DNA of 64,000 bases from Candidatus Aenigmatarchaeota archaeon (GTDB lineage: Archaea > Aenigmatarchaeota > Aenigmatarchaeia > CG10238-14 > SCSR01). Position 1 is the first letter of the stretch, and the number at the start of each line of letters is the position of its first letter. Positions 1 to 64,000 of this stretch are shown in pieces. The notes under the pieces are model-generated. The model saw nothing but the letters and a program-made list of their open reading frames with translations, did not search any database and was not told where the DNA came from. The DNA is taken from the NCBI GenBank assembly GCA_018304615.1, contig JAGVVV010000008.1:25741-89740 (forward strand). The letters are read 5' to 3'. Position numbers and translations under genes: made by a program.

Positions 1-779
1 TTTGTTAATTTTAATTATACAGGAAAATTTAAAGGAACTGTTCAAGAACAGGCAGCACTCAGAGAGGAAGGATTAGCAAATGGTTTCATCGGTTTAACGG
101 AGAATGATATAAAATTTTGGAGAGCTTGGTATGATGAAAAAATAAATGATGCTGATGCAAGATTTGGAACCTTCATAAATGAACTAAAAAAATTGAGACT
201 TCTTGATAAAACGATAATAATAGTCTCTTCAGATCATGGGACAGAACTCTATGAACATAAGAGATTTGATCATGGGCATACATTGTATCAGGAATTAATT
301 CACGTTCCGCTAATAATTTGGGCTCCAAAATTCAATGGAATAAAACAGTCACAAAGATAGTTTCAACTTTGGATATAATGCCCACTGTACTACAGTTAGT
401 CAACATTCAACCAAATGAAACTGTAAAAGATCAGATGGGAGGAATTAGTTTAATTCCGGCGATGAAAGGAAAGGATATTGGAAGAGACGTCTATTCAGAA
501 ACTGATTATAGGCTTTATACACACAAACGAGCAATAATAACAACCGACGGCTGGAAATTTATTTTAACTTTAGCTGAGGCACCAGATAAAAAAAACGTCA
601 AAGAATTATATAATTTAAATTCAGATCCAAAAGAAACGAACAATTTGATAGATTCAGAATTAAGGATGGCATACGAATTGGAACAGAAACTTCTCAAACA
701 TCTTAAAGATATGGGAACTAACGTTGATGATCCGTGGATTATTGGATGTTCAACAGTTTACAATGAACAGTGCAAATAA
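1..779 (+). pseudogene. sulfatase-like (alkaline-phosphatase superfamily) paralog, 3' part only, reading frame disrupted; 5' end outside window
   Basis: Frame 1 (1-345: ..IIVSSDHGTELYEH..HGHTLYQELIHVPL) and frame 3 (318-779: ..STLDIMPT..DGWKFILTLAEAPDKKNVKELYNL..) are together colinear with the last ~255 aa of the 9129-10553 paralog; frames switch at ggaATaaaacagtc (~326-331); in-frame tag at 343-345 in the upstream frame; ~70% nt identity to 9780-10553 including an identical 32-mer. Confidence 0.6.
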
Positions 780-2264
780 TTAAGGATATGGAAAAATTTT
801 TACAACTTCTATATCCGTTCTATTAAAAATTGCTATTCCTTTTTCTTTAATCCATTCAAACAGATTTGTTTTCAACCTGTCTGCCACATCAATCCTATCG
901 AAATACAAGTTCTTTTGTTCTTTTGGATCTTGTTTTATGTTGTATAGTTCGAACTCTGGAACGAATATTTTTTGTCCACTTATATACCCCCACCAAGAAT
1001 TATTCATTTCAAAATCTCTACTTGTTCTATAGATAAGTTTCCATTCGCTTGTTCTAACTCCAAAATCAATATGTGGTAAGAAAGTTGTATTTGTCTTTGC
1101 AAATTCTTCCCACAGAGGACTCCTTTCTATAAAAATATATTTATTGAATTGAGGGTCTTCATTATAAATGAGGGGAACTAAACTATTGCCTTCTGCTTTT
1201 TCATATTGTGGTATTTTCAAAAAATCAAGGATTGTGGGTAAAATATCTATACTTTGTGTTTGAGTGTAAATTATTTTATGTTCCAATCCTGGATGCTTTA
1301 TTATTAGTGGAACATGAATCTCAGATTCATGAATGTCATAATGCATTATATATTTGTGTTCTCCAAGTTCTTCGCCATGAGAAGAAGTAAAAATTATAAT
1401 GGTGTTCTTCTCTAATCCAGCACTTTTCAAGATGTTGAAAAAATTACCAAGAAAATTATCCATATGTTCTATACCAGCATCGTATTTAGCTACAATAAAA
1501 TCTATGTCATCTTGGTTCAATTGAACAGGATTTTCAGAAACATTCCTCTCAAGCCATTCTCCTCTTTCATAAAGAGGATAGTATGTATAGTTATATATTG
1601 AATTGATTTCAACTAAATTGATAACCTTGTTTTTGAAAAGCCCTCTGTATTGTAGATTTTCATATTTATTTTGTATTTCTTCAGGAACATATTTTCCATA
1701 AGGTGCATGCACTGTTCCAATTGCTAACCATAAAAAGAATTTTTTATTTTTCATAACAGATATTAACTGTTCATCAATTACTGGCAAATCTCTAACATAC
1801 GAAAAATTGGAAATATGATAACCGTTTCCAAAATCTCTGAAAACTTTGAATTCTGGGGAAGTTGAAATGGCGATGGTAGTATAGTTATAAGATTTTAATA
1901 TCTCCGCGATTGTTACTGGAGGATTAGTCAATTTATACTCATTATCAGATGGCCATGGAATGATTAAACCATGTTGGTGAGGATATAAAGAGGTATGTAA
2001 AGAAAATTCGGAGACTGGTGTCAGATAGGATTGAGTAATATAGTTTTTGAACAAAATGCTTTCTGAAGCGAACCTATCTATGTTTGGTGTCGTGTTTTTT
2101 TCATATCCATATACTCCAACATGATCTGCTCGCAAACTATCTATCGAAATTAAAATAACATTACAATCTTTACAAACATAGTTGGGATTAATCTGCTGAA
2201 AATAAAAAATTAGAATTATGGAAAATATTACGAATAAAAGAAATACGATTATTTTCATTCCCAT
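780..2264 (-). CDS. sulfatase-like hydrolase/transferase (alkaline phosphatase superfamily), N-terminal TM anchor
   Basis: 494 aa; TM helix then CKDCNVILISIDSLRADH sulfatase N-terminal motif; SSHGEELGEHKY..HVPLIIKHPG metal-binding region; the canonical C/S-x-P-x-R formylglycine motif is replaced by T-P-V-S (Thr). Confidence 0.8.
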   Translation of the reverse strand: MGMKIIVFLLFVIFSIILIFYFQQINPNYVCKDCNVILISIDSLRADHVGVYGYEKNTTPNIDRFASESILFKNYITQSYLTPVSEFSLHTSLYPHQHGLIIPWPSDNEYKLTNPPVTIAEILKSYNYTTIAISTSPEFKVFRDFGNGYHISNFSYVRDLPVIDEQLISVMKNKKFFLWLAIGTVHAPYGKYVPEEIQNKYENLQYRGLFKNKVINLVEINSIYNYTYYPLYERGEWLERNVSENPVQLNQDDIDFIVAKYDAGIEHMDNFLGNFFNILKSAGLEKNTIIIFTSSHGEELGEHKYIMHYDIHESEIHVPLIIKHPGLEHKIIYTQTQSIDILPTILDFLKIPQYEKAEGNSLVPLIYNEDPQFNKYIFIERSPLWEEFAKTNTTFLPHIDFGVRTSEWKLIYRTSRDFEMNNSWWGYISGQKIFVPEFELYNIKQDPKEQKNLYFDRIDVADRLKTNLFEWIKEKGIAIFNRTDIEVVKIFPYP

Positions 2265-2289
2265 AATTTTTACCTTAATATATTTTATT

Positions 2290-3588
2290 TCAAATTACAA
2301 CTGCAGTTCCACCAGCATGCCAACTAACTCTTGGCCTAATATTAACTGTGAATATTTTTTCCAGATTGTCGTCAAGAATCATCGCGGCCCCAGGCCATCT
2401 AGGAAGAGAGTTGATGTATTTCCACATGTCCTCCATTAGATATGTCTGCATTACTGCGTTGAGAGCCATCAAATCAGCTTTAGAAGTGAGTCTATGAGTG
2501 ATAACTAAATCTGTCTGACTAAGAATATCCTGATGGATTTTGTTGGGCATCTGTGTTATCATAACCAAACTCACTCCAGGCTCTCTTCCTTCCTTTGCTA
2601 TGGTAAGAAACGGTCCTGATGAAACTGTTTCCCTATCTGATGGTGCCCAGTTGTGTGCTTCGTCTGCAATTAGCCAGACTATAGGATATTTTTTCTTCAT
2701 GACAGTGCCTTCCATTTTCGCCAGCTCCTCCTCTTTTCTAGCAACAACTCTGAACTGATAAATTTTTCTTGCGATAAGAGCAACAAGGAAGTTTCTTACT
2801 GACCACGCTCCAGAGCTTCTTAATCTGGATAAATCTACTACAGTTATCTGGCCTGGTTGGACTAAATCATCTATATTAACTCCTTCAGTTCCGAAAACAC
2901 CCCATTGATTAGCTACTGTGAGCATGTTTTCTAATGCATCCTTAACTTCAGGAGCAGTCTCTCTATCATCCCTGATTTTCGAAATTAAATCTGGAATCAT
3001 AAAATGTTGACCTGATTCAATTAATGAATTGACATTTTTCTCTAATGCAATTGAGACTGCATTCGTCCTCTCAAGATTGAAAGCCAGTCCCCATTCATCA
3101 CCTGTGAACTCCCAAGGCAAGACTGAAATTCCTGCATCAACTGGCAAACCAGATTCTTTGTACTCCTCCAATTGCTTGAAAGGAACAAGAACTTTTATAT
3201 TTTCAAACCCTTTCGGTTCCAAATCCCAATCCTTAAGAAGTTCGGCTTGTTGGTCATTAGGCCTCTTCATGCTCCAAAAAATTCCCATCGTGTCAATTAT
3301 GACCACAGAAATATTGTTCCTATATTCTTCAGGCAACATGGCAATTTCTTCTGCGATAACTCCGCCAACATAAGATTTACCAGTTCCTCTTTTCCCGGAA
3401 ACAAGGATGATGTGCGGCCTCAACAGATCAAGAAGAACTTTTGTCGTGATGTGAGCATCTTCGCCAGTTCCGACAATGTGTTTGCCGATGTATCCAACAC
3501 CCTTGTCCTGGAATTTTTGCGCATCTTCCTTAATCCTTCCGACAATTGTGTATGTCTTAACCGTCTGGTCTAGAGTTGGCATATACAT
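2290..3588 (-). CDS. P-loop ATPase of the HerA/FtsK superfamily (DUF87-like)
   Basis: 432 aa; Walker A GKRGTGKSY, Walker B VWLIADEAHNW; no HAS-barrel or nuclease partner nearby. Confidence 0.65.
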   Translation of the reverse strand: MYMPTLDQTVKTYTIVGRIKEDAQKFQDKGVGYIGKHIVGTGEDAHITTKVLLDLLRPHIILVSGKRGTGKSYVGGVIAEEIAMLPEEYRNNISVVIIDTMGIFWSMKRPNDQQAELLKDWDLEPKGFENIKVLVPFKQLEEYKESGLPVDAGISVLPWEFTGDEWGLAFNLERTNAVSIALEKNVNSLIESGQHFMIPDLISKIRDDRETAPEVKDALENMLTVANQWGVFGTEGVNIDDLVQPGQITVVDLSRLRSSGAWSVRNFLVALIARKIYQFRVVARKEEELAKMEGTVMKKKYPIVWLIADEAHNWAPSDRETVSSGPFLTIAKEGREPGVSLVMITQMPNKIHQDILSQTDLVITHRLTSKADLMALNAVMQTYLMEDMWKYINSLPRWPGAAMILDDNLEKIFTVNIRPRVSWHAGGTAVVI

Positions 3589-3621
3589 TAATTTCGTATT
3601 CTATTCATTTATTATTTGAAG

Positions 3622-3696
3622 GGGGAAGTCATCTAGCTTGGTCTAGGATTTATCCTTGGGGTGGATAACACCTGGGTTCAAATCCCAGCTTCCCCA
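3622..3696 (+). tRNA. tRNA-Pro (anticodon GGG)
   Basis: Acceptor GGGGAAG/CTTCCCC, D-stem ATCT/GGAT, anticodon stem TATCC/GGATA with loop TTGGGGT, T-arm CTGGG-TTCAAAT-CCCAG, discriminator A; folded by hand. Confidence 0.75.
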
Positions 3697-3705
3697 TCAT
3701 GCTAA

Positions 3706-5076
3706 CTAAATGTAGCCGAGCTCGCGCAGTCTAGGAAGTACGGAATTATTGAATTTGCTTTGATTGACGAACCCACCATAAATCAAACGCGACTTTGAGG
3801 AGTTGGAAAGAAAGGAATCTATAACAACTAACAGTTTTTCGAAATTTGACGAGTCTGAAATGTTTTTTAACTCGAATGGATCCAAGTTCAAATAATATAA
3901 TTCAGTGGATGAAGTCGTGGAATCCTTTATTATTTTTTTGGAATTCTGAATTACGGAAGTTTTAGAATTCAATTCGGATATTACGAAGTCTCGTTGTTGT
4001 GAGAAAAGAGGCTGACCTTGAAATTGGGAGGGAATTTGTATGTTTAAAAGTTGTAAAATTGTAGGAGCAATGTCCACTCCAGAAGCTATTTGATTAATCA
4101 CTTGACCTCTTGAATTCGGGATTAACACAATCAGAGGGACCCGAATTTCTTCATTGTAAAGATCTAATCCATGGCCAACCCTATAATGCTCACCGAATGC
4201 TTCCCCATGGTCACCAGTAATAATAATGACAGTTTTGTCAAGAAGATGTTTCCGCTGCAAAAATTCATAATCTTGCCTGAGCACAAAGTCGATAAAATTT
4301 ACAGACCCATCGTATATTGCAATTGCATCTTGAAGCTGGGTTTGAGAAAGATTCAGTTCATTCAAGTCGTCGCTGGAAAGATTCCAATTAGTTAAATCGT
4401 TAATAGAGATATTAAGTTTGTTTAATAAAACGGTAGAAATGCCAAGAGATTCAGCATTTGTATTGTTGGGTTTGTACAAGTAGTAATAATCGGCAGGCAA
4501 AAGCCATCTGCTATGGGGTTCGGAATAGTGAAGGAAAAGAAAGAATCTTTTGTCTTTATTTTGATCAATCCATTTAAATGCAAACTGATTGACACTCTCA
4601 GAGTTTCTCTTTGAGATGTTTGATAGGGCATCTTCATTGTAAACGTCAAATCCTCTATTGTATCCATAATAGGAACTCAAATAAGGCAATGTGACCACAG
4701 CAGCTGTTTGATAACCGTTTTGCTTTAAAATTTGAGGAAATGTTACGGCGTTGCTGCTCAATGTAAAGTCGAAATTGTCCTTTCCCACCAAATGCGTGGA
4801 GGGGTAAAGAGAGGTAAAAATGGAGATATGGGAAGGAAGGGTGTATGATGAAGTGGAATATGAATGTTTGAAAATGAAAGACTGATTGGAGATTTCATTT
4901 AAGAAAGGAGTCGTAGCTCTATTATAACCATACAAATTCATATGATTTGACCCTAGAGTGTCAACAGAAATTAAAATTACATTGCAGTCCTTGCAAAATG
5001 GCTTGCTTGAACTACTGAAAAATACGAATATCGAAATGGTCAGTAAAATCAAAAAGACAATGAGAAAAGATTTCAT
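3706..5076 (-). CDS. sulfatase-like hydrolase/transferase paralog, TM-anchored
   Basis: 456 aa; FCKDCNVILISVDTLGSNH; TLPSH in place of CxPxR; GDHGEAFGEH..HGLD. Confidence 0.8.
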   Translation of the reverse strand: MKSFLIVFLILLTISIFVFFSSSSKPFCKDCNVILISVDTLGSNHMNLYGYNRATTPFLNEISNQSFIFKHSYSTSSYTLPSHISIFTSLYPSTHLVGKDNFDFTLSSNAVTFPQILKQNGYQTAAVVTLPYLSSYYGYNRGFDVYNEDALSNISKRNSESVNQFAFKWIDQNKDKRFFLFLHYSEPHSRWLLPADYYYLYKPNNTNAESLGISTVLLNKLNISINDLTNWNLSSDDLNELNLSQTQLQDAIAIYDGSVNFIDFVLRQDYEFLQRKHLLDKTVIIITGDHGEAFGEHYRVGHGLDLYNEEIRVPLIVLIPNSRGQVINQIASGVDIAPTILQLLNIQIPSQFQGQPLFSQQRDFVISELNSKTSVIQNSKKIIKDSTTSSTELYYLNLDPFELKNISDSSNFEKLLVVIDSFLSNSSKSRLIYGGFVNQSKFNNSVLPRLRELGYI

Positions 5077-5107
5077 AATAATATTTAACTAAACATAAAG
5101 ATATCAT

Positions 5108-6421
5108 ATGAAAAAGCTTTTACTGCCGCTGATAATTCTTGTCATCCTTGTCATGTTGTTTTTCAAATTGAGGGAACCAGAAGGGAAAAATGTGATTGTA
5201 ACTGGGACAGGAAATCCGGGAAAAATTCTCGTCTATAAGTTTGAAGGAGTAAATATTGTCCGTAAACAGATTGATACAGGTTACAAACTAGTTCATACGG
5301 TAAAAATAGGCAATGTGAGAAATGACGGGAACCAAGTAATTGTTGCTGGTGTTTCGAATAGTTTTTATGGGCCTCCTTTCGGATGTTCTGTCCTAATTTA
5401 TCACCCAGAGAAAAATTTTGAAAAGGAAGTGGTTGATGACGTGGTGGATTTGAGATGCAAGGATGTTTCAATAGGAGATGTCGACAACGATGGGAAAAAT
5501 GAGATTGTTTTAGGCACTCATGGTGAAGGAATAATAAACGTCTACAGGTGGGAAGGAAACAAATGGGTAAAACAGGAGATAGAAAGAAACTTCATCAAAC
5601 AGATTGACGAAAAAGGAAAAACAAATCACAGAGTTCCAATCGAGAAACTCACTTATGATGCAATCGATCAAACTGCAATTCATATTGTGAAAATTGGGGA
5701 CGCCACGAACAAGGGGAAGAATGGGATTATTGCCTCGGAATCCTCTCCATTGGAGTATACAGACGGACCTCAGATAAGTTATGTGAATATTTACGAATTT
5801 GACGGGAAAAATTGGAACAGGACAACTATTCATACAGGCAAAGGTTTTCAACATAGAAGTATCTTGGTTGGTGATTTTGATTATTCGGGTGGGAATGAGG
5901 TTTTGATTGGAGCGGCACCAAGCAGATTGTTCATGTTGAGATATGATGGAAATTGGTCTTCTACTCTGATCTTCAATCAGACGATTGACAAAAATATGAA
6001 AGGGCTTGATTTCCAGGACATCTATTCGAATGGAAAGAAAGTAATAGTCCTGGCTACAGGAATTCCAAACACTCTTATTTACACTTTGGAATGGGATGGG
6101 AGAGAATTTCAGAAAAAGTTGATTGGAAATGTATCTCAAGTTTCCGAAAATTATAATGTGATTAAAAACCTGAATTACAATGCCTTGGACGTCCAGGCAA
6201 GAGATATCGACAATGACGGGAAGCTTGAAATAATAGTGGCAGGAAAAGCCGATACAAGTGTGACTTTGGACAAATTGACTCCCGAAAACAACATCTTTGG
6301 CTGGGAAGCAACTCCTTATGGTTTTCTAGTCGTCTACAAATTTGACGGGAAGAATTGGAATCCTCTTGTTCTAGACACTTATTCAGTTCTTGGAATGGAT
6401 GTCGGAAACGTCAGATACTAA
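5108..6421 (+). CDS. FG-GAP / beta-propeller repeat protein, N-terminal TM anchor
   Basis: 437 aa; repeated GDVDNDGKNEIV / GDFDYSGGNEVLIG / RDIDNDGKLEIIVAG calcium-binding FG-GAP-like motifs. Confidence 0.65.
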   Translation: MKKLLLPLIILVILVMLFFKLREPEGKNVIVTGTGNPGKILVYKFEGVNIVRKQIDTGYKLVHTVKIGNVRNDGNQVIVAGVSNSFYGPPFGCSVLIYHPEKNFEKEVVDDVVDLRCKDVSIGDVDNDGKNEIVLGTHGEGIINVYRWEGNKWVKQEIERNFIKQIDEKGKTNHRVPIEKLTYDAIDQTAIHIVKIGDATNKGKNGIIASESSPLEYTDGPQISYVNIYEFDGKNWNRTTIHTGKGFQHRSILVGDFDYSGGNEVLIGAAPSRLFMLRYDGNWSSTLIFNQTIDKNMKGLDFQDIYSNGKKVIVLATGIPNTLIYTLEWDGREFQKKLIGNVSQVSENYNVIKNLNYNALDVQARDIDNDGKLEIIVAGKADTSVTLDKLTPENNIFGWEATPYGFLVVYKFDGKNWNPLVLDTYSVLGMDVGNVRY

Positions 6422-6423
6422 CG

Positions 6424-6437
6424 CTTAAATAATATTA
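6424..6437 (+). promoter_or_regulatory. BRE/TATA-like promoter element (cTTAAATAATATta) 26 nt upstream of the tRNA-Pro fragment
   Basis: Near-identical to the element upstream of the intact tRNA-Pro(TGG) (8956-8974). Confidence 0.45.
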
Positions 6438-6456
6438 ATTAGGAAGTTCTTGTCGA

Positions 6457-6519
6457 GGGGGAGTGGTATAGCTCACTTTGGTCTAGAATGGTCTAGCATT
6501 CCAGCCTTGGGAGTTGGAG
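6457..6519 (+). pseudogene. truncated tRNA-Pro(TGG) copy: 5' part (positions 1-48) with a 15-nt insertion in the D-loop; T-arm and 3' acceptor absent
   Basis: Identical to 8994-9041 of the intact tRNA-Pro(TGG) through acceptor, D-stem, and anticodon arm (CCAGC-CTTGGGA-GTTGG) except inserted CACTTTGGTCTAGAA (contains a duplicate of TGGTCTAG); homology ends 6 nt before the stop codon of the converging 6526-7467 gene. Confidence 0.7.
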
Positions 6520-6525
6520 CCTAGT

Positions 6526-7467
6526 TCAACTCAGAAGTTCATAATCCCATTTCCATTCGGTGTTGTTTTTAGCTGTCCAAACTTTTAATTTGACTAAATC
6601 CCCTTTCTTAACTTTGAGGGCTTCCTTAACTGGAAGGATAAACGATTTCCATTCAGGATTATTGTCAAGGGAATTAATTTGAATTGTGTCGGTAAGATAA
6701 ATTTTGAAATATGCGCAAAAGCAGTTCAAATAACCATTTTTGGTTATTTTGAAAGTTTTTTCCACGAAGATGATTTTAGGAAGCGAATAAAAATTCAATG
6801 AATAAACTAATTTATCGTTGCTTAAAAACTCTGTTCTATTAGTTATTTGGATGGGATATGTCTTCTCTGACAGTTTCCTATGAAACGGCGAAAAATCGAT
6901 ACCGTATCTTTTCTGCCAGAAAAAATCGAATTCGTTTGATTCAGCCGGTGAAAACATAATTTCTATTTTTTTAGGTATCATTTTTCCATCATTTTTAAGA
7001 AATTTTCTAGCAAAGCGCATTTTGTCAATAATGCCTTCGTCGACAACACTTCCTCCTATAAGTTCCGATATGATGCAATCCACTTTGGGAATTTTTATAC
7101 GATTCAAATTTGCGCGAATAAAAGTTATATTGTTAAAATTGTTTTTGGTTGCTATCTCTTGAGCCAAATGGATGATTTTTGAATAATCGACAGCATAAAT
7201 TTTTTTAGCGCCCATATTTGCTGCGAAAAATGCAAGAATACCAGTGCCGGTTCCTACATCCAAAACAGTATCATATTTTCTTACAGTTTTCATGATAGCT
7301 TTTTTGAATTTATGAACGCGAGTTTTGTCCGAAAGCATACGTCTGTGCCCTTTCAAATTCTGGAAAGAATATTGTAGAAGGGTTTCCCTGACAAAATGTA
7401 AAGAATATAATTTTAGGAGTATATCCTTCACAATTAATTCAAATTTACCGCTGAAGCCATATGACAC
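6526..7467 (-). CDS. protein arginine N-methyltransferase (PRMT)-like class I SAM-dependent methyltransferase
   Basis: 313 aa; motif I VLDVGTGTGILAFFAA, post-I KIYAVDYS, motif II/double-E loop VDCIISELIGGSVVDEG, motif III FLKNDGKMIP, C-terminal TEWKW resembling the THW loop. Confidence 0.6.
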   Translation of the reverse strand: MSYGFSGKFELIVKDILLKLYSLHFVRETLLQYSFQNLKGHRRMLSDKTRVHKFKKAIMKTVRKYDTVLDVGTGTGILAFFAANMGAKKIYAVDYSKIIHLAQEIATKNNFNNITFIRANLNRIKIPKVDCIISELIGGSVVDEGIIDKMRFARKFLKNDGKMIPKKIEIMFSPAESNEFDFFWQKRYGIDFSPFHRKLSEKTYPIQITNRTEFLSNDKLVYSLNFYSLPKIIFVEKTFKITKNGYLNCFCAYFKIYLTDTIQINSLDNNPEWKSFILPVKEALKVKKGDLVKLKVWTAKNNTEWKWDYELLS

Positions 7468-7493
7468 TAAATAAACATTAAAGTCATTTGTTT

Positions 7494-7512
7494 TAATCTT
7501 TAAATAATATCA
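7494..7512 (+). promoter_or_regulatory. exact 19-nt copy of the tRNA-Pro(TGG) promoter element (taatcTTTAAATAatatca) ~80 nt upstream of a sulfatase-like gene
   Basis: Identical 19-mer at 8956-8974; contains TTTAAATA TATA box. Confidence 0.45.
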
Positions 7513-7590
7513 CAGTCTATATCGCTAATTTTTCTAGTTGGGAATATCCATTACTAATAAATGATAAGATAGGAAAAAGAAGTAATTTAT

Positions 7591-8940
7591 ATGAAATTGA
7601 AAATTATTATCAGAACAATTATTGTGATTTTCAGTTTATTGATATCTATACTTTTTCTAAAGTCAAGTAATGAAACCCATGATGCAGAATGTAAAAATTG
7701 CAGTGTCATTTTGTTCACTGTAGATGTTTTGAGAGTAGAAAATCTAGGTATTTATGAATATCCAAGAAACACAAGTCCGAATATTGATTCGTTTTTTAAA
7801 CAAGGTTTTATTTTTTATAATGCATTCTCTACTTCGTCCCATACTTTGCCAAGCCATGTTTCTATTTTTACCGGCAACTATCCTTCAACACACAAAATAA
7901 TGCCACGAGCTAATATGACACTTCCACATGATCAAAAAACAATCGCCGAAATTTTCAAGGTCTACGGATATCAAACACAAAGTTTCCATGGTGACGACTC
8001 TTTGGATACTAAAGGAGCTGGATTTGAAAGAGGATTTGACAATGTTTATAATCAGAGTGATAATAAACCAAAGATTTTCGATTTTCTTAAATCAGTTAAA
8101 GGTAAATTTTTCTTATCAATATACACAGAAAAATTGCACGATCCTTATTTGTCAAACATTACCTACGAAAATATGTTTGATAAAGATTATAATGGAAGTA
8201 TAATTGGTGATTATGATAAATTTGTACAATTAAAAAAAGAAAATAACATTACAGATGATTTTACACAAGAAAGGCTATTGTTTTGGAGTAAAGTGAACAA
8301 ATCAGATACCAAGGATGTAAAACACTTAATTGCACTTTATGATTCAAATATATATCAAATTGATTTGTTCTTTGGGGAACTCATTAAATATTTAGATGAT
8401 AGAGGGTTTTTGAATGATACAATTATTATACTTACATCTGATCATGGAGAACAGTTTAATGAACATGGAGATTTTCTGCATACGAAACTATATGATGAAA
8501 TTATTCATGTTCCTCTTCTAATTTATGTTCCTAAAACTAAACAGACTGTAATAAAAAATCAAGTCAGCCTTGTAGATTTGAGTCCAACAATTCTATCACT
8601 CGTTGGAATCGTACCTCCTCAAAATATTGATGGTAGGAGTTTAAAGTTCCTAATGGGTAATCCGAATGTAGAGGACAAAAATCAGGTTATATATTCTGAA
8701 TTTGCCTTCCAAAGAGCGATAAGGACTCCAGAATGGAAATTTATCAAAACGGTGAACGGGACAGTGTCATATGAGTTTTTTGATTTAAGAAACGATCCTA
8801 AGGAATTAATTAATTTATATGGGAAAAATGTCAATGAAGAAAGTTTATTTAAACAAGCTTTAGAAGGTTGGGAAGTTAAAATGAACAGTAGTTATGTTAA
8901 TGTTAAATTTCTAAATTCCACGTTTATCGGCTATCCTTGA
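7591..8940 (+). CDS. sulfatase-like hydrolase/transferase paralog, TM-anchored
   Basis: 449 aa; ECKNCSVILFTVDVLR; TLPSH; SDHGEQFNEHGDFLHT. Confidence 0.8.
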   Translation: MKLKIIIRTIIVIFSLLISILFLKSSNETHDAECKNCSVILFTVDVLRVENLGIYEYPRNTSPNIDSFFKQGFIFYNAFSTSSHTLPSHVSIFTGNYPSTHKIMPRANMTLPHDQKTIAEIFKVYGYQTQSFHGDDSLDTKGAGFERGFDNVYNQSDNKPKIFDFLKSVKGKFFLSIYTEKLHDPYLSNITYENMFDKDYNGSIIGDYDKFVQLKKENNITDDFTQERLLFWSKVNKSDTKDVKHLIALYDSNIYQIDLFFGELIKYLDDRGFLNDTIIILTSDHGEQFNEHGDFLHTKLYDEIIHVPLLIYVPKTKQTVIKNQVSLVDLSPTILSLVGIVPPQNIDGRSLKFLMGNPNVEDKNQVIYSEFAFQRAIRTPEWKFIKTVNGTVSYEFFDLRNDPKELINLYGKNVNEESLFKQALEGWEVKMNSSYVNVKFLNSTFIGYP

Positions 8941-8955
8941 ATAATTCAAAGATAA

Positions 8956-8974
8956 TAATCTTTAAATAATATCA
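8956..8974 (+). promoter_or_regulatory. tRNA-Pro(TGG) promoter (BRE/TATA TTTAAATA centred ~-27)
   Basis: Position relative to tRNA start at 8994; archaeal TATA consensus. Confidence 0.5.
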
Positions 8975-8993
8975 TTTAGCAAGTTCATCAGAT

Positions 8994-9068
8994 GGGGGAG
9001 TGGTATAGCTTGGTCTAGCATTCCAGCCTTGGGAGTTGGAGACCCGTGTTCAAATCACGGCTCCCCCA
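8994..9068 (+). tRNA. tRNA-Pro (anticodon TGG)
   Basis: Acceptor GGGGGAG/CTCCCCC, anticodon arm CCAGC-CTTGGGA-GTTGG (anticodon TGG), T-arm CCGTG-TTCAAAT-CACGG, discriminator A. Confidence 0.8.
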
Positions 9069-9128
9069 CATTTAAAAAACTGATTCATGAAGATAGCAAA
9101 GATTAAAATTGAAGAAATTAAATAATAC

Positions 9129-10553
9129 TTGATGCGAAATACTAACTTGATTATCGGATTTATCGCACTTGCAATTTTACTTGTTCTTTTGTACATGAAC
9201 TTGCCGCAGGGATATTCATGCCCTGATTGCAATGTGATAATAATTGCTTTTGACGCAGTGCAGACATCACATGTGAGTGCCTATGGGTATCCTTTACAAA
9301 CAACTCCTAACCTGAATAATTTCGCAAAAGGCGGAACATTATTCACGAATGCAATCAGTCCTGCATCTTGGACTGTTCCGACGTATATGTCTTGGTTCAC
9401 TTCCATGTATCCGTCGGAACATAAAGTGGTGAATAGATACTCTGAATATGAACCTCCGAATGTCACAATTTTAGCGAACCTAAGAAATCTGACACCTTCA
9501 GCAGTCACTCTTGCAGAAATAATGAAACAAAATGGCTTTAGTACTGTAGCCTTCACAGGAGATGCGGGAGCTCGCGGTGCTTCAGGTGATAATATAGGGT
9601 TTGATGTCTATGTAGATACTCCCATTGGGTTTAACGGTTTTGACCTCAGTGTTCCTATGGCACTCAGTTGGATCAGGAACAACACGGACAAAAAATTCTT
9701 CATGTTCCTCCACGGGTATGATTCGCATGGGCAGTACATGCCTAAAAACTTCACGAAAAAATATGATCTCAATTACACTGGAAGATTCAACGGAACAGTT
9801 GTGGAGCAAGCAGCACTCAGGGAAGAAGGATTGGCAAAGGGTTATGTTAACGTCACGGATGATGAAATTAAATTCTGGAGAGCATGGTATGATGAAAAGA
9901 TAAACGATGCAGATGCACGATTTAGAATTTTCATAAACGGACTAAATGAAATGGGATTGATGGACAAGACTATCATCATAGTCGCGTCGGACCATGGAAC
10001 AGAATTTTTTGAACATGGGAGAGTAGACCATGGGCATACATTGTATCAGGAATTAATTCATGTGCCTCTGGTTGTTAGAATTCCGAATTATTCTAACGGC
10101 AAAACTGTCACTAGTCAGGTTTCGACTTTGGACATAATGCCAACTATTTTTCAGATAGCAGGCATTCAGGTAAATGATACTGTTAAAACCCAGATAAAAG
10201 GATTCAGTTTGCTTGATGCCATGAAGGGCAAGGATGTTAGCAGAGACGTATACTCAGAGACAGATTACAGGCTGTTTACCCACAAAAGAGCTATCGTCAC
10301 GAAAGACGGTTGGAAATTTATTCTTACTTTGGCAGAAGCTCCGGATAAGAAAAATGTAAAAGAGTTGTATAATTTGAAAACTGATCCTATGGAAACAACT
10401 AACCTGATTAACTCTGAGCCGCAGACGGCATATGAGCTTGAACAAAAACTATTGAGCCATCTCAAAGAGATGGGAACTAATATTGATGGACCTTGGGTAA
10501 TCGGCTGCTCAGCTGTTTATGTTGACCAATGCAAATATTACGCACATGGATAA
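9129..10553 (+). CDS. sulfatase-like hydrolase/transferase paralog, TM-anchored
   Basis: 474 aa; SCPDCNVIIIAFDAVQTSH; TVPTY; SDHGTEFFEHGRVDHGHT; ATG at 9132 may be the true start. Confidence 0.8.
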   Translation: MMRNTNLIIGFIALAILLVLLYMNLPQGYSCPDCNVIIIAFDAVQTSHVSAYGYPLQTTPNLNNFAKGGTLFTNAISPASWTVPTYMSWFTSMYPSEHKVVNRYSEYEPPNVTILANLRNLTPSAVTLAEIMKQNGFSTVAFTGDAGARGASGDNIGFDVYVDTPIGFNGFDLSVPMALSWIRNNTDKKFFMFLHGYDSHGQYMPKNFTKKYDLNYTGRFNGTVVEQAALREEGLAKGYVNVTDDEIKFWRAWYDEKINDADARFRIFINGLNEMGLMDKTIIIVASDHGTEFFEHGRVDHGHTLYQELIHVPLVVRIPNYSNGKTVTSQVSTLDIMPTIFQIAGIQVNDTVKTQIKGFSLLDAMKGKDVSRDVYSETDYRLFTHKRAIVTKDGWKFILTLAEAPDKKNVKELYNLKTDPMETTNLINSEPQTAYELEQKLLSHLKEMGTNIDGPWVIGCSAVYVDQCKYYAHG

Positions 10554-10878
10554 CAAAGATGAAGCAGTGATGAGGAAAAGGCAGACGAAACCTGAATGGC
10601 AGTCTAGAATAGCCAGAGAGAGGATAGAGATTCTTTTCAATTTGGCAAAAAAAGAATTCAAAAAACATCCTGACAGGTCAAAAAGATATGTTGAACTTGC
10701 AAGAAGGATAGGTCAAAGGTACAATGTGAGATTTCCTAGGGAGACGAAGAGAAGCTTCTGCAAGAACTGCAATTCTATCCTGATTCCTGGGGTGTCTTCA
10801 AAAGTCAGGTTGAAAAAAGGAACAGTCTTTATTAATTGCCTGAAATGTAATAAAATTTATAGGTATCCATACTCATGA
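10546..10878 (+). CDS. rnp4: RNase P protein component 4 (Rpp21/Rpr2 zinc ribbon)
   Basis: CKNCNSILIPG..CLKCNKIYRYPY zinc-ribbon; start at ATG 10546 overlapping the upstream stop by 8 nt (alternative ATG 10570). Confidence 0.75.
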   Translation: MDNKDEAVMRKRQTKPEWQSRIARERIEILFNLAKKEFKKHPDRSKRYVELARRIGQRYNVRFPRETKRSFCKNCNSILIPGVSSKVRLKKGTVFINCLKCNKIYRYPYS

Positions 10879-11114
10879 AAGGCATATCCAAAGTCGCAAT
10901 AGGTTTGGGAACTGTTTTTATTGCCGTGTTGACTCTTTTCTGGTTGTTCGACAACATTCAAAAGTTTGCTGACAAGTGCAAGGTTGATGCCACTTCTTCT
11001 CCTGCTTGCTCTCAGCTTAATTCTTTCACTCTTTCTATGATTATAATCCTGCTGATAATAGGCGGGTTCGTGATCATGATAACAGCCACAGCATATATAT
11101 TGTTATCTGGATAA
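10875..11114 (+). CDS. small membrane protein (two hydrophobic segments)
   Basis: 79 aa, MKGISKVAIGLGTVFIAVL.. N-terminus. Confidence 0.4.
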   Translation: MKGISKVAIGLGTVFIAVLTLFWLFDNIQKFADKCKVDATSSPACSQLNSFTLSMIIILLIIGGFVIMITATAYILLSG

Positions 11115-11124
11115 TGAAATTAGT

Positions 11125-11541
11125 ATGGTCACGGCTAGAGATGTACCAGCAGGAAAATTGATATCTAAAGTTAAAGAAGAGCTGAAAAAAGTCAGCGAGA
11201 TTCAGCCACCGGCATGGATGAAATTCGTGAAGACTGGTATACACAGGGAGAGACCACCTGAACAGCCTGACTTTTGGTACATTCGAAGCGCTGCGATCAT
11301 GAGGAAACTGTATGTCAGTGGTCCTGTTGGAGTTTCTAGGTTGAGGACAAATTACGGCGGCAGAAGACGAAGGGGGTACAAGCCTGCTATTTCTATGAGG
11401 TCTGCAGGAAATTCGATAAGAAAAATCTTGCAACAGCTTGAAAAGGCTGGGTTTGCTGAGAAGGCTAAGGGTGGCAGGAAGATAACTGCAAAGGGTCAGA
11501 AGTTCCTTGATAGAATAGCCTTCGAAGTGAGCAAAGAATGA
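11125..11541 (+). CDS. rps19e: 30S ribosomal protein S19e (eS19)
   Basis: 138 aa; typical eS19 sequence. Confidence 0.85.
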   Translation: MVTARDVPAGKLISKVKEELKKVSEIQPPAWMKFVKTGIHRERPPEQPDFWYIRSAAIMRKLYVSGPVGVSRLRTNYGGRRRRGYKPAISMRSAGNSIRKILQQLEKAGFAEKAKGGRKITAKGQKFLDRIAFEVSKE

Positions 11542-11798
11542 GCGACGAGATTAATCCTGAAGAAATGAAGAAGGTCGAAGAATTAAAAAAAGTTGTCATG
11601 AAGAAAATTCTGACCAAGGAAGCGATAGAGAGACTGGGAAGGATAAGATTGGTGAAAGCTGATCTGGCAAACCAGCTCGAGTTATATTTGGTTCAGTTAT
11701 ATCAGACAGGAAAAATAAAAGGCCAAGTAACAGACGAACAGCTTAAGTTCATTCTGGAAGGATTGACTGAGAAGAAGAAGTTCAACATAATCAGATGA
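11538..11798 (+). CDS. PDCD5-family dsDNA-binding protein (COG2118)
   Basis: 86 aa; conserved archaeal neighbour of rps19e; start overlaps rps19e stop. Confidence 0.6.
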   Translation: MSDEINPEEMKKVEELKKVVMKKILTKEAIERLGRIRLVKADLANQLELYLVQLYQTGKIKGQVTDEQLKFILEGLTEKKKFNIIR

Positions 11799-11847
11799 TT
11801 TTACTGGATTTGTAAAGCTTTTTAAGTTATTTGTTCATTTAAGGTGT

Positions 11848-12453
11848 ATGAAAAATAAGCAGAAAATAATTTTCCCTGTTGCAGCACTTGTAGTATTGGT
11901 TGTTGTATTGGGAATGGGTTTCATGTCAGGTTGGTTTTCTAATCCAACGACCAAGACAGAATTTCATGAACATACTAATTTTGCAGTTTATCTCAACGGA
12001 GTTCAATATAATTTCAACCAGTCGAAGTACATGATAAACAGTAGCGATCGCGATAGCAGCATTGTTCACATGCATGATTTGAACGGCGGGACTATTCATA
12101 TAGAAGCTCCTGAAATCACTATGGGATTTTTCCTAAAAACTTTGGGAATGAGCGTTAACTCAACATGCTTCGTTCTTGATAATGGAACGGCTTATTGTAA
12201 TTCAGGAGACAAGACTTTGAAGATGTATGTGAATGGTGTGAAATCCAATCTGTTTGACAAGCAACCACTTCGCGACCTTGACAAGATTCTTATCAGCTTT
12301 GGAAATGATTCGAGTCAAGAAATACAGAAACGACTGAGCACAATTCCATCTGACGCTTGCATTCATTCAAAAAAATGTCCTGCTCCCCCTGGATATGTGG
12401 ACACTGAGAGCTTGACATGCAAAACCGGAGAAGCCGCAATCTGCTCTGGATAA
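11848..12453 (+). CDS. membrane-anchored Cys-containing hypothetical protein
   Basis: 201 aa; N-terminal TM helix; inserted between PDCD5-like gene and rpl37ae. Confidence 0.5.
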   Translation: MKNKQKIIFPVAALVVLVVVLGMGFMSGWFSNPTTKTEFHEHTNFAVYLNGVQYNFNQSKYMINSSDRDSSIVHMHDLNGGTIHIEAPEITMGFFLKTLGMSVNSTCFVLDNGTAYCNSGDKTLKMYVNGVKSNLFDKQPLRDLDKILISFGNDSSQEIQKRLSTIPSDACIHSKKCPAPPGYVDTESLTCKTGEAAICSG

Positions 12454-12503
12454 GAACTTAAATTTAAATAGAGCTAAATCAACTATATTCAAATTGGTGT
12501 CGT

Positions 12504-12743
12504 ATGAGTAAGAAAAGTAAGATTGGTTCTGCCGGAAGATTCGGTGTCAGGTACGGTCAGAAGGACAGAAGTAAAGTAGCTGACATAGAGAGGATTCAGA
12601 AGCAGGCACATGTGTGTCCTAGATGCGGTCTACCACATGTGAGTAGAGTGTCTTCTGGTATATGGAACTGCAAGAAATGCGGGAACAAGTTCGCGGGACC
12701 TGCTTATTGGCCTTACTCGGAACAGAGGAAGGAGAAAAAATAG
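12504..12743 (+). CDS. rpl37ae: 50S ribosomal protein L37Ae (eL43)
   Basis: CPRCG..CKKCG zinc ribbon. Confidence 0.85.
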
Positions 12744-12872
12744 ATGTACAAATGTGTCAAATGTAAGAAAATAGTCCAGAAACTGGACGAGAAAACAAGA
12801 TGCCCTTACTGCGGTTACAGGATTTTCGTCAAGCTCAGAGCTGAAACGTCGAACAAAGTTTTGGCAAGATAG
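12744..12872 (+). CDS. rpoP: DNA-directed RNA polymerase subunit P (RpoP/Rpb12 homolog)
   Basis: 42 aa MYKCVKCKKIVQKLDEKTRCPYCGYRIFVKLRAETSNKVLAR (CxxC...CxxC); immediately follows rpl37ae; not in ORF track (<60 aa). Confidence 0.75.
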   Translation: MYKCVKCKKIVQKLDEKTRCPYCGYRIFVKLRAETSNKVLAR

Positions 12873-12964
12873 AATTTCTTTTAAAATGAAGAGAAATTAA
12901 GCTATTTAAAATCTGTAATCAATTGATATTTATCAATCGTGTCGATGCAGTCGGAGATGGAAGA

Positions 12965-13294
12965 ATGAACGAGGACGAGGCAAAAGAATTGTTAGGACAG
13001 TTGCAAAATCTGCAGCAGCAGATGCAGAGTGTTGTTTTTCAGAAAGAGAGCTTGAAACTTCATGATATGGAGATTCACAAGGCGCAAGAAGAACTGAACA
13101 AGACGAATGAGACAAGCGCTTTCAAAATAACTGGTCAGATCATGGTCAGCAAATCCGTTGAAGAGTTGAAAAAAGAATTGACAGAAACGAGTGAAGATGT
13201 CCACCTGAATCTCAAAAGTCTTGAGAAGACAGAGGAAAGGATTAACAATAAGTTGAAAGAACTGCAAACTAAGCTAAAAGATGTAATGGCATGA
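12965..13294 (+). CDS. pfdB: prefoldin beta subunit
   Basis: Coiled-coil prefoldin beta; conserved position after rpl37ae-rpoP; start at internal ATG 12965. Confidence 0.7.
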   Translation: MNEDEAKELLGQLQNLQQQMQSVVFQKESLKLHDMEIHKAQEELNKTNETSAFKITGQIMVSKSVEELKKELTETSEDVHLNLKSLEKTEERINNKLKELQTKLKDVMA

Positions 13295-13563
13295 TGATGG
13301 AAATGACAGACATGAAACCGGTAATCAGTCTATTGGAACAAATTTTGAACGATAGGACGGTTCCAAAAAATATACGCAAAGCAGCGGAAGATTCGAAAGA
13401 TGTGTTGAGCACCAATGACAGTGATGAAGTCAGAATCAGCACAGCTATTCATATTCTTGACGAGATCATCAATGATCCGAACATGCCCATGTACACAAGA
13501 ACTAAGATTTGGAACGCAGTCAGCATTTTGGAAGAGATGAGAAGATTGTCTAAAGGAACCTAA
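13291..13563 (+). CDS. UPF0147-family conserved archaeal protein
   Basis: 90 aa; conserved neighbour of pfdB. Confidence 0.5.
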   Translation: MMMEMTDMKPVISLLEQILNDRTVPKNIRKAAEDSKDVLSTNDSDEVRISTAIHILDEIINDPNMPMYTRTKIWNAVSILEEMRRLSKGT

Positions 13564-13630
13564 TTTTTTAGGCAAATGGAGTTAACTTATTTAAAGCTTC
13601 GTGACCAAAACGATAGTATAAGGTAGTTTA

Positions 13631-13996
13631 ATGGGAATAAGAGATTTCTTCGGAAAGATGGGGATGGGCAAGGAAGAAGCGAGAGAGGAATTTCTTGAAG
13701 TCGGAGACGTCCCAGCAGAAGGTCGAGAAGTGAACGTGAAGATTGAGTCTTTGAAGGATTATTCTGACACAGACAGAGTCTTGCAGCTGCTGAGAGAGGG
13801 TTATGTGATATTTTTGAAAATCAGGGAACTGAGAGAAAAGGACATGGCTACTTTAAAGAAAGCTGTCGAGAAACTGAAAAAGACGATTTCTGCAATGAAT
13901 GGTGATGTTGTCGGAGTGGATGAAGACTTTTTGATAATTGCTCCGAAGTTCGCCAGCATCTACAGAGGGAAATCTGCTACTCCTGGGATGAAATAA
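13631..13996 (+). CDS. sepF: SepF-like cell-division protein (DUF552)
   Basis: 121 aa; VKIESLKDYSDTDRV..REGYVIFLKIRELREKD. Confidence 0.6.
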   Translation: MGIRDFFGKMGMGKEEAREEFLEVGDVPAEGREVNVKIESLKDYSDTDRVLQLLREGYVIFLKIRELREKDMATLKKAVEKLKKTISAMNGDVVGVDEDFLIIAPKFASIYRGKSATPGMK

Positions 13997-14022
13997 GAAG
14001 TGTTTGTCAAACATCAGAACTT

Positions 14023-15507
14023 TTAAGAGATTTTCTTCTCTAAAAACTCAAACAGCTTGTCTATTTTGACTCTCGCTTGCTTTGTAGTGTCTCTGTCTCT
14101 TACTGTGACGGTCTTGTCCTTCAATGTATCGTAATCCACAGTTATCGCCAACGGAGTACCGATTTCGTCTGCTCTAGCGTACCTTTTTCCTATGCTTCCA
14201 GCCTCGTCATACTCACATACAAATTCTTTCTTTAACAGTTCGAAAACTTCTTTGGCATTTTCTGATAAACCATCTTTTTTCATCAATGGGAAGATGGCGA
14301 CTTTGACTGGGGAAATCGAAGAGTCGAGTTTGAGTTTTACCTTGACTTCGTCATCCTCTTTCTCTTCACTGTAAGAATCCAGCAGAATAGTCATTATAGT
14401 TCTTTCTAGACCGAAGGAAGGTTCTATGACGCATGGTATTACTTTTTCCTTTGTTTCCTCGTCAAAATAATTCAAATCTGTTTTGCTGAATTTCATGTGT
14501 TGTTTCAAATCGAAATCTGTCCTGTTTGCGATTCCTTCGAGTTCTTTCCATCCCCAGGGGAAGTTGTATTCCACGTCCCAAGTTTCAGAAGAATAGTGTG
14601 AGAGTTCGGTTTTCAAGTGCTCCCTGATTCTCAGGTTCTCTTTTTTAATTCCGATGTTTTCAAACCATTTCATCGATTCGACAACCCAGAAGGCATGCCA
14701 AGGGGTTTTGATTATCTTTTCGCTCAACAAGTCTTTAATTTTCATCTTCTGGTGGGATTTTTTCTTCTCTTGATTAGCAGAAGTCAAGACATTCAATTCA
14801 TATTTCAAATGTTCGTTTGTCAAGAATTCGCACTTGTCGATTTTTTTCGGATGGATGAAATATTCGATCTCCATTTGGCTGAATTCCCTTGTTCTGAATA
14901 CGAAATTCCTCGGTGAAATCTCATTTCTGAACGCTTTTCCCATCTGAGCGATACCGAATGGAAGTTTCTTTCTGGAAGAGTGCTGGATGATTTTGAAATT
15001 CGTGAAAATGACCTGGGCAGTCTCTGGCCGAAGATAGGCGACATTCCCGGATTCAGCTCCGACAGAAGTCTTGAACATCAGGTTGAACGGTTGCAAAAAT
15101 TTCAATTCTCCCTTGTCATCAGGACACTTTATCTTGTGTTTTTCTATCAGTTCTTTCAGATGGTCTACAGACAATCCATCAACAGAAATCTTGAGTTCCA
15201 TCTCGACAAGATGATCAGCCCTGTATTTTTTCTTGCATTTAGTGCATCCGACCAGCGGGTCGTTGAAAGATTCCAAATGACCGCTAGCTTTCCACACCTC
15301 AGGATGAGTGATTATTGCTCCGTCGATTCCAACCATGTCGTCCCTGTCATTTACAAAGTGCTTCCACCATGAATTCTCTACATTTCTCTTCAGCTCAGAA
15401 CCATAGTTTCCATAGTCGAAAAATCCGGCGAATGTACCATAGATTTCAGAATTCGGAAACAAGATACCTCTTCTTTTACAAAGCGAAATTATCTTTTCTA
15501 CATCCAT
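14023..15507 (-). CDS. glyS: glycyl-tRNA synthetase (archaeal/eukaryotic type)
   Basis: 494 aa; class II motifs. Confidence 0.85.
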   Translation of the reverse strand: MDVEKIISLCKRRGILFPNSEIYGTFAGFFDYGNYGSELKRNVENSWWKHFVNDRDDMVGIDGAIITHPEVWKASGHLESFNDPLVGCTKCKKKYRADHLVEMELKISVDGLSVDHLKELIEKHKIKCPDDKGELKFLQPFNLMFKTSVGAESGNVAYLRPETAQVIFTNFKIIQHSSRKKLPFGIAQMGKAFRNEISPRNFVFRTREFSQMEIEYFIHPKKIDKCEFLTNEHLKYELNVLTSANQEKKKSHQKMKIKDLLSEKIIKTPWHAFWVVESMKWFENIGIKKENLRIREHLKTELSHYSSETWDVEYNFPWGWKELEGIANRTDFDLKQHMKFSKTDLNYFDEETKEKVIPCVIEPSFGLERTIMTILLDSYSEEKEDDEVKVKLKLDSSISPVKVAIFPLMKKDGLSENAKEVFELLKKEFVCEYDEAGSIGKRYARADEIGTPLAITVDYDTLKDKTVTVRDRDTTKQARVKIDKLFEFLEKKIS

Positions 15508-15538
15508 TCTCTCTTTCCTAAATTAGAGTTCTAAATAG

Positions 15539-16567
15539 TTATTTCTTGAACCAGCTTTTTAAATTGGCCTGTGTGCCTTTAGACAAGTTCTGCTGCAATC
15601 TTTCTATTCCCTTCTCTATCCTTTTCCTGGAAAAGTCGTGCTCGCCAGACATGAATTTCAGAATTTTTTCTGGATTGGGTTCCTTCCATTCGAAATCATA
15701 TTTATCTGTGGTCGGAGGTTCCATGAAAAAATTGAAAACTTCTTCTGCCTCGATATCAAAATCCCACTCGATTTTCTTTAGAACTGCATTCAACGTCTTG
15801 TTCTCCTTTACCAATTCAAGGGATCTTTTCGGACCAAATCCTTTCACACCCCCAGGGTTGTAGTCAGTTCCGATTAAAATTCCGATCAAAATCAATTGCT
15901 TTTGGTTGATTCCCAGAGCTTCCAAAACTTTTTTCAGTTCTATGATTTCTGGTTTTATTTCCACATAAACTTCTTTCTTCGGGATTTTCCTCCTCCCTGA
16001 GATTGAGAGGTTTTTTACAAGGCGTGGAGAACCGAAAAGAAGACTGTCAGCATCCTGAGAACCTGTGGCCCATACGTCACCTTTCTTGCACATAACCGAA
16101 CATTGCGCTTCGCCTTCGCTAGGAGCTTGTAACCATGGAATTCCCATGGCATCCAGAAGTTTCTTCGATTCTTCTATCATCTCATCTGTCAGCCTAGAAG
16201 CTGCCTGAGCGTATGTGATTGCCTTCTCGCCTTTTTTCAAGGCTTCGGCCCATTTTTCAGTCGCTTCTTTCTTTCTCTGCTCCCTTTCCTGGATTGTCTT
16301 TTTCTTGAACGCCGGAGGCTCGCCGTCGAAAACGAAAATTGGTTTGATTCCTGCTTCCAGAAAATTAGAGGTCCTGTAAAACAGTCCTGAAAGATGTGAT
16401 GTTATTCTTCCTTTGGAATCTCGCAAAGGCTCGCCAGTCATCCTGTCCCTGATTATTGTGATGAACTGGTAGAGGGTGTTGAAAGCGTCGATAGCGATTT
16501 TCTTCCCAGACAACTCTATCAGTTCGATTTCCTGCTTGGGAATAATCTCAGAAATTTGGACTCCCAT
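15539..16567 (-). CDS. fen: flap endonuclease 1
   Basis: 342 aa; XPG N and I domains (GEAQCSVMCKKGDVWATGSQDADSLLFG), H3TH. Confidence 0.9.
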   Translation of the reverse strand: MGVQISEIIPKQEIELIELSGKKIAIDAFNTLYQFITIIRDRMTGEPLRDSKGRITSHLSGLFYRTSNFLEAGIKPIFVFDGEPPAFKKKTIQEREQRKKEATEKWAEALKKGEKAITYAQAASRLTDEMIEESKKLLDAMGIPWLQAPSEGEAQCSVMCKKGDVWATGSQDADSLLFGSPRLVKNLSISGRRKIPKKEVYVEIKPEIIELKKVLEALGINQKQLILIGILIGTDYNPGGVKGFGPKRSLELVKENKTLNAVLKKIEWDFDIEAEEVFNFFMEPPTTDKYDFEWKEPNPEKILKFMSGEHDFSRKRIEKGIERLQQNLSKGTQANLKSWFKK

Positions 16568-16610
16568 AAAATCGGATTATGAATCTTTAGCTTTAAGGTT
16601 TGGGGTAGAG

Positions 16611-16865
16611 TTACTTCTTTTCTTCCTTTTTCTCTTCTTTCTTCTCAGCTTTTTTCTCTTCCATGGCGAGCTCTCTCTGGATTCTCAGCTCGTCCAACTC
16701 CAACCAAACGACAAACAGCCCCAGTATCGCAACTATCGGACCGACTACCCCCTTCAATACAGACAAGAAATCGTGGAGGTTGAAGTACGTCCATGCAACA
16801 CCGCCGATAAGAAGGATGACGCCGATGATTATCTTGACAGCAACATGCATATGGGTCCTAATCAA
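16611..16865 (-). CDS. small membrane protein with K/E-rich tail
   Basis: 84 aa, two TM segments, C-terminal KKEEKKEEKK. Confidence 0.4.
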   Translation of the reverse strand: MIRTHMHVAVKIIIGVILLIGGVAWTYFNLHDFLSVLKGVVGPIVAILGLFVVWLELDELRIQRELAMEEKKAEKKEEKKEEKK

Positions 16866-16909
16866 TTATAAGGAGGAAAATATATAAATCTTGATACCAA
16901 AGTGGTTTT

Positions 16910-17437
16910 ATGGTTAAGGGAATGTACCAACATCTGAGGAAAACTTGGAAGAAACCAAGAGAGAATCTCGGTCCTCTGTTGAAATCTAAGATAAGCAGTT
17001 GGAGAGAGGGTGCGACTGTGACTAGAGTGGACAAGCCTATGAGAATAGACAAGGCGAGAAATCTAGGCTACAAGGCAAAGAAAGGGTTCGTAGTTGTCCG
17101 GGTGAAGATAAGAAAAGGTGGGAGGAGGAGACCTTTGTACGGAAGGAGAGGAAGGAAACCGTCCAAAGCAGGTCTTGTTCATTTCACTCATTCCAAATCT
17201 CTGCAGTGGATTGCCGAAGAGAGGGCTGCGAAGAGGTATCAGAATCTTGAAGTTTTGAATTCTTATTATGTCGGTGAAGACGGCCAGATGAAGTTCTTTG
17301 AAGTGATACTAGTCGATCCTAACAGTCCTGAGATAATGAAAGACAAGAGGATGAAGTGGATTACTAATCCGGCAAACAGGAGAAGAGTGCTTAGAGGATT
17401 GACCTCTGCTGCCAAACATTCACGCGGATTAAAGTAG
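16910..17437 (+). CDS. rpl15e: 50S ribosomal protein L15e (eL15)
   Basis: 175 aa typical eL15. Confidence 0.85.
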   Translation: MVKGMYQHLRKTWKKPRENLGPLLKSKISSWREGATVTRVDKPMRIDKARNLGYKAKKGFVVVRVKIRKGGRRRPLYGRRGRKPSKAGLVHFTHSKSLQWIAEERAAKRYQNLEVLNSYYVGEDGQMKFFEVILVDPNSPEIMKDKRMKWITNPANRRRVLRGLTSAAKHSRGLK

Positions 17438-17469
17438 ACAAAGGTATATTCTTTTGCTTCGTGGGTTCA

Positions 17470-17486
17470 ATGCACACCTCCCGCAT
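17470..17486 (+). promoter_or_regulatory. operator-like motif ATGCaCACCTCCCGCAT (copy 1)
   Basis: 12-mer CACCTCCCGCAT repeated at 17838-17854; both copies 34-40 nt upstream of ATGs preceded by TTTAATTATGA. Confidence 0.35.
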
Positions 17487-17520
17487 AATGTTAAATAGAT
17501 TAGATTCTTTTAGTTTAATT

Positions 17521-17802
17521 ATGAGATCGGAATCCGCCGACAAAATACCTAAATACGTTTTAGGACATGGATTAAAAGTACTCGAATTTATGCAAATAAG
17601 AGGATCGGCATGTCCCGGAGATTTAGAAGAGATTTGTAGTTATGAAGGTACTACAGCATTCTTATTGTTTTACATGTTGGAGCATGAAGGTTTGATAGAA
17701 AGCGTTGATCCAGAAAATGTTAGAGGTGTTGGACACTATTTCAAAGTAAAAAGTCCCGAATTAGTAGACTATTTATCAAAAAAATTAAAGGAAAAGGAGT
17801 GA
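17521..17802 (+). CDS. small winged-helix transcriptional regulator
   Basis: 94 aa from ATG 17521; LKVLEFMQIRGSACPGDLEEICSYEGTTAFLLFYMLEHEGLIE. Confidence 0.45.
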   Translation: MRSESADKIPKYVLGHGLKVLEFMQIRGSACPGDLEEICSYEGTTAFLLFYMLEHEGLIESVDPENVRGVGHYFKVKSPELVDYLSKKLKEKE

Positions 17803-17837
17803 AACAAGAATAAATTACTGCATATGACTATTCTCAT

Positions 17838-17854
17838 ATGCCCACCTCCCGCAT
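17838..17854 (+). promoter_or_regulatory. operator-like motif ATGCcCACCTCCCGCAT (copy 2) upstream of rnp3
   Basis: See copy 1. Confidence 0.35.
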
Positions 17855-17894
17855 CTAAACTTAAACTAAATAACATAACAACACAATTTTAATT

Positions 17895-18611
17895 ATGAAA
17901 TTTTTCGACCTGCACGTACATTCCGCTTTCTCAGAAGGAACCAGCTCATTAGAGCAGTTAGCAAGCATGGCAAAGGAGTTGGGTTTTTCAGGAATCTGCT
18001 TTGCAGAATACTACAATGTGGAAGAGCACATAAAAAAACTGATGACAGAGATAGAGAAAGCGAAGGGAAAGGTCGGGATTGAAATTTTTCTCGGATTTGA
18101 AGCAAGAAACCCTAGAGAATTGTCAGCTCTGATTGAAAAAAGAAAAAGATTTGATGTCCTGCTCGCGAGAGGCGGGGATTTGAAACTAAACAGATTGGCA
18201 GTGGAAACTCCTGAAGTTGACATACTCACTCATCCTGATTACGAAAGAACCGATTCAGGTCTCAATCACATTCTGGTCAGGCTTGCAGCGAAGAACGAAG
18301 TTGCGATAGAAGTCAATTTCAGGGAAGTACTAATCACGAATGGAAGGACAAGATCAAGAATCTTATCAAACATGAAGAACAATGTCATGCTCGCGAAGAA
18401 GCTTCACGCACCGATCATCATTTCATGCGGAGCAATATCAGAATGGGAACTGAAAAGCACTCAAGAATTAATCTCTTTCGGGACACAATTAGGATTGGAG
18501 TTAGATGAAGCAAAGGCAGCGATTTCAAGGATTCCGGAAGATATTTTGAGCAAGTCGAGCGAGAGGAGAGACAAGAGGTGGATAGCTCCCGGAGTTAAAG
18601 TAATAAAATGA
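17895..18611 (+). CDS. rnp3: RNase P protein component 3 (Rpp30, PHP-like TIM barrel)
   Basis: MKFFDLHVH N-terminus, 238 aa. Confidence 0.8.
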   Translation: MKFFDLHVHSAFSEGTSSLEQLASMAKELGFSGICFAEYYNVEEHIKKLMTEIEKAKGKVGIEIFLGFEARNPRELSALIEKRKRFDVLLARGGDLKLNRLAVETPEVDILTHPDYERTDSGLNHILVRLAAKNEVAIEVNFREVLITNGRTRSRILSNMKNNVMLAKKLHAPIIISCGAISEWELKSTQELISFGTQLGLELDEAKAAISRIPEDILSKSSERRDKRWIAPGVKVIK

Positions 18612-19075
18612 AACTGCCATACCACATACCAAAAGATTTGCTAAGCATTTTCTCAAAGACGAAACTTAACGTCCAGCCTGGAGAGTATCTGATTGTCAGA
18701 TTGCCTTTGAAGTATGGGGTCATGCTGAGAGAACTTTCAAAATTCGTGAGAGAACCGTTTTTTAATTATACAGTAGAGCCACAAGAAATAACTCTGGTCG
18801 TTCATGAGAGGGATTGGAGTAATATTGGAAGAGATTTCATTGAGACGCAGATAGAGCACGGTTACAATATTATCACGATGGACGTGACTGTGGATTTAAA
18901 TGTGATAGGTTACCTTGCTGTGATTTCCAGATTGCTCGCTGACGTGGGTGTCCCCATAATGGTTGTTTCAGGCCATAGGACTGATCATATACTTATCAAA
19001 AAATATGATCTGCAGAAAGCTATTTTCGTTTTACAGGATTTGATAAATAGCTGCAAAAATATAGTAATTGTATGA
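18608..19075 (+). CDS. ACT-domain protein (COG2150-like)
   Basis: 155 aa; ..YLAVISRLLADVGVPIMVVSG.. Confidence 0.45.
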   Translation: MKLPYHIPKDLLSIFSKTKLNVQPGEYLIVRLPLKYGVMLRELSKFVREPFFNYTVEPQEITLVVHERDWSNIGRDFIETQIEHGYNIITMDVTVDLNVIGYLAVISRLLADVGVPIMVVSGHRTDHILIKKYDLQKAIFVLQDLINSCKNIVIV

Positions 19076-19416
19076 AAAATAATCTGAAAATTCTAATGCC
19101 GACTCTCAGAGAAAAAGAAAGATATGTAGCCTTTCAAGTGATTTCTGAAGATTCAATAACTTATTCGGATTTAGAAGCTGCGATCTGGAACTCGATGATG
19201 GATTTTTTTGGAGAATATGGGACTGCTAAGACTTCGATGTGGATTGTTAAGAATCTGTATGACGAACAAAATCAAATCGGAGTGATAAGATGCAACAACA
19301 AATCGGTCCAAGAAGTGATCACGGGATTGGGACTGATTTCAAGGCTCGGAGATGTAAGAGTAACTATAAAAATTTTATCCGTCTCAGGAACCATTCGCGG
19401 TTTGAAAATAAAGTAA
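19072..19416 (+). CDS. rnp2: RNase P protein component 2 (Pop5/Rpp14)
   Basis: LREKERYVAFQV motif, 114 aa. Confidence 0.75.
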   Translation: MKNNLKILMPTLREKERYVAFQVISEDSITYSDLEAAIWNSMMDFFGEYGTAKTSMWIVKNLYDEQNQIGVIRCNNKSVQEVITGLGLISRLGDVRVTIKILSVSGTIRGLKIK

Positions 19417-19490
19417 CTAACAAGTGAATACAACTTTCTTAAGTTCTATAAATGATTAAAGTAAAATTACCACATTAATTTCTGATACAA

Positions 19491-20432
19491 ATGAAAGAAA
19501 TATTAACCAATTTAGAAGATGTATCAGGTAAATTCAAAAGTGTACATATAGATAATGGCTTTGTGTTCATAAAAGTCGGAAAGTATACGGCAAAAATCAA
19601 AATTCCTTTTAGAGTTAGCAAAGAACTTGCATCTTTATATGGACATGTTTTAGGCGATGGCCATATTAAAAAAGATGAACAACACTTTCACTATGTAAAC
19701 AAAAATAAGGATTTAATTGAAGAAGTCAAATCAGAAGTCAAAAATATATTTGCCGTTGAGACCATGGAGTATTTTAGAGAAAACAAACAAATCTATGATT
19801 TGAATTTCCCGGTAGTAATTGCAAAACTGCTTGTTTTATTAGGGTTTCCAAAAGGTAGAAAATCAATTCAAATATTGTCAATTCCAGAATGGTTGAAAAA
19901 TGAATCTGTAGATATCAAAGCGGCTTTTATCAGAGCTTTATTTGATGATGAAGCGTGGGTAGAAATAAAACAGGGTGGATTTTGTATCGGCTTTGGCCAA
20001 AACAAAAATGTCAACTTATTGCAATATCACAAAAATTACATTGAAGAAATTAGGAATATTTTGAGTCAATTAGGTGTCAATTCAAGTAAAATTTTTCAAA
20101 AATCGCAAAAAGGAGATTCTATACAACTTGGTTTTAAAATTTTAGGATTACAAAATCTTACTAATTTTAATTCAAAAATAGGATTTCTCTCTGAAAATAA
20201 ACAAAAAAGATTAGAATTCGTCTTGAACAATTTTAAACAGATACAGTTCGGTAAAAAAGAAGCGAAGTTAAAAATATTGGAAAAATTAAACGTACCTATG
20301 AAAAGTAAAGAATTGGCATTTTTGCTTAATAGGGATCAAAAAACTATTTGGAAACATTTACATCAACTGCATAGAAAAAATTTAGTCACTAAAATCGGTA
20401 CTAAAAATAAAGTATTTTGGAAAAGTGTCTAA
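19491..20432 (+). CDS. free-standing double-motif LAGLIDADG homing-endonuclease-family protein with C-terminal wHTH-like tail
   Basis: 313 aa; motif 1 LASLYGHVLGDGHI, motif 2 FIRALFDDEAWVE; very AT-rich coding region; located between rnp2 and psmA. Confidence 0.7.
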   Translation: MKEILTNLEDVSGKFKSVHIDNGFVFIKVGKYTAKIKIPFRVSKELASLYGHVLGDGHIKKDEQHFHYVNKNKDLIEEVKSEVKNIFAVETMEYFRENKQIYDLNFPVVIAKLLVLLGFPKGRKSIQILSIPEWLKNESVDIKAAFIRALFDDEAWVEIKQGGFCIGFGQNKNVNLLQYHKNYIEEIRNILSQLGVNSSKIFQKSQKGDSIQLGFKILGLQNLTNFNSKIGFLSENKQKRLEFVLNNFKQIQFGKKEAKLKILEKLNVPMKSKELAFLLNRDQKTIWKHLHQLHRKNLVTKIGTKNKVFWKSV

Positions 20433-20587
20433 CGCTAAAATTTAAAAGGGCACAAATTTAAACTATTATCAACAAGTTATTACAAGGTGATTCTCAAAGA
20501 ATGAGAAAATTATTTGCATTGGTGATAGGCAATGCCTGAAATGATGCCTGAATATAATCTAGTGGCTAAAGACCACATGATGTTCAA

Positions 20588-21336
20588 ATGGGCTACGACA
20601 GGACAAATTTGCCTAGTTAATAACTAGCAAAGTCCATTTGCTGTATCGTACCCAGTCATAAAGCTGGTATGAGGCAAAATTTAGTCCTGATGGCCGCCTG
20701 TTCCAAGTAGAGTATGCTAAGGAAGCAGTGAAGAAAGGATCGACTTGTTTGGGAATAGTTTTCAAAGATGGAGTATTGCTCGCGACAATCAGACCGTCGA
20801 CTGCACTGATGGTGCCTGAATCTCTGGAGAAGATTTTCCAGATTGACGACCATCTTGGAGCAGTGGCTTCTGGATATCTCGCTGATGCAAGAGTTCTTGC
20901 AAACCAGTCTAGGGTGAAGGCGCAAGTCCACAAAATCACTTATGAAGAGCCAATAGATGTCTGGGGTGCGGCAAAAGTTTTGGGAGACAGGATGCAGATT
21001 TCGACAATTTATGCAGGCTTAAGGCCGTTCGGAGTTTCGTTCTTGATTGGTGGAGTAGATAGAACAGGTCCTCATCTAGTTGAAACAGATCCTTCTGGAA
21101 TGCTTTACGAATGGAAGGCGAATGCTCTCGGAAGAGGAGCTCCAGTAGCAAACAAGATATTCAAGCAGAGATGGAAAGATGGCCTGAGCGAGAAAGAGGC
21201 CGTGGATATTGCTCTAGATGTAATCCAGAAGACTGAAAAAGAGAAAAAGGCAAACGCTATTGACGTTGCTATAATAACAAAAGACCTGAAATTCAGAAAA
21301 TTGAGGGAAGAGGAAATCAAGAAGGCTTTAAAGTGA
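20588..21336 (+). CDS. psmA: proteasome subunit alpha, N-terminal coding region interrupted by a ~65-71-nt intervening sequence
   Basis: ATG 20588 encodes MGYDR (gate motif) then stops (taa 20618, taa 20621); conserved ..FSPDGRLFQVEYAKEAVKKGSTCLG.. continues in another frame from 20662; the rest (to 21336) is an ordinary alpha subunit. Confidence 0.75.
20599..20689 (+). repeat. imperfect 16-bp inverted repeat (stem 20599-20614 / 20672-20689, two 1-nt bulges) enclosing a 57-nt loop across the psmA exon junction region
   Basis: CAGGACAAATTTGCCT pairs with AGGCAAAATTTAGTCCTG; loop contains the in-frame stops. Confidence 0.6.
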
Positions 21337-21340
21337 TTCT

Positions 21341-22048
21341 TTGATCGGTGTCGATAAAGCTGTAATAAGTAGATTGCACGTTTCTGGACAGATATTTGAA
21401 ATTCTAGTCGATCCTGAGAAGGCCCTTCAGTTCAAGAAGGGAATGAAAATCGGTATGGGCGAGATCCTTGCTTTTCCTGGAATATATCATGACGTAAGGA
21501 ACACGAAGAGGGTTCCTGAAGGAGATTTACATAAATTTTTTGGAACTGTCGATATTGACAAGATTGCTGAGAAAATTATCCACGAAGGGCAGCTGCAATT
21601 GACTACAGAACAGAGAAGGGAAATGGTCGAACAGAGAAGAAATCAAGTAGCAAATATCATCTCCAGGAAGGGGATTAACCCGCAAACAAACGCTCCGAAT
21701 CCTCCGCAGAGGATATTGACTGCGATGGAAAAGGCTGGCATAAATATAGATCCTTTTGTTGATGCTGAGTTGCAGGTTGACAAAGTGCTGAAAGAAATAA
21801 AGGCTCTAGTTCCGATAAAGTTCGAAAAAATTACATATCAATTCAAGATTCCTTCTCAGTTTTCGGGGAAAGCATACTCAACCTTAAAAAGTTCAGGAAC
21901 CATAATTAGTGAACAGTGGCTTAATGATGGAAGCCTACAGCTGAGTCTGGAGGCGATAGCTGGAATGCAGGACGAGATATTCCAAAAGCTTTCTGGCTTG
22001 ACTCATGGCCAATTCGAATCAAAAGTACTGAAAAAGGTGGATATATGA
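21341..22048 (+). CDS. sdo1: ribosome maturation protein SBDS/Sdo1
   Basis: 235 aa; TTG start; conserved superoperon position. Confidence 0.8.
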   Translation: MIGVDKAVISRLHVSGQIFEILVDPEKALQFKKGMKIGMGEILAFPGIYHDVRNTKRVPEGDLHKFFGTVDIDKIAEKIIHEGQLQLTTEQRREMVEQRRNQVANIISRKGINPQTNAPNPPQRILTAMEKAGINIDPFVDAELQVDKVLKEIKALVPIKFEKITYQFKIPSQFSGKAYSTLKSSGTIISEQWLNDGSLQLSLEAIAGMQDEIFQKLSGLTHGQFESKVLKKVDI

Positions 22049-22704
22049 CAGAAAATTCAGTTGTTGTCCCAGGTGAATTGCTGGGAGATAGGAAAGGAAG
22101 GAAGTTAGGCCAAGGGCTCTATCTGGACGGAGAGAACGTATTTTCGAAATTCGTCGGAGTGCCTAGAATAAATGACGTTGAGATGTCTGTGGTCCCTCTT
22201 GCAGGAGTTTATCTTCCTTATTTCGGAGACAGGGTGATCGGAGTGATAGAATCTGTTGAAGTCTCAGGATGGGTTGTGGACATAAACTGTCCTTATTCTG
22301 CTTTTCTTCCATTGTCCGAAGGAGTTGAAGGGTTTGTGGACACGCAGAGAACTGACCTGACAAAATTTTTCGACATTGATGATGTTATCATGTGTGTGAT
22401 ATCACGTGTGACTAAAAATAAAACAGTCCAAGTTTCGATGGACGACCAAACTGCTAGAAAACTTGTCGGTGGGGTAGCCCTCAAAGTCACGCCGAGCAAG
22501 ATTCCAAGAATCATCGGAAAGGCGGGAAGCATGATAATGATGATTAAAGAGAAGACAAAATGCGATATCGTGACAGGACAGAACGGATTGGTTTGGATAA
22601 GAGGGGAGAACAAGGCGAAAGCAATCGAAGCCATTGTAATGATAGAAAAGGAATCGCATCTGAGCGGTCTGACAGAAAAAATTGAAAAGATGTTGGGTGA
22701 ATAA
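22045..22704 (+). CDS. rrp4: exosome complex component Rrp4 (S1 + KH)
   Basis: 219 aa. Confidence 0.8.
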   Translation: MTENSVVVPGELLGDRKGRKLGQGLYLDGENVFSKFVGVPRINDVEMSVVPLAGVYLPYFGDRVIGVIESVEVSGWVVDINCPYSAFLPLSEGVEGFVDTQRTDLTKFFDIDDVIMCVISRVTKNKTVQVSMDDQTARKLVGGVALKVTPSKIPRIIGKAGSMIMMIKEKTKCDIVTGQNGLVWIRGENKAKAIEAIVMIEKESHLSGLTEKIEKMLGE

Positions 22705-22705
22705 A

Positions 22706-23431
22706 ATGGGGCACAAATCTGATAAAAAATTAATCGTGAACGGGAAAAGAGCTGACGGCAGAGAACTGGATCAGATGAGACCTATTGAGATGCAAATCGG
22801 ACTTGTGAACAGGGCGAATGGATCTGCTTTGGTGAAGTTCGGAGATACTCATGCGATTGCAGCTGCATACGGGCCAAGAGAGCTGATGCCAAGGCACAAG
22901 CAGGAAGCAGACAGAGGAATAATAAGAACCAGATACAACATGGCTCCTTTTTCAGTCGACGACAGAAAGGCTCCAGGCTCGGACAGGAGAAGCACTGAAT
23001 TGTCGAAAGTTATCAGACTGGCTTTGCACCCTGTGGTTTTTGTACAGGACTTTCCGAAGGCTACGGTTGATGTTTACATTGAAATTTTGCAAGCAGACGG
23101 CTCGACCAGAGTAACTGGGATTAACGCTGCTTCACTGGCAATGGCAGCTGCAGGAGTTCCCATGACAGATTTAGTTACTGCATGTTCGGCTGGAAAAATC
23201 GACGGAAAACTTGTGTCCGATCTTAATGGGATAGAAGACAATTTCGGTGAGGCAGATTTGGGTTATGCCATGATCCCATCCAAAAACATGGTTACGCTTC
23301 TGCAGATGGACGGAGCCTTGACAAAGGAAGAATTGGTGACACTTTTAAATATGGCGAAAGAATCCTGCAAGAAAATCTATGAAATGGAGATGAAAGTTTT
23401 GAAAGAAAAATACGAGAAGGCGCTTGAATGA
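22706..23431 (+). CDS. rrp41: exosome complex exonuclease Rrp41 (RNase PH)
   Basis: Start at ATG 22706 (MGHKSD..). Confidence 0.8.
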   Translation: MGHKSDKKLIVNGKRADGRELDQMRPIEMQIGLVNRANGSALVKFGDTHAIAAAYGPRELMPRHKQEADRGIIRTRYNMAPFSVDDRKAPGSDRRSTELSKVIRLALHPVVFVQDFPKATVDVYIEILQADGSTRVTGINAASLAMAAAGVPMTDLVTACSAGKIDGKLVSDLNGIEDNFGEADLGYAMIPSKNMVTLLQMDGALTKEELVTLLNMAKESCKKIYEMEMKVLKEKYEKALE

Positions 23432-24189
23432 GAGAAAGATACGCATACGAATTGATCCAGAAGGGAATGAGGATTGACGAGAGGAAATTCGACGAGTTCA
23501 GAAAAATCAAAATCAGAACTGACGTGTCGAATAAGGCCGAAGGCTCTGCTCATGTGACTTTAGGAGAAACGCAAGTGATTGCTGGTGTGAAATTAAAAAC
23601 AGGCGAACCTTATCCTGACACACCAAACGAGGGGACTCTCATCGTGAATGCTGAGTTCACTCCACTAGCATCCCCTGATTTCGAATCAGGACCTCCTGGG
23701 GAAGATGCTGTCGAACTTGCCAGAGTGGTTGACAGAGGATTGAGGGAATCACATTGCCTTGATTTGGAAAAATTATGCATCACTCCAAAAGAGAAAGTCT
23801 GGACAGTTTTCGTAGACTTGCACATGATAAACCACCAGGGAAATCTCCTTGATGCATCTGCCCTTGCTGCGATTACAGCCTTGCACAATTCTCAGGTACC
23901 GAAAATAGAAGAGGATACAATTATCAGAGGGGAATATGTGAGCAAACTTCCAGTTGTTTTCACGCCAGTGAATGTGACTGTCGGAAAGATAGAAGACAAG
24001 TTCATCTTGGATCCTTTGATAGAAGAAGAAAATATCCTTGATTCTAAACTTTCTGTATCAGTTAGAGATGACGATAAGATCTGCGCACTGCAGAAGATGG
24101 GAGAACAGGGAATTAATTTTGACGATTTAGAAAAAATGTTCGATATGGCCATCAAGAAATCAAAAGAACTAAGAAAGCTGGTGAAGTGA
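23428..24189 (+). CDS. rrp42: exosome complex component Rrp42
   Basis: 253 aa RNase PH-like. Confidence 0.8.
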   Translation: MRERYAYELIQKGMRIDERKFDEFRKIKIRTDVSNKAEGSAHVTLGETQVIAGVKLKTGEPYPDTPNEGTLIVNAEFTPLASPDFESGPPGEDAVELARVVDRGLRESHCLDLEKLCITPKEKVWTVFVDLHMINHQGNLLDASALAAITALHNSQVPKIEEDTIIRGEYVSKLPVVFTPVNVTVGKIEDKFILDPLIEEENILDSKLSVSVRDDDKICALQKMGEQGINFDDLEKMFDMAIKKSKELRKLVK

Positions 24190-24357
24190 ATGGCAATTCG
24201 ACACATCACTAAAAAAATCAAACTCGGAAGGATTAGGAAGGTCAGATCTTCTCCTAGATGGGCCGACATAAAAAAATTCGGGATGAAGAGAGCTAGGACT
24301 CGAAGAATCAGTATTGATAAAGTAAAGAGATGGAAGAGAATCAGAATTAAAGTCTAA
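24190..24357 (+). CDS. rpl39e: ribosomal protein L39e-like (eL39)
   Basis: 55 aa basic MAIRHITKKIKLGRIRKVRSSPRWADIKKFGMKRARTRRISIDKVKRWKRIRIKV; precedes rpl31e as in other archaea; not in ORF track. Confidence 0.5.
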   Translation: MAIRHITKKIKLGRIRKVRSSPRWADIKKFGMKRARTRRISIDKVKRWKRIRIKV

Positions 24358-24364
24358 TTTTATT

Positions 24365-24802
24365 TTATCCTGTCTGCCAGCAAGACATCGAATTCTCGCA
24401 AGTTGCTGATACAGGCAATCCTGAGCATGTTCCCAGCACTCTTACGAATGTTGGAAGGGATGATACGTTAACTCTGGCAGTACCAACATCTCCTGGAAGA
24501 AGCGAAGTAGCAGATAATGTGATTGTAGTCATATTGTTTGGAATCAAAGCGCTAATCGCGTTAATAGTTTGCTGACTTGGATTTGAAAATGTGATATTCA
24601 ATGCACCAGCTACCACGCTAGGAGCTTTTACAAGCTCTATTACAAGAGCAGGAGTGCATTTTGCTTGAGCAGCAGATTGATTTGAGACCTGCTGTGTTTG
24701 TGTGTTTGTCAGACCTGTCAGCCAAACAGACATTATTCCTCCTATAGCTACAGTAAAAGCGATCAAGAGTACAATCGCGATCATTGGAGAAATTCCTTTC
24801 AT
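24365..24802 (-). CDS. archaeal type IV pilin-like protein (class III signal peptide)
   Basis: MKGISPMIAIVLLIAFTVAIGGIMSVW; Cys-rich C-terminus CSGLPVSATCENSMSCW; start overlaps upstream paralog stop by 1 nt. Confidence 0.65.
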   Translation of the reverse strand: MKGISPMIAIVLLIAFTVAIGGIMSVWLTGLTNTQTQQVSNQSAAQAKCTPALVIELVKAPSVVAGALNITFSNPSQQTINAISALIPNNMTTITLSATSLLPGDVGTARVNVSSLPTFVRVLGTCSGLPVSATCENSMSCWQTG

Positions 24803-25251
24803 TAAGTACCCCTCCAACAACTATAAGCTGGCCTGCAAGTGAAAGACACAGGCAAACCAGTACATACACCGCTCACTCTTACAAGTGTGGGTAATGTCGA
24901 ATAATTACCAACTGTTATGAAATATGAAGCACCTGAGCCTAGATTTGGAACGACAGATGCGTTTGTAGTGACTGTTGATCCTGAAACTACAGAAACGTTG
25001 ATGTTAATTATCTGGTTTTGACTGGGATTTGTAACTGTCACATTAATGAGATCTGTAGCAGCGGCTGTGTTGGAATCTACTCTGTCAATCATCAAGGAAG
25101 GTGTGCATTTTACTTGAGAGGAAGATTGATTTGAAACTTGCTGGGTCTGAGTTGTTGTCAGGCCAGTGATCCATATAGAGAGAACTCCTCCGATTGCTAC
25201 TGTAAAAGCAATCAAAAGAATGACTGCAATCATAGGAGAGATTCCTTTCAT
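24802..25251 (-). CDS. archaeal type IV pilin-like protein (class III signal peptide), paralog
   Basis: MKGISPMIAVILLIAFTVAIGGVLSIW; CTGLPVSFTCRPAYSCW. Confidence 0.65.
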   Translation of the reverse strand: MKGISPMIAVILLIAFTVAIGGVLSIWITGLTTTQTQQVSNQSSSQVKCTPSLMIDRVDSNTAAATDLINVTVTNPSQNQIININVSVVSGSTVTTNASVVPNLGSGASYFITVGNYSTLPTLVRVSGVCTGLPVSFTCRPAYSCWRGT

Positions 25252-25386
25252 GATATCTTTATAAAATTTGTCGAAATCGGAATATAAAGCTTTCCTACCA
25301 GATAGAAAATTTTCAGTTTGGTAAATAAGAATATAACAGAGTTATACGGAATGCGTTTTTAAATATGCCAAGCTGATATTAACTGT

Positions 25387-25644
25387 ATGGTAGACGAAAG
25401 GATACTCACAATCAACTTGAAGAAGAGGATTGTAAACGGGCCGAAATGGAGGAGAAACTCGTACGGGATGAGAATCATAAGGGAACTTGTGAAAAAGCAT
25501 GCCAAGGTGGAAAATGTGAAGATAGACAAGTCTCTGAACGAAAAAATTTGGTCTAAGAGCGCTCAAAGCCCTCCGACAATTTTCAGGCTGAAGATAATGA
25601 AAGTAGACGATAAGACGGTGAAAGCTGAACTCCTAGAAAAGTGA
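25387..25644 (+). CDS. rpl31e: 50S ribosomal protein L31e (eL31)
   Basis: 85 aa. Confidence 0.85.
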   Translation: MVDERILTINLKKRIVNGPKWRRNSYGMRIIRELVKKHAKVENVKIDKSLNEKIWSKSAQSPPTIFRLKIMKVDDKTVKAELLEK

Positions 25645-25648
25645 ACAG

Positions 25649-26326
25649 ATGAGAATCCTTCAGACAAATTTCCATGGGGATCATAATCTTGGTTTGTACG
25701 GAAAGGCATGCGGAAGATTCTGCATCATTGGGAATTTCGTGACGGAAAAAGATTTCAAAAAACTTTCTGAAATACTGGGTGTGAAGGCGTTCAGGATGAC
25801 AGCTGCGAATACTGACCTGAGCGGGATGTTTTTTGCGTTCAACTCAAACGGGATTGTGGTTCCTAAGATAATTACCGAGAAGGAGATGAGCAGGCTAAAA
25901 GTTCTGAAGAAGGAACTTGATGTTAACATCCTCGAACTGAAAACGAAATTCACAGCCATTGGAAATCTGATTCTCGCAAACGACAAAGGAGCAGTCGTAT
26001 CAAAAGTTTTCTCCAAAATTGAAGTTAATAAAATAAAGGATCTTCTGGGTGTTGAAGTAAATCATTCCACAATCGCAGGAATGCAAATGGTTGGATCTAC
26101 AGGAATCGCTACAAACAAGGGCTGTTTGATACACAGAGATGCTTCAGAAGAAGAAACTAAGAAGATTGAGGAAATTCTCAAAGTGAACGTAGACATAGGC
26201 TCTGCGAACTTCGGGTCCCCGTTCGTGGGGGCATGCATCATCGCTAATGACAAAGGTGCGGTAATAGGTGATTCGACGACTGGTCCGGAAGTAAACACAT
26301 TGATGGAAACGTTAAATCTTTTGTAA
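25649..26326 (+). CDS. eif6: translation initiation factor 6 (aIF6)
   Basis: 225 aa. Confidence 0.85.
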   Translation: MRILQTNFHGDHNLGLYGKACGRFCIIGNFVTEKDFKKLSEILGVKAFRMTAANTDLSGMFFAFNSNGIVVPKIITEKEMSRLKVLKKELDVNILELKTKFTAIGNLILANDKGAVVSKVFSKIEVNKIKDLLGVEVNHSTIAGMQMVGSTGIATNKGCLIHRDASEEETKKIEEILKVNVDIGSANFGSPFVGACIIANDKGAVIGDSTTGPEVNTLMETLNLL

Positions 26327-26328
26327 AA

Positions 26329-26502
26329 TCACTTGGGAACTTTTTTTGTCTCCATGTATTTGCAATTCCCGCAATAGAATCTGTCCTTGTGTTCTGAGAG
26401 GATGAAGCCGTCCCCGCATCTCGGACAGTATTTTTTTATCCTCTGGATTGAATCTCCTGTTACTTTGTAGAAACTACTTTGCTTGACTGGTTTGTGCTTC
26501 AC
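26329..26502 (-). CDS. rps27ae: 30S ribosomal protein S27ae (eS31) zinc-finger protein
   Basis: 57 aa from GTG: ..FYKVTGDSIQRIKKYCPRCGDGFILSEHKDRFYCGNCKYME..; overlaps rps24e 3' end by 29 nt in another frame; not in ORF track. Confidence 0.7.
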   Translation of the reverse strand: MKHKPVKQSSFYKVTGDSIQRIKKYCPRCGDGFILSEHKDRFYCGNCKYMETKKVPK

Positions 26503-26767
26503 CTTTCTTCCCCTCCTTAGATTTTTTGACTTTCACTTTCGGTTTTTCCTTGTAGATTTTTGCTTTGACAAAGGATTCATTCGTCCCTTTATGCGTGAGG
26601 ACATAATCGATTAAAACGTTTTCTTCAGGCGAGGAATATCTGGCTGCGAGTTCTTTTACAATCTCGACTTTGGAAGGAGTAGAAAGTTTAGGATGTTTAA
26701 GAGTGAGTTTGACTTCTTTTCTGTTGAAGAGTTTGTTTTCCTTTTCGTCTAGGACTTCCCATTCCAT
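26474..26767 (-). CDS. rps24e: 30S ribosomal protein S24e (eS24)
   Basis: 97 aa. Confidence 0.8.
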   Translation of the reverse strand: MEWEVLDEKENKLFNRKEVKLTLKHPKLSTPSKVEIVKELAARYSSPEENVLIDYVLTHKGTNESFVKAKIYKEKPKVKVKKSKEGKKGEAQTSQAK

Positions 26768-26771
26768 TCAA

Positions 26772-26960
26772 TCATCCCACGTACAAGGCATACTTTCCAG
26801 CCTCGTTCACCTTCAAAACTTTTGCTATCTCACTGTTAGGATCGAGAATCAGGACCATCCCCTTCCAGCTTGTGGAAAGGTTTGTGGATTTACAAAAAGG
26901 ACAAACTTTCTCATTTGTAAACCTCTTACAGTTTCTGCAGACTTGCATCTTTCTTGCCAT
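26772..26960 (-). CDS. spt4: transcription elongation factor Spt4 / RNAP subunit E''
   Basis: CRNC..CPFC zinc ribbon, 62 aa. Confidence 0.75.
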   Translation of the reverse strand: MARKMQVCRNCKRFTNEKVCPFCKSTNLSTSWKGMVLILDPNSEIAKVLKVNEAGKYALYVG

Positions 26961-27515
26961 CTATTTTCCCTTCTTTGCCTTCCTCTTCTCATCCTCAATC
27001 CATGACAAGACTCCAAGGCCGCTCTGCCTCATCGTCAACCCTATCTTGTTTTCTTCTTTTCCAAAACTGACTGCGATTATTCTTGCTCGGACCAGGTCTT
27101 TCTCTTTCAGGGTTCTTTTTGATTCTTTGCCGAGGAAAACTGAATTCTTATTGTCATAGCTCACATAATCGTCCATCAGCTGCGAGATATGAATCAATCC
27201 ATCCATAGGACCGATTCTGACAAAAGAACCAAACTCTGTGTTGTCAATCACTTCTCCGGAGGCAAGTTCCTGAAGCTCCGGCTTGTATGCTAGTATGTTG
27301 AAATTCGTGTTATAGAAAACTCCTGGATCCCCGGCTGTAATTTTCCCTTCACCAACTGAATTTATTTCAGTTACTGATAGAATCACTCCTATTCTTGGGT
27401 CTAGCAAGCCCTCCATCTGCTCGGCTATGCTCTCCTTTACTGCTTTTCCTACTTCCATGTTCAATTTTGTCGGAGGAACGCGGATCTTGTCCTCAAGAGT
27501 TACTATGCGATACAT
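26961..27515 (-). CDS. rpoE: DNA-directed RNA polymerase subunit E' (Rpb7 homolog, S1 domain)
   Basis: 184 aa. Confidence 0.8.
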   Translation of the reverse strand: MYRIVTLEDKIRVPPTKLNMEVGKAVKESIAEQMEGLLDPRIGVILSVTEINSVGEGKITAGDPGVFYNTNFNILAYKPELQELASGEVIDNTEFGSFVRIGPMDGLIHISQLMDDYVSYDNKNSVFLGKESKRTLKEKDLVRARIIAVSFGKEENKIGLTMRQSGLGVLSWIEDEKRKAKKGK

Positions 27516-27554
27516 CTAAAATCACAAATATAATTCTACCTGTATGCTTTTAAA

Positions 27555-29597
27555 TTAATGAACTAATGAATACATCACAAAAAGAGTTCCGAATGTGAGT
27601 GAGATGGTTCCTAAAAGTTTGATCAAAACATGTAAACTTGGTCCTGCAGTGTCTTTTTGAGGGTCTCCAAATGTGTCACCAACAACTGCTGCCTTGTGAG
27701 CTTCAGATCCTTTTCCTCCTAAGAATCCTGCTTCTATATACTTCTTGGCATTATCCCATGCGGCCCCTCCTGTGTTCATCAACATTGCGAGAATGAACCC
27801 TGTAAAAGTGGCACCCATTAAGAAAGCTCCAACAGTGTCAGCGCCTAGAGTAAATCCTATGACAATCGGAATTATCACAGGCATCAGACCTGGAATTATC
27901 ATCTCCTTCTGTGCTGCAATAGTGCTGATGTCGACTGCACGAGAATAGTCTGGCTTTGCTTTTCCCTGCATGAGCCCTTTGATAGTCCTGAACTGCCTTC
28001 TGACTTCCTCGACCATCTTGAACGCGGCCTTACCGACTGCTCGGATTGCGAATGAAGCGAAAAGGAATGGGACCATGGAGCCTAAGAATAAACCGACTAT
28101 GATTTTTGGTGTGGAAATGTCCAGGGATTTTACCCCAGTGATTTCAATATACGCCTGGAAAAGTAGGAGCGCAGCAAGCCCTGCAGAACCCATCGCATAT
28201 CCTTTTGTCAATGCTTTTGTTGTATTTCCAACTGAATCAAGAGGATCTAATCTTTTTCTCAAAGATTTGTCTGCACCGCTCATCTCTGCGATTCCAGAAG
28301 CATTGTCTGCAATCGGACCGAAACCATCTAAACCCAGTACCATTCCTGCCACTGCGAGCATTCCCATAGTTGCGACAGCAGTTCCGTAGACTCCCCCAAG
28401 ATGGGAGCTCACACCAGTATCAGCAGCGAACAGACCGCCGAAATAAAATGAAGCAAGAATAGCACCTGCGATAATCACAACTGGAAGAGCTGTAGTTTCT
28501 AAACTGACTGCATAACCTGTAATGATGTTTGTTGCCACACCGGTTTTTGAAGCGTTTGCAATATCTTGAACAGGTCTGTATTTAGTTCCTGTGTAGTATT
28601 CAGTTACAAGAAGAATCAACATGCTCGCAATCACTCCGACTAATGCCGAGTAATAAAGGTTGATGTTATGCAAGGTGAAGTTCACGAGGAAATAGAAAGC
28701 CACGATGAGAAAAACTGTTGTTGCTATCACTCCGTTTCTCAGAGGTTTGAATGCGTTCTGTCCTTCTTTTCCTCTGACGAAAAAGAAACCGAAGAGGGTG
28801 GCGAAAATTCCAAGAGCTCTCGCAAGTAATGGGAAAATCACGAATAGAGCGTTTCCAGTTACAAGCGCGACAAGGGAACCAAGTAACATAGCAGCAATAT
28901 TCTCTCCGGCAGTTGATTCGAATAAATCAGCACCACGACCTGCACAGTCACCCACATTATCTCCGACATTATCAGCAATCACTGCAGCATTTCTTGGATC
29001 GTCTTCTGGAATTCCGGCTTCTATTTTTCCAACAAGATCAGCTCCGACATCAGCCGCCTTTGTGAATATTCCTCCGCCAAGCTGAGCGAACAAGGCTGCG
29101 AGGGAAGCTCCGAAACCAAACCCGATTATCAACTCAGGTTTGCCGTAAAAATAATAGAGTGTCGTAATTCCGAGAAGGCTGAGCGCGACATTGAAGAGAC
29201 CCATTACCATTCCACCGTAAAATGCAATCTTCAATGGTTGCCTGGAATTCTTCCTTGCAGCAAAAGTAGCTCGGACATTTGCTCTTGTTGCCACATCCAT
29301 GGAAACGAAACCTGCGATGAGTGAAGAAGCAGCACCGAAGATAAATGCAAATGAAGTCAGAGGCATCTTGGAGGATGTGTTGAAATCGAAAGCGAAATAA
29401 AGAAGAACTGCGACTATGGCTGCAATTATTGAAATTGATTTGTACTGCCTCTTCAGATAAGCTTTCGAGCCTTGTCTGATTGCATCATGGATCTCAATCA
29501 TCTTCGGCGTCCCGCGGGGCTGTTTGTTTATGTAGAAAGCTAGTCCGAGAGCGAATGCTAAAGACACGACACCAGCTGCTAATGGAAATTCTAACAT
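27555..29597 (-). CDS. hppA: membrane-bound H+/Na+-translocating pyrophosphatase
   Basis: 680 aa; GDNVGDCAGRGADLFES motif; many TM helices. Confidence 0.9.
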   Translation of the reverse strand: MLEFPLAAGVVSLAFALGLAFYINKQPRGTPKMIEIHDAIRQGSKAYLKRQYKSISIIAAIVAVLLYFAFDFNTSSKMPLTSFAFIFGAASSLIAGFVSMDVATRANVRATFAARKNSRQPLKIAFYGGMVMGLFNVALSLLGITTLYYFYGKPELIIGFGFGASLAALFAQLGGGIFTKAADVGADLVGKIEAGIPEDDPRNAAVIADNVGDNVGDCAGRGADLFESTAGENIAAMLLGSLVALVTGNALFVIFPLLARALGIFATLFGFFFVRGKEGQNAFKPLRNGVIATTVFLIVAFYFLVNFTLHNINLYYSALVGVIASMLILLVTEYYTGTKYRPVQDIANASKTGVATNIITGYAVSLETTALPVVIIAGAILASFYFGGLFAADTGVSSHLGGVYGTAVATMGMLAVAGMVLGLDGFGPIADNASGIAEMSGADKSLRKRLDPLDSVGNTTKALTKGYAMGSAGLAALLLFQAYIEITGVKSLDISTPKIIVGLFLGSMVPFLFASFAIRAVGKAAFKMVEEVRRQFRTIKGLMQGKAKPDYSRAVDISTIAAQKEMIIPGLMPVIIPIVIGFTLGADTVGAFLMGATFTGFILAMLMNTGGAAWDNAKKYIEAGFLGGKGSEAHKAAVVGDTFGDPQKDTAGPSLHVLIKLLGTISLTFGTLFVMYSLVH

Positions 29598-29607
29598 CGT
29601 TTTTCCC

Positions 29608-29982
29608 CTAACCGATAGCTAAATGTTTCTTCGCCCTCAAATAAATAGTTTTGATTCCCTTGCTTTTTAATCTTTTTCTCAATTCCATGTCGTTTGTCGC
29701 GACGAGAGTGCCTTTGTCTGCGATGGAATGGATGACATCGTCAACATTTCCCTTTGGAGATTTCATCACATGAAAGTTGTCTGAATTAATAAATTTCAGA
29801 GACAGTTTGGCTTCGTTGCTAGATTTCTTAGTTCCTTTTGCCAAATTCTTCAGCTCTTTTTCGACAGAATCGAGAATTATGTTTTCATAAGGTTCGTCGA
29901 GAATTAGTTCTAGTTCTGCGAACAAGTCTAACTTGAACTTGATGATACTCATGATGAAATTAGTATCGTATATGATTTCCAT
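29608..29982 (-). CDS. PIN-domain ribonuclease (Fcf1/Utp24-like)
   Basis: MEIIYDTNFIM..VATNDMELRKRL.. Confidence 0.6.
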   Translation of the reverse strand: MEIIYDTNFIMSIIKFKLDLFAELELILDEPYENIILDSVEKELKNLAKGTKKSSNEAKLSLKFINSDNFHVMKSPKGNVDDVIHSIADKGTLVATNDMELRKRLKSKGIKTIYLRAKKHLAIG

Positions 29983-30035
29983 GGGAACACCTACAAAACA
30001 TTTATATAGCCTTTACTAAATGTATATAGGAAATC

Positions 30036-30443
30036 ATGAAAGGAATTTCTGCTGTCATTGCGACTATAATGATGCTTGTTATTACGATTGCCTTGGCAGG
30101 TGTTGCTTATCTTTACATCAGTGGGATTTTCACCCAGCAGACTGGAAGGATTGTTGCTCTGGAAGAGTCCGCAACATTCTGCAACACGACTGGAATATTC
30201 TTGTACGTGAAGAATACAGGTACACAATCATTCTCAAAGTCTAATTTGAACATAGGATTGCAAGGGTCCACATTACGTGATTGTAATTCTACTGCAGCAG
30301 GTGACACGGCAGTTCCTCCTGGTGGTGCATCGGTATTGTGCGAGAATTCGATTACAGGGACCTCTCAAGGATTCAACACAATCATTGTTTCTGGTAAAGG
30401 GCTTGGTCCAACGAACACAATCAGGACTCCAATAAGTTGCTAG
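30036..30443 (+). CDS. archaeal type IV pilin-like protein (class III signal peptide)
   Basis: MKGISAVIATIMMLVITIALAGVAYLY; Cys pairs in C-terminal half. Confidence 0.6.
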   Translation: MKGISAVIATIMMLVITIALAGVAYLYISGIFTQQTGRIVALEESATFCNTTGIFLYVKNTGTQSFSKSNLNIGLQGSTLRDCNSTAAGDTAVPPGGASVLCENSITGTSQGFNTIIVSGKGLGPTNTIRTPISC

Positions 30444-31627
30444 AGAATTGTCCCATATCCTATAAGACGCCATCTTCCTGCAATCAACTTAGAAATAGCG
30501 ACCCTATCGTTTTTCTCGATTATGACAGGTATTTTTAGATTCATCTCTGTCTTGTCCTTCTTCATCGAAGAGACTTTGCCTATTGACCTTGCCGTTCCGA
30601 CGTTTACCATCAGCTCGTCATTAACCTTGACAGAAACGGGTTCGTTCAATCCTACAGATCTTTGGATGATTTTTATTTGGAGATTCAGTGAAAAGGTTGG
30701 CGGCGGCAATTTTCCGACGAGCCCTGCTATGTTTCCTACAAGTGCATCAGATTTTGTCAGAGAAGGGTCGAGTGATGTCATCACTCCGAGCAGACCTCCA
30801 GGTCCGGCAATGTCCATGTTCCTGTTTGCCTTCTGAAGTCCGACTACCTCTGCTTTCAGGCTCACATATTTGTTGCCGTTGCGGATGCCTGGGCTCAACT
30901 CTATCTCGTCTCCTACTTTCAGATTCCCAGACACAAGAGCTCCTCCGACTATTCCTCCGACCAAATCCTTTGGTTTATTTCCTGGTTTGTTTATGTCGAA
31001 ACTTCTGACCACAAGCATCTTTGGATCTTTCTGAGAATCTCTTTCAGGGGTCGGGATGGTTTCTTCTATACTTTCGATAAGAGAGTCTATGTTAACCTTC
31101 TGCTGGGCTGAAACAGGAATTATCGGAGAATTTTCTAGGGAACCCCCTTTGATAAAATTTTTTATTTCATTGTAGTTTTCCATAGCCCTTTCAGGAGTGA
31201 CCAAATCTATTTTGTTCTGGACTATTATCACATTTTTTATTCCCACGACTTCCAGAGCTGTCAGGTGTTCGCGGGTTTGTGGTTGAGGGCATTTCTCGTT
31301 TGCTGCAACCAAAAGCAGGGCTCCGTCCATAAGGCTGGCGCCTGTCAAGACCGTGGCCATCAATGTCTCGTGACCTGGTGCGTCAATAAAACTGACAGTT
31401 CTCAGAATCTCTGCATCGCTAAAACAGATTGGACATTTCTCAGAGGTTATGTAGTGCCCGTTCTTGCACTTGTAGAATGTAGCGTCTGCATATCCCAACC
31501 TTATCGTAATTCCTCTCTTCAGTTCTTCAGAATGAGTGAGTGTGAGTTTTCCAGTTAAGGCTTCTGTCAGAGTTGTTTTTCCGTGCGCGACATGTCCTAC
31601 CATCCCAATGTTGATTTCTGGAATCAT
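30440..31627 (-). CDS. eif2g: translation initiation factor 2 gamma subunit
   Basis: GHVAHGKTTL G-domain plus zinc knuckle CKNGHYITSEKCPIC. Confidence 0.9.
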   Translation of the reverse strand: MIPEINIGMVGHVAHGKTTLTEALTGKLTLTHSEELKRGITIRLGYADATFYKCKNGHYITSEKCPICFSDAEILRTVSFIDAPGHETLMATVLTGASLMDGALLLVAANEKCPQPQTREHLTALEVVGIKNVIIVQNKIDLVTPERAMENYNEIKNFIKGGSLENSPIIPVSAQQKVNIDSLIESIEETIPTPERDSQKDPKMLVVRSFDINKPGNKPKDLVGGIVGGALVSGNLKVGDEIELSPGIRNGNKYVSLKAEVVGLQKANRNMDIAGPGGLLGVMTSLDPSLTKSDALVGNIAGLVGKLPPPTFSLNLQIKIIQRSVGLNEPVSVKVNDELMVNVGTARSIGKVSSMKKDKTEMNLKIPVIIEKNDRVAISKLIAGRWRLIGYGTIL

Positions 31628-31643
31628 TTTTGGAGAGAGTTCT

Positions 31644-32135
31644 TTATCCTTCTTTACCTTCCTCCCCTCCGCCTGCTTTTTCTTGCTTCACTTCTTGTTT
31701 CGGTTCTTCCTTTTTGACTTCAGGCTGTGGTTCGGCCTTCGCTTCTGCTTTGGATTTGGTTGGCGCTACTTCATCTAAGGATTTAGTTCCCATTTTCACG
31801 ACTTTCACATTCACCTGTGCGATAGAATCAGAAAGTGTGTCTCCCCTGACCATTTTCCTTTTTCTTTGGCCTTTCATGGCTGGATGGAATCCGGGTGGTG
31901 ATGACAATAAGACTTTCTTCCTGACAGGTCCTCTTACCTGAGGATGCATTGGGAAGCCGTCCCTGTCAGTTCCGCCTGTAATCTTGAAGGTATAACCAGA
32001 CAAACCGGCAAAGTCACCGTCGATCTCGTCGCCGATTTTTTTTCCTATCAATGAGTATGTCTTTGATTGATCTAATTCTACCTGATGGGTTTTCCTTGTT
32101 GATGGGTTGGAAATAACCAATTTCATTGAAGCCAT
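31644..32135 (-). CDS. rps6e: 30S ribosomal protein S6e (eS6)
   Basis: Start at MASMKLVISNP (ATG 32133-32135 on minus). Confidence 0.8.
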   Translation of the reverse strand: MASMKLVISNPSTRKTHQVELDQSKTYSLIGKKIGDEIDGDFAGLSGYTFKITGGTDRDGFPMHPQVRGPVRKKVLLSSPPGFHPAMKGQRKRKMVRGDTLSDSIAQVNVKVVKMGTKSLDEVAPTKSKAEAKAEPQPEVKKEEPKQEVKQEKAGGGEEGKEG

Positions 32136-32282
32136 TGATTCACCTGAATTCTTAATATGCATAGTTATTCTTAAATTTGTTGTTTGACTGCTGTCGGAGA
32201 AAATTCAGACTCAAATCTATGAAATACCACTGGGTTGAGTGGTAAAATAAGGTTTTATCTGCACGTAGAGAAGGATTAATTA

Positions 32283-33083
32283 ATGGAAAAGAAGGAAGTG
32301 CTGGAAATATTGAAGAATTTTGGATTGAGCGAGTATGAGGCTAAGACGTATTCTAGTCTTCTTGTAGCAGGACCATCGAAAGCGGGCGACTTGAGTTTTG
32401 AATCTGGAGTGCCGCAGTCGAAAATTTACGAGACTTTGGAGATGTTGATGGAAAGGCGGATGATAGAAGTTTTCGAAGGCAGACCGAAAGAGTATAAAGC
32501 ACTGCCACCTGATCAAACATTGAGAAATCTGATAGAAGAAAAGGAGGTCGGGATTCAGAAATTGAAGGAAGATAGCATCAATTTGACGAAAGTTCTGAAA
32601 CAAAATAAAGAGGAGAAGGAAATTTTGGAAGGAGTATGGATGGTCAAAGGCAGGAAGTTCAATGAATTCTTTGATATCCTTTCAGACATGTTCGGCAGAA
32701 CTGAGAAATATGCAATCGCGATAACAAAAAATTTTTCATATTCATCTAGATTGAGGGAAGCGATAAAAAGTTGCAAGAGGAGAAAAATTGATTTGAAAAT
32801 TATAGGGATGGGAGAGATAACTTCAGAAAATTACCTGAGAGCGAAATGGTATCATGTGAATGGAATCCCTGTTAGGGTGTTCGACACGATTGTTCACCCA
32901 AGAATTCTTGTGATAGACGGAAAAGAAGTGAACATAAGATTGGATCATGATCATACGAAGAAAAAATTTGCATTTCATTCTATTTCTTCGCAAGATCCTT
33001 CACTTGTCAAAGTCATAGACACGTACATGAAGAATCTTTGGCAGAATTCTGTTCCTGTTGATTTCAAGAAAGTTCCTTCGTAA
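32283..33083 (+). CDS. trmB: TrmB-family transcriptional regulator
   Basis: N-terminal wHTH LSEYEAKTYSSLLVAGPSKAGDLSFESGVPQSKIYETL. Confidence 0.7.
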   Translation: MEKKEVLEILKNFGLSEYEAKTYSSLLVAGPSKAGDLSFESGVPQSKIYETLEMLMERRMIEVFEGRPKEYKALPPDQTLRNLIEEKEVGIQKLKEDSINLTKVLKQNKEEKEILEGVWMVKGRKFNEFFDILSDMFGRTEKYAIAITKNFSYSSRLREAIKSCKRRKIDLKIIGMGEITSENYLRAKWYHVNGIPVRVFDTIVHPRILVIDGKEVNIRLDHDHTKKKFAFHSISSQDPSLVKVIDTYMKNLWQNSVPVDFKKVPS

Positions 33084-33088
33084 GAGAA

Positions 33089-33180
33089 TAGCGGGGCTCG
33101 GATTTGAACCGAGGACCTTCGGGTTTCTTAGATATATTTCATATGAGCCCGACGAGCACTCCAGGCTGCTCCACCCCGCT
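33089..33180 (-). tRNA. initiator tRNA-Met (CAT) with 17-nt canonical intron at 37/38
   Basis: A1:U72 acceptor pair, three G:C pairs closing anticodon stem (TCGGG/CCCGA), loop CTCATA|intron TGAAATATATCTAAGAA|A, T-arm CTCGG-TTCAAAT-CCGAG. Confidence 0.75.
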
Positions 33181-33234
33181 TTGAAACTATTATAATTTCT
33201 TCCTTAGAAACTTAAACTTAAGAATTTGAAAAAT

Positions 33235-33257
33235 ACCACTAATGGTGGTGGTTTTTT
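33235..33257 (+). terminator. hairpin ACCAC-TAATG-GTGGT followed by GG-T6
   Basis: Seen in sequence; strand/target gene unclear. Confidence 0.25.
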
Positions 33258-33396
33258 CATTCAATACCACGATATCCAGTTCTAAATTTTAATCAAATGC
33301 CTTTTCACATCTAGTTCCTATGAGCAAAAAAAGGACAGAGAAGATCTGGACCAAAATAATTTTTCTTTTCAGGAAGCTCATAGAGGAGGTTGAAAA

Positions 33397-33705
33397 TTGA
33401 TGGAATATGTAAGAAGACAGGGTTTGATTGAGAGAACCGTAAGAGGAGTGGTAAAATACGTTCCGGTAGGAACGGGGGTTTCTGTAGGGATAATCGGATA
33501 TGCACTTGCATCAAGTGGAACTTTGGTTTCACAAGGATTGTATACTCTTGTGACTGGTCACACTCAAGGAAACTCAGTAATGGATATTCTTTACAACGCC
33601 CGCAACATGGGCATGCTTGTTGGAGGAGGATCAGGCGGAGTAGCGTGGGTATTGTCTTGGAAGATGAAAAACGATTTACTAGACTGGTTTTTTGGAAAAC
33701 CTTAG
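33397..33705 (+). CDS. small Gly-zipper-like hydrophobic protein (operon gene 1 of 5)
   Basis: 102 aa; GVSVGIIGYALASSG and MLVGGGSGGVAWVLSW segments; GGAGG SD upstream. Confidence 0.5.
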   Translation: MMEYVRRQGLIERTVRGVVKYVPVGTGVSVGIIGYALASSGTLVSQGLYTLVTGHTQGNSVMDILYNARNMGMLVGGGSGGVAWVLSWKMKNDLLDWFFGKP

Positions 33706-33716
33706 GGGGTGAAAAG

Positions 33717-34034
33717 ATGAGTCAAGATTTGAGATATGTTAGAGATGGCGGAGTATTGGGTGTGATTGATGAAAATAGGGGAAAACTGGGACTCCTTGTT
33801 GGTCTTCTTGGAGGAGCATATGTGGCGACTAAAGGCCCACAAGTTGTGAGAGAGTGGAAAAGGCAAGATGCGAAAAATCTGGTCGACGAACTGAGAAATC
33901 AGGGCTACACATTAGCTCCGATAACTGGGAGTCAGCCTTCAGAACCGTATGCTGCATTGACAAATGCAATGACTGCAGCAGTCAAGCAAGGGTTCAAAGA
34001 TGGGGTAGCTGAATTGAAAGGTGGGCAAAAATGA
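33717..34034 (+). CDS. small protein with Gly-rich hydrophobic segment (operon gene 2)
   Basis: 105 aa from ATG 33717 (GGGGGTG SD); GKLGLLVGLLGGAYVATKG. Confidence 0.5.
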   Translation: MSQDLRYVRDGGVLGVIDENRGKLGLLVGLLGGAYVATKGPQVVREWKRQDAKNLVDELRNQGYTLAPITGSQPSEPYAALTNAMTAAVKQGFKDGVAELKGGQK

Positions 34035-34303
34035 GTCAAGAAAAGCCAGAGGACATACTCAAGCCTATCATCTATTCTCTTTTCAAGGCTTGTATGTCTT
34101 TTCCAGATTATATGAATGAATACAGAACTGAAGTTACAAAAAAAGAACCGTTTAAAATTGATGATGTTCTGAAAACTGTTGGGGAGATGGCTAAACCATA
34201 CGAGCAGATGATACCAGCTTCGGCTAGACTCTTTCTGAAATTGGCAAGATCCGGAGGATTGAGTTATGTGATGAAGATAGCTGAAAAGTTGGCTGGTGAT
34301 TAA
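34031..34303 (+). CDS. small acidic hypothetical protein (operon gene 3)
   Basis: 90 aa; start overlaps upstream stop (ATGA). Confidence 0.5.
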   Translation: MSQEKPEDILKPIIYSLFKACMSFPDYMNEYRTEVTKKEPFKIDDVLKTVGEMAKPYEQMIPASARLFLKLARSGGLSYVMKIAEKLAGD

Positions 34304-34652
34304 AATTGACAGGGTTCTCGAATACTGGACGAGATGGAAAGGTCTGGAAGTCACTCCAACTACAGCTCCATACTTTAGGGCGAATAAGTCTGCATACGAA
34401 GAGAGATTGAAGGAATTGCAGAGGCTTTCTGATGAAGTTATTTTAGATCCAAACCTACTTTCTTGCTATAAGGATTCTTTGTCAAATCAGATTTTTGATT
34501 CGATAATAATTCTTGGGAGACCTAACAAGAACGAAGTTCAGGAAATAATCAATTACTTGACGGCCTATGGTGCTGGAGTTGCAACTGGGGTCATAGGAAA
34601 GGAAGTGGTAGACGAGGTTTTAAACGTGAACAAAAATGAGAAGCCAGAATGA
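34296..34652 (+). CDS. hypothetical protein (operon gene 4)
   Basis: 118 aa; overlaps neighbours by 8 and 17 nt. Confidence 0.5.
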   Translation: MIKIDRVLEYWTRWKGLEVTPTTAPYFRANKSAYEERLKELQRLSDEVILDPNLLSCYKDSLSNQIFDSIIILGRPNKNEVQEIINYLTAYGAGVATGVIGKEVVDEVLNVNKNEKPE

Positions 34653-35034
34653 AATTGGAGATGATTTTGAAAAGGAAGTTGCTTTGTATTACCAAGTTCA
34701 CGCTGATTATGTTGATATAAACAGAAGGATCAAGGGACGAAGTGGCGTAATTCATGAACTCGACATATATGCCGTGAAAAAAGGACTTTTTGGAATCACA
34801 GAGACAGCTGTAGAGTGCAAGTACAAGAATAATGGGGACAAAGTGACTCAAGAAGAAGTCGCGAACTTCGTAGTGAAACTTTTGGATACATGTGTAAGAA
34901 GGGGTGATTTTGTGACGAATTCTGATTTCACTAACTATGCCAGATTGCTTGGAAATTTTCACAGATTGAGGTTGGTTGAAGGAAGAAGTTGGAACATGTT
35001 ATGCCAAAGATATGGGTTGCCGCAGAAACATTAA
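34636..35034 (+). CDS. Mrr-cat-like PD-(D/E)xK restriction-endonuclease-domain protein (operon gene 5)
   Basis: 132 aa; FEKEVALYY..GRSGVIHELDIYAV..ETAVECKYKNN..VTQEEVANFV..RRGDFVTNSDFT matches Mrr catalytic domain layout. Confidence 0.55.
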   Translation: MRSQNEIGDDFEKEVALYYQVHADYVDINRRIKGRSGVIHELDIYAVKKGLFGITETAVECKYKNNGDKVTQEEVANFVVKLLDTCVRRGDFVTNSDFTNYARLLGNFHRLRLVEGRSWNMLCQRYGLPQKH

Positions 35035-35092
35035 TCAAACAGTTTCATTAGGATTGAAGAATTTAAAGAGTAAACACGAAAAAATAATAGAT

Positions 35093-36220
35093 ATGGTAGA
35101 GAAATTCATCGTCACCCCTTGGGAAGTGAGAGGACAGATAGATTATGAAAAACTTGTAAAAGAGTTCGGGACTAAACATATAAATCAGAAACTTCTAGAA
35201 AGAATAAAGAAACATACAGGAGAACTTCATCCATTTCTTAGAAGGGGAATTTTCTTTTCTCACAGAGATTTGGACTGGATTCTTAATGAATATGAAAAGG
35301 GAAATAAGTTCTTTTTGTATACTGGGAGAGCACCGTCAGGACCAGTACACATAGGGCATTTGATTCCGTGGATTTTTACTAAATGGCTTCAGGAGAAGTT
35401 TGATGTTGAGCTGTGGTTCCAGTTTCCAGACGAGGAGAAAACATTTTTCAAAGAGAATCTGACACTTGAAGATACGAAAAAGTTTACATATGAAAATGCG
35501 CTTGATGTGATTGCTCTTGGATTTGATCCGAAGAACACACACTTTTTGATTGACACAGTTAATGCTAAAACTATGTATAAGGAGGCTGTGAAGGTTGCAA
35601 AGAAGATTACATTTTCTACGACAAAGGCTGTGTTCGGATTTTCGAATGATACGAACATAGGAGCCATATTTTACACTGCCATGCAGACTGTTCCGGCGTT
35701 TCTGCCTTCAGTTATGAAAGGGAAGAACATTCCTTGTCTGATTCCATACGCCATTGATCAGGACGCCCATTTCAGGATTTCCAGGGATGTGTTGCCGAAG
35801 TTGGGATACTACAAGCCTGCTGCTATTCACTGCATATTCTTGCCTGGCCTGGGAGGAATTGTCGAACAGGGAAAGATGTCTTCTTCAGAAGAGGAGACGA
35901 CCATTTACACTACTGATGATCCTGAGACTGTCAAAAGAAAGATAGTCAAATATGCTTTCTCCGGTGGAGCTGCTACGATTGAAGAACATAGGAAGAAAGG
36001 TGGGAATCCAGACGTAGATGTCTCTTACCAGTGGCTGACTTTCTTTGAGGATGATGATAAGAAATTGAAAAAGATTCATGATGATTACATTTCGGGAAAA
36101 CTTCTAACAGGTGAATTGAAACAAATACTAATCTACAAGTTGAACTCCTTCCTAAAAGAGCATCAGAAGAAAAGAGAGAAAGCAAAAGATCATTACGATA
36201 AATTTATTTTCAAGGATTGA
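35093..36220 (+). CDS. trpS: tryptophanyl-tRNA synthetase
   Basis: HIGH = PVHIGH, KMSKS = KMSSS; start moved to ATG 35093 (upstream extension overlaps the nuclease gene). Confidence 0.85.
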   Translation: MVEKFIVTPWEVRGQIDYEKLVKEFGTKHINQKLLERIKKHTGELHPFLRRGIFFSHRDLDWILNEYEKGNKFFLYTGRAPSGPVHIGHLIPWIFTKWLQEKFDVELWFQFPDEEKTFFKENLTLEDTKKFTYENALDVIALGFDPKNTHFLIDTVNAKTMYKEAVKVAKKITFSTTKAVFGFSNDTNIGAIFYTAMQTVPAFLPSVMKGKNIPCLIPYAIDQDAHFRISRDVLPKLGYYKPAAIHCIFLPGLGGIVEQGKMSSSEEETTIYTTDDPETVKRKIVKYAFSGGAATIEEHRKKGGNPDVDVSYQWLTFFEDDDKKLKKIHDDYISGKLLTGELKQILIYKLNSFLKEHQKKREKAKDHYDKFIFKD

Positions 36221-36226
36221 TGGTAG

Positions 36227-36814
36227 TTGCTGGACAAGTTTAATTTCTATTTTTCACCTCGATTTTATGAATTTGTCTTAAGTATTGTACATGGTAAAAA
36301 TTTCGAAAGAAGATACAAAGTCATATCGAGAAAAATAGGTAAAAGAAAGAAGGTTCTGGAGGTAGGATGTGGCACCTGCGAACTCTCTAAATTCATCGAC
36401 GAGAGTAACACTTATTACGGTCTGGATTTGAACAGAAAGTTCATGGATTATGGTAAGGGAAAAAGAGAAGGAATAAATCTTATACATGGAAACATTTTCG
36501 AGCTCAAAAAGTATCCAAAGGCTGATGTCATAGTGGCCGTGGATTTATTGCATCACATATTCCCAAAACATGAATTTTTATTGAGAAATTTGCTAAGAAA
36601 ATCCAAAGAAATCATAGTCTGCGAGCCATTCGGTGAAACCATGGCACCTTATTTTGACTTCGATGGTGTTAATCCGAACAGCTCAAAAAGAGGGCCTTTG
36701 GGATGGAAAGGGAAGTTCAAAACCAAAAAGAATCTTGTGGACTTTTTCAAATCTAACGGAGCGAAGGAAACGATTAAAATAGGTAAGGACATAATAGCGG
36801 TGTTTAAGAGATAA
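36227..36814 (+). CDS. class I SAM-dependent methyltransferase
   Basis: VLEVGCGTCEL motif I. Confidence 0.6.
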   Translation: MLDKFNFYFSPRFYEFVLSIVHGKNFERRYKVISRKIGKRKKVLEVGCGTCELSKFIDESNTYYGLDLNRKFMDYGKGKREGINLIHGNIFELKKYPKADVIVAVDLLHHIFPKHEFLLRNLLRKSKEIIVCEPFGETMAPYFDFDGVNPNSSKRGPLGWKGKFKTKKNLVDFFKSNGAKETIKIGKDIIAVFKR

Positions 36815-36839
36815 ATTTAATAGGAGTCATTGTTTTATT

Positions 36840-37547
36840 ATGAAACCGTTTATTTCGGTGATAATCCCGACTTTGAATGAGGAAAAATATATTGAGAGGA
36901 CTCTCAAATCTCTGAAAAACCAAGACTTCAACAAGAAATTCGAGATAATTGTTTCTGATTCTAGAAGCAAGGACAAGACAGTAAAAATTGCAAGGAAGTA
37001 CGCTGACAGAGTTGTAGTGATTGATAAAAGGACGGTAGGTGCAGGCAGGAATGCCGGAGCAAAGGCAGCTAACGGAGAAGTTTTGATTTTTTTAGATGCG
37101 GATACCATTCCCATGTATAATTTCATTAACAAATTTGATGAGACATTCAAAGATAAAAAAGTTGTCGCTACGACATGCCCAATACTTCCTGATTCTTACA
37201 CCAATATAGAGCTTATCGGAACGTGGCTGCTTAATATGTTCCTCTTGAAGACCTCGATTAAATTGGGGAAGCCAGTGTTTCCGGGTATTTGTTTTGCCTG
37301 CAGGAAAGATGCGTTCAATAAAGCCGGAGGATATGATGAAACTATGAAACTCGTCGAAGACATAGAATTCTCGTCGAGGCTTAGAAAGATTAAAGGAAAA
37401 TACAAATTCATCCAAGAAACTTTTGTGATATCCTCTACAAGAAGGCACAAGAAATGGGGGCCTTTGAAAATAATAAATGCGTGGCCATTTGGATATATTC
37501 AATACAAAGTTTTGAAAAAAACACCTGATTATCCGCCAGTAAGATAA
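36840..37547 (+). CDS. family 2 glycosyltransferase
   Basis: ISVIIPTLNEE..DAD motif. Confidence 0.75.
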   Translation: MKPFISVIIPTLNEEKYIERTLKSLKNQDFNKKFEIIVSDSRSKDKTVKIARKYADRVVVIDKRTVGAGRNAGAKAANGEVLIFLDADTIPMYNFINKFDETFKDKKVVATTCPILPDSYTNIELIGTWLLNMFLLKTSIKLGKPVFPGICFACRKDAFNKAGGYDETMKLVEDIEFSSRLRKIKGKYKFIQETFVISSTRRHKKWGPLKIINAWPFGYIQYKVLKKTPDYPPVR

Positions 37548-37552
37548 ACGAA

Positions 37553-38239
37553 TCAGTTGAATCTTCTAGCTAAGGCCAACTTTCTAGCTTTTATTCCAGA
37601 AACAAAGTCAAGAATAGATTTGCTTCTACCAGACAGTCTCTTCACGTTAGACAAAGCCAGTCTCTTAATTTTAAAGCCTTTTTCTAGTGCATTCAAGTTC
37701 ATTTCAGTTTCTATTTCAAAAAAATCTGCTTCGAGGCTCAGTCTCCAAAAATCCTTTTTCCTTATAACACGAAAGCCATTCAAGGAGTCTTTTGAAAGAA
37801 TAGGAGGATAATTGCAATAAATTTGGAATTCTAGGTCAGTTGTCTTGGACAGAAACCAATCGGTGAAACCAATTTCGCCACTGACGAATCTACTAAAAGA
37901 ATTGTAGGAACTTTCGTCTCCTATTACAAGATCACAGGGATTTAATAATTTTACACCTTCTGCTATTTTTTCAGAAGGGTGCTCGCCGTCTCCATCAATA
38001 AATACCAAAATACTGCCCTTGGCGACTCTTGCACCAATTTTCATTTGCAAGCCTTTCCCAGGGGGTGAACTAATAACTTTTGCACCAAGTTTTTTAGCAA
38101 TCTTGTCTGTGCCATCAGTAGAAGCATCAACTACGATAATTTCAGAACATGACTTCAATGATTTGGGTATTGTATGAATTACTTGATGAATGTTTTCTTT
38201 CTCGTTTTTAGTGGATATTATTATGCTGCACTTTATCAT
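37553..38239 (-). CDS. family 2 glycosyltransferase (dolichyl-phosphate sugar synthase-like)
   Basis: SIIISTKNEKENI..VDASTDGT..FIDGDG. Confidence 0.75.
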   Translation of the reverse strand: MIKCSIIISTKNEKENIHQVIHTIPKSLKSCSEIIVVDASTDGTDKIAKKLGAKVISSPPGKGLQMKIGARVAKGSILVFIDGDGEHPSEKIAEGVKLLNPCDLVIGDESSYNSFSRFVSGEIGFTDWFLSKTTDLEFQIYCNYPPILSKDSLNGFRVIRKKDFWRLSLEADFFEIETEMNLNALEKGFKIKRLALSNVKRLSGRSKSILDFVSGIKARKLALARRFN

Positions 38240-38281
38240 TTTGAATATAATTCAAATAGCTAGATTTATAAATTTAGATAA

Positions 38282-38566
38282 ATGGGGATAGAGAGAAAAA
38301 ATCTGATTTTCCTTTTTTTGGGAGCCCTGATCGCAATTTCTCTAGAGCAGTTTCTGTGGTGGGATTTGATAATCTCGCAAAAGACCGTCCACAATGATTT
38401 CTGGATCCTGATTTCTGAGGATGTGAAGAGCTATCAGGAAGGATCGAAGCTGGATGTGTTATACTCAACGGACATCAATCAGGCGAATCTCGTTTTAAAT
38501 ATTTGGAAAATTCTAGTTGTAATACCTGTGATTGGTTTAGGCGTATTGATTTTAAGGACGAGATGA
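38282..38566 (+). CDS. small membrane protein
   Basis: 94 aa, two TM segments. Confidence 0.35.
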   Translation: MGIERKNLIFLFLGALIAISLEQFLWWDLIISQKTVHNDFWILISEDVKSYQEGSKLDVLYSTDINQANLVLNIWKILVVIPVIGLGVLILRTR

Positions 38567-38567
38567 G

Positions 38568-39863
38568 ATGTCTAATTACAAACTGACTGAAGAAGGCGAA
38601 AAGTATCTGAAGGAAGGACTTCCTGAGAAGAATCTGGTCGTTTTCCTTAATTCTCTTCCTCAGAAGACTGCGACCATAGGAAGGACTTTCTCCAAGGTTA
38701 AGAATTATCCGATTGCTTTGAAGTGGGCGATGGAGAAAGGCTGGGTGATGAAGCAGGCAGACCAGCTGACGCTCTTGAAACCGCCTCATGAGACTGCGGA
38801 AGAGGCAGCTCTGAAGAAAATTCACGAGGGGAAGAAAATTGATGAGAAGATTTTGAATGTTTTGATGCAGAGGAATCTGGTAGTCAAAGTCAGCGAAACT
38901 TTTGTCAAAACTGAAAAGGAGCTTGCTAAGACCGGGAATGTTATTGGGGAATTGACATATGAGATGATGGTTACTGGATTGTGGAAGGGCAAGAAATTCA
39001 AGCAAGTGGATGTAGAAACTACCAGGAAAAAATTGCCGAAAAGAATTTCTCCTGGGAAAAGGCAGCCCTACAACCAGTTTCTGATGTATGTGAGAGAGAA
39101 ATTAGTAAAACTCGGTTTCAAAGAAATGACAGGGCCGACAATCGAGACCGAATTCTGGAATTTCGACGCACTCTTCCAGCCGCAAAATCATCCTGCAAGA
39201 GACTGGACGCAGATATATTCTTTGAAATATCCGAAGGAGGCAGGGAGATTGCCTGCGAAAAATATTGTCGAAAGGGTGAAGCTTACTCATGAGAACGGAT
39301 GGAGGACTGGATCTACTGGATGGGGATACAAATGGAGTTCCGAGAAAGCGTCCCAGTTGATGCCCAGAGCTCATGACACTGCCATCACCCCAAGATATCT
39401 TGTCAAAGGTGTGGACATCCCTGGAAGATATTTCGACATGGTAAGATGCTACAGGCCGGATGTGATTGACGCCACGCACGGAGTAGAATTCATTCAGACC
39501 GGAGGAATTGTCGTTGCCAAAGATCTTAATTTCAGGCATTTGCTCGGACTGTTGAAGCAGTTCGCGGTTGAGATTACCGGAATCAAGAAAGTGAAGTTCT
39601 TCACAGATTATTACCCGTTCACTGAACCCTCGGTCCAGATTTCCGGAGAGCATCCTAAGCTGGGATGGATTGAACTGGCAGGAGCGGGAATCTTCAGGCC
39701 GGAACTGACAGAACCTTTGGGTGTGAAAGAGCCTGTCATCGCGTGGGGATTTGGAATAGACAGATTGGCCATGAACGCCCTCAAGGTCAATGACATCAGG
39801 GAACTCTTCTCAAGAAATCTGGAATGGCTGAAAAATCAGGAGTTTAGATATGCCAAAGCTTGA
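38568..39863 (+). CDS. pheS: phenylalanyl-tRNA synthetase alpha subunit
   Basis: 431 aa class II core. Confidence 0.85.
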   Translation: MSNYKLTEEGEKYLKEGLPEKNLVVFLNSLPQKTATIGRTFSKVKNYPIALKWAMEKGWVMKQADQLTLLKPPHETAEEAALKKIHEGKKIDEKILNVLMQRNLVVKVSETFVKTEKELAKTGNVIGELTYEMMVTGLWKGKKFKQVDVETTRKKLPKRISPGKRQPYNQFLMYVREKLVKLGFKEMTGPTIETEFWNFDALFQPQNHPARDWTQIYSLKYPKEAGRLPAKNIVERVKLTHENGWRTGSTGWGYKWSSEKASQLMPRAHDTAITPRYLVKGVDIPGRYFDMVRCYRPDVIDATHGVEFIQTGGIVVAKDLNFRHLLGLLKQFAVEITGIKKVKFFTDYYPFTEPSVQISGEHPKLGWIELAGAGIFRPELTEPLGVKEPVIAWGFGIDRLAMNALKVNDIRELFSRNLEWLKNQEFRYAKA

Positions 39864-41496
39864 AATCTCACAATCAGATTTGTGCTCGTTAATCGGGAAA
39901 AAAATTCCAATTGAAAGTTTGAAGCAGAATATTCTTTATGCAAAGGGGGAGATAGACGGAGTTGAAGAAGATACACTAAAGGTTGATTTGAAGGATTCTA
40001 ACAGGCCAGATTTGTGGTCAGCGGAAGGAATCGCAAGGGAAATCAAAGGAAGGGTCACGAGCAAAGTAGGATTGCCTGAATATAAAATCAAAAGAGGAAA
40101 TTTGGTTGTGCATGTTGACAAGAAAGTTTCTCGTGTCAGACCTCTGACAGTCTGCGCAGTAGTGAGAGACTTGAAAATAAACAAGCAGGTCCTTTCCCAG
40201 ATGATTCAATTGCAGGAGAAAGTCGCGACGACGTTCGGAAGAAACAGGAAGGAAGTTGCCATAGGAGTTTATGATTTTCACAAGATAAAACCGCCGATCA
40301 CTTACACGACTGTCCAACCAGAAGGAATCAGATTTGTCCCCCTCGAATTCAAGGAAGAGATGACCCCGAAAGAGATTCTTGAAAGGCATCCGAAGGGGAA
40401 GGAGTTCGGCCATCTGCTGTCAGGATATAACGAGTATCCTATTTTCATAGACTCCGCGAATCAGGTCTTGTCGATGCCACCGATAATCAATTCAGACCAC
40501 ACAGGAAAAGTAGATGAAGAGACCAGAGACGTCTTCATAGAGTGCAGTGGTTACAATTTCAAGTTCCTTGTGCCTGCACTGAATGTGATTGTGTCCGCGT
40601 TGGCTGACAGGGGGGCGAAAATAGAATCGGTGAAGGTAGAGTATCACAACAAAAGCGTGATGACTCCCGACCTGCTGCCGAAGAAAGCAGTTGTTGATAT
40701 TGATTATGTAAACAAAGTCTCTGGCCTGAAATTGAAACCTAAAGACATTGTGAAATTGCTTCTGCAAGCTAGGTACAACCCCGTGATCAAGGGAAAAAGA
40801 ATAGAAGTTCATTATCCTGCGTACAGGCAGGACATCATGCATCCGAGGGACGTGGTTGAGGATGTAATCATTTCTTATGGCTACAACAAGGTGGAACCTC
40901 TTCCGATAAAGTATAAGACGCTCGGGAAAATGAACGAGATGGAAGAGGCGTCGGAAAAAATCGGAAGGATAATGTCCAAGCTGGGAATGCAGGAGATAAT
41001 GTCGTACACTTTGACTAACAAGGACCATTTGTTCAGAAAGATGAATGTCAAGGAAGAAAAAATAGTCGAGATAGAGAATCCTGTGTCTGCCAATTGGAAT
41101 ATTTTCAGGAACTGGATGATACCCAGTCTGATGGAATTCTTTTCAAACAATCAGCATGTGAAATATCCTCAGAAGATTTTCGAAATCGGAAATGTGGTAG
41201 CGGTTGATGAGAAGCAAGAGACACGAACAAGAGACATCAGAAAGCTGGCTGCAGCGATAGCTGATTCCAAGTTAGGATATCATGACATAGTTGCTGTATT
41301 GGATGGGTTCATGAGAAGTTGGAAGAAGAAATACAGATTGAGGAAGACCAGCCATTCAAGTTTCATCGAAGGAAGGATGGCTGAAATTCTTGTGGATAAA
41401 AAAACTGTTGGTGTAATAGGTGAGATTAGACCTGAGGTTCTCTTGAATTGGAAGTTGGAAATGCCTGTTTGCGTTTTTGAGCTAGAAATAGCGTAA
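39850..41496 (+). CDS. pheT: phenylalanyl-tRNA synthetase beta subunit
   Basis: 548 aa B3/4 and B5 domains. Confidence 0.85.
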   Translation: MPKLEISQSDLCSLIGKKIPIESLKQNILYAKGEIDGVEEDTLKVDLKDSNRPDLWSAEGIAREIKGRVTSKVGLPEYKIKRGNLVVHVDKKVSRVRPLTVCAVVRDLKINKQVLSQMIQLQEKVATTFGRNRKEVAIGVYDFHKIKPPITYTTVQPEGIRFVPLEFKEEMTPKEILERHPKGKEFGHLLSGYNEYPIFIDSANQVLSMPPIINSDHTGKVDEETRDVFIECSGYNFKFLVPALNVIVSALADRGAKIESVKVEYHNKSVMTPDLLPKKAVVDIDYVNKVSGLKLKPKDIVKLLLQARYNPVIKGKRIEVHYPAYRQDIMHPRDVVEDVIISYGYNKVEPLPIKYKTLGKMNEMEEASEKIGRIMSKLGMQEIMSYTLTNKDHLFRKMNVKEEKIVEIENPVSANWNIFRNWMIPSLMEFFSNNQHVKYPQKIFEIGNVVAVDEKQETRTRDIRKLAAAIADSKLGYHDIVAVLDGFMRSWKKKYRLRKTSHSSFIEGRMAEILVDKKTVGVIGEIRPEVLLNWKLEMPVCVFELEIA

Positions 41497-41751
41497 GAGA
41501 AATTTCTTGAATTTGGGACGCCTATCTAAAAATCTGAGTATTTCATGCGTCAGGTATTCTACGGCAGAATTGCCGAATCTGAGGATTACTAGCACGATTA
41601 TGTAGACGAAGCCTCCTATGATGATCAGTTGGATGAAATCTATCTTACCTACGAAAAATACTATGATTAGCGTCAGTAAGGAACCTATCTGGCCCATCAC
41701 GAAAGATTTTACGATGAAATGCAATCGTGAGTACTCTTCCGACTTGTTCAT
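41482..41751 (-). CDS. small membrane protein
   Basis: 89 aa hydrophobic. Confidence 0.35.
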   Translation of the reverse strand: MNKSEEYSRLHFIVKSFVMGQIGSLLTLIIVFFVGKIDFIQLIIIGGFVYIIVLVILRFGNSAVEYLTHEILRFLDRRPKFKKFLLRYF

Positions 41752-41756
41752 GAAAA

Positions 41757-42119
41757 TTATTTTGATTTCAGGTATTCAAATATCAACGACACGATTAGGA
41801 AAATTGAAGCAGCGGTCGAGACTGCAAAAATAGGGAGGATGAAATTCATATAGAACGGCGTCGTCCCGAGGTAGTCGAGGGTCGGCCAAGCTGAACCTGG
41901 ATAGATGGGAGAAATCTTGTTGGTCAAAGACCAGTATACGTATAGAGACGACATGTATGCTCCGGTCGCCCAGTTAATTTCCCAAAATGTTCTGATCGAA
42001 AGAGGGAAAAGCAAAGTGAACAGGCCGAGTTTGATTCTTCCTAATTTGTACTTTTTCCAAAATAAGTATGTCACGATTCCTGTCAATATGACCATGATCC
42101 CGAAAGATGTTTTGTTCAT
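41757..42119 (-). CDS. membrane protein
   Basis: 120 aa, 3-4 TM. Confidence 0.4.
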   Translation of the reverse strand: MNKTSFGIMVILTGIVTYLFWKKYKLGRIKLGLFTLLFPLSIRTFWEINWATGAYMSSLYVYWSLTNKISPIYPGSAWPTLDYLGTTPFYMNFILPIFAVSTAASIFLIVSLIFEYLKSK

Positions 42120-42278
42120 CGGCTCTCGAAAAGTTTGAGGTTGGGATTGACGATAGAAGTATAACCGTAAAATGTAGTTTGGATAAGTGTGGCGACGATA
42201 AGGAGAATGCCTAGAAGGATTATTCTTTCAGGATAGAACAGAGAAAGGAATTTTTTGTAGTAATTATCGCTCATGATT

Positions 42279-43058
42279 TTATCCGTTTAACCATTTAGCA
42301 AGCCTGTGGACGAGAGTCGGATATTCTTCTTCTGGATATTCGTACTCGAATGGTTTGTCTATCAGCCAATGAGCCAATCTCCTCACTTCAACTGCAGCAG
42401 GAGAATCAGGCATCATGCTCACAAGAGGTTTTTTCAGATGGATGCTCTGCTGGATGTAAGGATCTTCTGGAATCTCTGCGATGATAGGTGCGCCAATCAG
42501 GTCTTCTATCTTGTGGTTGGGCATCTCATGCCATCTGTTCTTCTTCCTGTTGACTACGACTCCTAGGATTTTCTTGTTCCTTCTTTTCGCTAAATCCACT
42601 GCTTTCAGTGAATCTACGACAGAAGTCATCTCAGGATTAGTCACGACAAGCATCTCGTCTGCTGCTTCTATTGCTGAGACTGCTTCTCTCCCCAAACCGG
42701 CAGCACAGTCCAAAAGAACGAAATCTGTTTTACCAATTAAATTTACTGTAACTTCAGGAAGTCTTCCCACATCAACATTCTTCAAATCATCAACTGACAT
42801 GCTTGCGGGCATCACCTTGAAACCGAGAGGATGAGGGTATGTAGCTTCCCTGATTCTTGCTTCGCCTCTGAGGACATGATGAAGGGTTTTCGCAGGCATT
42901 TGAAGGCCGACATGCATTCCTAGATTTGGGGTAGTGAGATTGGCGTCGATTGCGATTACGTCCTTTCCGAGTTGAGCAAGAGAAGCTGCTAGATTGGAAG
43001 TAAGGGTAGTCTTCCCGGAACCTCCCTTCCCAGAACTTATAAGTATCACTCTAGTCAT
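42279..43058 (-). CDS. minD: MinD/ParA-family P-loop ATPase
   Basis: SGKGGSGKTT deviant Walker A. Confidence 0.8.
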   Translation of the reverse strand: MTRVILISSGKGGSGKTTLTSNLAASLAQLGKDVIAIDANLTTPNLGMHVGLQMPAKTLHHVLRGEARIREATYPHPLGFKVMPASMSVDDLKNVDVGRLPEVTVNLIGKTDFVLLDCAAGLGREAVSAIEAADEMLVVTNPEMTSVVDSLKAVDLAKRRNKKILGVVVNRKKNRWHEMPNHKIEDLIGAPIIAEIPEDPYIQQSIHLKKPLVSMMPDSPAAVEVRRLAHWLIDKPFEYEYPEEEYPTLVHRLAKWLNG

Positions 43059-43101
43059 CCGCTCACATTTTAAATATAGAATTTATGGTATTTTAAATCA
43101 A

Positions 43102-43284
43102 TTAACTTCCGAAGAAAGTGAATACAGAGGCGACAAGATCCTTGGTTCTGTTGACGTAGTTGGCGTAAGAGTCTGTCAGGATTTTTGAGTTTGTATAGCC
43201 AGCCCAACTGCCGAGAACTATTGCAAGAACAAAAACAATCAAGATGAGTAAGACTGCGGAGATAATAACAGAAATGCCTTTCAT
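43102..43284 (-). CDS. minimal type IV pilin-like protein (class III signal peptide)
   Basis: 60 aa MKGISVIISAVLLILIVFVLAIVLGSW..; upstream in-frame extension in ORF track overlaps presenilin gene and is rejected. Confidence 0.45.
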   Translation of the reverse strand: MKGISVIISAVLLILIVFVLAIVLGSWAGYTNSKILTDSYANYVNRTKDLVASVFTFFGS

Positions 43285-43330
43285 ATTGAAATAATCTGAT
43301 TTCTGAAGATAAAAGTTTTGAATGTTCTTG

Positions 43331-44185
43331 TTAAACATACGGCAAAAGCAGTAAAATCCCGACTGCAAGGAAGATGGGAATTGGTAATCCGGGTAGTGGT
43401 TTGTTGTACTTCTCAAGGATGTAAAGTGTGAGTAGGACTCCGAGATTAATTGCAATTCCAACTATGGCTGCTCCGAGGAAACTTTTTTGGATGAATCCTG
43501 AAGCGACAAGGAGAGAGTAAAAGACGAAATCACCTGTTCCAATGGTGAATCCTCCTATTCTTGTAATAATTAAACCGAGATCAGAATAGATGAATTTCTC
43601 TTGCAAAGTTTTCTTGGGTTGTATTTTAATCAGTTTTTTCAGAGGACCGCGGAAGACGGCATAGATGTCATAAAGAGCAAAAGCTAGAGGAAGGATGTAT
43701 AAAGTAGGTGGTGATAAACTCAGAGCCAAATAAGATGCTATCTCTGTTGTCAGCAAAAGAACTGACGAAGTTACTATCAGATAATTTTTGTTGTAAAGGC
43801 CGTAGACTATCGCGAGAATGAACAAGAGTGTTATTGAAGTTGAAAGCGTGAAAAGGTCTGTTCCTGAATATCGGTTAAGAAGAACCATCAATTGCCAATC
43901 TGTAAATCCGAACAGGAAAATTAACGGTAAAATAATGACGATGAATTTGAAAACTACTCTCAGTCTGTATTTCAAGATGAAAATCAGGAATATGGTGAAT
44001 AATGCTACATAGATGACTAAAATTCCTGAGTTGGCTGAAGCCTGTGCCACATTTTCATTTCCAAATGGAGCATACTGCTCTACTGGAATTTGTGAAATGA
44101 TGAAATTTTGTGTGAATAGGACAGCGACAATCTGAGTCAGGACAAAAGTTGTTATCAGAAGTAGTTGGTTTCTTTTTTCTTTCAT
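43331..44185 (-). CDS. presenilin/signal-peptide-peptidase-like intramembrane aspartyl protease (A22)
   Basis: YD in LYDIYAVF, GxGD in IGTGDFVFYS, multi-TM. Confidence 0.65.
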   Translation of the reverse strand: MKEKRNQLLLITTFVLTQIVAVLFTQNFIISQIPVEQYAPFGNENVAQASANSGILVIYVALFTIFLIFILKYRLRVVFKFIVIILPLIFLFGFTDWQLMVLLNRYSGTDLFTLSTSITLLFILAIVYGLYNKNYLIVTSSVLLLTTEIASYLALSLSPPTLYILPLAFALYDIYAVFRGPLKKLIKIQPKKTLQEKFIYSDLGLIITRIGGFTIGTGDFVFYSLLVASGFIQKSFLGAAIVGIAINLGVLLTLYILEKYNKPLPGLPIPIFLAVGILLLLPYV

Positions 44186-44697
44186 CTTATCCTCTTGTTT
44201 TTTGTTAAATTAACTGTTTTGTAAATTTCCTTCTTGTTGATTTTCAACTCCCAAAATAAATAAACTGCAAAGAGACCCAGCGTAAAAAAGTAGAGGAATG
44301 GCATTGCGAAAAGGAAGGGCTGTCCAATCGCAGTTCCTACGAAGGAGAAATAGTCCGCCCACCAGTTGTTCACAGGAAACGGGTATTCAAATTTCCACGG
44401 CAATACAACCCGCTCTGCAATCCAGTAGGAAAAATCCTCCACTGTGACCCAGACCAGGGAAAAAATCAGTATGCGGGCTATTGCAGATTTTGCCGACAAC
44501 AGGTTGTATCTTTTCAGGGAGTACAGAACAACCAGAGAGGATACGAAATAAACAACTGCTGCATATAGATAGCCCCACGGCCAGTTTCTTGGAACACTTG
44601 GAGGAGATTTCACCAACGCCTCAAATATTCCGTAAAGAAAGCTTGTCAGAAGGATTATTGCAGTTACTCGAAGAATCATCTTTGTCTTCTTCATCAA
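44182..44697 (-). CDS. membrane protein
   Basis: 171 aa, 4-5 TM. Confidence 0.45.
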   Translation of the reverse strand: MMKKTKMILRVTAIILLTSFLYGIFEALVKSPPSVPRNWPWGYLYAAVVYFVSSLVVLYSLKRYNLLSAKSAIARILIFSLVWVTVEDFSYWIAERVVLPWKFEYPFPVNNWWADYFSFVGTAIGQPFLFAMPFLYFFTLGLFAVYLFWELKINKKEIYKTVNLTKNKRIR

Positions 44698-44727
44698 ATT
44701 ACTTTTTATTTTTTGACAAAATATACC

Positions 44728-44931
44728 TTAGGACTTTGCAAACCAGTGCGGTTGACCGGCGAGAAGCTTTGATTTAACTTTTTTCTGTTTTTCCAGCTCT
44801 GCAAGTTTCTGCTTAGCTTTGCTTTCCTCCAAATCAAAAACGCGGGAAATTTCCTTGATGACATCTTTTATTTTCAGCCCAAGTTTTTCGAATAATTTTC
44901 TCCATTCCCCATCATTTTTGTTAGATAGCAT
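44728..44931 (-). CDS. small hypothetical protein
   Basis: 67 aa K/E-rich; start abuts tRNA 3' end. Confidence 0.3.
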   Translation of the reverse strand: MLSNKNDGEWRKLFEKLGLKIKDVIKEISRVFDLEESKAKQKLAELEKQKKVKSKLLAGQPHWFAKS

Positions 44932-45035
44932 GCCCCTGCAGGGATTTGAACCCTGGACCTCCTGCTTAGAAGGCAGTTGCTCTATCCAAACTGAGCTTTC
45001 CTCGTATTACTACAAGGGCATTAGCCATCAGGGGC
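44931..45035 (-). tRNA. tRNA-Arg (TCT) with a ~30-nt intron at a non-canonical position between acceptor stem and D-stem
   Basis: Acceptor GCCCCTG/CAGGGGC, D-arm GCTC-AGTTTGGATA-GAGC, anticodon loop CTTCTAA, T-arm CAGGG-TTCAAAT-CCCTG, discriminator A; 32 nt (ATGGCTAATGCCCTTGTAGTAATACGAGGAAA) lie where 2 nt are expected. Confidence 0.6.
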
Positions 45036-45134
45036 ATTATTCTAAATTATCATAACAACTTCATTAATAAAACATTAGGTGTAGACCAAACAAAATCTGA
45101 CCTTTTTATCTACTTTATCAAACACATTCTTTTT

Positions 45135-45668
45135 ATGGAAGAGAAGATTACGTTAATAGACAGGGATGTTCTGAAAGTTCTGGCCGCAGATACTAGAATG
45201 GATATACTGAAGATTCTGGGAGAAGGAGCAAGGACTCCGTCGGACATAAGCAAGAAACTGAAGAAAAGTGATGCGACTATAGTCGAACATTTGGAAGTTT
45301 TGACTAAAGCTGGTTTAGTAACAAAGGTGGAACAGCCTGGAAAGAAGTGGGTCTTCTATACTTTGACAGACAGAGGTCAGGGAATCATTTCTTCGAAATC
45401 AAGACGTCTGATAATAATTTTGTCAACATCGATTTTGGCTATTGCAGCAAGTGTAGGAACTTATTTCTATCAAGGACAGACTTCTTTCCAAGCGATTGCC
45501 CAAAAAGAAGCAGCACCTTTGGCCAGTAATGCTGCGGGAACTACGACTTCAATAGTCTCCCAATCTCCCTACTTGTTATACGCCTCAGAATTTTTGTTGG
45601 TGGCAGGATTCATAGGCATAGTTTATTATCTGATTGAAAGACGAAGTCTAAAAGGAGGATTCAAATGA
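45135..45668 (+). CDS. ArsR-like HTH regulator fused to C-terminal TM segments
   Basis: LKVLAADTRMDILKIL..SDISKKLKKSDATIVEHLEVLTKAGLV. Confidence 0.55.
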   Translation: MEEKITLIDRDVLKVLAADTRMDILKILGEGARTPSDISKKLKKSDATIVEHLEVLTKAGLVTKVEQPGKKWVFYTLTDRGQGIISSKSRRLIIILSTSILAIAASVGTYFYQGQTSFQAIAQKEAAPLASNAAGTTTSIVSQSPYLLYASEFLLVAGFIGIVYYLIERRSLKGGFK

Positions 45669-46978
45669 AAAAGTTAATTGCAATTTTCACAATTCTGATG
45701 TTGGTTGCTTCTCCAGTTTTATCCTCGGCGCAAACAAATACCAAGCCTTATGGTACTGCATTTTATTGGCATGCTAATGATTATTACAATGTCGAGTTGG
45801 GCGGGAATGGCAATGCATTCGTCGTCGCTACTATGAACATAGAGAGCCTTTCTGACAAGAACGTCACATCATTGGTCTTGGAAATTCCTAACTACAATGT
45901 CCAGATATACAAACTCGTCCAGCAAGGTGGTTACTACTATCCGTGCCAGATAAAGCCTTGCCCTCTTGGAGAACCCAATTATCCAATCTACTACGAGCCG
46001 CAGTTTCTGAATTACACGATTGAGAATCTTGCAGAGTCGACTGTGCTGAAAAGCGATCTTGCATATCCACTGATGCCAACCCAGCAGAACACGATCTATC
46101 TTGTTTACTCCACACCGAGGATTGCAAAACAGACTTTCCAAGGTTATGAATTCACTTTCAAGACAGTCCAAGATCCGAAGGCATTGATCAGATATGTTTC
46201 TGCGAGCGTTTCTGTTCCTCAGGACATGGAACTGAAGGGAAAACCGAAGTTCGACATAAACTACAAGTCTTCTGACATCCTCGCGGCCATATCAAAGGGG
46301 AGCGCGCAAGAACTGGTGAATTCGGTAGCTTCGATAAGAGCACCTTATCCGCCTTATTATGGTGGAGACCAGTATTCGGCGCAGAATCTTCTCCCAGGAG
46401 AATCATTCACTGTCAAAGGACTCTACGGTAGTAACTTCTGGTTGCTGTACATCCAAGAAATCGTGTGGGGACTTGTGGGAATTGCAGTATTCCTTTTCGT
46501 CTTCTACTTCTTCCTGATAAGAAGGATAAGAAAAGTTTTCCAGAGGAGATATGAGGGTGGAGAAGTCAGAAGAAAGATCAACTTCTCATTAGGAAGAGCG
46601 TTGGTTGTTGGAGTGGTATCTGGATTTCTTTTTGTCGTAGCTTACTTCGGGATGACATACCTCTCAGGATTGTTCAACACAGGATATTATTATAACCAGC
46701 CGCCGACAACAATTTTGTTCTTCCTCCTGAATGCTGCAGTTCTCGTACTCTCCCTATTCGGACTTCCATACTGGCTGGGAAGAAGGAACAGGTCTGAAGG
46801 AATCGTCTCCGGAATAATTTCGATATTCGCTGCGTTGTTTTTGCTAGTGATAATTTCTATCATGTTCCCAACTCAACCGCCGATAATCTACTATGCCAAG
46901 GGTCTTCTGGAAAGTTTCGGATCTTCCGCAGGCAGTGCAGGAACAGTAACTCCTCAAACTACAGGAAATCCTTACTGA
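45665..46978 (+). CDS. secreted/membrane protein (signal peptide, C-terminal TM helices)
   Basis: 437 aa. Confidence 0.5.
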   Translation: MKKLIAIFTILMLVASPVLSSAQTNTKPYGTAFYWHANDYYNVELGGNGNAFVVATMNIESLSDKNVTSLVLEIPNYNVQIYKLVQQGGYYYPCQIKPCPLGEPNYPIYYEPQFLNYTIENLAESTVLKSDLAYPLMPTQQNTIYLVYSTPRIAKQTFQGYEFTFKTVQDPKALIRYVSASVSVPQDMELKGKPKFDINYKSSDILAAISKGSAQELVNSVASIRAPYPPYYGGDQYSAQNLLPGESFTVKGLYGSNFWLLYIQEIVWGLVGIAVFLFVFYFFLIRRIRKVFQRRYEGGEVRRKINFSLGRALVVGVVSGFLFVVAYFGMTYLSGLFNTGYYYNQPPTTILFFLLNAAVLVLSLFGLPYWLGRRNRSEGIVSGIISIFAALFLLVIISIMFPTQPPIIYYAKGLLESFGSSAGSAGTVTPQTTGNPY

Positions 46979-47041
46979 ACTCTTTTGAGAAGAGCTTTAA
47001 TTTGCTTCTAATTATAAAATTAACTAGAGGGACATGCTTAA

Positions 47042-49741
47042 ATGAAAAAATCCAAATTTGCGAAGATTGAAAAAAAATGGCAGCAGAAGTGGGAAAAAGG
47101 GAAAATATTTGAGTCGAATATTTCTAAGAAGCCAAAATTCTTTCTTACTATTCCTTATCCTTATGTCAACGGAGGTCCGCATGTCGGACACAGTTTTACC
47201 AATTTCAGAGGAGATGTTTATGCTAGATTCAAGAGGATGAACGGATTCAATGTCCTCTATCCTCAGGGATTTCATGCAACAGGACAACCGATTGTCGGAG
47301 CTATTGAAAGGTTGGACAAAAAAGATCCTGTCCAGATTTCAACTTTCAAACTGTTCGGGGCTTCTGATTCTGACATAAAAAATTTCATAAAGCACGGACC
47401 TGAGTTCACTGCAAAGTATTGGATGAAAAAATGGATCCAGACATTGAAGAAAGGTGGATTCTCGATTGATTGGAGAAGATCTTTCATCACTACAACTATG
47501 ACTCCAACTTATTCCAGATTCGTCGAATGGCAGTACAACACACTGAAGAAGAAAGGTTTTGTCGTCCAAGGAACTCATCCGGTCATCTGGTGTCCTCACG
47601 ACCAGTCGCCTACAGGAGATCATGACAGGTTGGAAGGTGAAGGAGAGAGCACGATTGAATATACAATTTTGAAATTCAGGCTGGATTCTGGCGAGGTTCT
47701 TCCATGCGGAACTCTCAGGCCTGAGACTGTATACGGAGCGACAAACCTGTGGGTGAATCCAGAAGTTGAGTATGTGAAAGCGAACGTGGGCAAGGAAACA
47801 TGGATTATCAGCAAACAGGCTGCTGGGAAGTTGGCAGACCAGTTGAAAAAGGTAAAGATAATCGGAAAAGTCAGGGGATATGAGTTGATGGGAAAGCAGG
47901 TGACAAATCCTGTGACTAGGAATAAGATAATGGTTTTGCCTGCAAGTTATGTGGATCCGGAAGCTGCGACAGGAATAGTAGTGTCGGTTCCTGCTCATGC
48001 TCCATACGACTGGGTTGGGTTGAGAGATCTCCAGCAGAATCCTGACCAGATAAAGAAATATGGATTGAACCTGGATTTGGTCTTGAAGATAAAACCTATT
48101 TCCCTGATAAAAGTTCCGGGTTTCGGAGAATTCCCAGCTGTCGAGTTAGTGGAGAAGATGAGGATAACAGACCAGAAGGATAAGATGAGGCTGGAAAAGG
48201 CGACTTCTGAACTTTACAAGGCAGAATTCCACAAGGGTGTTCTGAATAATCTGTATGAAAATTATGCAGGCAAGAGAATTTCTGAAATCAAAGAAGTTCT
48301 GATTGAAGAATTCAAAAAAATGAATGCGATAGATTCCATTTGGGAGTCTACAGGAAGGGTAGTCTGCAGATGCATGACAGTCTGTCATGTGAAGATTCTA
48401 GAAAATCAGTGGTTCCTGAAATATTCTGATCCTGAGTGGAAGAGATTGACGAAAGAATGCATTTCTCAGATGAAGTTCTATCCAGAAGAAGTCAGATCAC
48501 AGTTCTTGAACACAGTTGACTGGTTGAAGGACAAGGCATGCACAAGAAAAGGTGGTCTCGGGACACCGCTTCCTTGGGACAGGCAGTGGATTGTAGAGAC
48601 TCTCAGTGATTCGACTATTTACATGGCTTATTACACTCTTGCAAAATTGATAGATCAAAAGAACATTCCATCAAAGAAATTGACTGACGAAGTTTTCGAT
48701 TACATTTTCTCTGGAAGAGGAAACCCGATAATGATTAGCAAAAATTCCAAGTTGAGTAAGGAAGTTTTAAAAAAATTGAGAAGGGAGTTTGATTATTTCT
48801 ATCCTGTGGATTTGAGGAATTCTGGAAAAGACCTTGTCCAGCACCACCTCACTTTTTTCATCTTCCACCATGTCGCACTGTTCGACAAAAAGTACTGGCC
48901 CAAGTCGATTGGGGTGAATGGGTTTGTGAATGTTTCAGGGACTAAGATGAGCAAGTCAAAGGGGAACATCACTCCTATGGATGAGTTGATTGAAAAAGTC
49001 GGCGCTGATTTGGTAAGAATAAATGTAGTAGCTGATGCCGAAGGAATGAACGATGCCAATTGGAGAGACGAGAGCCTTTCAGGGTATGAATCCAGAATCT
49101 TATTTTTGATGAAACTTGCGAAAGATTTGAAAAAAACAAGAAGGACTTCTATTCAAATGGTTGACAAATTCTTGTTAAGCAGGATAAATGAGATGATAAA
49201 ATCCTCGGCAGGAAATTACGAGTTGATGAAGTTCAGGTCTGCTTCTCAGTTTTCTTTCTTCGACTCTGTGAACGAACTGAAATGGTATCTGGAGAGGGTT
49301 GGTGGAATCAAGAATGCGAACAGGAAAATTTTGACTGAAGCGATATCGATTGTAATTAGATTGGTAGCTCCTTTGCTTCCTCACTTGGCAGAAGAGATGA
49401 ATCAAATTATCGGCGGAAAAAAACTTGTCTCAATCTCAGATTGGCCGAAAATGGATGAGAAGAAGAGTGACAGGAAGATAATGGAGATGGAGAATGTTCT
49501 GAAGAAAACCATAGACGACATAACGAACGTTCTGAAGCTTGCAGGGAAAAAAGAAAAACTGTATCTTTACTTTGCAACAGACAAGGAGCTGGAATACTTC
49601 AACCAATCGGTGGATTTCATAAAGAAAAGATTCAAGTTTAAGAAAGTCTCGACATTCAGAAATGACGACGAGAAAAAATACGACCCGCAGAACAAATCTT
49701 CAAAGGCGAAGTTCGGAAAGCCTGGGATATTCTTAGAGTGA
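47042..49741 (+). CDS. leuS: leucyl-tRNA synthetase
   Basis: HIGH = HVGH, KMSKS present, 899 aa. Confidence 0.9.
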   Translation: MKKSKFAKIEKKWQQKWEKGKIFESNISKKPKFFLTIPYPYVNGGPHVGHSFTNFRGDVYARFKRMNGFNVLYPQGFHATGQPIVGAIERLDKKDPVQISTFKLFGASDSDIKNFIKHGPEFTAKYWMKKWIQTLKKGGFSIDWRRSFITTTMTPTYSRFVEWQYNTLKKKGFVVQGTHPVIWCPHDQSPTGDHDRLEGEGESTIEYTILKFRLDSGEVLPCGTLRPETVYGATNLWVNPEVEYVKANVGKETWIISKQAAGKLADQLKKVKIIGKVRGYELMGKQVTNPVTRNKIMVLPASYVDPEAATGIVVSVPAHAPYDWVGLRDLQQNPDQIKKYGLNLDLVLKIKPISLIKVPGFGEFPAVELVEKMRITDQKDKMRLEKATSELYKAEFHKGVLNNLYENYAGKRISEIKEVLIEEFKKMNAIDSIWESTGRVVCRCMTVCHVKILENQWFLKYSDPEWKRLTKECISQMKFYPEEVRSQFLNTVDWLKDKACTRKGGLGTPLPWDRQWIVETLSDSTIYMAYYTLAKLIDQKNIPSKKLTDEVFDYIFSGRGNPIMISKNSKLSKEVLKKLRREFDYFYPVDLRNSGKDLVQHHLTFFIFHHVALFDKKYWPKSIGVNGFVNVSGTKMSKSKGNITPMDELIEKVGADLVRINVVADAEGMNDANWRDESLSGYESRILFLMKLAKDLKKTRRTSIQMVDKFLLSRINEMIKSSAGNYELMKFRSASQFSFFDSVNELKWYLERVGGIKNANRKILTEAISIVIRLVAPLLPHLAEEMNQIIGGKKLVSISDWPKMDEKKSDRKIMEMENVLKKTIDDITNVLKLAGKKEKLYLYFATDKELEYFNQSVDFIKKRFKFKKVSTFRNDDEKKYDPQNKSSKAKFGKPGIFLE

Positions 49742-49752
49742 TTAGTGATTGG

Positions 49753-49793
49753 TGCTCCCACCGAGCATTTTACTCCAGTGTAAAAAGGAGCAT
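49753..49793 (+). repeat. ~41-nt repeat R1 (TGCTCCCACCGAGCATT..GGAGCAT), core matches tRNA 3' end
   Basis: Imperfect copies at 52062-52105 and 52819-52859; 13-nt core TGCTCCCACCG(A/G)G shared with tRNA 3' fragment at 53228. Confidence 0.6.
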
Positions 49794-49841
49794 AGAAGCT
49801 TATTAATATCTAATTATTTATGATAAATTGGAGTTCAATAT

Positions 49842-50915
49842 ATGTTAAATCAAATTTCAGAACCTCTAACTAGACTAGAAAGCATAATTAATGAATTAGA
49901 GTACATGTGGTATCCAAGGAGTCGTCAAGTCCTAGAATATCGTCCTAGAATAGAACCAAGAGTTACTGAATTGGAAATTGAGGCTACAGATTTATACAGA
50001 AAAATTCTACCTGTTGCTCATGAAATATATACCAGTTTTCCCAAACCTAAGCAAGTAAGGACAAGTAGGCAAATGGAATTGGAAAGTGTGAAAAACATGA
50101 GTGGAGCAAGTTCACATGAAGCTGGTCTGCTTGCAGATTTTGTGCGCACTGGTATACCCAAATATTTTGCCACAGAACCTAAAATGTCATTCGAAGACCT
50201 GGAAGCTGCCACAAGGGGTTTTAGGTCTATCGTTGATGAAAGTGCGAATCCAGATATGACAGACCCATACTGGGAAAGGATAAAGGGTGCTATTCTCATC
50301 GAACCTCACTGGGTTTATGATGTCCCGATGGTACTGGAAAAGGAGAACGGTCTTGGTGAATTTAAAGATTATAGAGTTCCAGAATATCAGTCTCTCGCAT
50401 ATAGCAGATTTTTCCAAAGATACTATAAAAAGCTTGTTCATAGCAATCGAGCTAGAGATAAATTCGTTAGAAACGTCCTCGAAAATCTACCTGAACCAAT
50501 TAGTATAGCTTTATCTGGTGGATTTGTCAAGGAGAGAACTAAGAAATTAGGATATATTCTAAAAAGTTTAGTTGGTGAAAAAGTGATTTTCTTTCCATTA
50601 AAAACTGTTGATCAGTTGGCTTCACTTGAGGAGGAAGAATATAAAGTTCACTGGACGTCGGTACCATTAGAGTTTCCAGTTCACAAATGGACACGAAGTA
50701 TAGGTATAAGTAGCCATCGTGGTGAAGTTGAAACGAAAAAAGTTATTGGAAAAATAAATGCAGAAGAGTTTAATCCATTTTCCCAGGATGACGCAAATCA
50801 TGTAACTCTGTTTTTCAAGGAAAATATCTTCCCTACAACAACGGCGTTTTGGGATAGTCTTATCAATTGGGGACCTGGAATTTTTTATTATTTGATATAT
50901 AAAGAGGCAGAGTAA
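49842..50915 (+). CDS. hypothetical protein
   Basis: 357 aa, no recognisable motif. Confidence 0.5.
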   Translation: MLNQISEPLTRLESIINELEYMWYPRSRQVLEYRPRIEPRVTELEIEATDLYRKILPVAHEIYTSFPKPKQVRTSRQMELESVKNMSGASSHEAGLLADFVRTGIPKYFATEPKMSFEDLEAATRGFRSIVDESANPDMTDPYWERIKGAILIEPHWVYDVPMVLEKENGLGEFKDYRVPEYQSLAYSRFFQRYYKKLVHSNRARDKFVRNVLENLPEPISIALSGGFVKERTKKLGYILKSLVGEKVIFFPLKTVDQLASLEEEEYKVHWTSVPLEFPVHKWTRSIGISSHRGEVETKKVIGKINAEEFNPFSQDDANHVTLFFKENIFPTTTAFWDSLINWGPGIFYYLIYKEAE

Positions 50916-51074
50916 TTATATTTCTCGAATATATCATTATTTCAATCTATCAGTGAGCTTAACAAGAATCGAATCTGCCTCTTGAAACTTTATACCATTT
51001 TATAATCTGAAAGGTAAGATTGATAACTTCAAGTTCATAGCAAAAATTTAAATCTATTATGTTATTACTTTTGT

Positions 51075-52055
51075 ATGGAATTTCATTTAGACCTAACTTA
51101 CCATCCAGAATCAGAAGGATTGTCATATCTTTATACTGATCCATTTTTTATTCCAATTTGGAAAAATGTCCCTTTATCTGATGTTGTGCTATTTGAAGGT
51201 GCTCCCAGAACTGACATAACCTATGAAAATTCGAGAGGTATTCTTGAACAAAATAGAATGTTGATGAGTAAATACAGATCAACATACCTTAAAGATCCAA
51301 TGTTATTTGCTAAATTAGAAAAAAGTCCACCTAAAAATGCGGATTTCTTACAATTAAAAATTTTCACAAAAAGTAGAGCTAAATTATTTTTGACTGAATC
51401 AGAATTATACGATAAAGAAACATATGAAATTATAAGAAGTATACATTCAGAAGTTGAAAGATTAAACTATATTCCATATCTTAAAAGAGGTGAATTAATC
51501 ACTGCTAGAGAAATATTACAAAAATCGCATACTCTTGATATCCAGCTTGCCAAAAAAAGAGATCCAATAATAGCATCATCACTTATTGAATTAATGAAAA
51601 AATTTGAATTGAAAAATGGTTATCTTTTATTTGGTTACTCACATGTAGGGTTATCTAAGCATCTTGAAATACCAGAAGAAAGAGTTAGGAAACTTGAACT
51701 AGGTATTCTTCCCCCTGATTATTTGAGAAGATTCCAGGAAGATGGGTATACTCTTAGCGATGATGATGCTAGACGTTTCTTATTGATAGATTTGCTTGAA
51801 CAGACTGTAGATGGCAATTATTTTGCCCGTTCGAAAAAAATAGCAGATTTAATTTATTTTCTTAATCCAGAAAATTTGGAAGAATTAGAAGATTTATCAC
51901 AACAAGAAATAGAATCAATTCACAAACCATTAATTGAAGAAGGCGAATTAAGTATTTTCTCAAATGCGGAAATTAGAGAAATATTAATTAGAATCCTTTC
52001 TCAACAACTTTCAGAAAAAAATCAATCCGCTCTGATTCCTAAAGAATGGAAATAA
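51075..52055 (+). CDS. hypothetical protein
   Basis: 326 aa. Confidence 0.5.
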   Translation: MEFHLDLTYHPESEGLSYLYTDPFFIPIWKNVPLSDVVLFEGAPRTDITYENSRGILEQNRMLMSKYRSTYLKDPMLFAKLEKSPPKNADFLQLKIFTKSRAKLFLTESELYDKETYEIIRSIHSEVERLNYIPYLKRGELITAREILQKSHTLDIQLAKKRDPIIASSLIELMKKFELKNGYLLFGYSHVGLSKHLEIPEERVRKLELGILPPDYLRRFQEDGYTLSDDDARRFLLIDLLEQTVDGNYFARSKKIADLIYFLNPENLEELEDLSQQEIESIHKPLIEEGELSIFSNAEIREILIRILSQQLSEKNQSALIPKEWK

Positions 52056-52061
52056 AAGGCT

Positions 52062-52105
52062 TGCTCCCACCGAGCATTATACTAAAGTTCAAGTTTGTGA
52101 CATAG
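52062..52105 (+). repeat. repeat R2
   Basis: TGCTCCCACCGAGCATTATACTAAAGTTCAAG.. Confidence 0.55.
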
Positions 52106-52220
52106 ATTACATGCAATTCTTCAAGGAGAGCCTGAGGTCAGGAGAGATCTCCTAGATAAGGAAGAGTAGTTGAGGTGAAGTGAATATCGTTATTTAAATC
52201 TATAGGTTCAATCATTTTTC

Positions 52221-52769
52221 ATGATTATACCTGAAAATAAAGTCATACAAAATCCGAATGACCAATATCCAACAACAATTGAATTACATCATAGGACTTA
52301 TGGTTTAGTAGAAAAGGAAGATGGTCATTATAGTGCAAAAAGAATGATAGAATTTTGGAGAAGTGAGTGGGATGGTCGATCAAGAGGTTATGAAGATAGT
52401 GGTTTGGCTTTGCACATAACGGCAATTCCGCTTGGATGGCAGAAATACGGACAAATTCCAGAAGGTTGGCGTAATTCTCGTGTAAGAGGCAGATTGGAAA
52501 ATAGAATAGGAGGGGATCTTGAAGTGCCACTCAAGGTTGTTCCAATAGAAGTAAATCCTACCTATACACCCAATGAATTTAGAAGACAGATAGATACGCT
52601 TGTAGAAAAATCTAGTTCAATTCTTTCTGATACACAAATGTTTTCGTTAGAATTAAATCAGTTGCTAATTAGTGGCTGGGCTATTGTAAATGAAGAACTT
52701 TATCATCAACTTTTCGAATATGGTATTCAAAAGTCAAATGAAAAGTTAGCAACTTTGCCCCAAGTTTGA
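52221..52769 (+). CDS. hypothetical protein
   Basis: 182 aa. Confidence 0.45.
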   Translation: MIIPENKVIQNPNDQYPTTIELHHRTYGLVEKEDGHYSAKRMIEFWRSEWDGRSRGYEDSGLALHITAIPLGWQKYGQIPEGWRNSRVRGRLENRIGGDLEVPLKVVPIEVNPTYTPNEFRRQIDTLVEKSSSILSDTQMFSLELNQLLISGWAIVNEELYHQLFEYGIQKSNEKLATLPQV

Positions 52770-52818
52770 ACAAATTGAATATGTGTGTTAAAGACCCAAA
52801 AGGTTGACAAAAAACTTT

Positions 52819-52859
52819 TGCTCCCAACGAGCATCATACTTCAGTTCAAAAAGGAGCAT
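52819..52859 (+). repeat. repeat R3
   Basis: TGCTCCCAACGAGCATCATACTTCAGTTCAAAAAGGAGCAT. Confidence 0.55.
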
Positions 52860-52933
52860 TAACTTTTGGGGGATTTTATTTACAGGCATAAAAAAGTTTT
52901 ACAACCATAAATAGCTAAACAATTGTTATTTAA

Positions 52934-53194
52934 ATGGCAAAAAATATGGGTAGTACATATATAAAAAAGGTAAAAGGGCATCACTACTTTTATTTGCAAC
53001 ATTATAATGAGGGTAAGAAGGAACAAAGATGCCTCGGACCTGTAAATGATCCATTACTATGGCCAGAAGTCCGAAGAAAATACATTGAAAATCAAGATAG
53101 ACGAAGAAAAGCATTCGATAAGAAGATTGCAACAAGTCTGGGTCTCACATTAAAAGATTTTTACAAACTTGTGGAAAGTTATCAAAGAACTTGA
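52934..53194 (+). CDS. small basic hypothetical protein
   Basis: 86 aa. Confidence 0.4.
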   Translation: MAKNMGSTYIKKVKGHHYFYLQHYNEGKKEQRCLGPVNDPLLWPEVRRKYIENQDRRRKAFDKKIATSLGLTLKDFYKLVESYQRT

Positions 53195-53227
53195 TCTTAA
53201 TTCAATTTATAACTGAAAGAAAATTTC

Positions 53228-53252
53228 TGCTCCCACCGGGATTTGAATCCGA
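53228..53252 (-). pseudogene. tRNA 3' fragment (T-arm + 3' acceptor strand + discriminator only)
   Basis: TCGGA-TTCAAAT-CCCGG-TGGGAGC-A on minus strand; no complementary 5' acceptor strand; the adjacent 53257-54054 ORF occupies where the 5' part would lie. Confidence 0.5.
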
Positions 53253-53256
53253 CTGC

Positions 53257-54054
53257 TTAACCGCCGAGTACAATCTCGAAAGATTCTACAATCGCTGCCA
53301 ACGACAGGATAAGGGCTGAAATCACCATGAGCTGGAAAGTGTCCTTGAGGATGAAAGAAAATCTGGGGGATTTCTTTCTGGTGAGTGCTGCGGAGATCAG
53401 ACCTCCTGCTACTCCGGCAATGAAATAAGCGAGTATCTCAAGGCTGCCATGTGGGAAGAAGGCCAAGACCGCTAATGGAAGTCCTTTGACTCCCCCGAGA
53501 CTCTTTGCAGCCAGTCCTATTGCCGATGCAAGAATGGAAGCGTTCCACGCAAGAATAAAAATCGCTCCTGCTCCGAACAGGAAGGAGAATAAGAATGCGA
53601 GTATGAGGACTCCAAGGTTGTTTACAAGAATCTTTGTCAAAGTGTCTGGAAAAGCTATGTTTCCTCTTACCAGGCTGATCTCCTTGATCTGGTCGCTGAA
53701 TATCTTGTCTGTGAGATCACCAGGCAGGAGTATGAAAACCACAGAAAGGGTTATTATCATGCCTCCGAAGAAGGCCGAATAGATTCTCAGAATGTCCTTG
53801 TGCCTTGCAAGAATATTGGTTCCGGCAGCAAGCGCTGCTTCCTCCTCCTCCTTTTTCTCTTCGTATCTCACTGCCCTCAACATCAAGGGAGTGACTGCTA
53901 TTGTAACAAGCAGGCTCATCATCAAGCCAGAGGAAGTCTGGAAGACAACGAACGAGATGAAGAGGCAGATGACAGAAATTATCCCTCCTAGGATGAACAT
54001 CCACTGAGGTTTCTTTAAGGCTGTTTTCAATGAAATTAGCCTTTCGAGGACCAA
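53257..54054 (-). CDS. DUF95/SpoIIM-like multi-pass membrane protein
   Basis: 265 aa. Confidence 0.5.
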   Translation of the reverse strand: MVLERLISLKTALKKPQWMFILGGIISVICLFISFVVFQTSSGLMMSLLVTIAVTPLMLRAVRYEEKKEEEEAALAAGTNILARHKDILRIYSAFFGGMIITLSVVFILLPGDLTDKIFSDQIKEISLVRGNIAFPDTLTKILVNNLGVLILAFLFSFLFGAGAIFILAWNASILASAIGLAAKSLGGVKGLPLAVLAFFPHGSLEILAYFIAGVAGGLISAALTRKKSPRFSFILKDTFQLMVISALILSLAAIVESFEIVLGG

Positions 54055-54110
54055 AAGCTCACCTTTATTAAATTTAGTATACTAGAGATAAATTACTATA
54101 AGGCGAGAAT

Positions 54111-54575
54111 ATGAAAATCAAATTTTCAAGCAAGAAATTCATGTCCATATTCTTCTTGCTCATCATGGTTGGATCTACGGTATCATTCGCAGTTATCCAG
54201 TCAGTTAACTTTTTCGGGACTCCGACGACAAATCCTAACGACATACCGAAGAGCAACATTGTCAATTATGAGGTTGATCCAACTGTCCTGGATGCGATTG
54301 TCAAAGCCGGATATACGGTGATCAAATTCTACTACAGGCCCGGATGCTTGGAATGTTCGGCTCCAAAGAGTTTGGTGGAGAATCTTGCTTTGAACAACAA
54401 GAACCAGGTGTTTTTGGAAGAGTTTGAAAATGCAAACGGGACAGTGCCTCATGCTGTAATCACCAGTTACAAGGACTCCAGAGTTTTGAACAATGCGACG
54501 ACTGATCAAATCAATACTGTCCTGTGCGACTTGATGGCTTCTCCACCGGCAGAGTTGAAGTGTGCACTGAGATAA
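54111..54575 (+). CDS. secreted thioredoxin-fold protein (CxxC = CLEC)
   Basis: Signal/TM then YYRPGCLEC. Confidence 0.45.
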   Translation: MKIKFSSKKFMSIFFLLIMVGSTVSFAVIQSVNFFGTPTTNPNDIPKSNIVNYEVDPTVLDAIVKAGYTVIKFYYRPGCLECSAPKSLVENLALNNKNQVFLEEFENANGTVPHAVITSYKDSRVLNNATTDQINTVLCDLMASPPAELKCALR

Positions 54576-54584
54576 TCTTCGAAT

Positions 54585-55763
54585 TTACACTTGTGGAACT
54601 CTCGTCCGGTAATAGTTCAAAAGATCTCGAGTTACGTTCGGTCCGAATTTTTCTTTAGATTTTTCGACAACTAAAATCGGTAGAGGGCTTAATGTATGTA
54701 AAGCACGAACATAAAATTGGCGTGGATCATTCGGTTTTACATCCTCCTCTATTAAGAAAAATACGTCTGAGTTTTCGGCAAGTACTGAATCTTTTTGACC
54801 TATCACTGAAAATTGTTTCCCTTTATATCCTTTAAATTCAAGACAAGTTGGAAGAGTATGAAACCCGCCAGAGAATGAAACTGTTAATTGCATATCTCCT
54901 GCTCTTGGGGCTGGTGCGTTAGATGAATAAACTTGGTCGGATCCGCCAGAAATTGCTTTTTTAACATTTTCAAGCATTTTGAGAGCAGCATCTGCAACAT
55001 AATCACCAGGACCTTTTCCAGGAGCTTTCATAACCCAGTGTCGTTCTACAAGATCGTTCACAGCCTTTGTATAGAATTCAGAGTTACTCGCTTCATCAAC
55101 AATCTTCCCAGTAATCTCAAATTCGTGCCTTACGAAATCTCGAAAACTCTCAGGCTTTTGGTCCAAATGCAAGAGTTGGACTACGTTTTGGAATAGGCTT
55201 GCACTTGCAAGCTCAAACATGTCACCCATTCCAGTTTCTCTGAGATTTGTAGTCTCCATTGAAGGAGGATTAATGTCTGTTGATTTGTCTTCGCCTTTTA
55301 ATTCAATTAGAGTCCCAAACTCTCGAGCAAATTTTCCAACTGTAGAATCTGGAGTTGATGTTACGGCACAAATGGTGAATCTATCTCTTCCATTTTTTTC
55401 AAAATAGTTACGAAGTTCATTAGCACATTTCTGTGGAGTATATGACTCACCACTTTGTGTGTTGAACAAAACAAGTATTTTTTCACCTTTATAGCGCGTT
55501 TGGAGAACAGGTGCGACTTCTTCCATACTATACCAAGGAATATCAGGACTGTCAAGTGGAATTGTTAGTTTCTCAGGATTGCTAATGACAAGTTGTGAGA
55601 GGGCTGTATACAAAGAAAGTTTTGATCGCTTTTCAGCAGCCGGTAAAATTACTCGGTGTCCCATAAAATAACTATAAAGATTCTCAACCCCAGAAGAATT
55701 TACAGAGAGGACATTATCAGCTACTTTATTAATATAAGGGAAAGAACAAATAGACTTTGGCAT
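54585..55763 (-). CDS. hypothetical protein
   Basis: 392 aa, no confident motif. Confidence 0.5.
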   Translation of the reverse strand: MPKSICSFPYINKVADNVLSVNSSGVENLYSYFMGHRVILPAAEKRSKLSLYTALSQLVISNPEKLTIPLDSPDIPWYSMEEVAPVLQTRYKGEKILVLFNTQSGESYTPQKCANELRNYFEKNGRDRFTICAVTSTPDSTVGKFAREFGTLIELKGEDKSTDINPPSMETTNLRETGMGDMFELASASLFQNVVQLLHLDQKPESFRDFVRHEFEITGKIVDEASNSEFYTKAVNDLVERHWVMKAPGKGPGDYVADAALKMLENVKKAISGGSDQVYSSNAPAPRAGDMQLTVSFSGGFHTLPTCLEFKGYKGKQFSVIGQKDSVLAENSDVFFLIEEDVKPNDPRQFYVRALHTLSPLPILVVEKSKEKFGPNVTRDLLNYYRTRVPQV

Positions 55764-55850
55764 CTTATCTAAAACTGAATGAATTTATTTATATTTAACT
55801 TTTACATCTACCGAATAGAAAAAATAACTAGATGAAATATCTTTAAATGA

Positions 55851-55985
55851 TTACTGTTTTAAGTCTTTCTGGAATCTCTCGATGGTTTTGATCAAGTCTT
55901 TTTCTTCTACTCTAAGGACTTCTGCGGCTTTCTTCAGTATTTTCTCTTTTTCTTTCAGACTCAACCATTCTTCTTTCGAAATCAT
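55851..55985 (-). CDS. 44-aa ORF resembling the C-terminal tail of AlaRS
   Basis: MISKEEWLSLKEKEKILKKAAEVLRVEEKDLIKTIERFQKDLKQ vs AlaRS ..KGKEKILKEAAWKLNVKEDEVPEAVQKLFNDWKK; start overlaps alaS stop. Confidence 0.3.
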   Translation of the reverse strand: MISKEEWLSLKEKEKILKKAAEVLRVEEKDLIKTIERFQKDLKQ

Positions 55986-58285
55986 TTCTTCCTCGCCTTC
56001 TTCCAATCATTGAATAATTTTTGAACTGCTTCTGGAACCTCGTCCTCTTTGACGTTTAGTTTCCATGCCGCCTCCTTCAATATTTTTTCCTTTCCCTTAA
56101 GAATTGAAATGGCGACATCTCCAGCTGAATATTCTAATCTAACAACTCCATCTTGAATTCTCTTCGTCCTAAGAATTGTGATTCCTTCAACTTCTGACGT
56201 TGATTTCACATGAGTTCCACCATCAGCCTCATGATCCATATCGCCGATGGAAACTATTCTCAGATGTTTTAATGGAATCGCTCCTCCCTGATAAATTGTG
56301 AAACCATATTTCTTTTCTGCATCCATCCTTGGCAGAATCTTCTCGGTCACTGGCAGATTTTGCTCAACTATTGAATTGGCTTCTGCCTCTATCTTCTCAA
56401 CATCAGAATCAGTAAGACTTTCGAAATGGGTTATATCCAATCTGGCCTTGTCTTCCTCCTTTTCAGACCCTGCCTGCCAGACATGTTTTCCGAGAACTTT
56501 TCTTGCAGCGGCGTTGATGATATGAGTTGCAGTGTGGTGTTTCGTGAGTTTTTCTCTCCTAGTCTTGTCGATTTGACATTCTATCTTTCCTTCTTTAATC
56601 GGGCTGGCGAGCTGGTGGATGATGACATTCTTGATTTTCTGGACATCAATCACATTAATACCATTGATAGTGCCAATGTCGTGCAACTGCCCGCCTGAAG
56701 TTGGATAAAATGCAGTCTGGTCCAGTATTAGGAATTTGCCTTCGTCAAAAGTCCTAATCACTCTGGCATCAAAATTGTAAATCACAGGATGCTCGTAGAA
56801 AAGAATATTCGTATCAGGGATATTTGAGACGTCGAAATGCCATTTGTCTTCGAGTTCTTTTTCGCCTCGATGTTTCTCTGTAAGATTTTTGTAGAAACCA
56901 GTCGGGACTTCGACTTCCAGTTCTTCAGGAGTAATTCCTTGGGAAGTGTAAAGTTTCTGGAGTTCCTCCTCGGTTATTTTTCTTCCCTTGTGGGAATCTA
57001 TGATCTTCTTGCTTCTCTCTTTGTCTTGTCTGTATCTTTTCTCTTCTATGTCCAAAATCTTATTTATCTCGTCGTCGTGTTCAGTCACCTCGGGAAATAT
57101 CTTGGATAAGGCTTTGGAATGCCAGTTGACGACATCATTCAATTTAATCTGCCATCCGAACCTGTCTATGAAACTCAGTGCTCTTCTTAGAATGACTCTG
57201 AGATTGTAGCCTCCGCCCACATTGCTCGGCAGTCCGCCATCACAAATAGCAAAAAGCAAAGCACGTGTATGATCTGAGATGGAATAAATGGCCTCCATCG
57301 GAGCAATCTTCTTTTCAAGTTCAGAAACAGAGATTTTCAATTTGTCTGCAACTTGCTTCCTTGCAGCCTTCATGTCAGGCGTCTCGTCTATGTTTAGGAT
57401 TCCAGAAATCGGAGCATACCTCTCAAAAAATTTAACGTCATAATCAACATCAGTTTCCTTTTTCAATTTCTCGACTACAACTTTCATAGAAGAATCGTAA
57501 CTTGTGGGAGTACCGTTTGAAAACCAGGTTAAATTCTCCAGACCCCAGCCGATGTCTATTACTTTCAGGGGGAGTTCTTTCATCTTCCCATTTACCATCT
57601 CGAACTGCATGAAAACTGAGGTTTCTAATTCGACTCCGCTTGCAAACTCCTCGAAACATGGGCCAAACGCAGACAGGTCTGGCATCGCCCATATGTCTTC
57701 GACGAAGATTATGTCATTCTTAGGAACATTCAGAACATTCGTGAAAAAATCGAAATGCATCTGCTCATTTTCATCTTTCCAATATACTTTCTTCTCAGCA
57801 GAGTTGAAGGCGTGCTGTCCCAGCATGACAAATGCAGTAAAGTGTCTGCCGCTCACTCCGACATTCTGTATGTCTCCGAACCTCATACACACTTGCGGAA
57901 CCAGAAGAGGGTTCTCAGGATATTCGAACGTTAAATTAGGAGAGAATCTCATGAAGTCTTGGATCGATGCCACAGTGAAGTAAAGATTTGGATGCCATCT
58001 TGAAACCACAGGGTATCTGCTTATTTTTGTGTGATTCTTTTTTGTGAAAAACTTTTCCAGTTCGTTCAGCATCTCTGTGTATTCTAAACCTTTCTTCTTC
58101 TTTATCGAATATGGTTCTCCGCACGAAGGACTCGGACAGTGTGTTCTATCAGATTGCAAAGTCCAGAATCCTCTCCCGCAATTAGGGCAGATTTTCCTCT
58201 TGAATCCCTCTTTTTCGAAAAGCTGGACTTTCCAGTGCTTGTCTGGATTTCTCTGCAATTCCTTCAGCAAATCCGCCTTTGACAT
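55982..58285 (-). CDS. alaS: alanyl-tRNA synthetase (catalytic + editing domains; no C-Ala domain)
   Basis: 767 aa; editing HxxxH (HTATHIINAAARKVLGKH) and CxxxH region. Confidence 0.85.
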   Translation of the reverse strand: MSKADLLKELQRNPDKHWKVQLFEKEGFKRKICPNCGRGFWTLQSDRTHCPSPSCGEPYSIKKKKGLEYTEMLNELEKFFTKKNHTKISRYPVVSRWHPNLYFTVASIQDFMRFSPNLTFEYPENPLLVPQVCMRFGDIQNVGVSGRHFTAFVMLGQHAFNSAEKKVYWKDENEQMHFDFFTNVLNVPKNDIIFVEDIWAMPDLSAFGPCFEEFASGVELETSVFMQFEMVNGKMKELPLKVIDIGWGLENLTWFSNGTPTSYDSSMKVVVEKLKKETDVDYDVKFFERYAPISGILNIDETPDMKAARKQVADKLKISVSELEKKIAPMEAIYSISDHTRALLFAICDGGLPSNVGGGYNLRVILRRALSFIDRFGWQIKLNDVVNWHSKALSKIFPEVTEHDDEINKILDIEEKRYRQDKERSKKIIDSHKGRKITEEELQKLYTSQGITPEELEVEVPTGFYKNLTEKHRGEKELEDKWHFDVSNIPDTNILFYEHPVIYNFDARVIRTFDEGKFLILDQTAFYPTSGGQLHDIGTINGINVIDVQKIKNVIIHQLASPIKEGKIECQIDKTRREKLTKHHTATHIINAAARKVLGKHVWQAGSEKEEDKARLDITHFESLTDSDVEKIEAEANSIVEQNLPVTEKILPRMDAEKKYGFTIYQGGAIPLKHLRIVSIGDMDHEADGGTHVKSTSEVEGITILRTKRIQDGVVRLEYSAGDVAISILKGKEKILKEAAWKLNVKEDEVPEAVQKLFNDWKKARKK

Positions 58286-58288
58286 AAA

Positions 58289-59509
58289 TTAAGATAGCCC
58301 GGCAAAGAATAAAATGCTTGGTAGGAGGAGCACTCCCATGCAATGGCTTTTCCTGATTCCGAGGAAGTTGCAAAGGAGACCTATGGAAACAGAAGTGAAA
58401 AGAATCAGCAAACCGCCAAATCCGGTCATAAGCATGACCATGGATATCAGGAAAACTATTATTACGAAAGTCAACTGCTGGTAATTTATTTTTTCCAAGT
58501 ACTTGGGGATTCTTTTTGCCATGAAAATTGTTATTAATGCAGCTATACCTGCGCTGAAACAAATGAAACCGACAAAAAAAACTACGTCGTTTGCCGACAA
58601 TCCACCCAGTATTTTTTCAATAGCCACGCTCGCACCGCTTCTCGGATTGTTCACAAGGAAAAGAGAGACGAGGGAGAATATCTCGTTTGAAATGTTAATT
58701 CCACTTAGTGTGACGAGGAAGTTTCTGGCCTCGCCAGTCGAGCCTAGATATTGGACCAATGTAGCTGCCTGAGAGACTCCAATTGCAGGTAACATGCCGA
58801 CGAGAACCCCGGCAAAAGAGCCGAGAATCACAGATTTGAACAAATTCATTTTGGAGATGTTCATTTGGTTGTCAAACTGTTGGACAGGAATTTTTGACTT
58901 TTGCGAAAAACTAATCAAAAGAAGACTCAATCCAAACAGACCACTCAAGACTGGAAACAGCACGTTCTGCTGAGAGACTATCGGGGAATTCAAAGATAAA
59001 ACTCCGAAAATTCCTGACATGAAAAATATTAGTGTGGCAGATAAAATCCTCTTGATTTTCTTTTCCGAAAGTATCATTATGATGGCGACAAGGGAGATCA
59101 CATAGTGGATGTATGGCCTGGAGAATCCGTACAGCTTGCTAAAGTAGTTTGCAAAAAAGAAAATGAAGACGAGGGTAATAAAGACAGAAAGAATTGCTCC
59201 GATTACAGTGAGTTTGATTGCCTCGTAACCCCTGCCCTCGAACAATAACTTGTGGCCTGGTAAAACTGAAAGTGCAGTTTCTTCCTCAGGAGCGCCGAGG
59301 AAAATTGACGGAATGTAGCTGATGAAAGTCTGGGTAATAGCAACTGAGATTATGAAGACTGTGAGATGCATGGGTGAAGAAAAAAACAGTGAAAGAGATA
59401 TGAACACAGGAAGTACGTTGTTGATGTGCATGCCAGGAAGTAATCCCAACCCAAATCCAACTGCAGTTCCAAATAAGCTGACCAGAATGAAGTCAATCAA
59501 GTATCTCAC
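58289..59509 (-). CDS. TctA-family (DUF112) membrane transporter subunit
   Basis: 406 aa, ~12 TM. Confidence 0.6.
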   Translation of the reverse strand: MRYLIDFILVSLFGTAVGFGLGLLPGMHINNVLPVFISLSLFFSSPMHLTVFIISVAITQTFISYIPSIFLGAPEEETALSVLPGHKLLFEGRGYEAIKLTVIGAILSVFITLVFIFFFANYFSKLYGFSRPYIHYVISLVAIIMILSEKKIKRILSATLIFFMSGIFGVLSLNSPIVSQQNVLFPVLSGLFGLSLLLISFSQKSKIPVQQFDNQMNISKMNLFKSVILGSFAGVLVGMLPAIGVSQAATLVQYLGSTGEARNFLVTLSGINISNEIFSLVSLFLVNNPRSGASVAIEKILGGLSANDVVFFVGFICFSAGIAALITIFMAKRIPKYLEKINYQQLTFVIIVFLISMVMLMTGFGGLLILFTSVSIGLLCNFLGIRKSHCMGVLLLPSILFFAGLS

Positions 59510-59898
59510 CTGAGAACTTTCACGTCAGAAGATTTTTTAGGAACAATCTGTAATTCACCCTTGTACTCTTCCAGGATTCCTTTGATAGCCAACCTCACTC
59601 CTTTAATCATTTTACTTGAATCTACTTTCTCCTTGTTTAGAAATGTTGAAAACATGACAACGTCTAATTTTCCTTCGCCGTCTTGAAGAGTGAGAAAGAG
59701 GTGGCCTGCTTTCGTTTTAGTTCTCGAAACTATTGTTCCTTCGGTGGAAATGAAATGACCAACGATGTCGGGTTTGATGGATTCGATTTCTAACTCATCG
59801 GGAGTGGTGAGAATAGATATGTAGTAAATCAAAAACAAGCCTAGCAAAGAGCATAATCCGCAGATGACAATTGTAAACTTCTTGTTTAGTGAAAACAT
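59506..59898 (-). CDS. membrane-anchored OB-fold protein
   Basis: 130 aa. Confidence 0.4.
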   Translation of the reverse strand: MFSLNKKFTIVICGLCSLLGLFLIYYISILTTPDELEIESIKPDIVGHFISTEGTIVSRTKTKAGHLFLTLQDGEGKLDVVMFSTFLNKEKVDSSKMIKGVRLAIKGILEEYKGELQIVPKKSSDVKVLR

Positions 59899-59956
59899 TC
59901 TCTTTTTTGATTCAGTAGAAAAGTCGCTGATATTGTTTTAGAACTACCGACAGTGG

Positions 59957-60538
59957 TTATTTGTCGAAATGAAGGTGGAAGTAACCGACTACCTTTTTGT
60001 TTCCCCCGAGAAGTTTGTTGAAATTTTCTACTGCCTCTCTTGTAGAATGGGTTTGGATTTTTACTCCCTTGATTTCAGCCAAATTTAAAACTTCGGAAGA
60101 AACTTGAGTACAATTGTCATTTCCAAGACCGAGAACTATGATTTCTGGATCTTCAGCAAGAAGGTAATTGAAATCCTTCAAAGAAAACAGATGCGGTGTT
60201 TTCAACCTGATGTTCTGGATTAATCCCTTGTAAGAAATTAATGTGTCGTTCTGATATGACTTGTTGTTTATCATCAGCGATCCGGTTTTCGAATGCCTGA
60301 CATTAAGGGGAGATTTGTAGTATCCGGGTCTGACAAGATGCTTCATCTTAAGGAATCTTCTCACCAGTTTGTCTCTTTTTCTGTCTCTGACGTCTGGAAT
60401 TTTCATAGAAGCTTCTATATATCTAATTAGGACGTCTTCGATAATTTTTGATTTCGGAATTTCAATGGCCAGTTTGTTTTCTCTGCGCCACTTGTCTATA
60501 ACACGTCTGATCAGTTCCTCGGATATGTCTGGCCTCAT
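59957..60538 (-). CDS. Mth938-like (DUF498) domain protein
   Basis: Start at MRPDISEE (ATG 60536-60538 minus); C-terminal IIVLGLGNDN..THSTREAVENFNKLLGGNKKVVGYFHLH. Confidence 0.5.
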   Translation of the reverse strand: MRPDISEELIRRVIDKWRRENKLAIEIPKSKIIEDVLIRYIEASMKIPDVRDRKRDKLVRRFLKMKHLVRPGYYKSPLNVRHSKTGSLMINNKSYQNDTLISYKGLIQNIRLKTPHLFSLKDFNYLLAEDPEIIVLGLGNDNCTQVSSEVLNLAEIKGVKIQTHSTREAVENFNKLLGGNKKVVGYFHLHFDK

Positions 60539-60609
60539 ATGTACAGTTATGTACAAAACCTGACTTAAAGCTTTATAAGAGACTTTTGCAAGAAGTTTCA
60601 GGTGATAAA

Positions 60610-60972
60610 ATGAATTTGAGAAGAATGGAAGGCGTATTGTTTGATTTAGGGAATTACATTGGAGGATTCGTACCCGTGGTAAAGACAGCAGCAAGTCCTT
60701 TGTCAGGATTGTTTGGAATCGCTTCAAAAGGAATGCATTACAAAGTTGAAGAAGCAATAGATCAAGATACAGAACCTTCTTACTCAACAAAAGTAGGAAC
60801 CGTTCTAACCGATTTAGGTATGACAACAACGGGAGGAGTAGCTGCTTGGCAAGGAATTAGTAGCTTGCCGAGTGATAGTTCACCAGTCGGTCTTACAACA
60901 CAGTTAGCGAAGGTATTGATAGGAGGGTACTATCTTGTAAAAGGAGTCGCTGGATTATATGTATGGAGGTGA
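60610..60972 (+). CDS. hypothetical protein
   Basis: 121 aa Gly/Thr-rich. Confidence 0.35.
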   Translation: MNLRRMEGVLFDLGNYIGGFVPVVKTAASPLSGLFGIASKGMHYKVEEAIDQDTEPSYSTKVGTVLTDLGMTTTGGVAAWQGISSLPSDSSPVGLTTQLAKVLIGGYYLVKGVAGLYVWR

Positions 60973-61013
60973 TACCTCCATTTTTTTAATATTTAAGAAA
61001 ACAATCTAATTGA

Positions 61014-61709
61014 ATGAATAAATTTAATTTCACGTTCGTAGTTTCATTAATTCCAAAAGTAATTTCTTACCTGACCTTAGGATTCGTCATCGGAGCTATC
61101 TGCGGATATTTATTATTTTATGCAAACAGACCTTTTTACGAATTCATTCTGAAATCTTGGTTCCAGAGAATTCTTTTCGGAGCAAAGTATCTTGACAATC
61201 AGTATACTCTCTGGTTTGTCATAAATAATTTCCTGGCTCTGACCCTAGCAATTGTGGGGGGAATGTTTCTTCTTATGAGTATAGGTAGGAGAAGGTTTGC
61301 ATTCTCCAACAAATTCAAATCATTTGAAAGATATCATCCTAAGGTCACTATGTTCAGCCTGTACATGCTTCCCATAGGGGCAACGTTCATCAACTCTTTT
61401 TTAATCTCCCTGTTCCTTGTTTTCACATATCTGAGCAGAGGTTACGATATATTTTTACTAAGTGTGAATGCGTTGGTTCCTCACGGGATAAATGAAATTT
61501 TCGCTCTCATACTCGCATCATCACTGGGATTGTCATATGTAAAAATTCTAGAGCCCATAATAATGAAAAAGAGGTGGGAAGAGGCCATAAAATTGGGAAA
61601 GCAGATGGTCCTTTCTAAAACTTCTTTCTATGTTTTCCTTTTCATTGCGATATTGATTCTGTTCAGCGCTTTCTTAGAAGGAAGCAAATTCCTGCTGCTA
61701 TCTAGATGA
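61014..61709 (+). CDS. DUF95/SpoIIM-like membrane protein
   Basis: 231 aa, 5-6 TM. Confidence 0.5.
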   Translation: MNKFNFTFVVSLIPKVISYLTLGFVIGAICGYLLFYANRPFYEFILKSWFQRILFGAKYLDNQYTLWFVINNFLALTLAIVGGMFLLMSIGRRRFAFSNKFKSFERYHPKVTMFSLYMLPIGATFINSFLISLFLVFTYLSRGYDIFLLSVNALVPHGINEIFALILASSLGLSYVKILEPIIMKKRWEEAIKLGKQMVLSKTSFYVFLFIAILILFSAFLEGSKFLLLSR

Positions 61710-64000
61710 TTATGAAAATTGAATCTCGATTTTTGAATCGCCGAAATCCAAACTGCCTTTATGCTTGCCTTTCAATTTTCCTATCAGAACTTCCTTGGCG
61801 CCTACTTCCTTCTTAAGGTTGATGATAAAAGTCTTGAGCAGTTTGTTTGTCATGTCGTCAGATTTCAGTGTGAGTTTTATGGATTGTTTGATGATGAAAC
61901 CATGCTTCTTCCTCAGAGATTGTATCTCTCTTGAAAGTTCCCTGTAAAGTGCTTCCTGCATCAATTTGGAGTCTAGTTGTTTTTGAATGAAAACTTTTCC
62001 GAAATCCATAGGAGCTTCGATGTATTCGTCACCTCTGGCAACAGAAGTCCTCACATCCTTTGAATTGCACATTGTCATCAGGACGCTCTTTAGATTCTTC
62101 ACCGCCTCTTTCATTTTCTTGTTTGAAGTTTGGACGAGAACCTCCTTGATAGGCCATCGCAGTTTTATCCCTGCGGTTTGCCTTACAGTCTGACAAGCTT
62201 CGACGATCTTCTTAACAACCTCCATGTCCTCTTCGAGTTTTTGATTTATCATTTTCTTATCTGGAACTGGCCAGTCGAGTAAATGAACTGATTCGACTTT
62301 GAGAGTTTTCTTTAGGACGCTCTGGTAGATTTCCTCGGACATGAAAGGGGTGAATGGTGCCAATAATCTGATTAGAGTTTCAGTTACTTTGACCAGCGTG
62401 AAGAAAGCTGCCTTCTTGTCCTTTCCGGAGTAGGTGGGCCAGACTCTGTCTCTTATCAGTTTCACATACCATCTCGAAAAGTCGTTAAGGATGAACTCCT
62501 TCAATTCTTTCGCAGACTTGTGGCCCTGGAAAGTTTTGTTGTATTCGGTTGTGTTTCTGACAAGAGTGTTCAGTTTGGAGAGGATCCATTTGTCCTCTAT
62601 TCTGAGATTCTTCGGAGACCCACTCCCAGAGACGTAAGTGCTGACAAAGTTGAAAACGTTTCTTATGACAACAAATGATTTTGAAATGTCGGCGATGTCT
62701 TCCCACTTGAAGAAGTAATCGTCCCAAGGTGCTCCGAGGAGGAAATAGAATCTCAGGACATCTCTTCCGTATTTCTTGATGACCTCTTCAGGCTCGACTG
62801 TGTTGCCCTTGCTCTTGGACATCTTTATCCCGTGAGCGTCAAGCACAAACCCGTGGAAGAGTACATTCAAAAATGGCTTTATTCCGAATGTCATTATGCT
62901 TGTGATCATGAGAGAGTTCCACCACCCTCTTATCTGGTCAGGACCTTCTAAAATGAAATCAGCAGGCCACATCTTGTCAAAAAGTTTTTTGTCAGAAGGG
63001 TAACCGAGAGATGCCCATGAGGCTACACCTGCGTCGAACCATACGTCCAAAACATCCGGAACTCTTCTCATCTCATCTCTGCAGACTTTGCATTTGAAAA
63101 CTATCTCATCAATGTAAGGTTTGTGCAAATCCTTGGGGATTTTCGGAAGTTCTTTCGTCGAACCTATTACTTTTACTTCGTTGCATTTCTTGCAGATCCA
63201 GATCGGAAGCGGAATTCCCCAGTATCTCTGTCTTGAAATGGGCCAGTCACCCAAGCTCTCGAGCCAGTTCTGGAATCTCTGCCCGGCCCATGCAGGAACC
63301 CAGTTTATTTTCTTGTTCTCGCTTAGCAATCTCTCTCTTATCTCGGTGACCTTGAAGAACCACTGTGGGACAGCCATCATCAAAAGTGGCGAGGAACATC
63401 TCCAGCAAAGAGGATAGTCATGTTCTACCTTTTCTTCAGATAAAAGTGCTCCCAAGTTTCTCAAATCTTCTATGATGAGTTTGTCAGCGGTCTTCACGAA
63501 CATTCCAGAATATTTTCCAGATTCCTTGTTGTATTTTCCATCGAAACCTAGGGGATTGACAATTGGCAGGTCGTTCTCTACTCCGACCTTGTAGTCTTCC
63601 TGTCCGTGCCCTGGAGCTGTATGAACTAAACCTGAACCGTCTTCAAGGGTGACATATTTGTCTGAAAGTACGATTCGGTGGGCGTTCTTCAGTTTTTTGA
63701 TAAATGGAAAAATGTCTCTGAGTGGGCTTTCGTATTCCAGGTCTTTCAGTTCTTTTCCTTTCATCGTTTCTAGGATTGTGAAATCTTTTATCTTGACCTT
63801 GGTCATCACGGAATCGAGAAGCTGCTTTGCGATTATGAAAATCTCATCTCCTACCTGAACTCTGGCATACTCGGCATCAGGCTTCACCATTATCCCTGTG
63901 TTTGAGGCGAGTGTCCATGGAGTGGTCGTCCAAATCACAAAATATTCGTTCTGTTTTTTCTTCAGTTTGAACTTGACAAAAATCGAAGGATCAGTCACCT
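61710..64000 (-). CDS. ileS: isoleucyl-tRNA synthetase, C-terminal ~760 aa (N-terminus beyond window)
   Basis: KMSKS = KMSKSKGN; editing/anticodon-binding regions. Confidence 0.85.
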   Translation of the reverse strand, partial: VTDPSIFVKFKLKKKQNEYFVIWTTTPWTLASNTGIMVKPDAEYARVQVGDEIFIIAKQLLDSVMTKVKIKDFTILETMKGKELKDLEYESPLRDIFPFIKKLKNAHRIVLSDKYVTLEDGSGLVHTAPGHGQEDYKVGVENDLPIVNPLGFDGKYNKESGKYSGMFVKTADKLIIEDLRNLGALLSEEKVEHDYPLCWRCSSPLLMMAVPQWFFKVTEIRERLLSENKKINWVPAWAGQRFQNWLESLGDWPISRQRYWGIPLPIWICKKCNEVKVIGSTKELPKIPKDLHKPYIDEIVFKCKVCRDEMRRVPDVLDVWFDAGVASWASLGYPSDKKLFDKMWPADFILEGPDQIRGWWNSLMITSIMTFGIKPFLNVLFHGFVLDAHGIKMSKSKGNTVEPEEVIKKYGRDVLRFYFLLGAPWDDYFFKWEDIADISKSFVVIRNVFNFVSTYVSGSGSPKNLRIEDKWILSKLNTLVRNTTEYNKTFQGHKSAKELKEFILNDFSRWYVKLIRDRVWPTYSGKDKKAAFFTLVKVTETLIRLLAPFTPFMSEEIYQSVLKKTLKVESVHLLDWPVPDKKMINQKLEEDMEVVKKIVEACQTVRQTAGIKLRWPIKEVLVQTSNKKMKEAVKNLKSVLMTMCNSKDVRTSVARGDEYIEAPMDFGKVFIQKQLDSKLMQEALYRELSREIQSLRKKHGFIIKQSIKLTLKSDDMTNKLLKTFIINLKKEVGAKEVLIGKLKGKHKGSLDFGDSKIEIQFS

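Follow-up and report, generated by a model that had tools for sequence, protein, structure and literature searches.

Flexible regions and hot spots flanked by tRNA genes, described as replacement or additive islands in bacteria and haloarchaea, show variable content between conserved flanks, a GC content below that of the surroundings and tRNA genes at their borders. Positions 1-10553 of our window (the whole stretch of 64,000 nucleotides analysed) share these features. As in islands that carry envelope or glycan genes, surface-exposed enzymes are encoded here, with glycan-related neighbours in relatives. Unlike such islands, the stretch has no integrase or mobile-element genes, and its tRNA genes are fixed landmarks, one of which has itself been duplicated and truncated. 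Moreover, relatives carry the same gene families in different arrangements, which points to shuffling of resident genes rather than to acquisition of unrelated cassettes. The tRNA gene remnants that archaeal integrative elements of the SSV and pNOB8 types leave behind offer a second likeness, with a partial and an intact tRNA in direct repeat around a few kb. Unlike with those elements, the remnant here is the 5′ part of the tRNA with its promoter, no integrase accompanies it, and the flanks are 70% homologous, as after a segmental duplication.

The stretch is a recombination-prone part of an Aenigmatarchaeota (DPANN) chromosome, with an S19e protein 64-71% identical to those of Aenigmatarchaeota MAGs. 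We consider it likely that resident genes for extracytoplasmic envelope enzymes were reshuffled and partly duplicated around a conserved backbone, that is, plasticity rather than a mobile element. All features named in a preliminary description of this DNA (five sulfatase-like paralogs, an ATPase, an FG-GAP protein, a PRMT, the tRNAs and a promoter 19-mer) were found again at the coordinates given there.

Across 21 related loci, we found a backbone consisting of a HerA-like ATPase, tRNA-Pro(GGG), tRNA-Pro(TGG) and rnp4. In the window, the HerA/DUF87-like P-loop ATPase gene (2290-3588, minus strand; PF01935) lies beside tRNA-Pro(GGG) (3622-3696, plus strand; ARAGORN and Rfam), as it does in relatives. 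The rnp4 gene for the RNase P Rpr2 subunit (10519-10878, plus strand; PF04032, E = 3e-20) is the first of the conserved rnp4-S19e block, which directly follows the island as first described. Its true start is probably 10546 or 10570, judging from alignments to relatives, which begin at residue 16-20. HerA orthologs with 60-76% identity adjoin tRNA-Pro and rnp4 in relatives. Some tRNA-Pro genes were missed there by ARAGORN owing to introns. All four backbone genes fall within 277-731 bp in 11 of the 21 relatives, and the distance from rnp4 to HerA ranges from 277 bp to 5.6 kb over the 21 loci, compared to 6.9 kb here. The backbone is tight in most relatives and widened to varying extent, by differing genes, in the closest ones; even the nearest relatives at hand share only about 72-76% identity in HerA. 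No linkage with tRNA-Pro or rnp4 was seen at 47 loci whose HerA is at most 50% identical. Because HerA and the tRNA-Pro genes are kept across 21 relatives, they are anchors and not cargo, whereas the preliminary description had counted both as island content.

The cargo includes four intact paralogs with PF00884 matches at E values from 1e-36 to 1e-46, namely sulfB (780-2264, minus strand; E = 2.5e-45), sulfC (3706-5076, minus strand; E = 1.6e-46), sulfD (7591-8940, plus strand) and sulfE (9129 or 9132 to 10553, plus strand), the last of which abuts or overlaps the start of rnp4 with its 3′ end. In the FG-GAP protein and in every sulfatase-like protein, the only hydrophobic segment is N-terminal. 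Repeated duplication at this site had been suggested as the origin of the paralogs. For the four intact genes this does not hold: they are 30-34% identical in pairs, compared to 72% for sulfE and the pseudogene sulfA′, and each clusters with orthologs of other genomes in a neighbour-joining (NJ) tree and in best matches. For example, sulfC has an ortholog in the related locus L041 (53-55% identity), sulfD orthologs (50-61%) adjoin those of sulfE in L111, L112 and L113, and sulfE orthologs in L029, L111, L112 and L113 reach 71-77%. By this sequence evidence, the four intact paralogs are ancient and sulfA′/sulfE is the only lineage-level duplicate.

The FG-GAP gene (5108-6421, plus strand; PF13517, PF15907 and PF01839), divergently paired with sulfC, encodes a beta-propeller protein that carries a membrane anchor at its N-terminus. 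Homologs of this protein show 44-77% identity within Aenigmatarchaeota and 37-42% in CPR bacteria. Of 10 independent contexts, 9 place a sulfatase-like gene beside FG-GAP, three CPR bacteria and a Woesearchaeote among them. In most of the contexts where this sulfatase-like gene was compared, its closest match is sulfC, though weakly so. The gene for a PRMT-like SAM methyltransferase (6526-7467, minus strand; PF06325 (PrmA) and PF22528 PRMT_C) has orthologs (62-65%) in L107 and L109, where they lie beyond HerA.

As expected for the variable island first proposed, gene order is not conserved among relatives. A sulfC-like gene and FG-GAP stand between the two tRNA-Pro genes in L028, and two sulfatase-like genes and FG-GAP make up the cargo in L040. 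In L029, tRNA-TGG is followed by sulfE-like, sulfB-like and MT249-like methyltransferase genes. Adjacent sulfD-like and sulfE-like genes lie directly upstream of rnp4 in L112, the cargo of L109 is a radical SAM gene, and L107 has PRMT (62%), sulfatase-like, FG-GAP (50%), UbiA and radical SAM genes contiguously beyond HerA. Neighbours in relatives comprise glycosyltransferases, a polysaccharide deacetylase, epimerases, Wzy_C, UbiA and radical SAM enzymes. The cargo is made up of old paralogs in conserved pairs: sulfC-type with FG-GAP, sulfD with sulfE, and sulfE with sulfB. Since PRMT, FG-GAP and sulfatase-like genes occur near the backbone or in envelope-gene clusters of relatives, the cargo is reshuffled resident DNA and not foreign. 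Conservation of the first two pairs would suit a fixed operon-like cluster of ancient origin and stable order, but the overall order is different in every relative examined.

A blastn self-comparison mapped the duplicated blocks and their boundaries, for which the preliminary description had proposed a dot-plot self-alignment. Together with alignment, it delimits a block of sulfD 3′ end, tRNA promoter, tRNA-Pro(TGG) and sulfE (8860-10553, plus strand), of which a second copy, with the tRNA lost, begins about 740 bp before the window and ends at position 795. The sequence beyond the edge was read on L001, a 27-kb metagenome contig with 13.6 kb in common with the window and 2 mismatches. Within the second copy, sulfA′ is a pseudogene copy of sulfE whose 3′ two-thirds occupy 1-779 (plus strand); the rest lies beyond the left window edge, with the gene start about 610 bp out. 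It is 72% identical to sulfE in protein and DNA alike. On L001, sulfA′ has a 14-nt N-terminal deletion, with the first beta-strand gone, and a 2-nt insertion near window position 340 that causes a frameshift. The gene is split into calls of 307 and 133 amino acids that are identical in five assemblies, which rules out a read error as the source of the frameshift. The fifth paralog is thus disrupted, as originally reported.

Four further assemblies, each independent, match portions of the region at more than 99.5% identity. Repeats could in principle mislead assemblers into a chimera, but the junctions recur, with more than 99.5% identity, in five independent assemblies of different samples, and repeats at 70-87% identity are too diverged to collapse. 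With order differing across relatives and junctions reproduced in five assemblies, we rejected both the fixed operon and the chimera, either of which is exceedingly improbable.

The 3′ end of HerA (2292-2485, minus strand; blastn on L001) also occurs twice: a further copy with 87% identity sits beside the sulfD 3′ fragment, some 760-960 bp before the window begins. This fragment differs from the resident HerA at third codon positions in 19 of 25 cases, and the differences between sulfA′ and sulfE are likewise skewed to third positions. In addition, sulfA′ is equally far from sulfE (72%) and from its L029 ortholog (71-74%). Because of this equidistance and third-position bias, the second copy may have been functional for long, or may stem from a related genome instead of a duplication within this one. 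In the latter case, a related Aenigmatarchaeon would have donated the HerA and sulfD 3′ fragments, sulfA′ and perhaps sulfB, which would have entered through homologous or illegitimate recombination at the backbone. Such an import is unlikely but deserves consideration: sulfA′ is slightly nearer to L029 in the NJ tree, the third-position excess is as between orthologs each under selection, and differing cargo at the same sites in related genomes is expected of cassette exchange. Nonetheless, the HerA fragment is nearest to the resident HerA, at 87% compared to at most 78% for more than 80 other HerA genes sampled. Both tRNA-TGG copies also carry one lineage-specific sequence, unlike L006, L028, L029 and L040, and no donor lineage was identified.

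The tRNA-Pro(TGG) locus left further footprints. The intact gene (8994-9069, plus strand), preceded by its promoter (8950-8993), is intron-less, and relatives have intron-containing versions; in L040 it is located downstream of FG-GAP, and in L028 immediately downstream. A remnant of this locus (6413-6533, plus strand) consists of a promoter copy (6413-6456) and tRNA positions 1-48 (6457-6519), bearing out the truncated, promoter-carrying copy noted before. The tRNA part is identical to the intact gene at 48/48 positions apart from a 15-nt slip insertion (6474-6488). Weak similarity runs on to about 6533 with a decayed T-arm, the 3′ acceptor strand is missing, and the PRMT stop codon falls within the remnant. 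The remnant has no Rfam tRNA match and no stable fold, and no separate 3′ half of the truncated tRNA was found in the window. The two promoter copies are identical at 31/44 positions. The contrast between 48/48 in the tRNA and 31/44 in the promoter would, counter to the plasticity view, also fit an att-like core.

The 19-mer TAATCTTTAAATAATATCA, the BRE/TATA-like core of the tRNA-Pro(TGG) promoter, occurs at 8956-8974 and as an exact copy at 7494-7512 (plus strand), 79 nt upstream of sulfD, in agreement with the earlier observation of a promoter copy before one paralog. The flanks of the second site are unrelated to those of the tRNA promoter. Even when up to 3 mismatches are allowed, the 64 kb contain no match besides these two (0.06 expected; two matches in 0 of 100 shuffles). 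The duplication footprints thus comprise the tRNA remnant, four promoter copies and, shortly beyond the left window edge, the 3′ fragments of HerA and sulfD. Duplication and recombination at tRNA-Pro loci, as first suggested, stand as far as the tRNA-Pro(TGG) locus is concerned; repeated duplication of the intact paralogs does not.

Could the truncated and intact tRNAs be the attL and attR of one or more elements integrated site-specifically in tRNA-Pro(TGG), with PRMT and sulfD as cargo? Direct repeats do bound the PRMT-sulfD segment, both tRNA copies hold a perfect 48-nt core next to upstream flanks of only 70% identity, and GC is 0.32-0.38 here, below about 0.40-0.44 in the rest of the window. 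However, gene and domain calls, PHROG and a viral-contig scan found no integrase, transposase or viral signal in the region. Genes fill the PRMT-sulfD segment, leaving no room for an integrase, and it holds neither an integrase, split or whole, nor a transposase. PHROG and the viral-contig scan gave no mobile-element signal. For tRNA-targeting integrases, the usual att is the 3′ part of the tRNA. Here, no 3′-tRNA att repeat was found and the repeat is the opposite, promoter plus 5′ two-thirds. The promoter copies contain the last codons of the adjoining FG-GAP gene and must therefore derive from the same type of locus, and PRMT and sulfD orthologs neighbour the same chromosomal backbone in relatives. 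The integrative elements raised as a possibility in the preliminary description are therefore very unlikely.

Under the plasticity that we favour, at least two segmental duplications would have occurred in this lineage, followed by deletions. One would have placed a copy of the HerA 3′ end, and of the block from the sulfD 3′ end through the tRNA-TGG promoter and tRNA to sulfE, on the other side of HerA, where the tRNA would then have been lost and the sulfE copy would have decayed into sulfA′. The other would have duplicated the tRNA-Pro(TGG) locus, with the truncated copy staying at the ancestral position after FG-GAP and the intact copy placed 2.5 kb downstream, PRMT and sulfD in between. 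The mechanism would be unequal or illegitimate recombination, possibly a tandem duplication of about 10 kb followed by reciprocal loss. Short-patch gene conversion may be the reason why neither the 19-mer nor the first 48 nt of the remnant has drifted from the intact locus.

We also compared the sulfatase-like proteins with characterized enzymes. A sulfatase fold is supported by the AF2 model of sulfD (pLDDT 91), whose best PDB folds in Foldseek are S1 sulfatases (TM around 0.7). The overall fold (E around 1e-28), PF00884 and SGSH_C domains, the first metal-binding Asp and a D-H-G motif are shared with formylglycine-dependent S1 sulfatases and phosphonate monoester hydrolases (for example 5g2v, 7p24 and 2vqr). 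Unlike in these, a Thr replaces the formylglycine-converted Cys/Ser (it aligns with the formylglycine position of 7p24), His stands for the Arg of Cys/Ser-x-Pro-x-Arg to give T-x-P-x-H, and the G-Y-x-T-x3-G-K signature is absent. In sulfD, for example, Thr85 lies inside T-L-P-S-H. Thr occupies the formylglycine position in 129 of 132 family members, and the S1 catalytic pattern (PMC5066984) is matched by none of the 132.

A Thr nucleophile, in T-x-P-x-H...T-G-x-x-P-x-x-H, and extracytoplasmic location are also found in NPP/ENPP enzymes (PF01663), whose profile matches here exceed the gathering score. The good PF01663 match is limited to the N-terminal part, whereas the C-terminal half, like the global fold, is that of a sulfatase. 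LtaS/EptA/MCR-type phospho-transferases (PF00884) likewise combine a Thr nucleophile with an extracytoplasmic sulfatase-fold domain and modify the envelope, a role that the present proteins may share. Those enzymes have a multi-helix membrane domain in place of a single N-terminal helix, and NCBIfam scores here are 20-58 bits compared to cut-offs of 500-1250. The motifs suggest that the enzymes most likely act on phosphate esters at the cell surface, as phosphodiesterases or phosphotransferases. The sulfC-type member probably partners the FG-GAP propeller on phospho-glycans or lipids of the envelope or host surface. One paralog departs from this pattern: sulfB has T-P-V-S-E at the active site and S-S-H-G in place of S-D-H-G, and may be inactive with two conserved residues gone. 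In L005 it carries a 22-nt deletion (1510-1531), and in L029 a gene with the same T-P-[VI]-S-E variant is convergent to the sulfE ortholog.

The locus at positions 1-10553 is a resident neighbourhood that has been reshuffled around conserved tRNA and HerA landmarks. A survey by ORF list, Pfam scan, ARAGORN and Rfam found every feature listed in the preliminary description. Four intact sulfatase-fold paralogs (PF00884) are present, namely sulfB (780-2264, minus strand), sulfC (3706-5076, minus), sulfD (7591-8940, plus) and sulfE (9129-10553, plus), together with a fifth copy, the pseudogene sulfA' (1-779, plus), which continues past the left edge of the window. Among them lie a DUF87/HerA-type ATPase (2290-3588, minus), tRNA-Pro(GGG) (3622-3696), an FG-GAP protein (5108-6421, plus), a PRMT-like methyltransferase (6526-7467, minus) and tRNA-Pro(TGG) (8994-9069), and rnp4 (Rpr2) and S19e follow downstream. 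No further sulfatase-like paralogs were found elsewhere in the window. A single hydrophobic segment, at the N-terminus, is present in each of the five sulfatase-like proteins and in the FG-GAP protein. The PRMT-like protein consists of a class I SAM-binding domain (PF06325/PF13847, residues 57-141) followed by a PRMT C-terminal beta-barrel (PF22528 PRMT_C, residues 183-304; 32.5 bits against a cut-off of 27).

The DNA of this locus recurs at >99.5% identity in five independent metagenome assemblies, the contigs of which (L001-L005) come from aquifer and sediment samples. Because these assemblies carry the same DNA, we rejected an assembly or sequencing artefact behind the frameshifts and junctions. 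One of these contigs, L001, reaches 6.8 kb left of the window and was used to view the remainder of the locus; window-relative coordinates of zero or below refer to this part.

We mapped the window proteins and tRNAs on about 110 loci, which were located through S19e (genomes) or through the HerA-like ATPase (metagenomes). S19e has matches in Candidatus Aenigmatarchaeota MAGs with up to 71% identity. One backbone is common to the clade with HerA identity of at least 60%, in the order FEN1, GlyRS, SepF-like, UPF0147, prefoldin-beta, L37ae, PDCD5-like, S19e, a small TM protein, rnp4, tRNA-Pro(TGG), tRNA-Pro(GGG) and HerA, the last on the opposite strand. The gap between rnp4 and HerA is 277-731 bp in 11 of 21 relatives, with the tRNAs alone in between; some relatives' tRNAs escape ARAGORN owing to one or two introns and were recovered by Rfam and by eye. 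Since the clade shares this rnp4-tRNA-HerA backbone, the landmarks that stay fixed at the locus are HerA and the two tRNA-Pro genes, which do not belong to its accessory content. The linkage is absent in 47 more distant loci (HerA identity of at most 50%). The ATPase has the central DUF87/HerA P-loop domain (PF01935, 31.7 bits; cut-off 23.2), and because it scores only 46-53 bits against NCBIfam HerA equivalogs with cut-offs of 800-970, it is, by its profile scores, a distant relative of HerA and not an equivalog.

The cargo around these landmarks is variable, and the closest relatives (HerA 72-76%) have different insertions at the same sites. Read in window orientation, as are all gene orders of relatives here, the related locus L028 runs HerA, tRNA-GGG, a sulfC-like gene, FG-GAP (73%), tRNA-TGG and rnp4. 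The order matches the left half of the arrangement in the window exactly, and the L028 tRNA-TGG directly after FG-GAP takes the position of the truncated tRNA copy in the window. A second related locus, L029, runs tRNA-TGG, a sulfE-like gene (72%), a sulfB-type gene with the same T-P-[VI]-S-E active-site variant as sulfB, an MT249-like methyltransferase and rnp4. L040 has two sulfatase-like genes and FG-GAP between the tRNAs; in L107/L108 the backbone is compact and the cargo lies beyond HerA on the far side, where PRMT (62%), a sulfatase-like gene, FG-GAP (50%), UbiA and radical SAM genes are contiguous. Three further loci (L111, L112 and L113) have a sulfD-like gene (54-55%) adjoining a sulfE-like gene (71-77%), and in L112 this pair stands directly upstream of rnp4.

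Because the same pairs recur in relatives in differing arrangements, the locus is assembled from conserved sub-modules (sulfC-type with FG-GAP, sulfD with sulfE, sulfE with sulfB, and PRMT) whose order is genome-specific. Conservation of the same gene order in distant relatives, the finding that would speak against a variable island, was looked for by synteny and not seen. Nor is imported foreign DNA supported, since the cargo families recur in relatives at 30-77% identity, near the same backbone or elsewhere.

The preliminary description took the signs to point to repeated duplication or recombination at tRNA-Pro loci as the builder of the island, a claim that did not hold for the paralog family, which repeated duplication here did not give rise to. 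Pairwise paralog identity is 30-34% with the exception of sulfA'/sulfE (72%), and every paralog is nearer to orthologs in other genomes than to any window paralog (closest-ortholog identity 45% for sulfB, 53-55% for sulfC, 50-61% for sulfD and 71-77% for sulfE). We built a neighbour-joining tree of 132 sequences; the smallest clade uniting sulfC or sulfD with another window paralog comprises >100 sequences. Judged by identities and phylogeny, most paralogs are ancient, and recent in situ amplification of all of them is rejected. The part of the claim that stands is the variability of the locus and the presence of duplication scars at tRNA-Pro(TGG).

These scars were mapped as duplicated blocks. 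The first pairs 8860-10553 with -739..795 at 70-72% identity and spans the sulfD 3' end, the tRNA-TGG promoter, the tRNA and sulfE; the left copy has lost the tRNA and ~90 nt more, and the promoter is fused to the start of sulfA'. In sulfA' a 14-nt deletion removes the first beta-strand and a 2-nt insertion is found near position 340. The second block pairs the HerA 3' end at 2292-2485 with -957..-764 (87%). This fragment abuts a sulfD fragment at one end and a methyltransferase gene at its opposite end, and it is nearest to the resident HerA, every other HerA sampled reaching at most 78%.

A single ~10-kb tandem duplication and three deletions are compatible with all junctions. The ancestor would have had the order HerA, tRNA-GGG, sulfC, FG-GAP, ..., sulfD, tRNA-TGG, sulfE, sulfB, rnp4; after a ~10-kb tandem duplication of this arrangement, the first copy would have lost the stretch from the HerA 3' end to the sulfD 3' end as well as its own tRNA, and the second copy would have lost sulfB, so that sulfE came to end at rnp4. 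The fit is equally good if the ~10-kb tandem duplication is replaced by a smaller duplicative insertion at the HerA 3' end. Differences between sulfA' and sulfE amount to 0.39-0.53 at third codon positions versus 0.06-0.17 at first and second positions, and the HerA fragment differs from HerA at 25 sites, 19 of them third positions. Because the differences concentrate there, both copies were under purifying selection for most of the time since their separation. sulfA' is equally far from sulfE and from its L029 ortholog; it would be either a long-functional duplicate with recent decay or an arrival from a related genome.

The truncated tRNA copy and the promoter copy are likewise real. The former (6413-6533 versus 8950-9057) comprises the promoter and the 5' part of tRNA-TGG. 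Its tRNA positions 1-48 are identical (48/48), interrupted by a 15-nt insert that is a local slip duplication (TGGTCTAGAA/TGGTCTAGCA) and not an intron with a bulge-helix-bulge motif, which we rejected; its T-arm is decayed and contains the PRMT stop codon. The remnant has no Rfam match, no stable fold (z = -0.83) and no displaced 3' half in the window, and a split-tRNA 5' half or an intron-containing gene was likewise rejected. The promoter copy, upstream of sulfD, is an exact 19-mer match of the tRNA-TGG promoter core (7494-7512 versus 8956-8974, 19/19) with unrelated flanks; with 0.06 matches expected, none of 100 shuffles produced two. A generic promoter consensus was rejected, as no more than two sites in the 64 kb match the 19-mer when up to 3 mismatches are allowed.

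The promoter of the tRNA remnant (6413-6456) matches that of the intact gene (8950-8993) at only 31/44 positions. This contrast with the 48/48 identity of the tRNA part, together with the sharply bounded 19-mer, suggests recent short-patch gene conversion from the intact locus. The same contrast and the same sharp bounds could instead mark an att-like core; the preliminary description had named integrative elements as a possibility. The repeated piece, however, is the 5' tRNA part with its promoter (promoter and tRNA positions 1-48), and no att-type direct repeat from the tRNA 3' part was found. Elsewhere in the window the tRNA-TGG 3' part matches only the T-arm of the intact tRNA-Pro(GGG), with no displaced 3' copy, and the promoter copy takes in the last FG-GAP codons. 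There is no integrase or transposase in or beside the locus: no tyrosine or serine recombinase, intact or split, was found at a border, all ORFs of at least 130 aa were assigned to other families, and precomputed Pfam matches on the five metagenome contigs (L001-L005) include no integrase. PHROG matches are limited to sulfatase-like or ATPase families and are non-diagnostic, and a single scan of viral contigs, made with the PRMT protein, was negative. An integrative element or virus was rejected on these grounds. The site is variable with families resident in relatives, and presence or absence as a unit with lineage-foreign cargo was not seen. GC content is 0.32-0.38 over 1-10 kb versus about 0.39-0.44 downstream, a modest difference that is also typical of surface-protein genes.

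The locus offers a clear, datable case of a tiny symbiont genome in which, with no mobile-element machinery involved, genes for surface enzymes have been reshuffled about tRNA landmarks that stay fixed. The scars of this process are a tRNA pseudogene, gene fragments and promoter copies that were captured.

Next, we considered what the paralogs encode. All four intact paralogs match PF00884 with E-values of 1e-36 to 1e-46 and have the sulfatase/alkaline-phosphatase-superfamily fold. The AF2 model of sulfD (pLDDT 91) is matched by Foldseek to S1 sulfatases and phosphonate monoester hydrolases (TM ~0.7, 17-23% identity). The S1 catalytic signature is [CS]-x-[PA]-x-R (PS00523, as updated in PMC5066984). 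At the aligned catalytic position the paralogs have T-L-P-S-H, T-V-P-T-Y or T-P-V-S-E; Thr takes the formylglycine Cys/Ser position, and in T-L-P-S-H the signature Arg is His. Roughly 2,500 family members were found. Of the 132 analysed, namely the paralogs (five), genes of related loci (seven) and the top 120 database homologs, 129 have Thr at this position and 74 have T-x-P-x-H. The full S1 pattern occurs in none of the five paralogs and in 0/132 members, the second signature G-Y-x-[TSCV]-x3-G-K, with the sulfate-binding Lys, also in 0/132, and no NCBIfam model reaches its cut-off.

Both sulfC and sulfD carry T-L-P-S-H-x-S-I-F-T-[SG]-x-Y-P-S-T-H. In this they are like NPP/ENPP enzymes (PF01663), in which a Thr nucleophile in T-x-P-x-H is followed by T-G-x-x-P-x-x-H. 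The paralog motif T-L-P-S-H-x-S-I-F-T-G-x-Y-P-x-x-H resembles the nucleophile motif of NPP phosphodiesterases. This reading is supported by PF01663 matches above cut-off (37-52 bits; cut-off 23), the best stretches of which mostly cover profile positions 1-66 only. The LtaS/EptA phospho-transferases differ in having a multi-helix N-terminal membrane domain in place of a single hydrophobic segment, and their NCBIfam profiles give the paralogs 20-58 bits versus cut-offs of 500-1250. Because Thr replaces the formylglycine Cys/Ser, the S1 signatures are absent and the motif is NPP-like, we infer that the paralogs are sulfatase-fold, Thr-nucleophile ectoenzymes for which phosphate esters are the likelier substrates. 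To call these DPANN and CPR proteins "sulfatases" is probably wrong in terms of chemistry, since the formylglycine motif is lacking, and the mislabelling affects metabolic reconstructions that infer the use of sulfated glycans.

sulfB has lost two conserved active-site residues, and in one metagenome contig (L005, JGI 3300025317) a 22-nt deletion at window 1510-1531 splits the gene. The deletion may be a population variant losing a second paralog; given the lost residues and this variant, sulfB may be decaying.

The FG-GAP protein has homologs only in Aenigmatarchaeota (44-77%), in other DPANN archaea (34%) and in CPR bacteria (37-42%, full length). A sulfatase-like gene stands immediately beside the FG-GAP gene in 9 of 10 independent genomic contexts and, where compared, is in most cases weakly closest to sulfC. 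Three bacterial genomes are among these contexts, one of them a Patescibacteria MAG and another a complete Roizmanbacteria genome; a Woesearchaeote carries the pair in the divergent arrangement seen in the window. Neighbouring genes in relatives are glycan-related (glycosyltransferases, polysaccharide deacetylase, sugar epimerases, Wzy_C, a GH127-like protein) or lipid-related (UbiA, radical SAM enzymes), which points to an envelope-directed role. A literature search of limited coverage returned no description of the pair and nothing directly relevant on sulfatase or FG-GAP modules in Aenigmatarchaeota, DPANN or CPR, or on Thr-nucleophile sulfatase-fold enzymes in archaea.

A fuller reading, which we consider rather unlikely, would run as follows. 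The single-pass Thr-nucleophile sulfatase-fold enzyme and the FG-GAP beta-propeller would form an uncharacterised surface module, common to episymbiotic DPANN archaea and CPR bacteria through inter-domain gene transfer. The module would recognise phosphoester-linked head groups on host or own envelope lipids or glycans and cleave or transfer them. For this head-group function the four divergent paralogs at the tRNA-Pro hot spot, which have Tes-like radical SAM genes and UbiA lipid genes beside them, would serve as a diversifying toolkit. 

The recurrent cross-domain pair is a candidate module for studying the cell-surface interaction of ultra-small episymbionts, and the mislabelled Thr-type "sulfatases" with their cross-domain FG-GAP partner are the most interesting lead of the locus.

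Several further observations were made. Left of the window (L001 14545-20391, about -6800 to -956) lie envelope-related genes for a radical SAM protein with an HMPTM-type zinc ribbon, a UbiA-family prenyltransferase, two class I methyltransferases, a membrane-anchored GH127-like protein in which the motif CGPPDDWDCG is repeated, and a multi-pass membrane protein. We take the radical SAM architecture to be that of the tetraether lipid synthase Tes/GDGT-MAS. Orthologs of this cluster are linked to HerA in L107 and L028. For a DPANN genome, such a lipid or glycan cluster is noteworthy. In two CPR bacteria (L114 1437-2708 and L115 3218-4498) the sulfatase-like/FG-GAP pair adjoins a YcaO and nitroreductase-family pair, typical of azoline-forming peptide modification.

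The longest ORF of rnp4 (10519-10570 region) overlaps sulfE by 35 nt. As alignments to relatives begin at residue 16-20, the gene probably starts at one of two ATGs, either that at 10546, which leaves an overlap of 8 nt with the sulfE stop, or that at 10570. Both tRNA-Pro genes of the window are intron-less; those of relatives have one or two introns, some non-canonical (acceptor stem, D-arm), at L028 6360-6490 and 9770-9870, L032 8711-8802, L006 7991-8083 and L040 11-110. In L008 (5740-8160, minus) the P-loop of the HerA-like ATPase is interrupted in frame by ~350 aa (GKRG|C...SHN|TGKS), an insertion with intein hallmarks and a homing-endonuclease-like middle part, and L049, L053 and L054 probably have the same insertion. 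The window GlyRS (14023-15507, minus) is 82% identical to L028 194-1657 and L112 10168-11628 but only 38-48% identical to other relatives, though neighbouring genes are equally similar, which suggests two GlyRS types, or a GlyRS replacement, within the clade. At 44930-45030 (minus), where ARAGORN reports nothing and Rfam gives a partial tRNA match (44939-44997), we recognised by eye a tRNA-Arg(TCT)-like gene with a ~29-nt insertion after acceptor position 7, probably a non-canonical intron. Finally, a 313-aa ORF in the RNase P/ribosomal gene stretch (19491-20432, plus) may, as read from its sequence, represent a homing-endonuclease-like gene of the LAGLIDADG type that is free-standing; it has a motif of the LGDGHI type and, at the C-terminus, an HTH-like tail.

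What the first reader, a model, noticed from the sequence alone, without database searches (positions are those of the whole stretch)
19417..20587. Free-standing LAGLIDADG endonuclease gene inserted into the conserved Pop5-psmA junction
A 313-aa ORF carries two LAGLIDADG motifs (LYGHVLGDGHI and IRALFDDEAWVE) and a basic C-terminal tail. It sits between rnp2 and psmA, and these two are normally adjacent in archaea. Its coding sequence is visibly more AT-rich than the flanking genes. In archaea these endonucleases normally reside inside rRNA or tRNA BHB introns or inteins. A solitary copy 150 nt upstream of an intron-like interruption in psmA suggests a mobile intron or homing-endonuclease-gene invasion history at this locus.
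Basis: partly seen in the sequence, partly recalled or inferred. Interest (0 to 1): 0.65.

Follow-up and report, generated by a model that had tools for sequence, protein, structure and literature searches.

The report
Mobile endonuclease gene beside intron-riddled psmA
A selfish, horizontally moving LAGLIDADG endonuclease gene sits just upstream of the proteasome alpha-subunit gene of a DPANN archaeon, and wherever it sits there the first 90 bases of that gene carry tiny archaeal (bulge-helix-bulge) introns, which suggests that endonuclease and introns travel together as one mobile cassette.

Summary
ORF 19491-20432 (313 aa) is a two-motif LAGLIDADG protein with a C-terminal winged helix. It has Pfam support and a confident AlphaFold model that matches homing endonucleases. 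Both catalytic acids are conserved. It lies between Pop5 and psmA and has 28% GC against 43% for its neighbours.

In about 54 Aenigmatarchaeota species Pop5 abuts psmA. That includes the closest relative found (SBDS 92% identical). The gene occupies this spacer in only 13 lineages, which are scattered across the host tree. Several features point to horizontal mobility:
- Its composition is AT-rich whatever the host composition.
- Its tree conflicts with the host tree.
- In one pair its synonymous divergence is about half that of the flanking genes.
- One decayed copy exists.

So it is a mobile free-standing homing endonuclease gene, not a domesticated regulator.

The new part concerns psmA. 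In the window it starts at 20532 and carries three 31-34-nt bulge-helix-bulge introns within its first 147 bases. All 13 lineages with the gene have at least one such intron, against 10 of 54 without it. Neighbouring genes have essentially none.

My best model, which is inferred, is that the enzyme cuts intron-less psmA and the introns protect the carrier. This is "collaborative homing" with archaeal introns. No biochemistry exists.

The parts
19072..19416 (+). Pop5/Rpp14 (RNase P subunit). This is the upstream flank of the insertion.
   Evidence: Pfam RNase_P_Rpp14 E=1.2e-20. It is 83% nt identical to the L011 Pop5, and homology to L011 stops at 19408.
19417..19490 (+). AT-rich spacer in front of the endonuclease gene. 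It contains a TATA-like 'TTCTATAAAT' about 40 nt before the ATG, read by eye only. There is no counterpart in the empty site of L011.
   Evidence: Sequence. No homology to the 78-nt L011 spacer. The promoter assignment is inference.
19491..20432 (+). Free-standing LAGLIDADG homing-endonuclease gene, 313 aa. It has a small N-terminal beta domain, two LAGLIDADG core domains and a C-terminal winged helix.
   Evidence: ORF. Pfam LAGLIDADG_3. AF2 pLDDT 92. Foldseek top hits are homing endonucleases. The NCBIfam best hit is the endonuclease part of an RtcB intein, 1.9e-17.
19635..19667 (+). LAGLIDADG motif 1 (LYGHVLGDGHI). The catalytic Asp56 is at 19656-19658.
   Evidence: G55 and D56 are invariant in 19 family members. 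The motif is GxxxGDG in 12 of 15 locus copies by regex; in L005, L024 and L028 at least one motif was missed by the regex.
19929..19964 (+). LAGLIDADG motif 2 (IRALFDDEAWVE). The catalytic Glu154 is at 19950-19952.
   Evidence: D152 and D153 are invariant and E154 is kept in at least 90% of members; one member has Asp. This corresponds to D20/E117 of I-DmoI (PMC3384342).
20247..20429 (+). C-terminal winged-helix (ArsR/Csa3-like) DNA-binding domain.
   Evidence: Pfam HTH_5 E=1e-3. PDB profile hit to PH1932, 3e-6. NCBIfam cas_HTH 1.5e-7. The model shows three helices plus a beta hairpin at 255-312.
20433..20500 (+). Spacer after the endonuclease gene. It holds TATA-like AAAATTTAAAAG (20437-20448, by eye) and the Shine-Dalgarno AGGTGAT (20485-20491) of the small upstream ORF.
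   Evidence: Sequence. The promoter reading is inference.
20501..20539 (+). 12-codon upstream ORF (MRKLFALVIGNA*). Its stop overlaps psmA codons 2-3, and it contains the psmA Shine-Dalgarno GGTGAT (20521-20526). It travels with the cassette.
   Evidence: It is present with its own SD in 11 of 14 endonuclease-bearing loci, counting L012 read by eye, and in L025 and L030. It is absent from L011 and nearly all empty sites.
20532..20555 (+). psmA exon 1 (MPEMMPEY).
   Evidence: 92% nt identity to the L011 psmA start. Reading frame reconstruction.
20556..20587 (+). psmA intron A, 32 nt, bulge-helix-bulge (BHB).
   Evidence: The strict BHB rule (4-bp helix GAAT/GTTC, 3-nt bulges, cut after the second bulge base) joins PEY to MGY.
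20588..20606 (+). psmA exon 2 (MGYDRT + first base of Ile).
20607..20637 (+). psmA intron B, 31 nt, BHB. The central helix is GGAC 20601-20604 with GTCC 20632-20635.
   Evidence: The strict BHB rule restores T-I-A-V. The homologous intron in 6 other loci has 9 of 12 pairs with compensatory changes.
20638..20644 (+). psmA micro-exon 3, 7 nt (TTGCTGT).
20645..20678 (+). psmA intron C, 34 nt, BHB.
   Evidence: Strict BHB rule: helix TGCT/GGCA (one G-U pair) and an inner helix of 7 bp. It restores V-F-S.
20679..21336 (+). psmA exon 4, the body of the proteasome alpha subunit.
   Evidence: Pfam Proteasome 1.6e-50. The spliced product is 235 aa with no stop and is 209/235 identical to the uninterrupted L011 PsmA.

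Best explanation
The ORF encodes an active, or recently active, free-standing LAGLIDADG homing endonuclease of the intein-like (LAGLIDADG_3) type, extended by a winged-helix DNA-binding domain. The gene is a selfish element that moves horizontally among Aenigmatarchaeota and always lands in the Pop5-psmA spacer.

Proposed mechanism:
1. In a cell that receives DNA from a carrier, the enzyme cuts the naive chromosome in the highly conserved 5' end of psmA (codons about 8-25, ...[25 protein letters not shown]).
2. The break is repaired from the carrier allele.
3. Repair copies in the endonuclease gene, its small upstream ORF and the short BHB introns that lie in psmA 100-190 nt downstream.
4. In the carrier those introns split the recognition sequence at the DNA level, so the carrier is immune.
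5. At the RNA level the tRNA-splicing endonuclease and ligase remove the introns, so the proteasome subunit is still made.
6. Repeated invasions by endonuclease lineages with shifted specificity, followed by decay and loss of the gene, leave behind a mosaic of up to three or four micro-introns.

Shown here: the fold and catalytic residues; presence/absence at one site; horizontal transfer; BHB geometry and frame restoration; the co-occurrence.

Inferred: DNA cleavage, the position of the target, immunity conferred by the introns, and actual splicing.
For: Protein:
- Pfam LAGLIDADG_3.
- AF2 model with pLDDT 92. Foldseek hits are the TliVMA intein endonuclease at 7e-10, I-Tsp061I at 2e-9, then PI-PfuI, PI-SceI and I-DmoI.
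- D56 is invariant, E154 is kept in at least 90% of members, and K71/K172 are invariant.

Mobility:
- About 54 species have Pop5 next to psmA with no such gene. This includes L011, the closest relative (SBDS 92%, PsmA 88%), where a 78-nt spacer replaces 1.1 kb.
- Carriers are scattered over the host tree, with carrier/non-carrier sister pairs: window/L011, L034/L032, L009/L075, L024/L020.
- The endonuclease is more similar than the housekeeping proteins in several pairs: L005-L009 86% vs 73%, L034-L042 79% vs 66%, window-L001 76% vs 67%.
- Sister hosts carry unlike copies: L005/L061 are 84% identical as hosts but their copies are 54% identical; L007/L028 are 86% identical as hosts but their copies are 27% identical.
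- For L005-L009, synonymous difference is 0.386 in the endonuclease gene against 0.72-0.97 in six flanking genes.
- GC3 is 0.19-0.32 in all 15 copies, whatever the host GC3 (0.20-0.62).
- L025 holds a decayed, stop-containing remnant.
- dN/dS is 0.16.
- In L034 vs L032, identity is lowest next to the cassette (77-86%) and rises to 90-96% away from it.

Introns:
- The strict BHB rule restores PEYMGYDRT[IM]A[VM][13 protein letters not shown] in 22 of 23 interrupted loci.
- There is covariation in the site-B intron.
- There are essentially no interruptions in p30, Pop5, the psmA body, SBDS, Rrp4, Rrp41 or Rrp42 in 60-80 loci each.
- 13 of 13 carriers are interrupted against 10 of 54 non-carriers. 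Fisher p=4.5e-8, not corrected for phylogeny.
- About 30 further metagenome loci with the gene 140-630 nt upstream of psmA all have at least one intron.
- Intron site C occurs only with endonuclease subfamily 1, and site D only with the L007/L061 endonuclease clade, although those hosts are distant.

Precedent: collaborative homing of F-CphI with the psbA intron (PMC6083498).
Against: - There is no cleavage, splicing or expression data. All genomes are metagenome-assembled.
- No single intron site is shared by all carriers. L012 and L024 have only the site-A intron, about 25-35 coding bases (exonic nt) upstream of site C. Several target specificities must therefore be assumed.
- Intact ORFs under purifying selection would also fit a host function.
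- Ten genomes keep introns without the gene, so the introns do not depend on it. The association could partly reflect shared ancestry or simple co-conversion.
- The statistics are not phylogenetically corrected.
- The low synonymous divergence could be deflated somewhat by the shared AT bias.
- The route of DNA exchange between DPANN cells is unknown, and no viral carrier was found.
Confidence: 0.6

Rival explanations
1. The gene is a mobile homing endonuclease, but the psmA introns are not its immunity device. The enzyme cuts somewhere else, for example in the Pop5-psmA spacer or the 3' end of Pop5. The introns are merely neighbours that are dragged along in co-conversion tracts, or the psmA 5' end is an intron hot spot for an unrelated reason.
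For: - Introns occur in 10 genomes without the gene.
- Intron positions differ among carriers, across sites A, A', B, B2, C and D.
- The divergence gradient in L034/L032 extends on both sides of the cassette.
- Copies inserted upstream of Pop5 (L103, L114) have an intact psmA.
Against: - The carrier-without-intron class is empty: 0 of 13, plus about 30 metagenome loci. Hitchhiking alone does not predict this.
- Introns are confined to about 90 nt of one gene directly next to the insertion, while seven neighbouring genes or gene bodies are clean.
- Intron sites track endonuclease subfamily or clade rather than host.
Confidence: 0.2
2. The protein is a domesticated LAGLIDADG protein, like WhiA (LAGLIDADG x2 plus a C-terminal HTH). 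It acts as a transcription regulator of psmA and the exosome superoperon, and the gene is inherited vertically with many losses.
For: - It has the same domain architecture as WhiA. Foldseek hits 3hyi at 1e-6 and 8dy9.
- The winged helix resembles ArsR/PH1932 regulators.
- The ORF is intact and under purifying selection, with dN/dS 0.16.
- It lies directly upstream of the psmA start in all carriers.
Against: - WhiA has lost the catalytic acids and lysines (PMC3384342). Here D56/E154 and K71/K172 are conserved.
- The distribution is patchy even between near-identical hosts, for example L034/L032 and window/L011.
- The gene tree conflicts with the host tree, and synonymous divergence is half that of the flanks.
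- Composition is never ameliorated to the host.
- A decayed copy exists.
Confidence: 0.1
3. The protein is a maturase-like helper needed to fold or splice the unusual psmA micro-introns, as LAGLIDADG maturases do for group I introns.
For: - There is strict co-occurrence of the gene with introns in the adjacent gene.
- LAGLIDADG maturases exist in organelles (own knowledge; mentioned in PMC3384342).
Against: - Ten species have the same kinds of psmA introns without the gene, and psmA is presumably essential.
- The introns obey the canonical BHB rule used by the tRNA-splicing endonuclease, so no helper is called for.
- The same genome holds a tRNA with a 14-nt BHB intron elsewhere.
- The catalytic DNA-cleavage residues are retained.
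Confidence: 0.04
4. The endonuclease ORF lies inside one large BHB intron or excised RNA (about 19417-20690), as in archaeal rRNA introns that encode I-DmoI-type enzymes.
For: Archaeal LAGLIDADG genes are classically intron-borne.
Against: - The ORF lies upstream of the psmA start codon (20532), which has its own Shine-Dalgarno sequence, so no exon needs to be joined across it.
- A scan for BHB geometry pairing 19380-19495 with 20425-20540 gives 6 weak candidates, against 1-17 in shifted controls.
- The three small introns fully account for the PsmA N-terminus.
Confidence: 0.02

Closest known systems
[quoted passage not shown]
   Same: A free-standing homing-endonuclease gene lies beside a conserved gene. 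An intron in that gene sits where the enzyme would cut, so the intron protects the carrier and the enzyme gives the intron mobility. The genomic picture here is the same: an optional endonuclease gene adjacent to an interrupted conserved gene, and no carrier without an intron.
   Different: The host there is a phage, here an archaeal chromosome. The enzyme there is of the Endo VII type, here LAGLIDADG. The intron there is a self-splicing group I intron, here 20-35-nt BHB introns spliced by host enzymes. There is one intron there and up to four clustered ones here. Cleavage and protection were shown experimentally there and are only inferred here.
Phage T4 mobA / gene 60 cassette: a free-standing HNH endonuclease plus the 50-nt translational bypass insert (Bonocora et al. 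2011, own knowledge; bioRxiv 10.1101/2022.08.31.505936 listed)
   Same: A short (about 50 nt) non-coding insert in an essential gene travels with a neighbouring free-standing endonuclease gene as one mobile cassette, and it is thought to disrupt the enzyme's target.
   Different: The insert there is skipped by the ribosome. Here the inserts have canonical BHB geometry and would be removed from the RNA. The enzyme family and the domain of life also differ.
Archaeal intron-encoded LAGLIDADG enzymes (I-DmoI, I-Tsp061I, I-PorI) and intein-borne ones (PI-PfuI, TliVMA, PI-SceI)
   Same: Same fold and same catalytic Asp/Glu pair. These are the best structural matches and the best profile matches (intein endonuclease regions).
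   Different: Those genes sit inside an rRNA or tRNA BHB intron or inside an intein. This one is free-standing, with its own start codon, no Hint domain and no enclosing BHB. It also carries an extra winged helix.
WhiA/DUF199 (domesticated LAGLIDADG plus HTH regulator of Gram-positive bacteria)
   Same: [quoted passage not shown] The full-length structural match is 3hyi.
   Different: WhiA lacks the catalytic acids and lysines and is universally and vertically conserved (PMC3384342). Here the residues are kept and the gene is patchy and horizontally transferred.
BHB introns in archaeal protein-coding genes (cbf5 of Crenarchaeota; Watanabe 2002, Yokobori 2009, PMC2738675)
   Same: Short BHB introns in an mRNA, gained and lost between lineages, and presumably cut by the tRNA-splicing endonuclease.
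   Different: cbf5 has a single intron, with no endonuclease gene nearby and no known means of spread. Here there are up to three or four introns within 90 nt, a 7-nt micro-exon, a different gene and phylum (psmA, DPANN), and linkage to a mobile endonuclease gene. I found no report of psmA introns in the paper library.

Membership tests
LAGLIDADG homing endonuclease (monomeric, two-motif) | [quoted passage not shown] | tested here: met
   Pfam LAGLIDADG_3 E=2e-10, above its cut-off. AF2 pLDDT 92 with the expected order of helices and strands. Foldseek probability 1.0 to I-Tsp061I, I-DmoI, PI-PfuI and PI-SceI.
LAGLIDADG homing endonuclease (monomeric, two-motif) | An acidic metal-binding residue at the end of each LAGLIDADG helix (D20/E117 in I-DmoI), with neighbouring conserved lysines | tested here: met
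   D56 is invariant and E154 is kept in at least 90% of members (otherwise Asp). K71 and K172 are invariant at matching positions of the two halves. The assignment of the lysines to the active site is inferred, not measured on the model.
LAGLIDADG homing endonuclease (monomeric, two-motif) | Site-specific double-strand cleavage of a long (about 18-24 bp) target in alleles that lack the element | not testable with these tools
   This needs purified protein and intron-less psmA DNA.
LAGLIDADG homing endonuclease (monomeric, two-motif) | Optional presence at one fixed genomic site, with horizontal spread | tested here: met
   13 scattered carriers against about 54 empty sites. The gene and host trees conflict. 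pS is 0.386 against 0.72-0.97. Composition is foreign.
Intron-encoded archaeal LAGLIDADG endonuclease (I-DmoI type) | The ORF lies inside a BHB intron of the host gene | tested here: not met
   The ORF lies upstream of the psmA start codon. There is no BHB enclosing it above chance.
Intein-associated LAGLIDADG endonuclease | The endonuclease domain is flanked by Hint (protein-splicing) blocks inside a host protein | tested here: not met
   There is no Hint or intein-splicing Pfam hit. The ORF has its own ATG and stop and is not in frame with its neighbours. Similarity is limited to the endonuclease region of intein proteins.
Collaborative homing unit (free-standing endonuclease plus protective intron) | A free-standing endonuclease gene adjacent to an intron-containing conserved gene | tested here: met
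   The gene ends 100 nt before the psmA start, and the three introns lie 124-246 nt downstream of its stop.
Collaborative homing unit (free-standing endonuclease plus protective intron) | The enzyme cuts the intron-less allele at or near the intron insertion site, and the intron prevents self-cleavage | not testable with these tools
   There is only indirect support. No carrier has an uninterrupted psmA (13/13, plus about 30 metagenome loci). Intron sites track endonuclease clades.
Collaborative homing unit (free-standing endonuclease plus protective intron) | Endonuclease and intron are transferred together | tested here: inconclusive
   The closest relatives lack both (window/L011, L034/L032). 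The D-site intron is shared by the related L007/L061 endonucleases in distant hosts. However, intron-only genomes exist and there is no direct transfer evidence.
Archaeal BHB intron (the psmA interruptions) | A 4-bp central helix flanked by two 3-nt bulges, with cleavage after the second bulge base | tested here: met
   All three window introns, and the introns of 22 of 23 interrupted loci, fit this with 3-4 of 4 helix pairs and inner helices of 3-11 bp.
Archaeal BHB intron (the psmA interruptions) | Removal restores the conserved reading frame | tested here: met
   The spliced window CDS is 708 nt and 235 aa with no stop, and is 209/235 identical to the uninterrupted L011 PsmA. The same consensus peptide is restored in 22 loci.
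Archaeal BHB intron (the psmA interruptions) | The structure is conserved through compensatory changes | tested here: met
   In the site-B intron from 7 loci, 9 of 12 pairs have double changes that keep the pair, including the central helix GAC/GUC to AAC/GUU. This is a small sample.
Archaeal BHB intron (the psmA interruptions) | Actual excision and ligation in RNA | not testable with these tools
   No transcript data are available.
WhiA/DUF199-type domesticated LAGLIDADG regulator | [quoted passage not shown] | tested here: not met
   D56, E154, K71 and K172 are conserved. WhiA has Arg/Gly and Phe/His/Met at these places (PMC3384342).
WhiA/DUF199-type domesticated LAGLIDADG regulator | Universal, vertically inherited presence in the clade | tested here: not met
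   The gene is present in a scattered minority of Aenigmatarchaeota species.

The most novel reading that the evidence does not exclude
Short BHB introns in archaeal protein-coding genes can be created, spread and accumulated as immunity devices of free-standing homing endonucleases. On this reading, the psmA 5' end of Aenigmatarchaeota records an arms race. Successive LAGLIDADG lineages with shifted target specificity each brought or selected an intron that splits their own target. The result is a mosaic of micro-exons as short as 7 nt and 20-35-nt introns that outlive the endonuclease genes. This would be the first case of collaborative homing in archaea, and the first with host-spliced rather than self-splicing introns. 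It would also offer a mechanism for the origin and mobility of endonuclease-less BHB introns.
Probability: 0.45. Interest if true: 0.88.

Novelty: new variant of a known kind. Interest (0 to 1): 0.74.

Why it matters
How archaeal BHB introns that carry no endonuclease gene arise and move is an open question. So is why a few of them sit in protein-coding genes. This locus offers a concrete and testable answer: a neighbouring free-standing endonuclease supplies mobility, and the intron supplies immunity.

It also extends collaborative homing, known from phages with group I introns, to archaeal chromosomes and to introns that depend on the host's tRNA-splicing machinery.

On the practical side, psmA is mis-called as N-terminally truncated in these genomes. 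Gene callers give products of 147-206 aa, so annotation pipelines miss the introns. The family also provides new monomeric LAGLIDADG enzymes fused to a winged helix, with a predictable natural target.

Tried and rejected
1. A single 65-nt intron after YDRT, suggested by the long helix in the RNA fold of 20580-20700. I rejected this. Comparison with orthologous loci and the BHB rule show two introns (B and C) separated by a 7-nt exon, plus a third intron (A) upstream.
2. One large intron enclosing the endonuclease ORF. There is no BHB above chance.
3. A window-wide scan for strict BHB motifs, to ask whether other genes carry mRNA introns. It was not informative: 144 hits against 87-112 in shuffles. 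I replaced it with a tblastn continuity test of seven neighbouring genes or gene bodies across loci.
4. Rfam on the whole window found only tRNAs and nothing at this locus.
5. A viral-contig scan for the family gave no relatives, so no virus vector can be proposed.
6. A search for endonuclease remnants in the wide Pop5-psmA spacers of L069, L070 and L074 gave nothing convincing. Only L025 has a clear remnant.
7. The strict BHB solution failed for L001. Its introns are homologous to those of L012 and L015, so this probably reflects my consensus pattern or a 3/4 helix. I did not pursue it.
8. Literature searches for psmA or proteasome BHB introns, DPANN mRNA introns and free-standing archaeal LAGLIDADG genes found no description of this arrangement.
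Full report
**Observation.** The ORF exists as described: 19491-20432, plus strand, 313 aa.
- It matches Pfam LAGLIDADG_3 (E=2e-10, above the curated cut-off). It has a weak ArsR-type helix-turn-helix at aa 259-301.
- It lies between Pop5/Rpp14 (19072-19416) and the proteasome alpha-subunit gene. This is inside the usual archaeal p30 - Pop5 - psmA - SBDS - Rrp4 - Rrp41 - Rrp42 row.
- It is clearly AT-rich. GC is 0.284 and GC3 is 0.24, against 0.435 and 0.433 for the four genes downstream.
- An identical protein is on record from a Candidatus Aenigmarchaeota metagenome-assembled genome.

**What the protein is.**
- A profile of 19 family members finds the endonuclease parts of V-ATPase inteins and PI-PfuI in the PDB. 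For the C-terminus it finds the ArsR-like regulator PH1932.
- NCBIfam's best hit is the endonuclease region of an intein-containing RtcB (1.9e-17). The tail hits a Csa3-like winged helix.
- The AlphaFold model is confident (pLDDT 92).
- Its best Foldseek matches are homing endonucleases: the TliVMA intein, the archaeal intron enzyme I-Tsp061I, PI-PfuI, PI-SceI and I-DmoI. The full-length regulator WhiA ranks lower.
- The residues that make such proteins nucleases are kept. D56 at the end of motif 1 is invariant. E154 at the end of motif 2 is present in at least 90% of members, and is otherwise Asp. K71 and K172 are invariant at equivalent places in the two halves.
- In I-DmoI the corresponding residues D20/E117 and K42/K120 are essential. 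They are lost in the domesticated WhiA (PMC3384342).
- There is no Hint/intein domain.

**Distribution.** Homologues of 45-69% identity sit in exactly the same place, between Pop5 and psmA, in six independent contigs. On its own this would suggest a conserved resident gene. A scan of one genome per species with an SBDS profile returned 80 Aenigmatarchaeota loci. Those loci show the opposite picture.
- In about 54 species Pop5 and psmA are 65-200 nt apart with nothing between them.
- This includes L011, the closest relative of the window (SBDS 92%, PsmA 88%, Pop5 87% identical).
- The window and L011 are collinear at about 80% nt identity on both sides. The window has 1.1 kb (19409-20530) where L011 has a 78-nt spacer.
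- On a neighbour-joining tree of four concatenated housekeeping proteins the carriers are scattered. They are often sister to non-carriers: window/L011, L034/L032, L009/L075, L024/L020, L015/L018.

**Horizontal movement.**
- The endonuclease tree conflicts with the host tree:

| Pair | Host identity | Endonuclease identity |
|---|---|---|
| L005 / L061 (sister hosts) | 84% | 54% |
| L005 / L009 | 73% | 86% |
| L061 / L007 | 62% | 70% |
| L007 / L028 | 86% | 27% (different subfamilies) |

- For L005-L009 the proportion of synonymous differences is 0.386 in the endonuclease gene. It is 0.72-0.97 in six flanking genes.
- All 15 copies have GC3 of 0.19-0.32, whatever the host GC3 (0.20-0.62).
- L025 retains only fragments of the gene, with an in-frame stop.
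- In the close pair L034/L032, nucleotide identity is lowest right next to the cassette (77-86%). It rises to 90-96% further away, as a co-conversion tract would produce.
- The ORF is nevertheless under purifying selection, with dN/dS about 0.16.

Together these results describe a selfish, moving homing-endonuclease gene and not a domesticated regulator.

**The psmA introns.** The gene callers truncate psmA in every carrier, to 147-206 aa. Reading the window against its relatives gives the following structure.
- The true start is ATG 20532, preceded by GGTGAT. It encodes MPEMMPEY.
- Three interruptions follow: 20556-20587 (32 nt), 20607-20637 (31 nt) and 20645-20678 (34 nt).
- The exons between them are 19 nt and 7 nt long.
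- I applied the canonical bulge-helix-bulge (BHB) rule: a 4-bp central helix, two 3-nt bulges, and a cut after the second bulge base. It picks exactly these boundaries.
- The result is a 235-aa product with no stop that is 209/235 identical to the uninterrupted L011 protein.
- The same rule restores PEYMGYDRT[IM]A[VM][13 protein letters not shown] in 22 of 23 interrupted loci. The introns are 20-35 nt long and lie at six sites within about 90 nt.
- The site-B intron from seven loci has compensatory changes in 9 of 12 pairs, including the central helix.
- By contrast, p30, Pop5, the body of psmA, SBDS, Rrp4, Rrp41 and Rrp42 are continuous in 60-80 loci each.
- The same genome has a tRNA-Arg(UCU) gene with a 14-nt BHB intron between positions 8 and 9. 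Unusual BHB introns are therefore evidently handled in this organism.

**The link between endonuclease and introns.**
- All 13 species-level loci with the gene in the Pop5-psmA spacer have at least one psmA intron. Of 54 loci without it, 10 do. Fisher p=4.5e-8, uncorrected for phylogeny.
- A metagenome scan with the family profile added about 30 more loci with the gene 140-630 nt upstream of psmA. All of them are interrupted.
- Two loci (L103, L114) carry a relative upstream of Pop5 instead, and they have an intact psmA.
- Site C occurs only with endonuclease subfamily 1. Site D occurs only with the L007/L061 endonuclease clade, although those hosts are distant.
- A small upstream ORF overlapping the psmA start also travels with the cassette.

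**Mechanism proposed.** The arrangement matches "collaborative homing". There, a free-standing endonuclease cuts the intron-less allele at the intron insertion site. The intron protects the carrier. Both are copied into the broken chromosome by repair. This was shown for F-CphI and the psbA group I intron of cyanophages (PMC6083498). A further parallel is the T4 mobA/gene 60 cassette, in which a 50-nt bypass insert plays the part of the intron (own knowledge).

Here the introns would be spliced by the host tRNA-splicing endonuclease and ligase. Intron-only genomes and the decayed copy in L025 fit the usual cycle of invasion, decay and loss. The multi-intron mosaic fits repeated invasions by lineages with shifted specificity.

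What is shown is the anatomy, the mobility and the association. What is inferred is cleavage, the position of the target, immunity and splicing.

I put 0.85 on "mobile free-standing homing-endonuclease gene". I put about 0.6 on the full model, including introns as target-splitting immunity.

**Rivals.**
- Hitchhiking of unrelated introns does not explain the empty class of carriers without an intron.
- A WhiA-like regulator is contradicted by the retained catalytic residues, the patchiness and the transfer signals.
- A maturase role is contradicted by ten genomes that have the introns without the gene.
- A large intron enclosing the ORF has no BHB support, and no exon needs to be joined across it.

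**Novelty.** The enzyme family is known. The combination is not described in the papers I could search. That combination is a free-standing archaeal LAGLIDADG gene, a cluster of BHB micro-introns in a protein-coding gene, and their joint mobility. The only established archaeal mRNA intron in that literature is the single cbf5 intron of Crenarchaeota (PMC2738675).

Noticed in passing
window 20532-20690, and the same region of L001, L004, L005, L007, L009, L012, L015, L018, L024, L025, L028, L030, L033-L035, L037, L039, L042, L049, L057, L061, L074: The first ~90 coding nt of psmA are a hot spot of 20-35-nt BHB introns at six sites: PEY^M, PE^Y, T^I, TI^A, V^F and QV^E. There are up to three per gene in the loci resolved here, and micro-exons as short as 7-9 nt. 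Gene callers report psmA as truncated. No report of this was found in the paper library.
   Followed up: yes
window 20501-20539 (SD 20485-20491), and the equivalent in L001, L004, L005, L007, L009, L012, L015, L024, L025, L030, L034, L061: A 5-14-codon upstream ORF with its own Shine-Dalgarno sequence ends inside psmA codons 2-3. Its peptide is partly conserved (..ALVIG[ND]A*). It contains the psmA Shine-Dalgarno and is almost confined to loci that have or had the endonuclease gene. It may be a translational-coupling device, and its function is untested.
   Followed up: partly
window 44931-45019 (-): A tRNA-Arg(UCU) gene was missed by ARAGORN and only partly matched by Rfam (model positions 9-63). 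A strict BHB motif predicts a 14-nt intron (about 44998-45011) between tRNA positions 8 and 9, giving GCCCUUGU|AGCUCAG... with a matching acceptor stem.
   Followed up: partly
L005 3109-4263 (= L056 526-1377), L057 1924-3153, L103 3001-3840, L114 355-1014: Related LAGLIDADG genes (33-39% identical, some with an N-terminal extension as well as the winged helix) occupy a second site, between p30 and Pop5. L103 and L114 have an uninterrupted psmA. L057 has one psmA intron and an extra 145-aa ORF between Pop5 and psmA.
   Followed up: partly
L025 3780-4299 and 3461-3776: There is a decayed endonuclease remnant with an in-frame stop between Pop5 and psmA. Pop5 itself gives two tblastn pieces (aa 3-75 and 83-111), which suggests a frameshift or small insertion next to the remnant.
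   Followed up: partly
L115-L170 (metagenome loci): About 50 more distant family members (24-35% identity) are not next to psmA. The family is therefore a broader set of apparently free-standing LAGLIDADG genes at other sites. Their neighbours were not examined for introns.
   Followed up: no
window 18608-19075; L001 5200-5553; L007 2684-2995; L005 4321-5069; L011 1036-1484: The slot between p30 and Pop5 is variable among relatives. It holds an ACT-domain gene in the window, a cupin in L001, CutA1 in L007, and NUDIX plus CutA1 in L005. L011 has an extra ~450 nt relative to the window. This is a second plastic spot in an otherwise rigid gene row.
   Followed up: no
L034 2597-4276 vs L032 4188-4280: In this very close species pair the filled site also carries a 156-aa acetyltransferase-like ORF (2615-3085) upstream of the endonuclease gene. 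Flank identity drops towards the cassette on both sides.
   Followed up: partly
L004 1-262: An IS605 OrfB/TnpB (Cas12f-like) gene lies about 5.7 kb upstream of the endonuclease locus in one relative. There is no evident connection.
   Followed up: no

What the first reader, a model, noticed from the sequence alone, without database searches (positions are those of the whole stretch)
33397..35034. Tightly overlapping five-gene operon of small proteins ending in an Mrr-type PD-(D/E)xK nuclease, next to initiator tRNA-Met
Five small ORFs of 102, 105, 90, 118 and 132 aa lie on one strand. Their stop and start codons overlap (ATGA at 34031, 8-nt and 17-nt overlaps), and the first two have good Shine-Dalgarno sequences. 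Genes 1 and 2 have Gly-zipper-like hydrophobic segments (GVSVGIIGYALASSG, GGGSGGVAWVLSW, GKLGLLVGLLGG). Genes 3 and 4 have no recognisable motif. Gene 5 has the Mrr catalytic-domain layout (E..D-I-Y..E-C-K). This architecture pairs membrane-active small proteins with a nuclease beside a tRNA. It resembles toxin-antitoxin or abortive-infection-style defence modules but matches no named system I know.
Basis: inference. Interest (0 to 1): 0.7.

Follow-up and report, generated by a model that had tools for sequence, protein, structure and literature searches.

The report
Orphan small-protein operon with optional nuclease
A real, conserved operon of six (not five) small genes in a tiny group of DPANN archaea pairs five proteins unlike anything known with a restriction-type nuclease; relatives often lose the nuclease, so it looks like a stably inherited, regulated cell component of unknown function and not a toxin-antitoxin or abortive-infection module.

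Summary
Five same-strand ORFs with 4-, 8- and 17-nt overlaps lie between a divergent, intron-containing initiator tRNA-Met and TrpRS in a Candidatus Aenigmarchaeota MAG. Gene 5 is a bare Mrr_cat PD-(D/E)xK nuclease core (Pfam 33 bits, cut-off 21; D43/E60/K62 invariant). Genes 1-4 match nothing in Pfam, NCBIfam, PADLOC, PHROGs or PDB sequences.

New findings:
- A sixth gene, a conserved 26-aa micro-ORF (g0), ends on gene 1's ATG and contains its supposed Shine-Dalgarno.
- The module is conserved in about ten close lineages at the same housekeeping locus. It also occurs in a very distant lineage beside SMC-ScpA.
- The nuclease is ancestral but was lost at least twice, while g1-g4 stay under purifying selection.
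- The palindrome TACCACT-N6-AGTGGTA lies upstream of both the adjacent TrmB-family regulator gene and the operon, which suggests shared regulation.
- The Gly-zipper segments are only marginally hydrophobic, so membrane insertion is unproven.
- Gene 4 is a generic three-helix bundle with a hydrophobic tail. The gene 3 model is uninformative.
- There are no viral or plasmid relatives, no integrase and no att repeats.

Verdict: a real orphan operon with very narrow distribution. The TA/Abi reading is not supported, and function remains inferred. Moderate-low interest.

The parts
32225..32244 (.). Perfect palindrome TACCACT-N6-AGTGGTA directly upstream of the TATA-like box of the TrmB-family gene. 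Putative autoregulatory operator.
   Evidence: This is the only 0-mismatch site in 64 kb. The same palindrome lies upstream of trmB in L012, L091 and L200.
32283..33083 (+). TrmB-family transcription regulator (266 aa). Syntenic neighbour and candidate regulator of the operon.
   Evidence: Pfam TrmB PF01978 E=3.5e-21. It is 80-86% identical and syntenic in L012, L091 and L200.
33089..33180 (-). Initiator-type tRNA-Met (CAU) with an intron in the anticodon loop, divergent from the operon.
   Evidence: Rfam RF00005 48.6 bits. A1:U72 and the G29-31:C39-41 pairs were read from the sequence. A homologous tRNA is present in L012 and L091.
33234..33253 (.). Second copy of the N6-spaced palindrome (TACCACTAATGGTGGTGGTT, 2 mismatches), about 30 nt upstream of the operon's TATA-like box. 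A weaker third site lies at 33265-33284.
   Evidence: It is conserved with identical N6 spacing in L012, L091 and L094/L200.
33283..33293 (+). Conserved TATA-like box (TAAATTTTAAT), about 30 nt upstream of the g0 ATG. Implies a leaderless or very short-leader transcript.
   Evidence: Alignment A4. A similar box lies in L199/L201 upstream of the g0-like ORF. Function is inferred.
33320..33400 (+). g0: newly recognised 26-aa micro-ORF (MSKKRTEKIWTKIIFLFRKLIEEVEN). Its TGA stop overlaps the g1 ATG by 1 nt.
   Evidence: Variable columns by codon position are 5/5/12. Seven codons change only synonymously, including Arg AGG/CGA/CGG. A 28-aa ORF occupies the same position in L199/L201.
33400..33705 (+). 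g1: 101-aa orphan protein with two Gly-zipper-like hydrophobic segments and a conserved C-terminal D-x-(x)-F-G-K/R. It is the fastest-evolving member (29-33% identity to orthologues).
   Evidence: alignment A6. No family hit.
33717..34034 (+). g2: 105-aa orphan protein with an N-terminal MSQDLRY motif, one Gly-zipper segment and a charged helical C-terminal half.
   Evidence: A3. Only 7 protein clusters found in 5.8 billion sequences. No family or PDB hit.
34031..34303 (+). g3: 90-aa orphan all-helical soluble protein.
34296..34652 (+). g4: 118-aa orphan protein. It has an N-terminal three-helix bundle with the invariant motif YWTRWKxLEVTxT(T/A)APYFRxN, followed by a C-terminal Gly-zipper hydrophobic helix. 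It overlaps g5 by 17 nt.
34636..35034 (+). g5: 132-aa stand-alone Mrr_cat PD-(D/E)xK nuclease core (D43, E60-C-K62). Ancestral, but absent from several sister lineages.
   Evidence: Pfam PF04471 33.1 bits against a cut-off of 21. Alignment A5. PDB 1Y88 E=4.4e-4. Presence and absence across lineages.
35093..36220 (+). Tryptophanyl-tRNA synthetase, the immediate downstream neighbour (context only). Its start region is overlapped by g5 in L091 and L198.
   Evidence: Pfam tRNA-synt_1b. Junction sequences.

Best explanation
This is a vertically inherited, lineage-restricted six-gene operon (g0-g5) of a small clade of Aenigmarchaeota. A deeply divergent copy exists in one other lineage.

Shown:
- All genes are real and under purifying selection.
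- Gene order and the start/stop overlaps are conserved.
- g5 is a bare Mrr_cat PD-(D/E)xK nuclease core with an intact D...ExK site.
- g0-g4 form the obligatory core. g5 is ancestral but has been lost repeatedly.
- The operon has a conserved TATA-like box.
- The palindrome TACCACT-N6-AGTGGTA is shared with the promoter of the adjacent TrmB-family regulator gene.

Inferred mechanism:
- The neighbouring TrmB-family protein autoregulates and also controls the operon through that palindrome.
- A short-leader transcript is translated by coupling (TGATG, ATGA, and the 8- and 17-nt overlaps), giving near-stoichiometric amounts of small helical proteins.
- g1, g2 and g4 associate through their Gly-zipper helices. 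This could happen at or in the cytoplasmic membrane, or as a soluble helical oligomer. g3 and the three-helix bundle of g4 would then form the cytoplasmic part.
- g4, whose gene is translationally coupled to g5, acts as the adaptor that docks the domain-less nuclease onto this scaffold. This supplies the targeting that a full-length Mrr gets from its N-terminal DNA-binding domain.
- The scaffold keeps a nuclease-independent function, because it persists without g5. The nuclease adds a dispensable DNA-cutting activity, either restriction of incoming DNA or DNA scavenging.
For: Genes and selection: ORFs and overlaps; purifying selection.

Synteny: TrmB-tRNA-g1..g4(-g5)-TrpRS is conserved in L012, L091/L092, L093/L094, L198, L200 and the P0002-P0004 contigs. 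The distant module with all six genes lies beside SMC-ScpA.

Nuclease: g5 matches Mrr_cat above the gathering score and the catalytic residues are invariant. The g4/g5 17-nt overlap is conserved in L091, L198 and P0002. g5-less lineages are interspersed among g5+ lineages, with a g5+ outgroup.

Regulation: the intergenic region is 81% identical at nucleotide level, with a TATA-like box and operator. The palindrome lies upstream of trmB in four lineages and upstream of g0. There are only two sites with <=2 mismatches in 64 kb.

Micro-ORF: the g0 codon pattern.

Fold: g4 is a three-helix bundle plus a hydrophobic tail.

Context: housekeeping neighbours and flank-like GC.
Against: - No component except g5 has any detectable homologue of known function, so the complex, the adaptor role of g4 and any membrane location are inference only.
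- The hydrophobic segments score below the usual transmembrane thresholds. Kyte-Doolittle 19-residue means are 1.0-1.7. A crude Hessa sum gives +3 to +9 kcal/mol, against -0.4 for a control membrane protein.
- The g4 C-terminus and all of g3 are predicted with low confidence.
- Regulator binding is inferred from motif sharing and adjacency. The distant module has no adjacent TrmB gene.
- The distribution is very narrow and patchy: two 50%-identity clusters among 1.84 billion representatives, and absence next to TrpRS in 78 other DPANN genomes. This is also what an accessory or defence function would show.
Confidence: 0.4

Rival explanations
1. Abortive-infection or toxin-antitoxin-like defence module. 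On infection, the Gly-zipper proteins permeabilise the membrane and/or release the Mrr-type nuclease to destroy DNA. The other small proteins act as sensor or antitoxin.
For: - The only recognisable domain is a restriction-type nuclease, with weak domain-level PADLOC hits to mREase_IV and PDC-S02.
- The Gly-rich hydrophobic peptides resemble pore-forming effectors.
- The distribution across archaea is very patchy.
- g1 evolves fast (29-33% identity, against 60-74% for g2-g4), as arms-race components do.
Against: - No accessory gene matches any PADLOC model.
- The position among translation genes stays fixed across lineages whose synonymous sites are saturated.
- g5 has been lost alone at least twice, with g1-g4 retained and constrained and no replacement effector. 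This is hard to reconcile with g5 as toxin or effector and the others as its antitoxin or sensor.
- There are no neighbouring defence or mobile genes and no viral or plasmid relatives.
Confidence: 0.22
2. Domesticated remnant of a small virus or plasmid that once integrated beside the tRNA gene. The small overlapping orphan genes would be former structural or membrane proteins of the element, and g5 its nuclease.
For: - It is adjacent to a tRNA gene.
- Compact overlapping orphan ORFs are typical of archaeal mobile elements.
- A LAGLIDADG-like ORF sits in the same intergenic region in L091.
- The module occupies a different locus in the distant lineage.
Against: - There is no integrase, replication or packaging gene within +/-10 kb.
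- No direct repeat of tRNA sequence flanks the cluster.
- GC content is like the flanks.
- There are no relatives in IMG/VR, PHROGs, BFVD or plasmids.
- The cluster lies 5' of the tRNA and is divergent from it, not at its 3' end.
- It is stably inherited under purifying selection.
Confidence: 0.1
3. A purely cellular, non-nuclease function. For example, a small envelope or membrane-homeostasis or cell-contact complex of these episymbiotic archaea. g5 would be an unrelated nuclease gene that merely landed between g4 and TrpRS.
For: - The g0-g4 core persists without g5.
- The context is housekeeping.
- The promoter region is conserved and apparently regulated.
Against: - g5 follows g4 with overlapping stop and start codons in both deeply divergent lineages: 17 nt in the Aenigmarchaeota clade and 4 nt in L199/L201.
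- This is ancestral linkage with translational coupling and argues for a functional tie, not a chance insertion.
Confidence: 0.2

Closest known systems
Mrr / Mrr_cat (PF04471) type IV restriction endonuclease catalytic domain; nearest solved relative AF1548 of Archaeoglobus fulgidus (PDB 1Y88)
   Same: g5 matches the Mrr_cat profile above Pfam's cut-off and keeps the D...E-x-K catalytic signature. Its profile finds 1Y88.
   Different: g5 is only the 130-150-aa catalytic core. It has no Mrr_N or other DNA-binding or modification-reading domain. It is encoded as the last, translationally coupled gene of an operon of orphan small proteins, and it is dispensable in sister lineages.
Defence systems that combine membrane proteins with a nuclease effector (for example Zorya type II ZorAB + ZorE, Kiwa, or TM-effector Abi systems)
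   Same: There is a superficial architectural resemblance: hydrophobic small proteins encoded with a nuclease.
   Different: No sequence or profile similarity to any PADLOC model was found for g0-g4. There is no motor or sensor domain. The chromosomal position is fixed, not a defence island. The nuclease is lost independently of the rest. This comparison rests on recalled architecture only, not on homology.
Glycine-zipper small membrane proteins (Pfam Gly-zipper_Omp / YMGG / 2TM families, YtxH-like, class II bacteriocin-like peptides)
   Same: GxxxG/GxxxA-type repeats occur in short hydrophobic helices of g1, g2 and g4.
   Different: No Pfam hit even at E<=1. Hydrophobicity is sub-threshold for autonomous membrane insertion. 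There are no signal or leader peptides.
TrmB-family regulons with the Thermococcales glycolytic motif (TATCAC-N5-GTGATA)
   Same: An adjacent TrmB-family gene and a similar inverted repeat (TACCACT-N6-AGTGGTA) lie upstream of both the regulator gene and the operon.
   Different: The half-site sequence and spacing differ. The target genes are orphan small proteins, not sugar metabolism or transport genes. Binding is untested. The TGM consensus is quoted from memory of the literature.

Membership tests
Mrr_cat / PD-(D/E)xK nuclease superfamily (g5) | Match to the PF04471 profile above the curated gathering score | tested here: met
   33.1 bits against a cut-off of 21, E=6.8e-8. The distant orthologue in L201 scores 57.4 bits, E=1.9e-15.
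Mrr_cat / PD-(D/E)xK nuclease superfamily (g5) | Conserved catalytic D ... (D/E)-x-K motif | tested here: met
   D43, E60 and K62 are invariant in alignment A5 across four lineages. The helix-1 Glu (E12) is replaced by Ala in L091.
Mrr_cat / PD-(D/E)xK nuclease superfamily (g5) | Restriction-endonuclease alpha/beta fold | tested here: inconclusive
Support is indirect: the profile matches solved AF1548 (1Y88) at E=4.4e-4.
Mrr_cat / PD-(D/E)xK nuclease superfamily (g5) | Metal-dependent DNA cleavage | not testable with these tools
   Needs a biochemical assay.
Full-length Mrr-type type IV restriction enzyme | N-terminal winged-helix (Mrr_N) or other modified-DNA-reading domain fused to the catalytic domain | tested here: not met
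   g5 is 132 aa, and the Mrr_cat match spans residues 9-118. There is no other Pfam domain.
Known anti-phage defence / TA / Abi systems (PADLOC-DB) | Component proteins match models of a described system | tested here: not met
   g1-g4 have no hits at E<=1. g5 has only weak domain-level hits (mREase_IV E=0.0016, PDC-S02 E=0.019).
Known anti-phage defence / TA / Abi systems (PADLOC-DB) | Variable, island-like or mobile genomic context | tested here: not met
   The slot between TrmB/tRNA-iMet and TrpRS/PheRS is the same in all close lineages, and the neighbours are translation genes. The distant copy lies beside SMC-ScpA.
Known anti-phage defence / TA / Abi systems (PADLOC-DB) | Toxin and its neutralising partner(s) are kept or lost together | tested here: not met
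   g5 is absent from L012, L093/L094/L200 and the P0004 contig, while g1-g4 are intact and constrained.
Known anti-phage defence / TA / Abi systems (PADLOC-DB) | Toxicity or phage protection on expression | not testable with these tools
   Needs an experiment.
Glycine-zipper transmembrane proteins (g1, g2, g4) | GxxxG-type repeat in a hydrophobic helix | tested here: met
   The segments are VGTGVSVGIIGYALA and GMLVGGGSGGVAWVL in g1, LGLLVGLLGGAYVAT in g2 and YLTAYGAGVATGVIG in g4. They are conserved in kind in L199/L201.
Glycine-zipper transmembrane proteins (g1, g2, g4) | Segment long and hydrophobic enough to span a membrane | tested here: inconclusive
   Kyte-Doolittle 19-residue maxima are 0.97-1.68, where the usual threshold is about 1.6. 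A crude biological-scale sum gives +3 to +9 kcal/mol, against -0.4 for a control. No dedicated topology predictor was available.
Glycine-zipper transmembrane proteins (g1, g2, g4) | Match to a Pfam Gly-zipper family | tested here: not met
   No hit at E<=1 for the window proteins or the L201/L091 orthologues.
tRNA-integrated mobile element | Integrase, and a direct repeat of the tRNA fragment bounding the insert | tested here: not met
   There is no integrase among the Pfam-annotated neighbours. No tRNA-derived direct repeat occurs in 32800-35400. GC is not deviant.
Initiator tRNA-Met (archaeal type) | CAU anticodon, A1:U72 pair, three consecutive G:C pairs in the anticodon stem | tested here: met
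   Rfam tRNA 48.6 bits. The sequence AGCGGGG...TCGGGCTCAT[intron]CCCGA...CCCCGCTA was read directly. That these features define initiators is established knowledge.
TrmB-family regulon | Shared inverted-repeat operator at the regulator's own promoter and at the target promoter | tested here: met
   TACCACT-N6-AGTGGTA is perfect upstream of trmB (32225-32244) in four lineages. A copy with 2 mismatches and the same N6 spacing lies upstream of g0 in four lineages.
TrmB-family regulon | Regulator binds the operator and changes transcription | not testable with these tools
   Needs EMSA/footprinting and expression data.

The most novel reading that the evidence does not exclude
g0-g5 encode a previously unknown minimal machine of DPANN episymbionts. 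A Gly-zipper helical assembly (g1, g2, g4) forms a pore or platform at the cytoplasmic membrane. A tail-anchored adaptor (g4) holds a domain-less PD-(D/E)xK nuclease at its inner face. Incoming DNA, viral or scavenged from the host, is cut as it enters. This would be either a new class of membrane-coupled restriction or a DNA-salvage device. The whole is switched by a TrmB-type regulator.
Probability: 0.12. Interest if true: 0.7.

Novelty: categorically new. Interest (0 to 1): 0.38.

Why it matters
If the products form a complex, this would show how a bare restriction-type nuclease core is targeted by tiny partner proteins rather than by a fused DNA-binding domain. It would also give a handle on the large orphan proteome of DPANN archaea, whose biology depends on membranes, hosts and scavenged nucleic acids. 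The 26-aa micro-ORF and the shared operator give concrete, testable entry points: EMSA, 5'-end mapping and co-expression.

Its reach is limited. The family is confined to about ten near-species lineages plus one distant one. No function is demonstrated, and orphan operons are common in these genomes. The label 'categorically new' here means only that five of the six proteins and the unit as a whole fit no known kind. It does not mean that a new mechanism has been shown.

Tried and rejected
- **Metagenome scans.** The g4 alignment and a degenerate EYWTRWK DNA pattern returned only chance matches. tblastn of all five proteins against the 103 loci found nothing.
- **afdb50.** This fold library was not available.
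- **g1/g2 paralogy.** It was suggested by a weak BLAST hit and rejected by profile-profile comparison (probability 1%).
- **The ACCAC...GTGG element.** I first read it as an RNA hairpin or terminator. I reinterpreted it as a DNA operator, because the same N6-spaced palindrome sits upstream of trmB and only the window copy is followed by a T-run.
- **Hjc-type Holliday-junction resolvase for g5.** I considered this because the size and motif spacing are similar. Only Mrr_cat is hit, and there is no Hjc match at E<=1.
- **Viral, plasmid or integrated-element origin.** No hits and no att repeats.
- **Local HMM search.** Profile HMMs for g1-g5 searched against about 20,600 ORFs from all fetched DPANN loci found no further relatives.
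- **Literature.** Searches found no description of such a module.
Full report
**1. The observation**

The window comes from a DPANN archaeon. NCBI calls the matching MAG 'Candidatus Aenigmarchaeota archaeon', with locus tags J4452_01765/01775. The ORF listing and the sequence show the five same-strand ORFs at the stated coordinates. The overlaps are ATGA for g2/g3, 8 nt for g3/g4 and 17 nt for g4/g5.

The tRNA was missed by ARAGORN. Rfam finds it at 33089-33180 on the minus strand with 48.6 bits. It has a CAU anticodon, A1:U72, three G:C pairs in the anticodon stem and an intron in the anticodon loop, so it is an initiator-type tRNA-Met divergent from the operon.

The flanks are a TrmB-family regulator gene (32283-33083) and TrpRS (35093-36220). 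The wider neighbourhood is translation and housekeeping: L31e, eIF6, S27e, S24e, Spt4, Rpb7, H+-PPase, aIF2-gamma, S6e and PheRS. GC content of the cluster (0.37-0.46) is like that of the flanks.

**2. What the proteins are**

Only g5 has a family: Mrr_cat PF04471, 33.1 bits against a gathering score of 21.
- An alignment of four orthologues keeps D43 and E60-C-K62 invariant.
- Its profile finds the solved archaeal Mrr-like protein AF1548 (1Y88, E=4.4e-4).
- The distant orthologue scores 57 bits.
- g5 is the catalytic core only. It has no DNA-binding domain.

g1-g4 have no hit at E<=1 that means anything in Pfam, NCBIfam, PADLOC or PHROGs. As profiles, they have no hit among PDB sequences.

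The Gly-zipper-like segments exist in g1 (two), g2 (one) and g4 (one, C-terminal). They are short and only marginally hydrophobic:
- Kyte-Doolittle 19-residue maxima are 0.97-1.68.
- A crude biological-scale sum gives +3 to +9 kcal/mol, against -0.4 for a neighbouring bona fide membrane protein.

Membrane insertion is therefore possible but not established.

**3. Comparative genomics**

The families are extremely narrow.
- g4 has 9 clusters among 5.8 billion proteins.
- g3 has 9 clusters and g2 has 7.
- A profile search of 1.84 billion representatives with g4 found only its own cluster and one remote relative, P0026 (E=1.2e-8).

Among 80 DPANN genomes fetched through TrpRS, only one (L012) carries the cluster.

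Contexts of the g4 and g3 relatives show the same order in every close lineage: TrmB - tRNA - g1 - g2 - g3 - g4 - (g5) - TrpRS - PheRS.
- g5 is present, always overlapping g4 by 17 nt, in the window lineage, P0002, P0006/L198 and P0007/L091.
- g5 is absent from L012, P0005/L093/L094/L200 and P0004, and probably from P0003. In these, g4 is followed within about 30-40 nt by TrpRS.
- A 20-kb contig of a g5-less lineage shows no g5 within 10 kb.

The remote relative P0026 lies in L199/L201. There the whole module recurs beside SMC-ScpA instead of TrpRS: a 28-aa ORF, then g1-, g2-, g3- and g4-like genes and an intact 153-aa Mrr_cat gene. Each window protein finds its positional counterpart as best match. 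The frameshift in the L199 g5 copy is absent from L201.

A neighbour-joining tree of g4, rooted with L199, places g5-less lineages among g5-bearing ones. So g5 is ancestral and was lost at least twice. The caveat is that this is a short protein and a weakly resolved tree.

Synonymous sites between lineages are saturated (pS 0.55-0.79), while pN is 0.07-0.24 for g2-g5. This includes comparisons between two g5-less lineages. The genes are real, and g1-g4 stay constrained without the nuclease. The window's g1 is unusually divergent (29-33% identity), although g1 is constrained elsewhere.

**4. New features upstream**

The tRNA-to-g1 intergenic region is 81% identical at nucleotide level across four lineages, despite the saturated synonymous sites. 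It contains three features.

*A 26-aa ORF, g0 (33320-33400).*
- Its stop overlaps the g1 ATG (TGATG).
- Its variation is codon-like: 5/5/12 variable columns by codon position, and seven codons with only synonymous changes.
- A 28-aa ORF sits at the same place in L199/L201.
It may well still serve that role.

*A conserved TATA-like box.* It lies about 30 nt upstream of the g0 ATG.

*An inverted repeat, TACCACT-N6-AGTGGT.*
- Its spacing is constant across lineages.
- The perfect version, TACCACT-N6-AGTGGTA, lies immediately upstream of the TATA-like box of the trmB gene in all four lineages.
- In the 64-kb window, only these two sites match with <=2 mismatches.

I therefore read it as the operator of the adjacent TrmB-family regulator, which would autoregulate and control g0-g5. 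This is an inference from motif sharing and adjacency.

**5. Interpretation**

The operon is a stable, vertically inherited unit with a regulated promoter in a housekeeping context. It has none of the features of a mobile or defence island:
- There is no integrase or defence neighbour.
- There are no att-like repeats.
- It has no relatives in IMG/VR, PHROGs, BFVD or plasmids.

The nuclease has been removed on its own several times. That is difficult to reconcile with a toxin-antitoxin or abortive-infection logic in which the small proteins exist to control or trigger the nuclease.

Against this, the g4-g5 overlap is kept in two lineages that share only about 31% identity in g4. This argues that the nuclease is a true, if dispensable, partner.

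My best model (confidence about 0.4) has these parts:
- A translationally coupled set of small helical proteins assembles through Gly-zipper helices, possibly at the membrane.
- g4 acts as the adaptor for a domain-less Mrr-type nuclease.
- The scaffold has a function of its own.
- The nuclease adds an optional DNA-cutting activity.

The rivals are Abi/TA-like defence (0.22), a cellular complex with an unrelated nuclease (0.20) and a domesticated mobile-element remnant (0.10).

**6. Comparison with the known, and verdict**

g5 is a new member of the Mrr_cat family. It is not a full Mrr enzyme, because it lacks the N-terminal reader domain. g0-g4, and the unit as a whole, belong to no described family or system. 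The resemblance to membrane-plus-nuclease defence systems is architectural only. The putative operator resembles, but differs from, the Thermococcales TGM bound by TrmB-family regulators (consensus recalled from the literature).

Its defence interpretation is not supported. Because the distribution is tiny, the function is unknown and orphan operons are common in DPANN genomes, I score interest at about 0.38 rather than 0.7.

Noticed in passing
window 33320-33400: A conserved 26-aa micro-ORF (g0, MSKKRTEKIWTKIIFLFRKLIEEVEN) lies upstream of g1 and ends on g1's ATG. Its substitution pattern is codon-like, and a 28-aa counterpart exists in L199/L201. It is not in the public gene calls.
   Followed up: yes
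window 32225-32244, 33234-33253, 33265-33284: The palindrome TACCACT-N6-AGTGGTA lies upstream of the TrmB-family gene and, in slightly degenerate form, upstream of the operon. It is conserved in four lineages and is probably the operator of the adjacent regulator. The heptamer ATACCAC occurs 9 times in the window against 3.1 expected.
   Followed up: partly
window 33089-33180; L012 2315-2395; L091 8697-8830; L094 1-60: The initiator tRNA-Met carries insertions or introns at different positions in different lineages. In the window the intron is in the anticodon loop. L012 and L094 have an extra block in the D-arm region, and L091 has several insertions. ARAGORN fails on all of them, and Rfam fails on L091.
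   Followed up: partly
L091 7834-8670: A 278-aa ORF with LAGLIDADG-like motifs (weak Pfam LAGLIDADG_3, E=0.026) is inserted between the TrmB gene and the tRNA in one lineage only.
   Followed up: no
L091 10717-11835 vs window 35093-36220: The TrpRS at the syntenic position in the L091/L092 lineage is only 42% identical to the window's TrpRS, whereas other relatives are 82-93% identical and the neighbouring TrmB is 80%. This suggests in-place displacement by a different TrpRS type.
   Followed up: no
window 34973-35017 and 35058-35100: The 3' end of g5 and the TrpRS leader contain two diverged copies of one segment (..TTGAAG.A.....AAAGATATGG..). In L091 and L198 the single copy encodes the g5 C-terminus and contains the TrpRS ATG. 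So the g5/TrpRS junction has been remodelled by duplication or deletion.
   Followed up: partly
L201 3223-3576 (minus strand); same gene in L199 1283-1636: The gene divergent from the distant module encodes a 117-aa multi-pass membrane protein with a weak, sub-threshold match to EMC6_arch (E=0.004), a membrane-protein insertase subunit family.
   Followed up: no
window 33706-33727, 34020-34041, 34619-34640: The translation-initiation regions of g2, g3 and g5 are near-repeats (GGxG..AAAAATGAG(TCAAGA)). Both g2 and g3 start with MSQ. This is consistent with uniform coupling signals within the operon.
   Followed up: no
window 3622-3696 and 8994-9069: Two tRNA-Pro genes (GGG and UGG anticodons) are the only tRNAs that ARAGORN reports in the window.
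   Followed up: no
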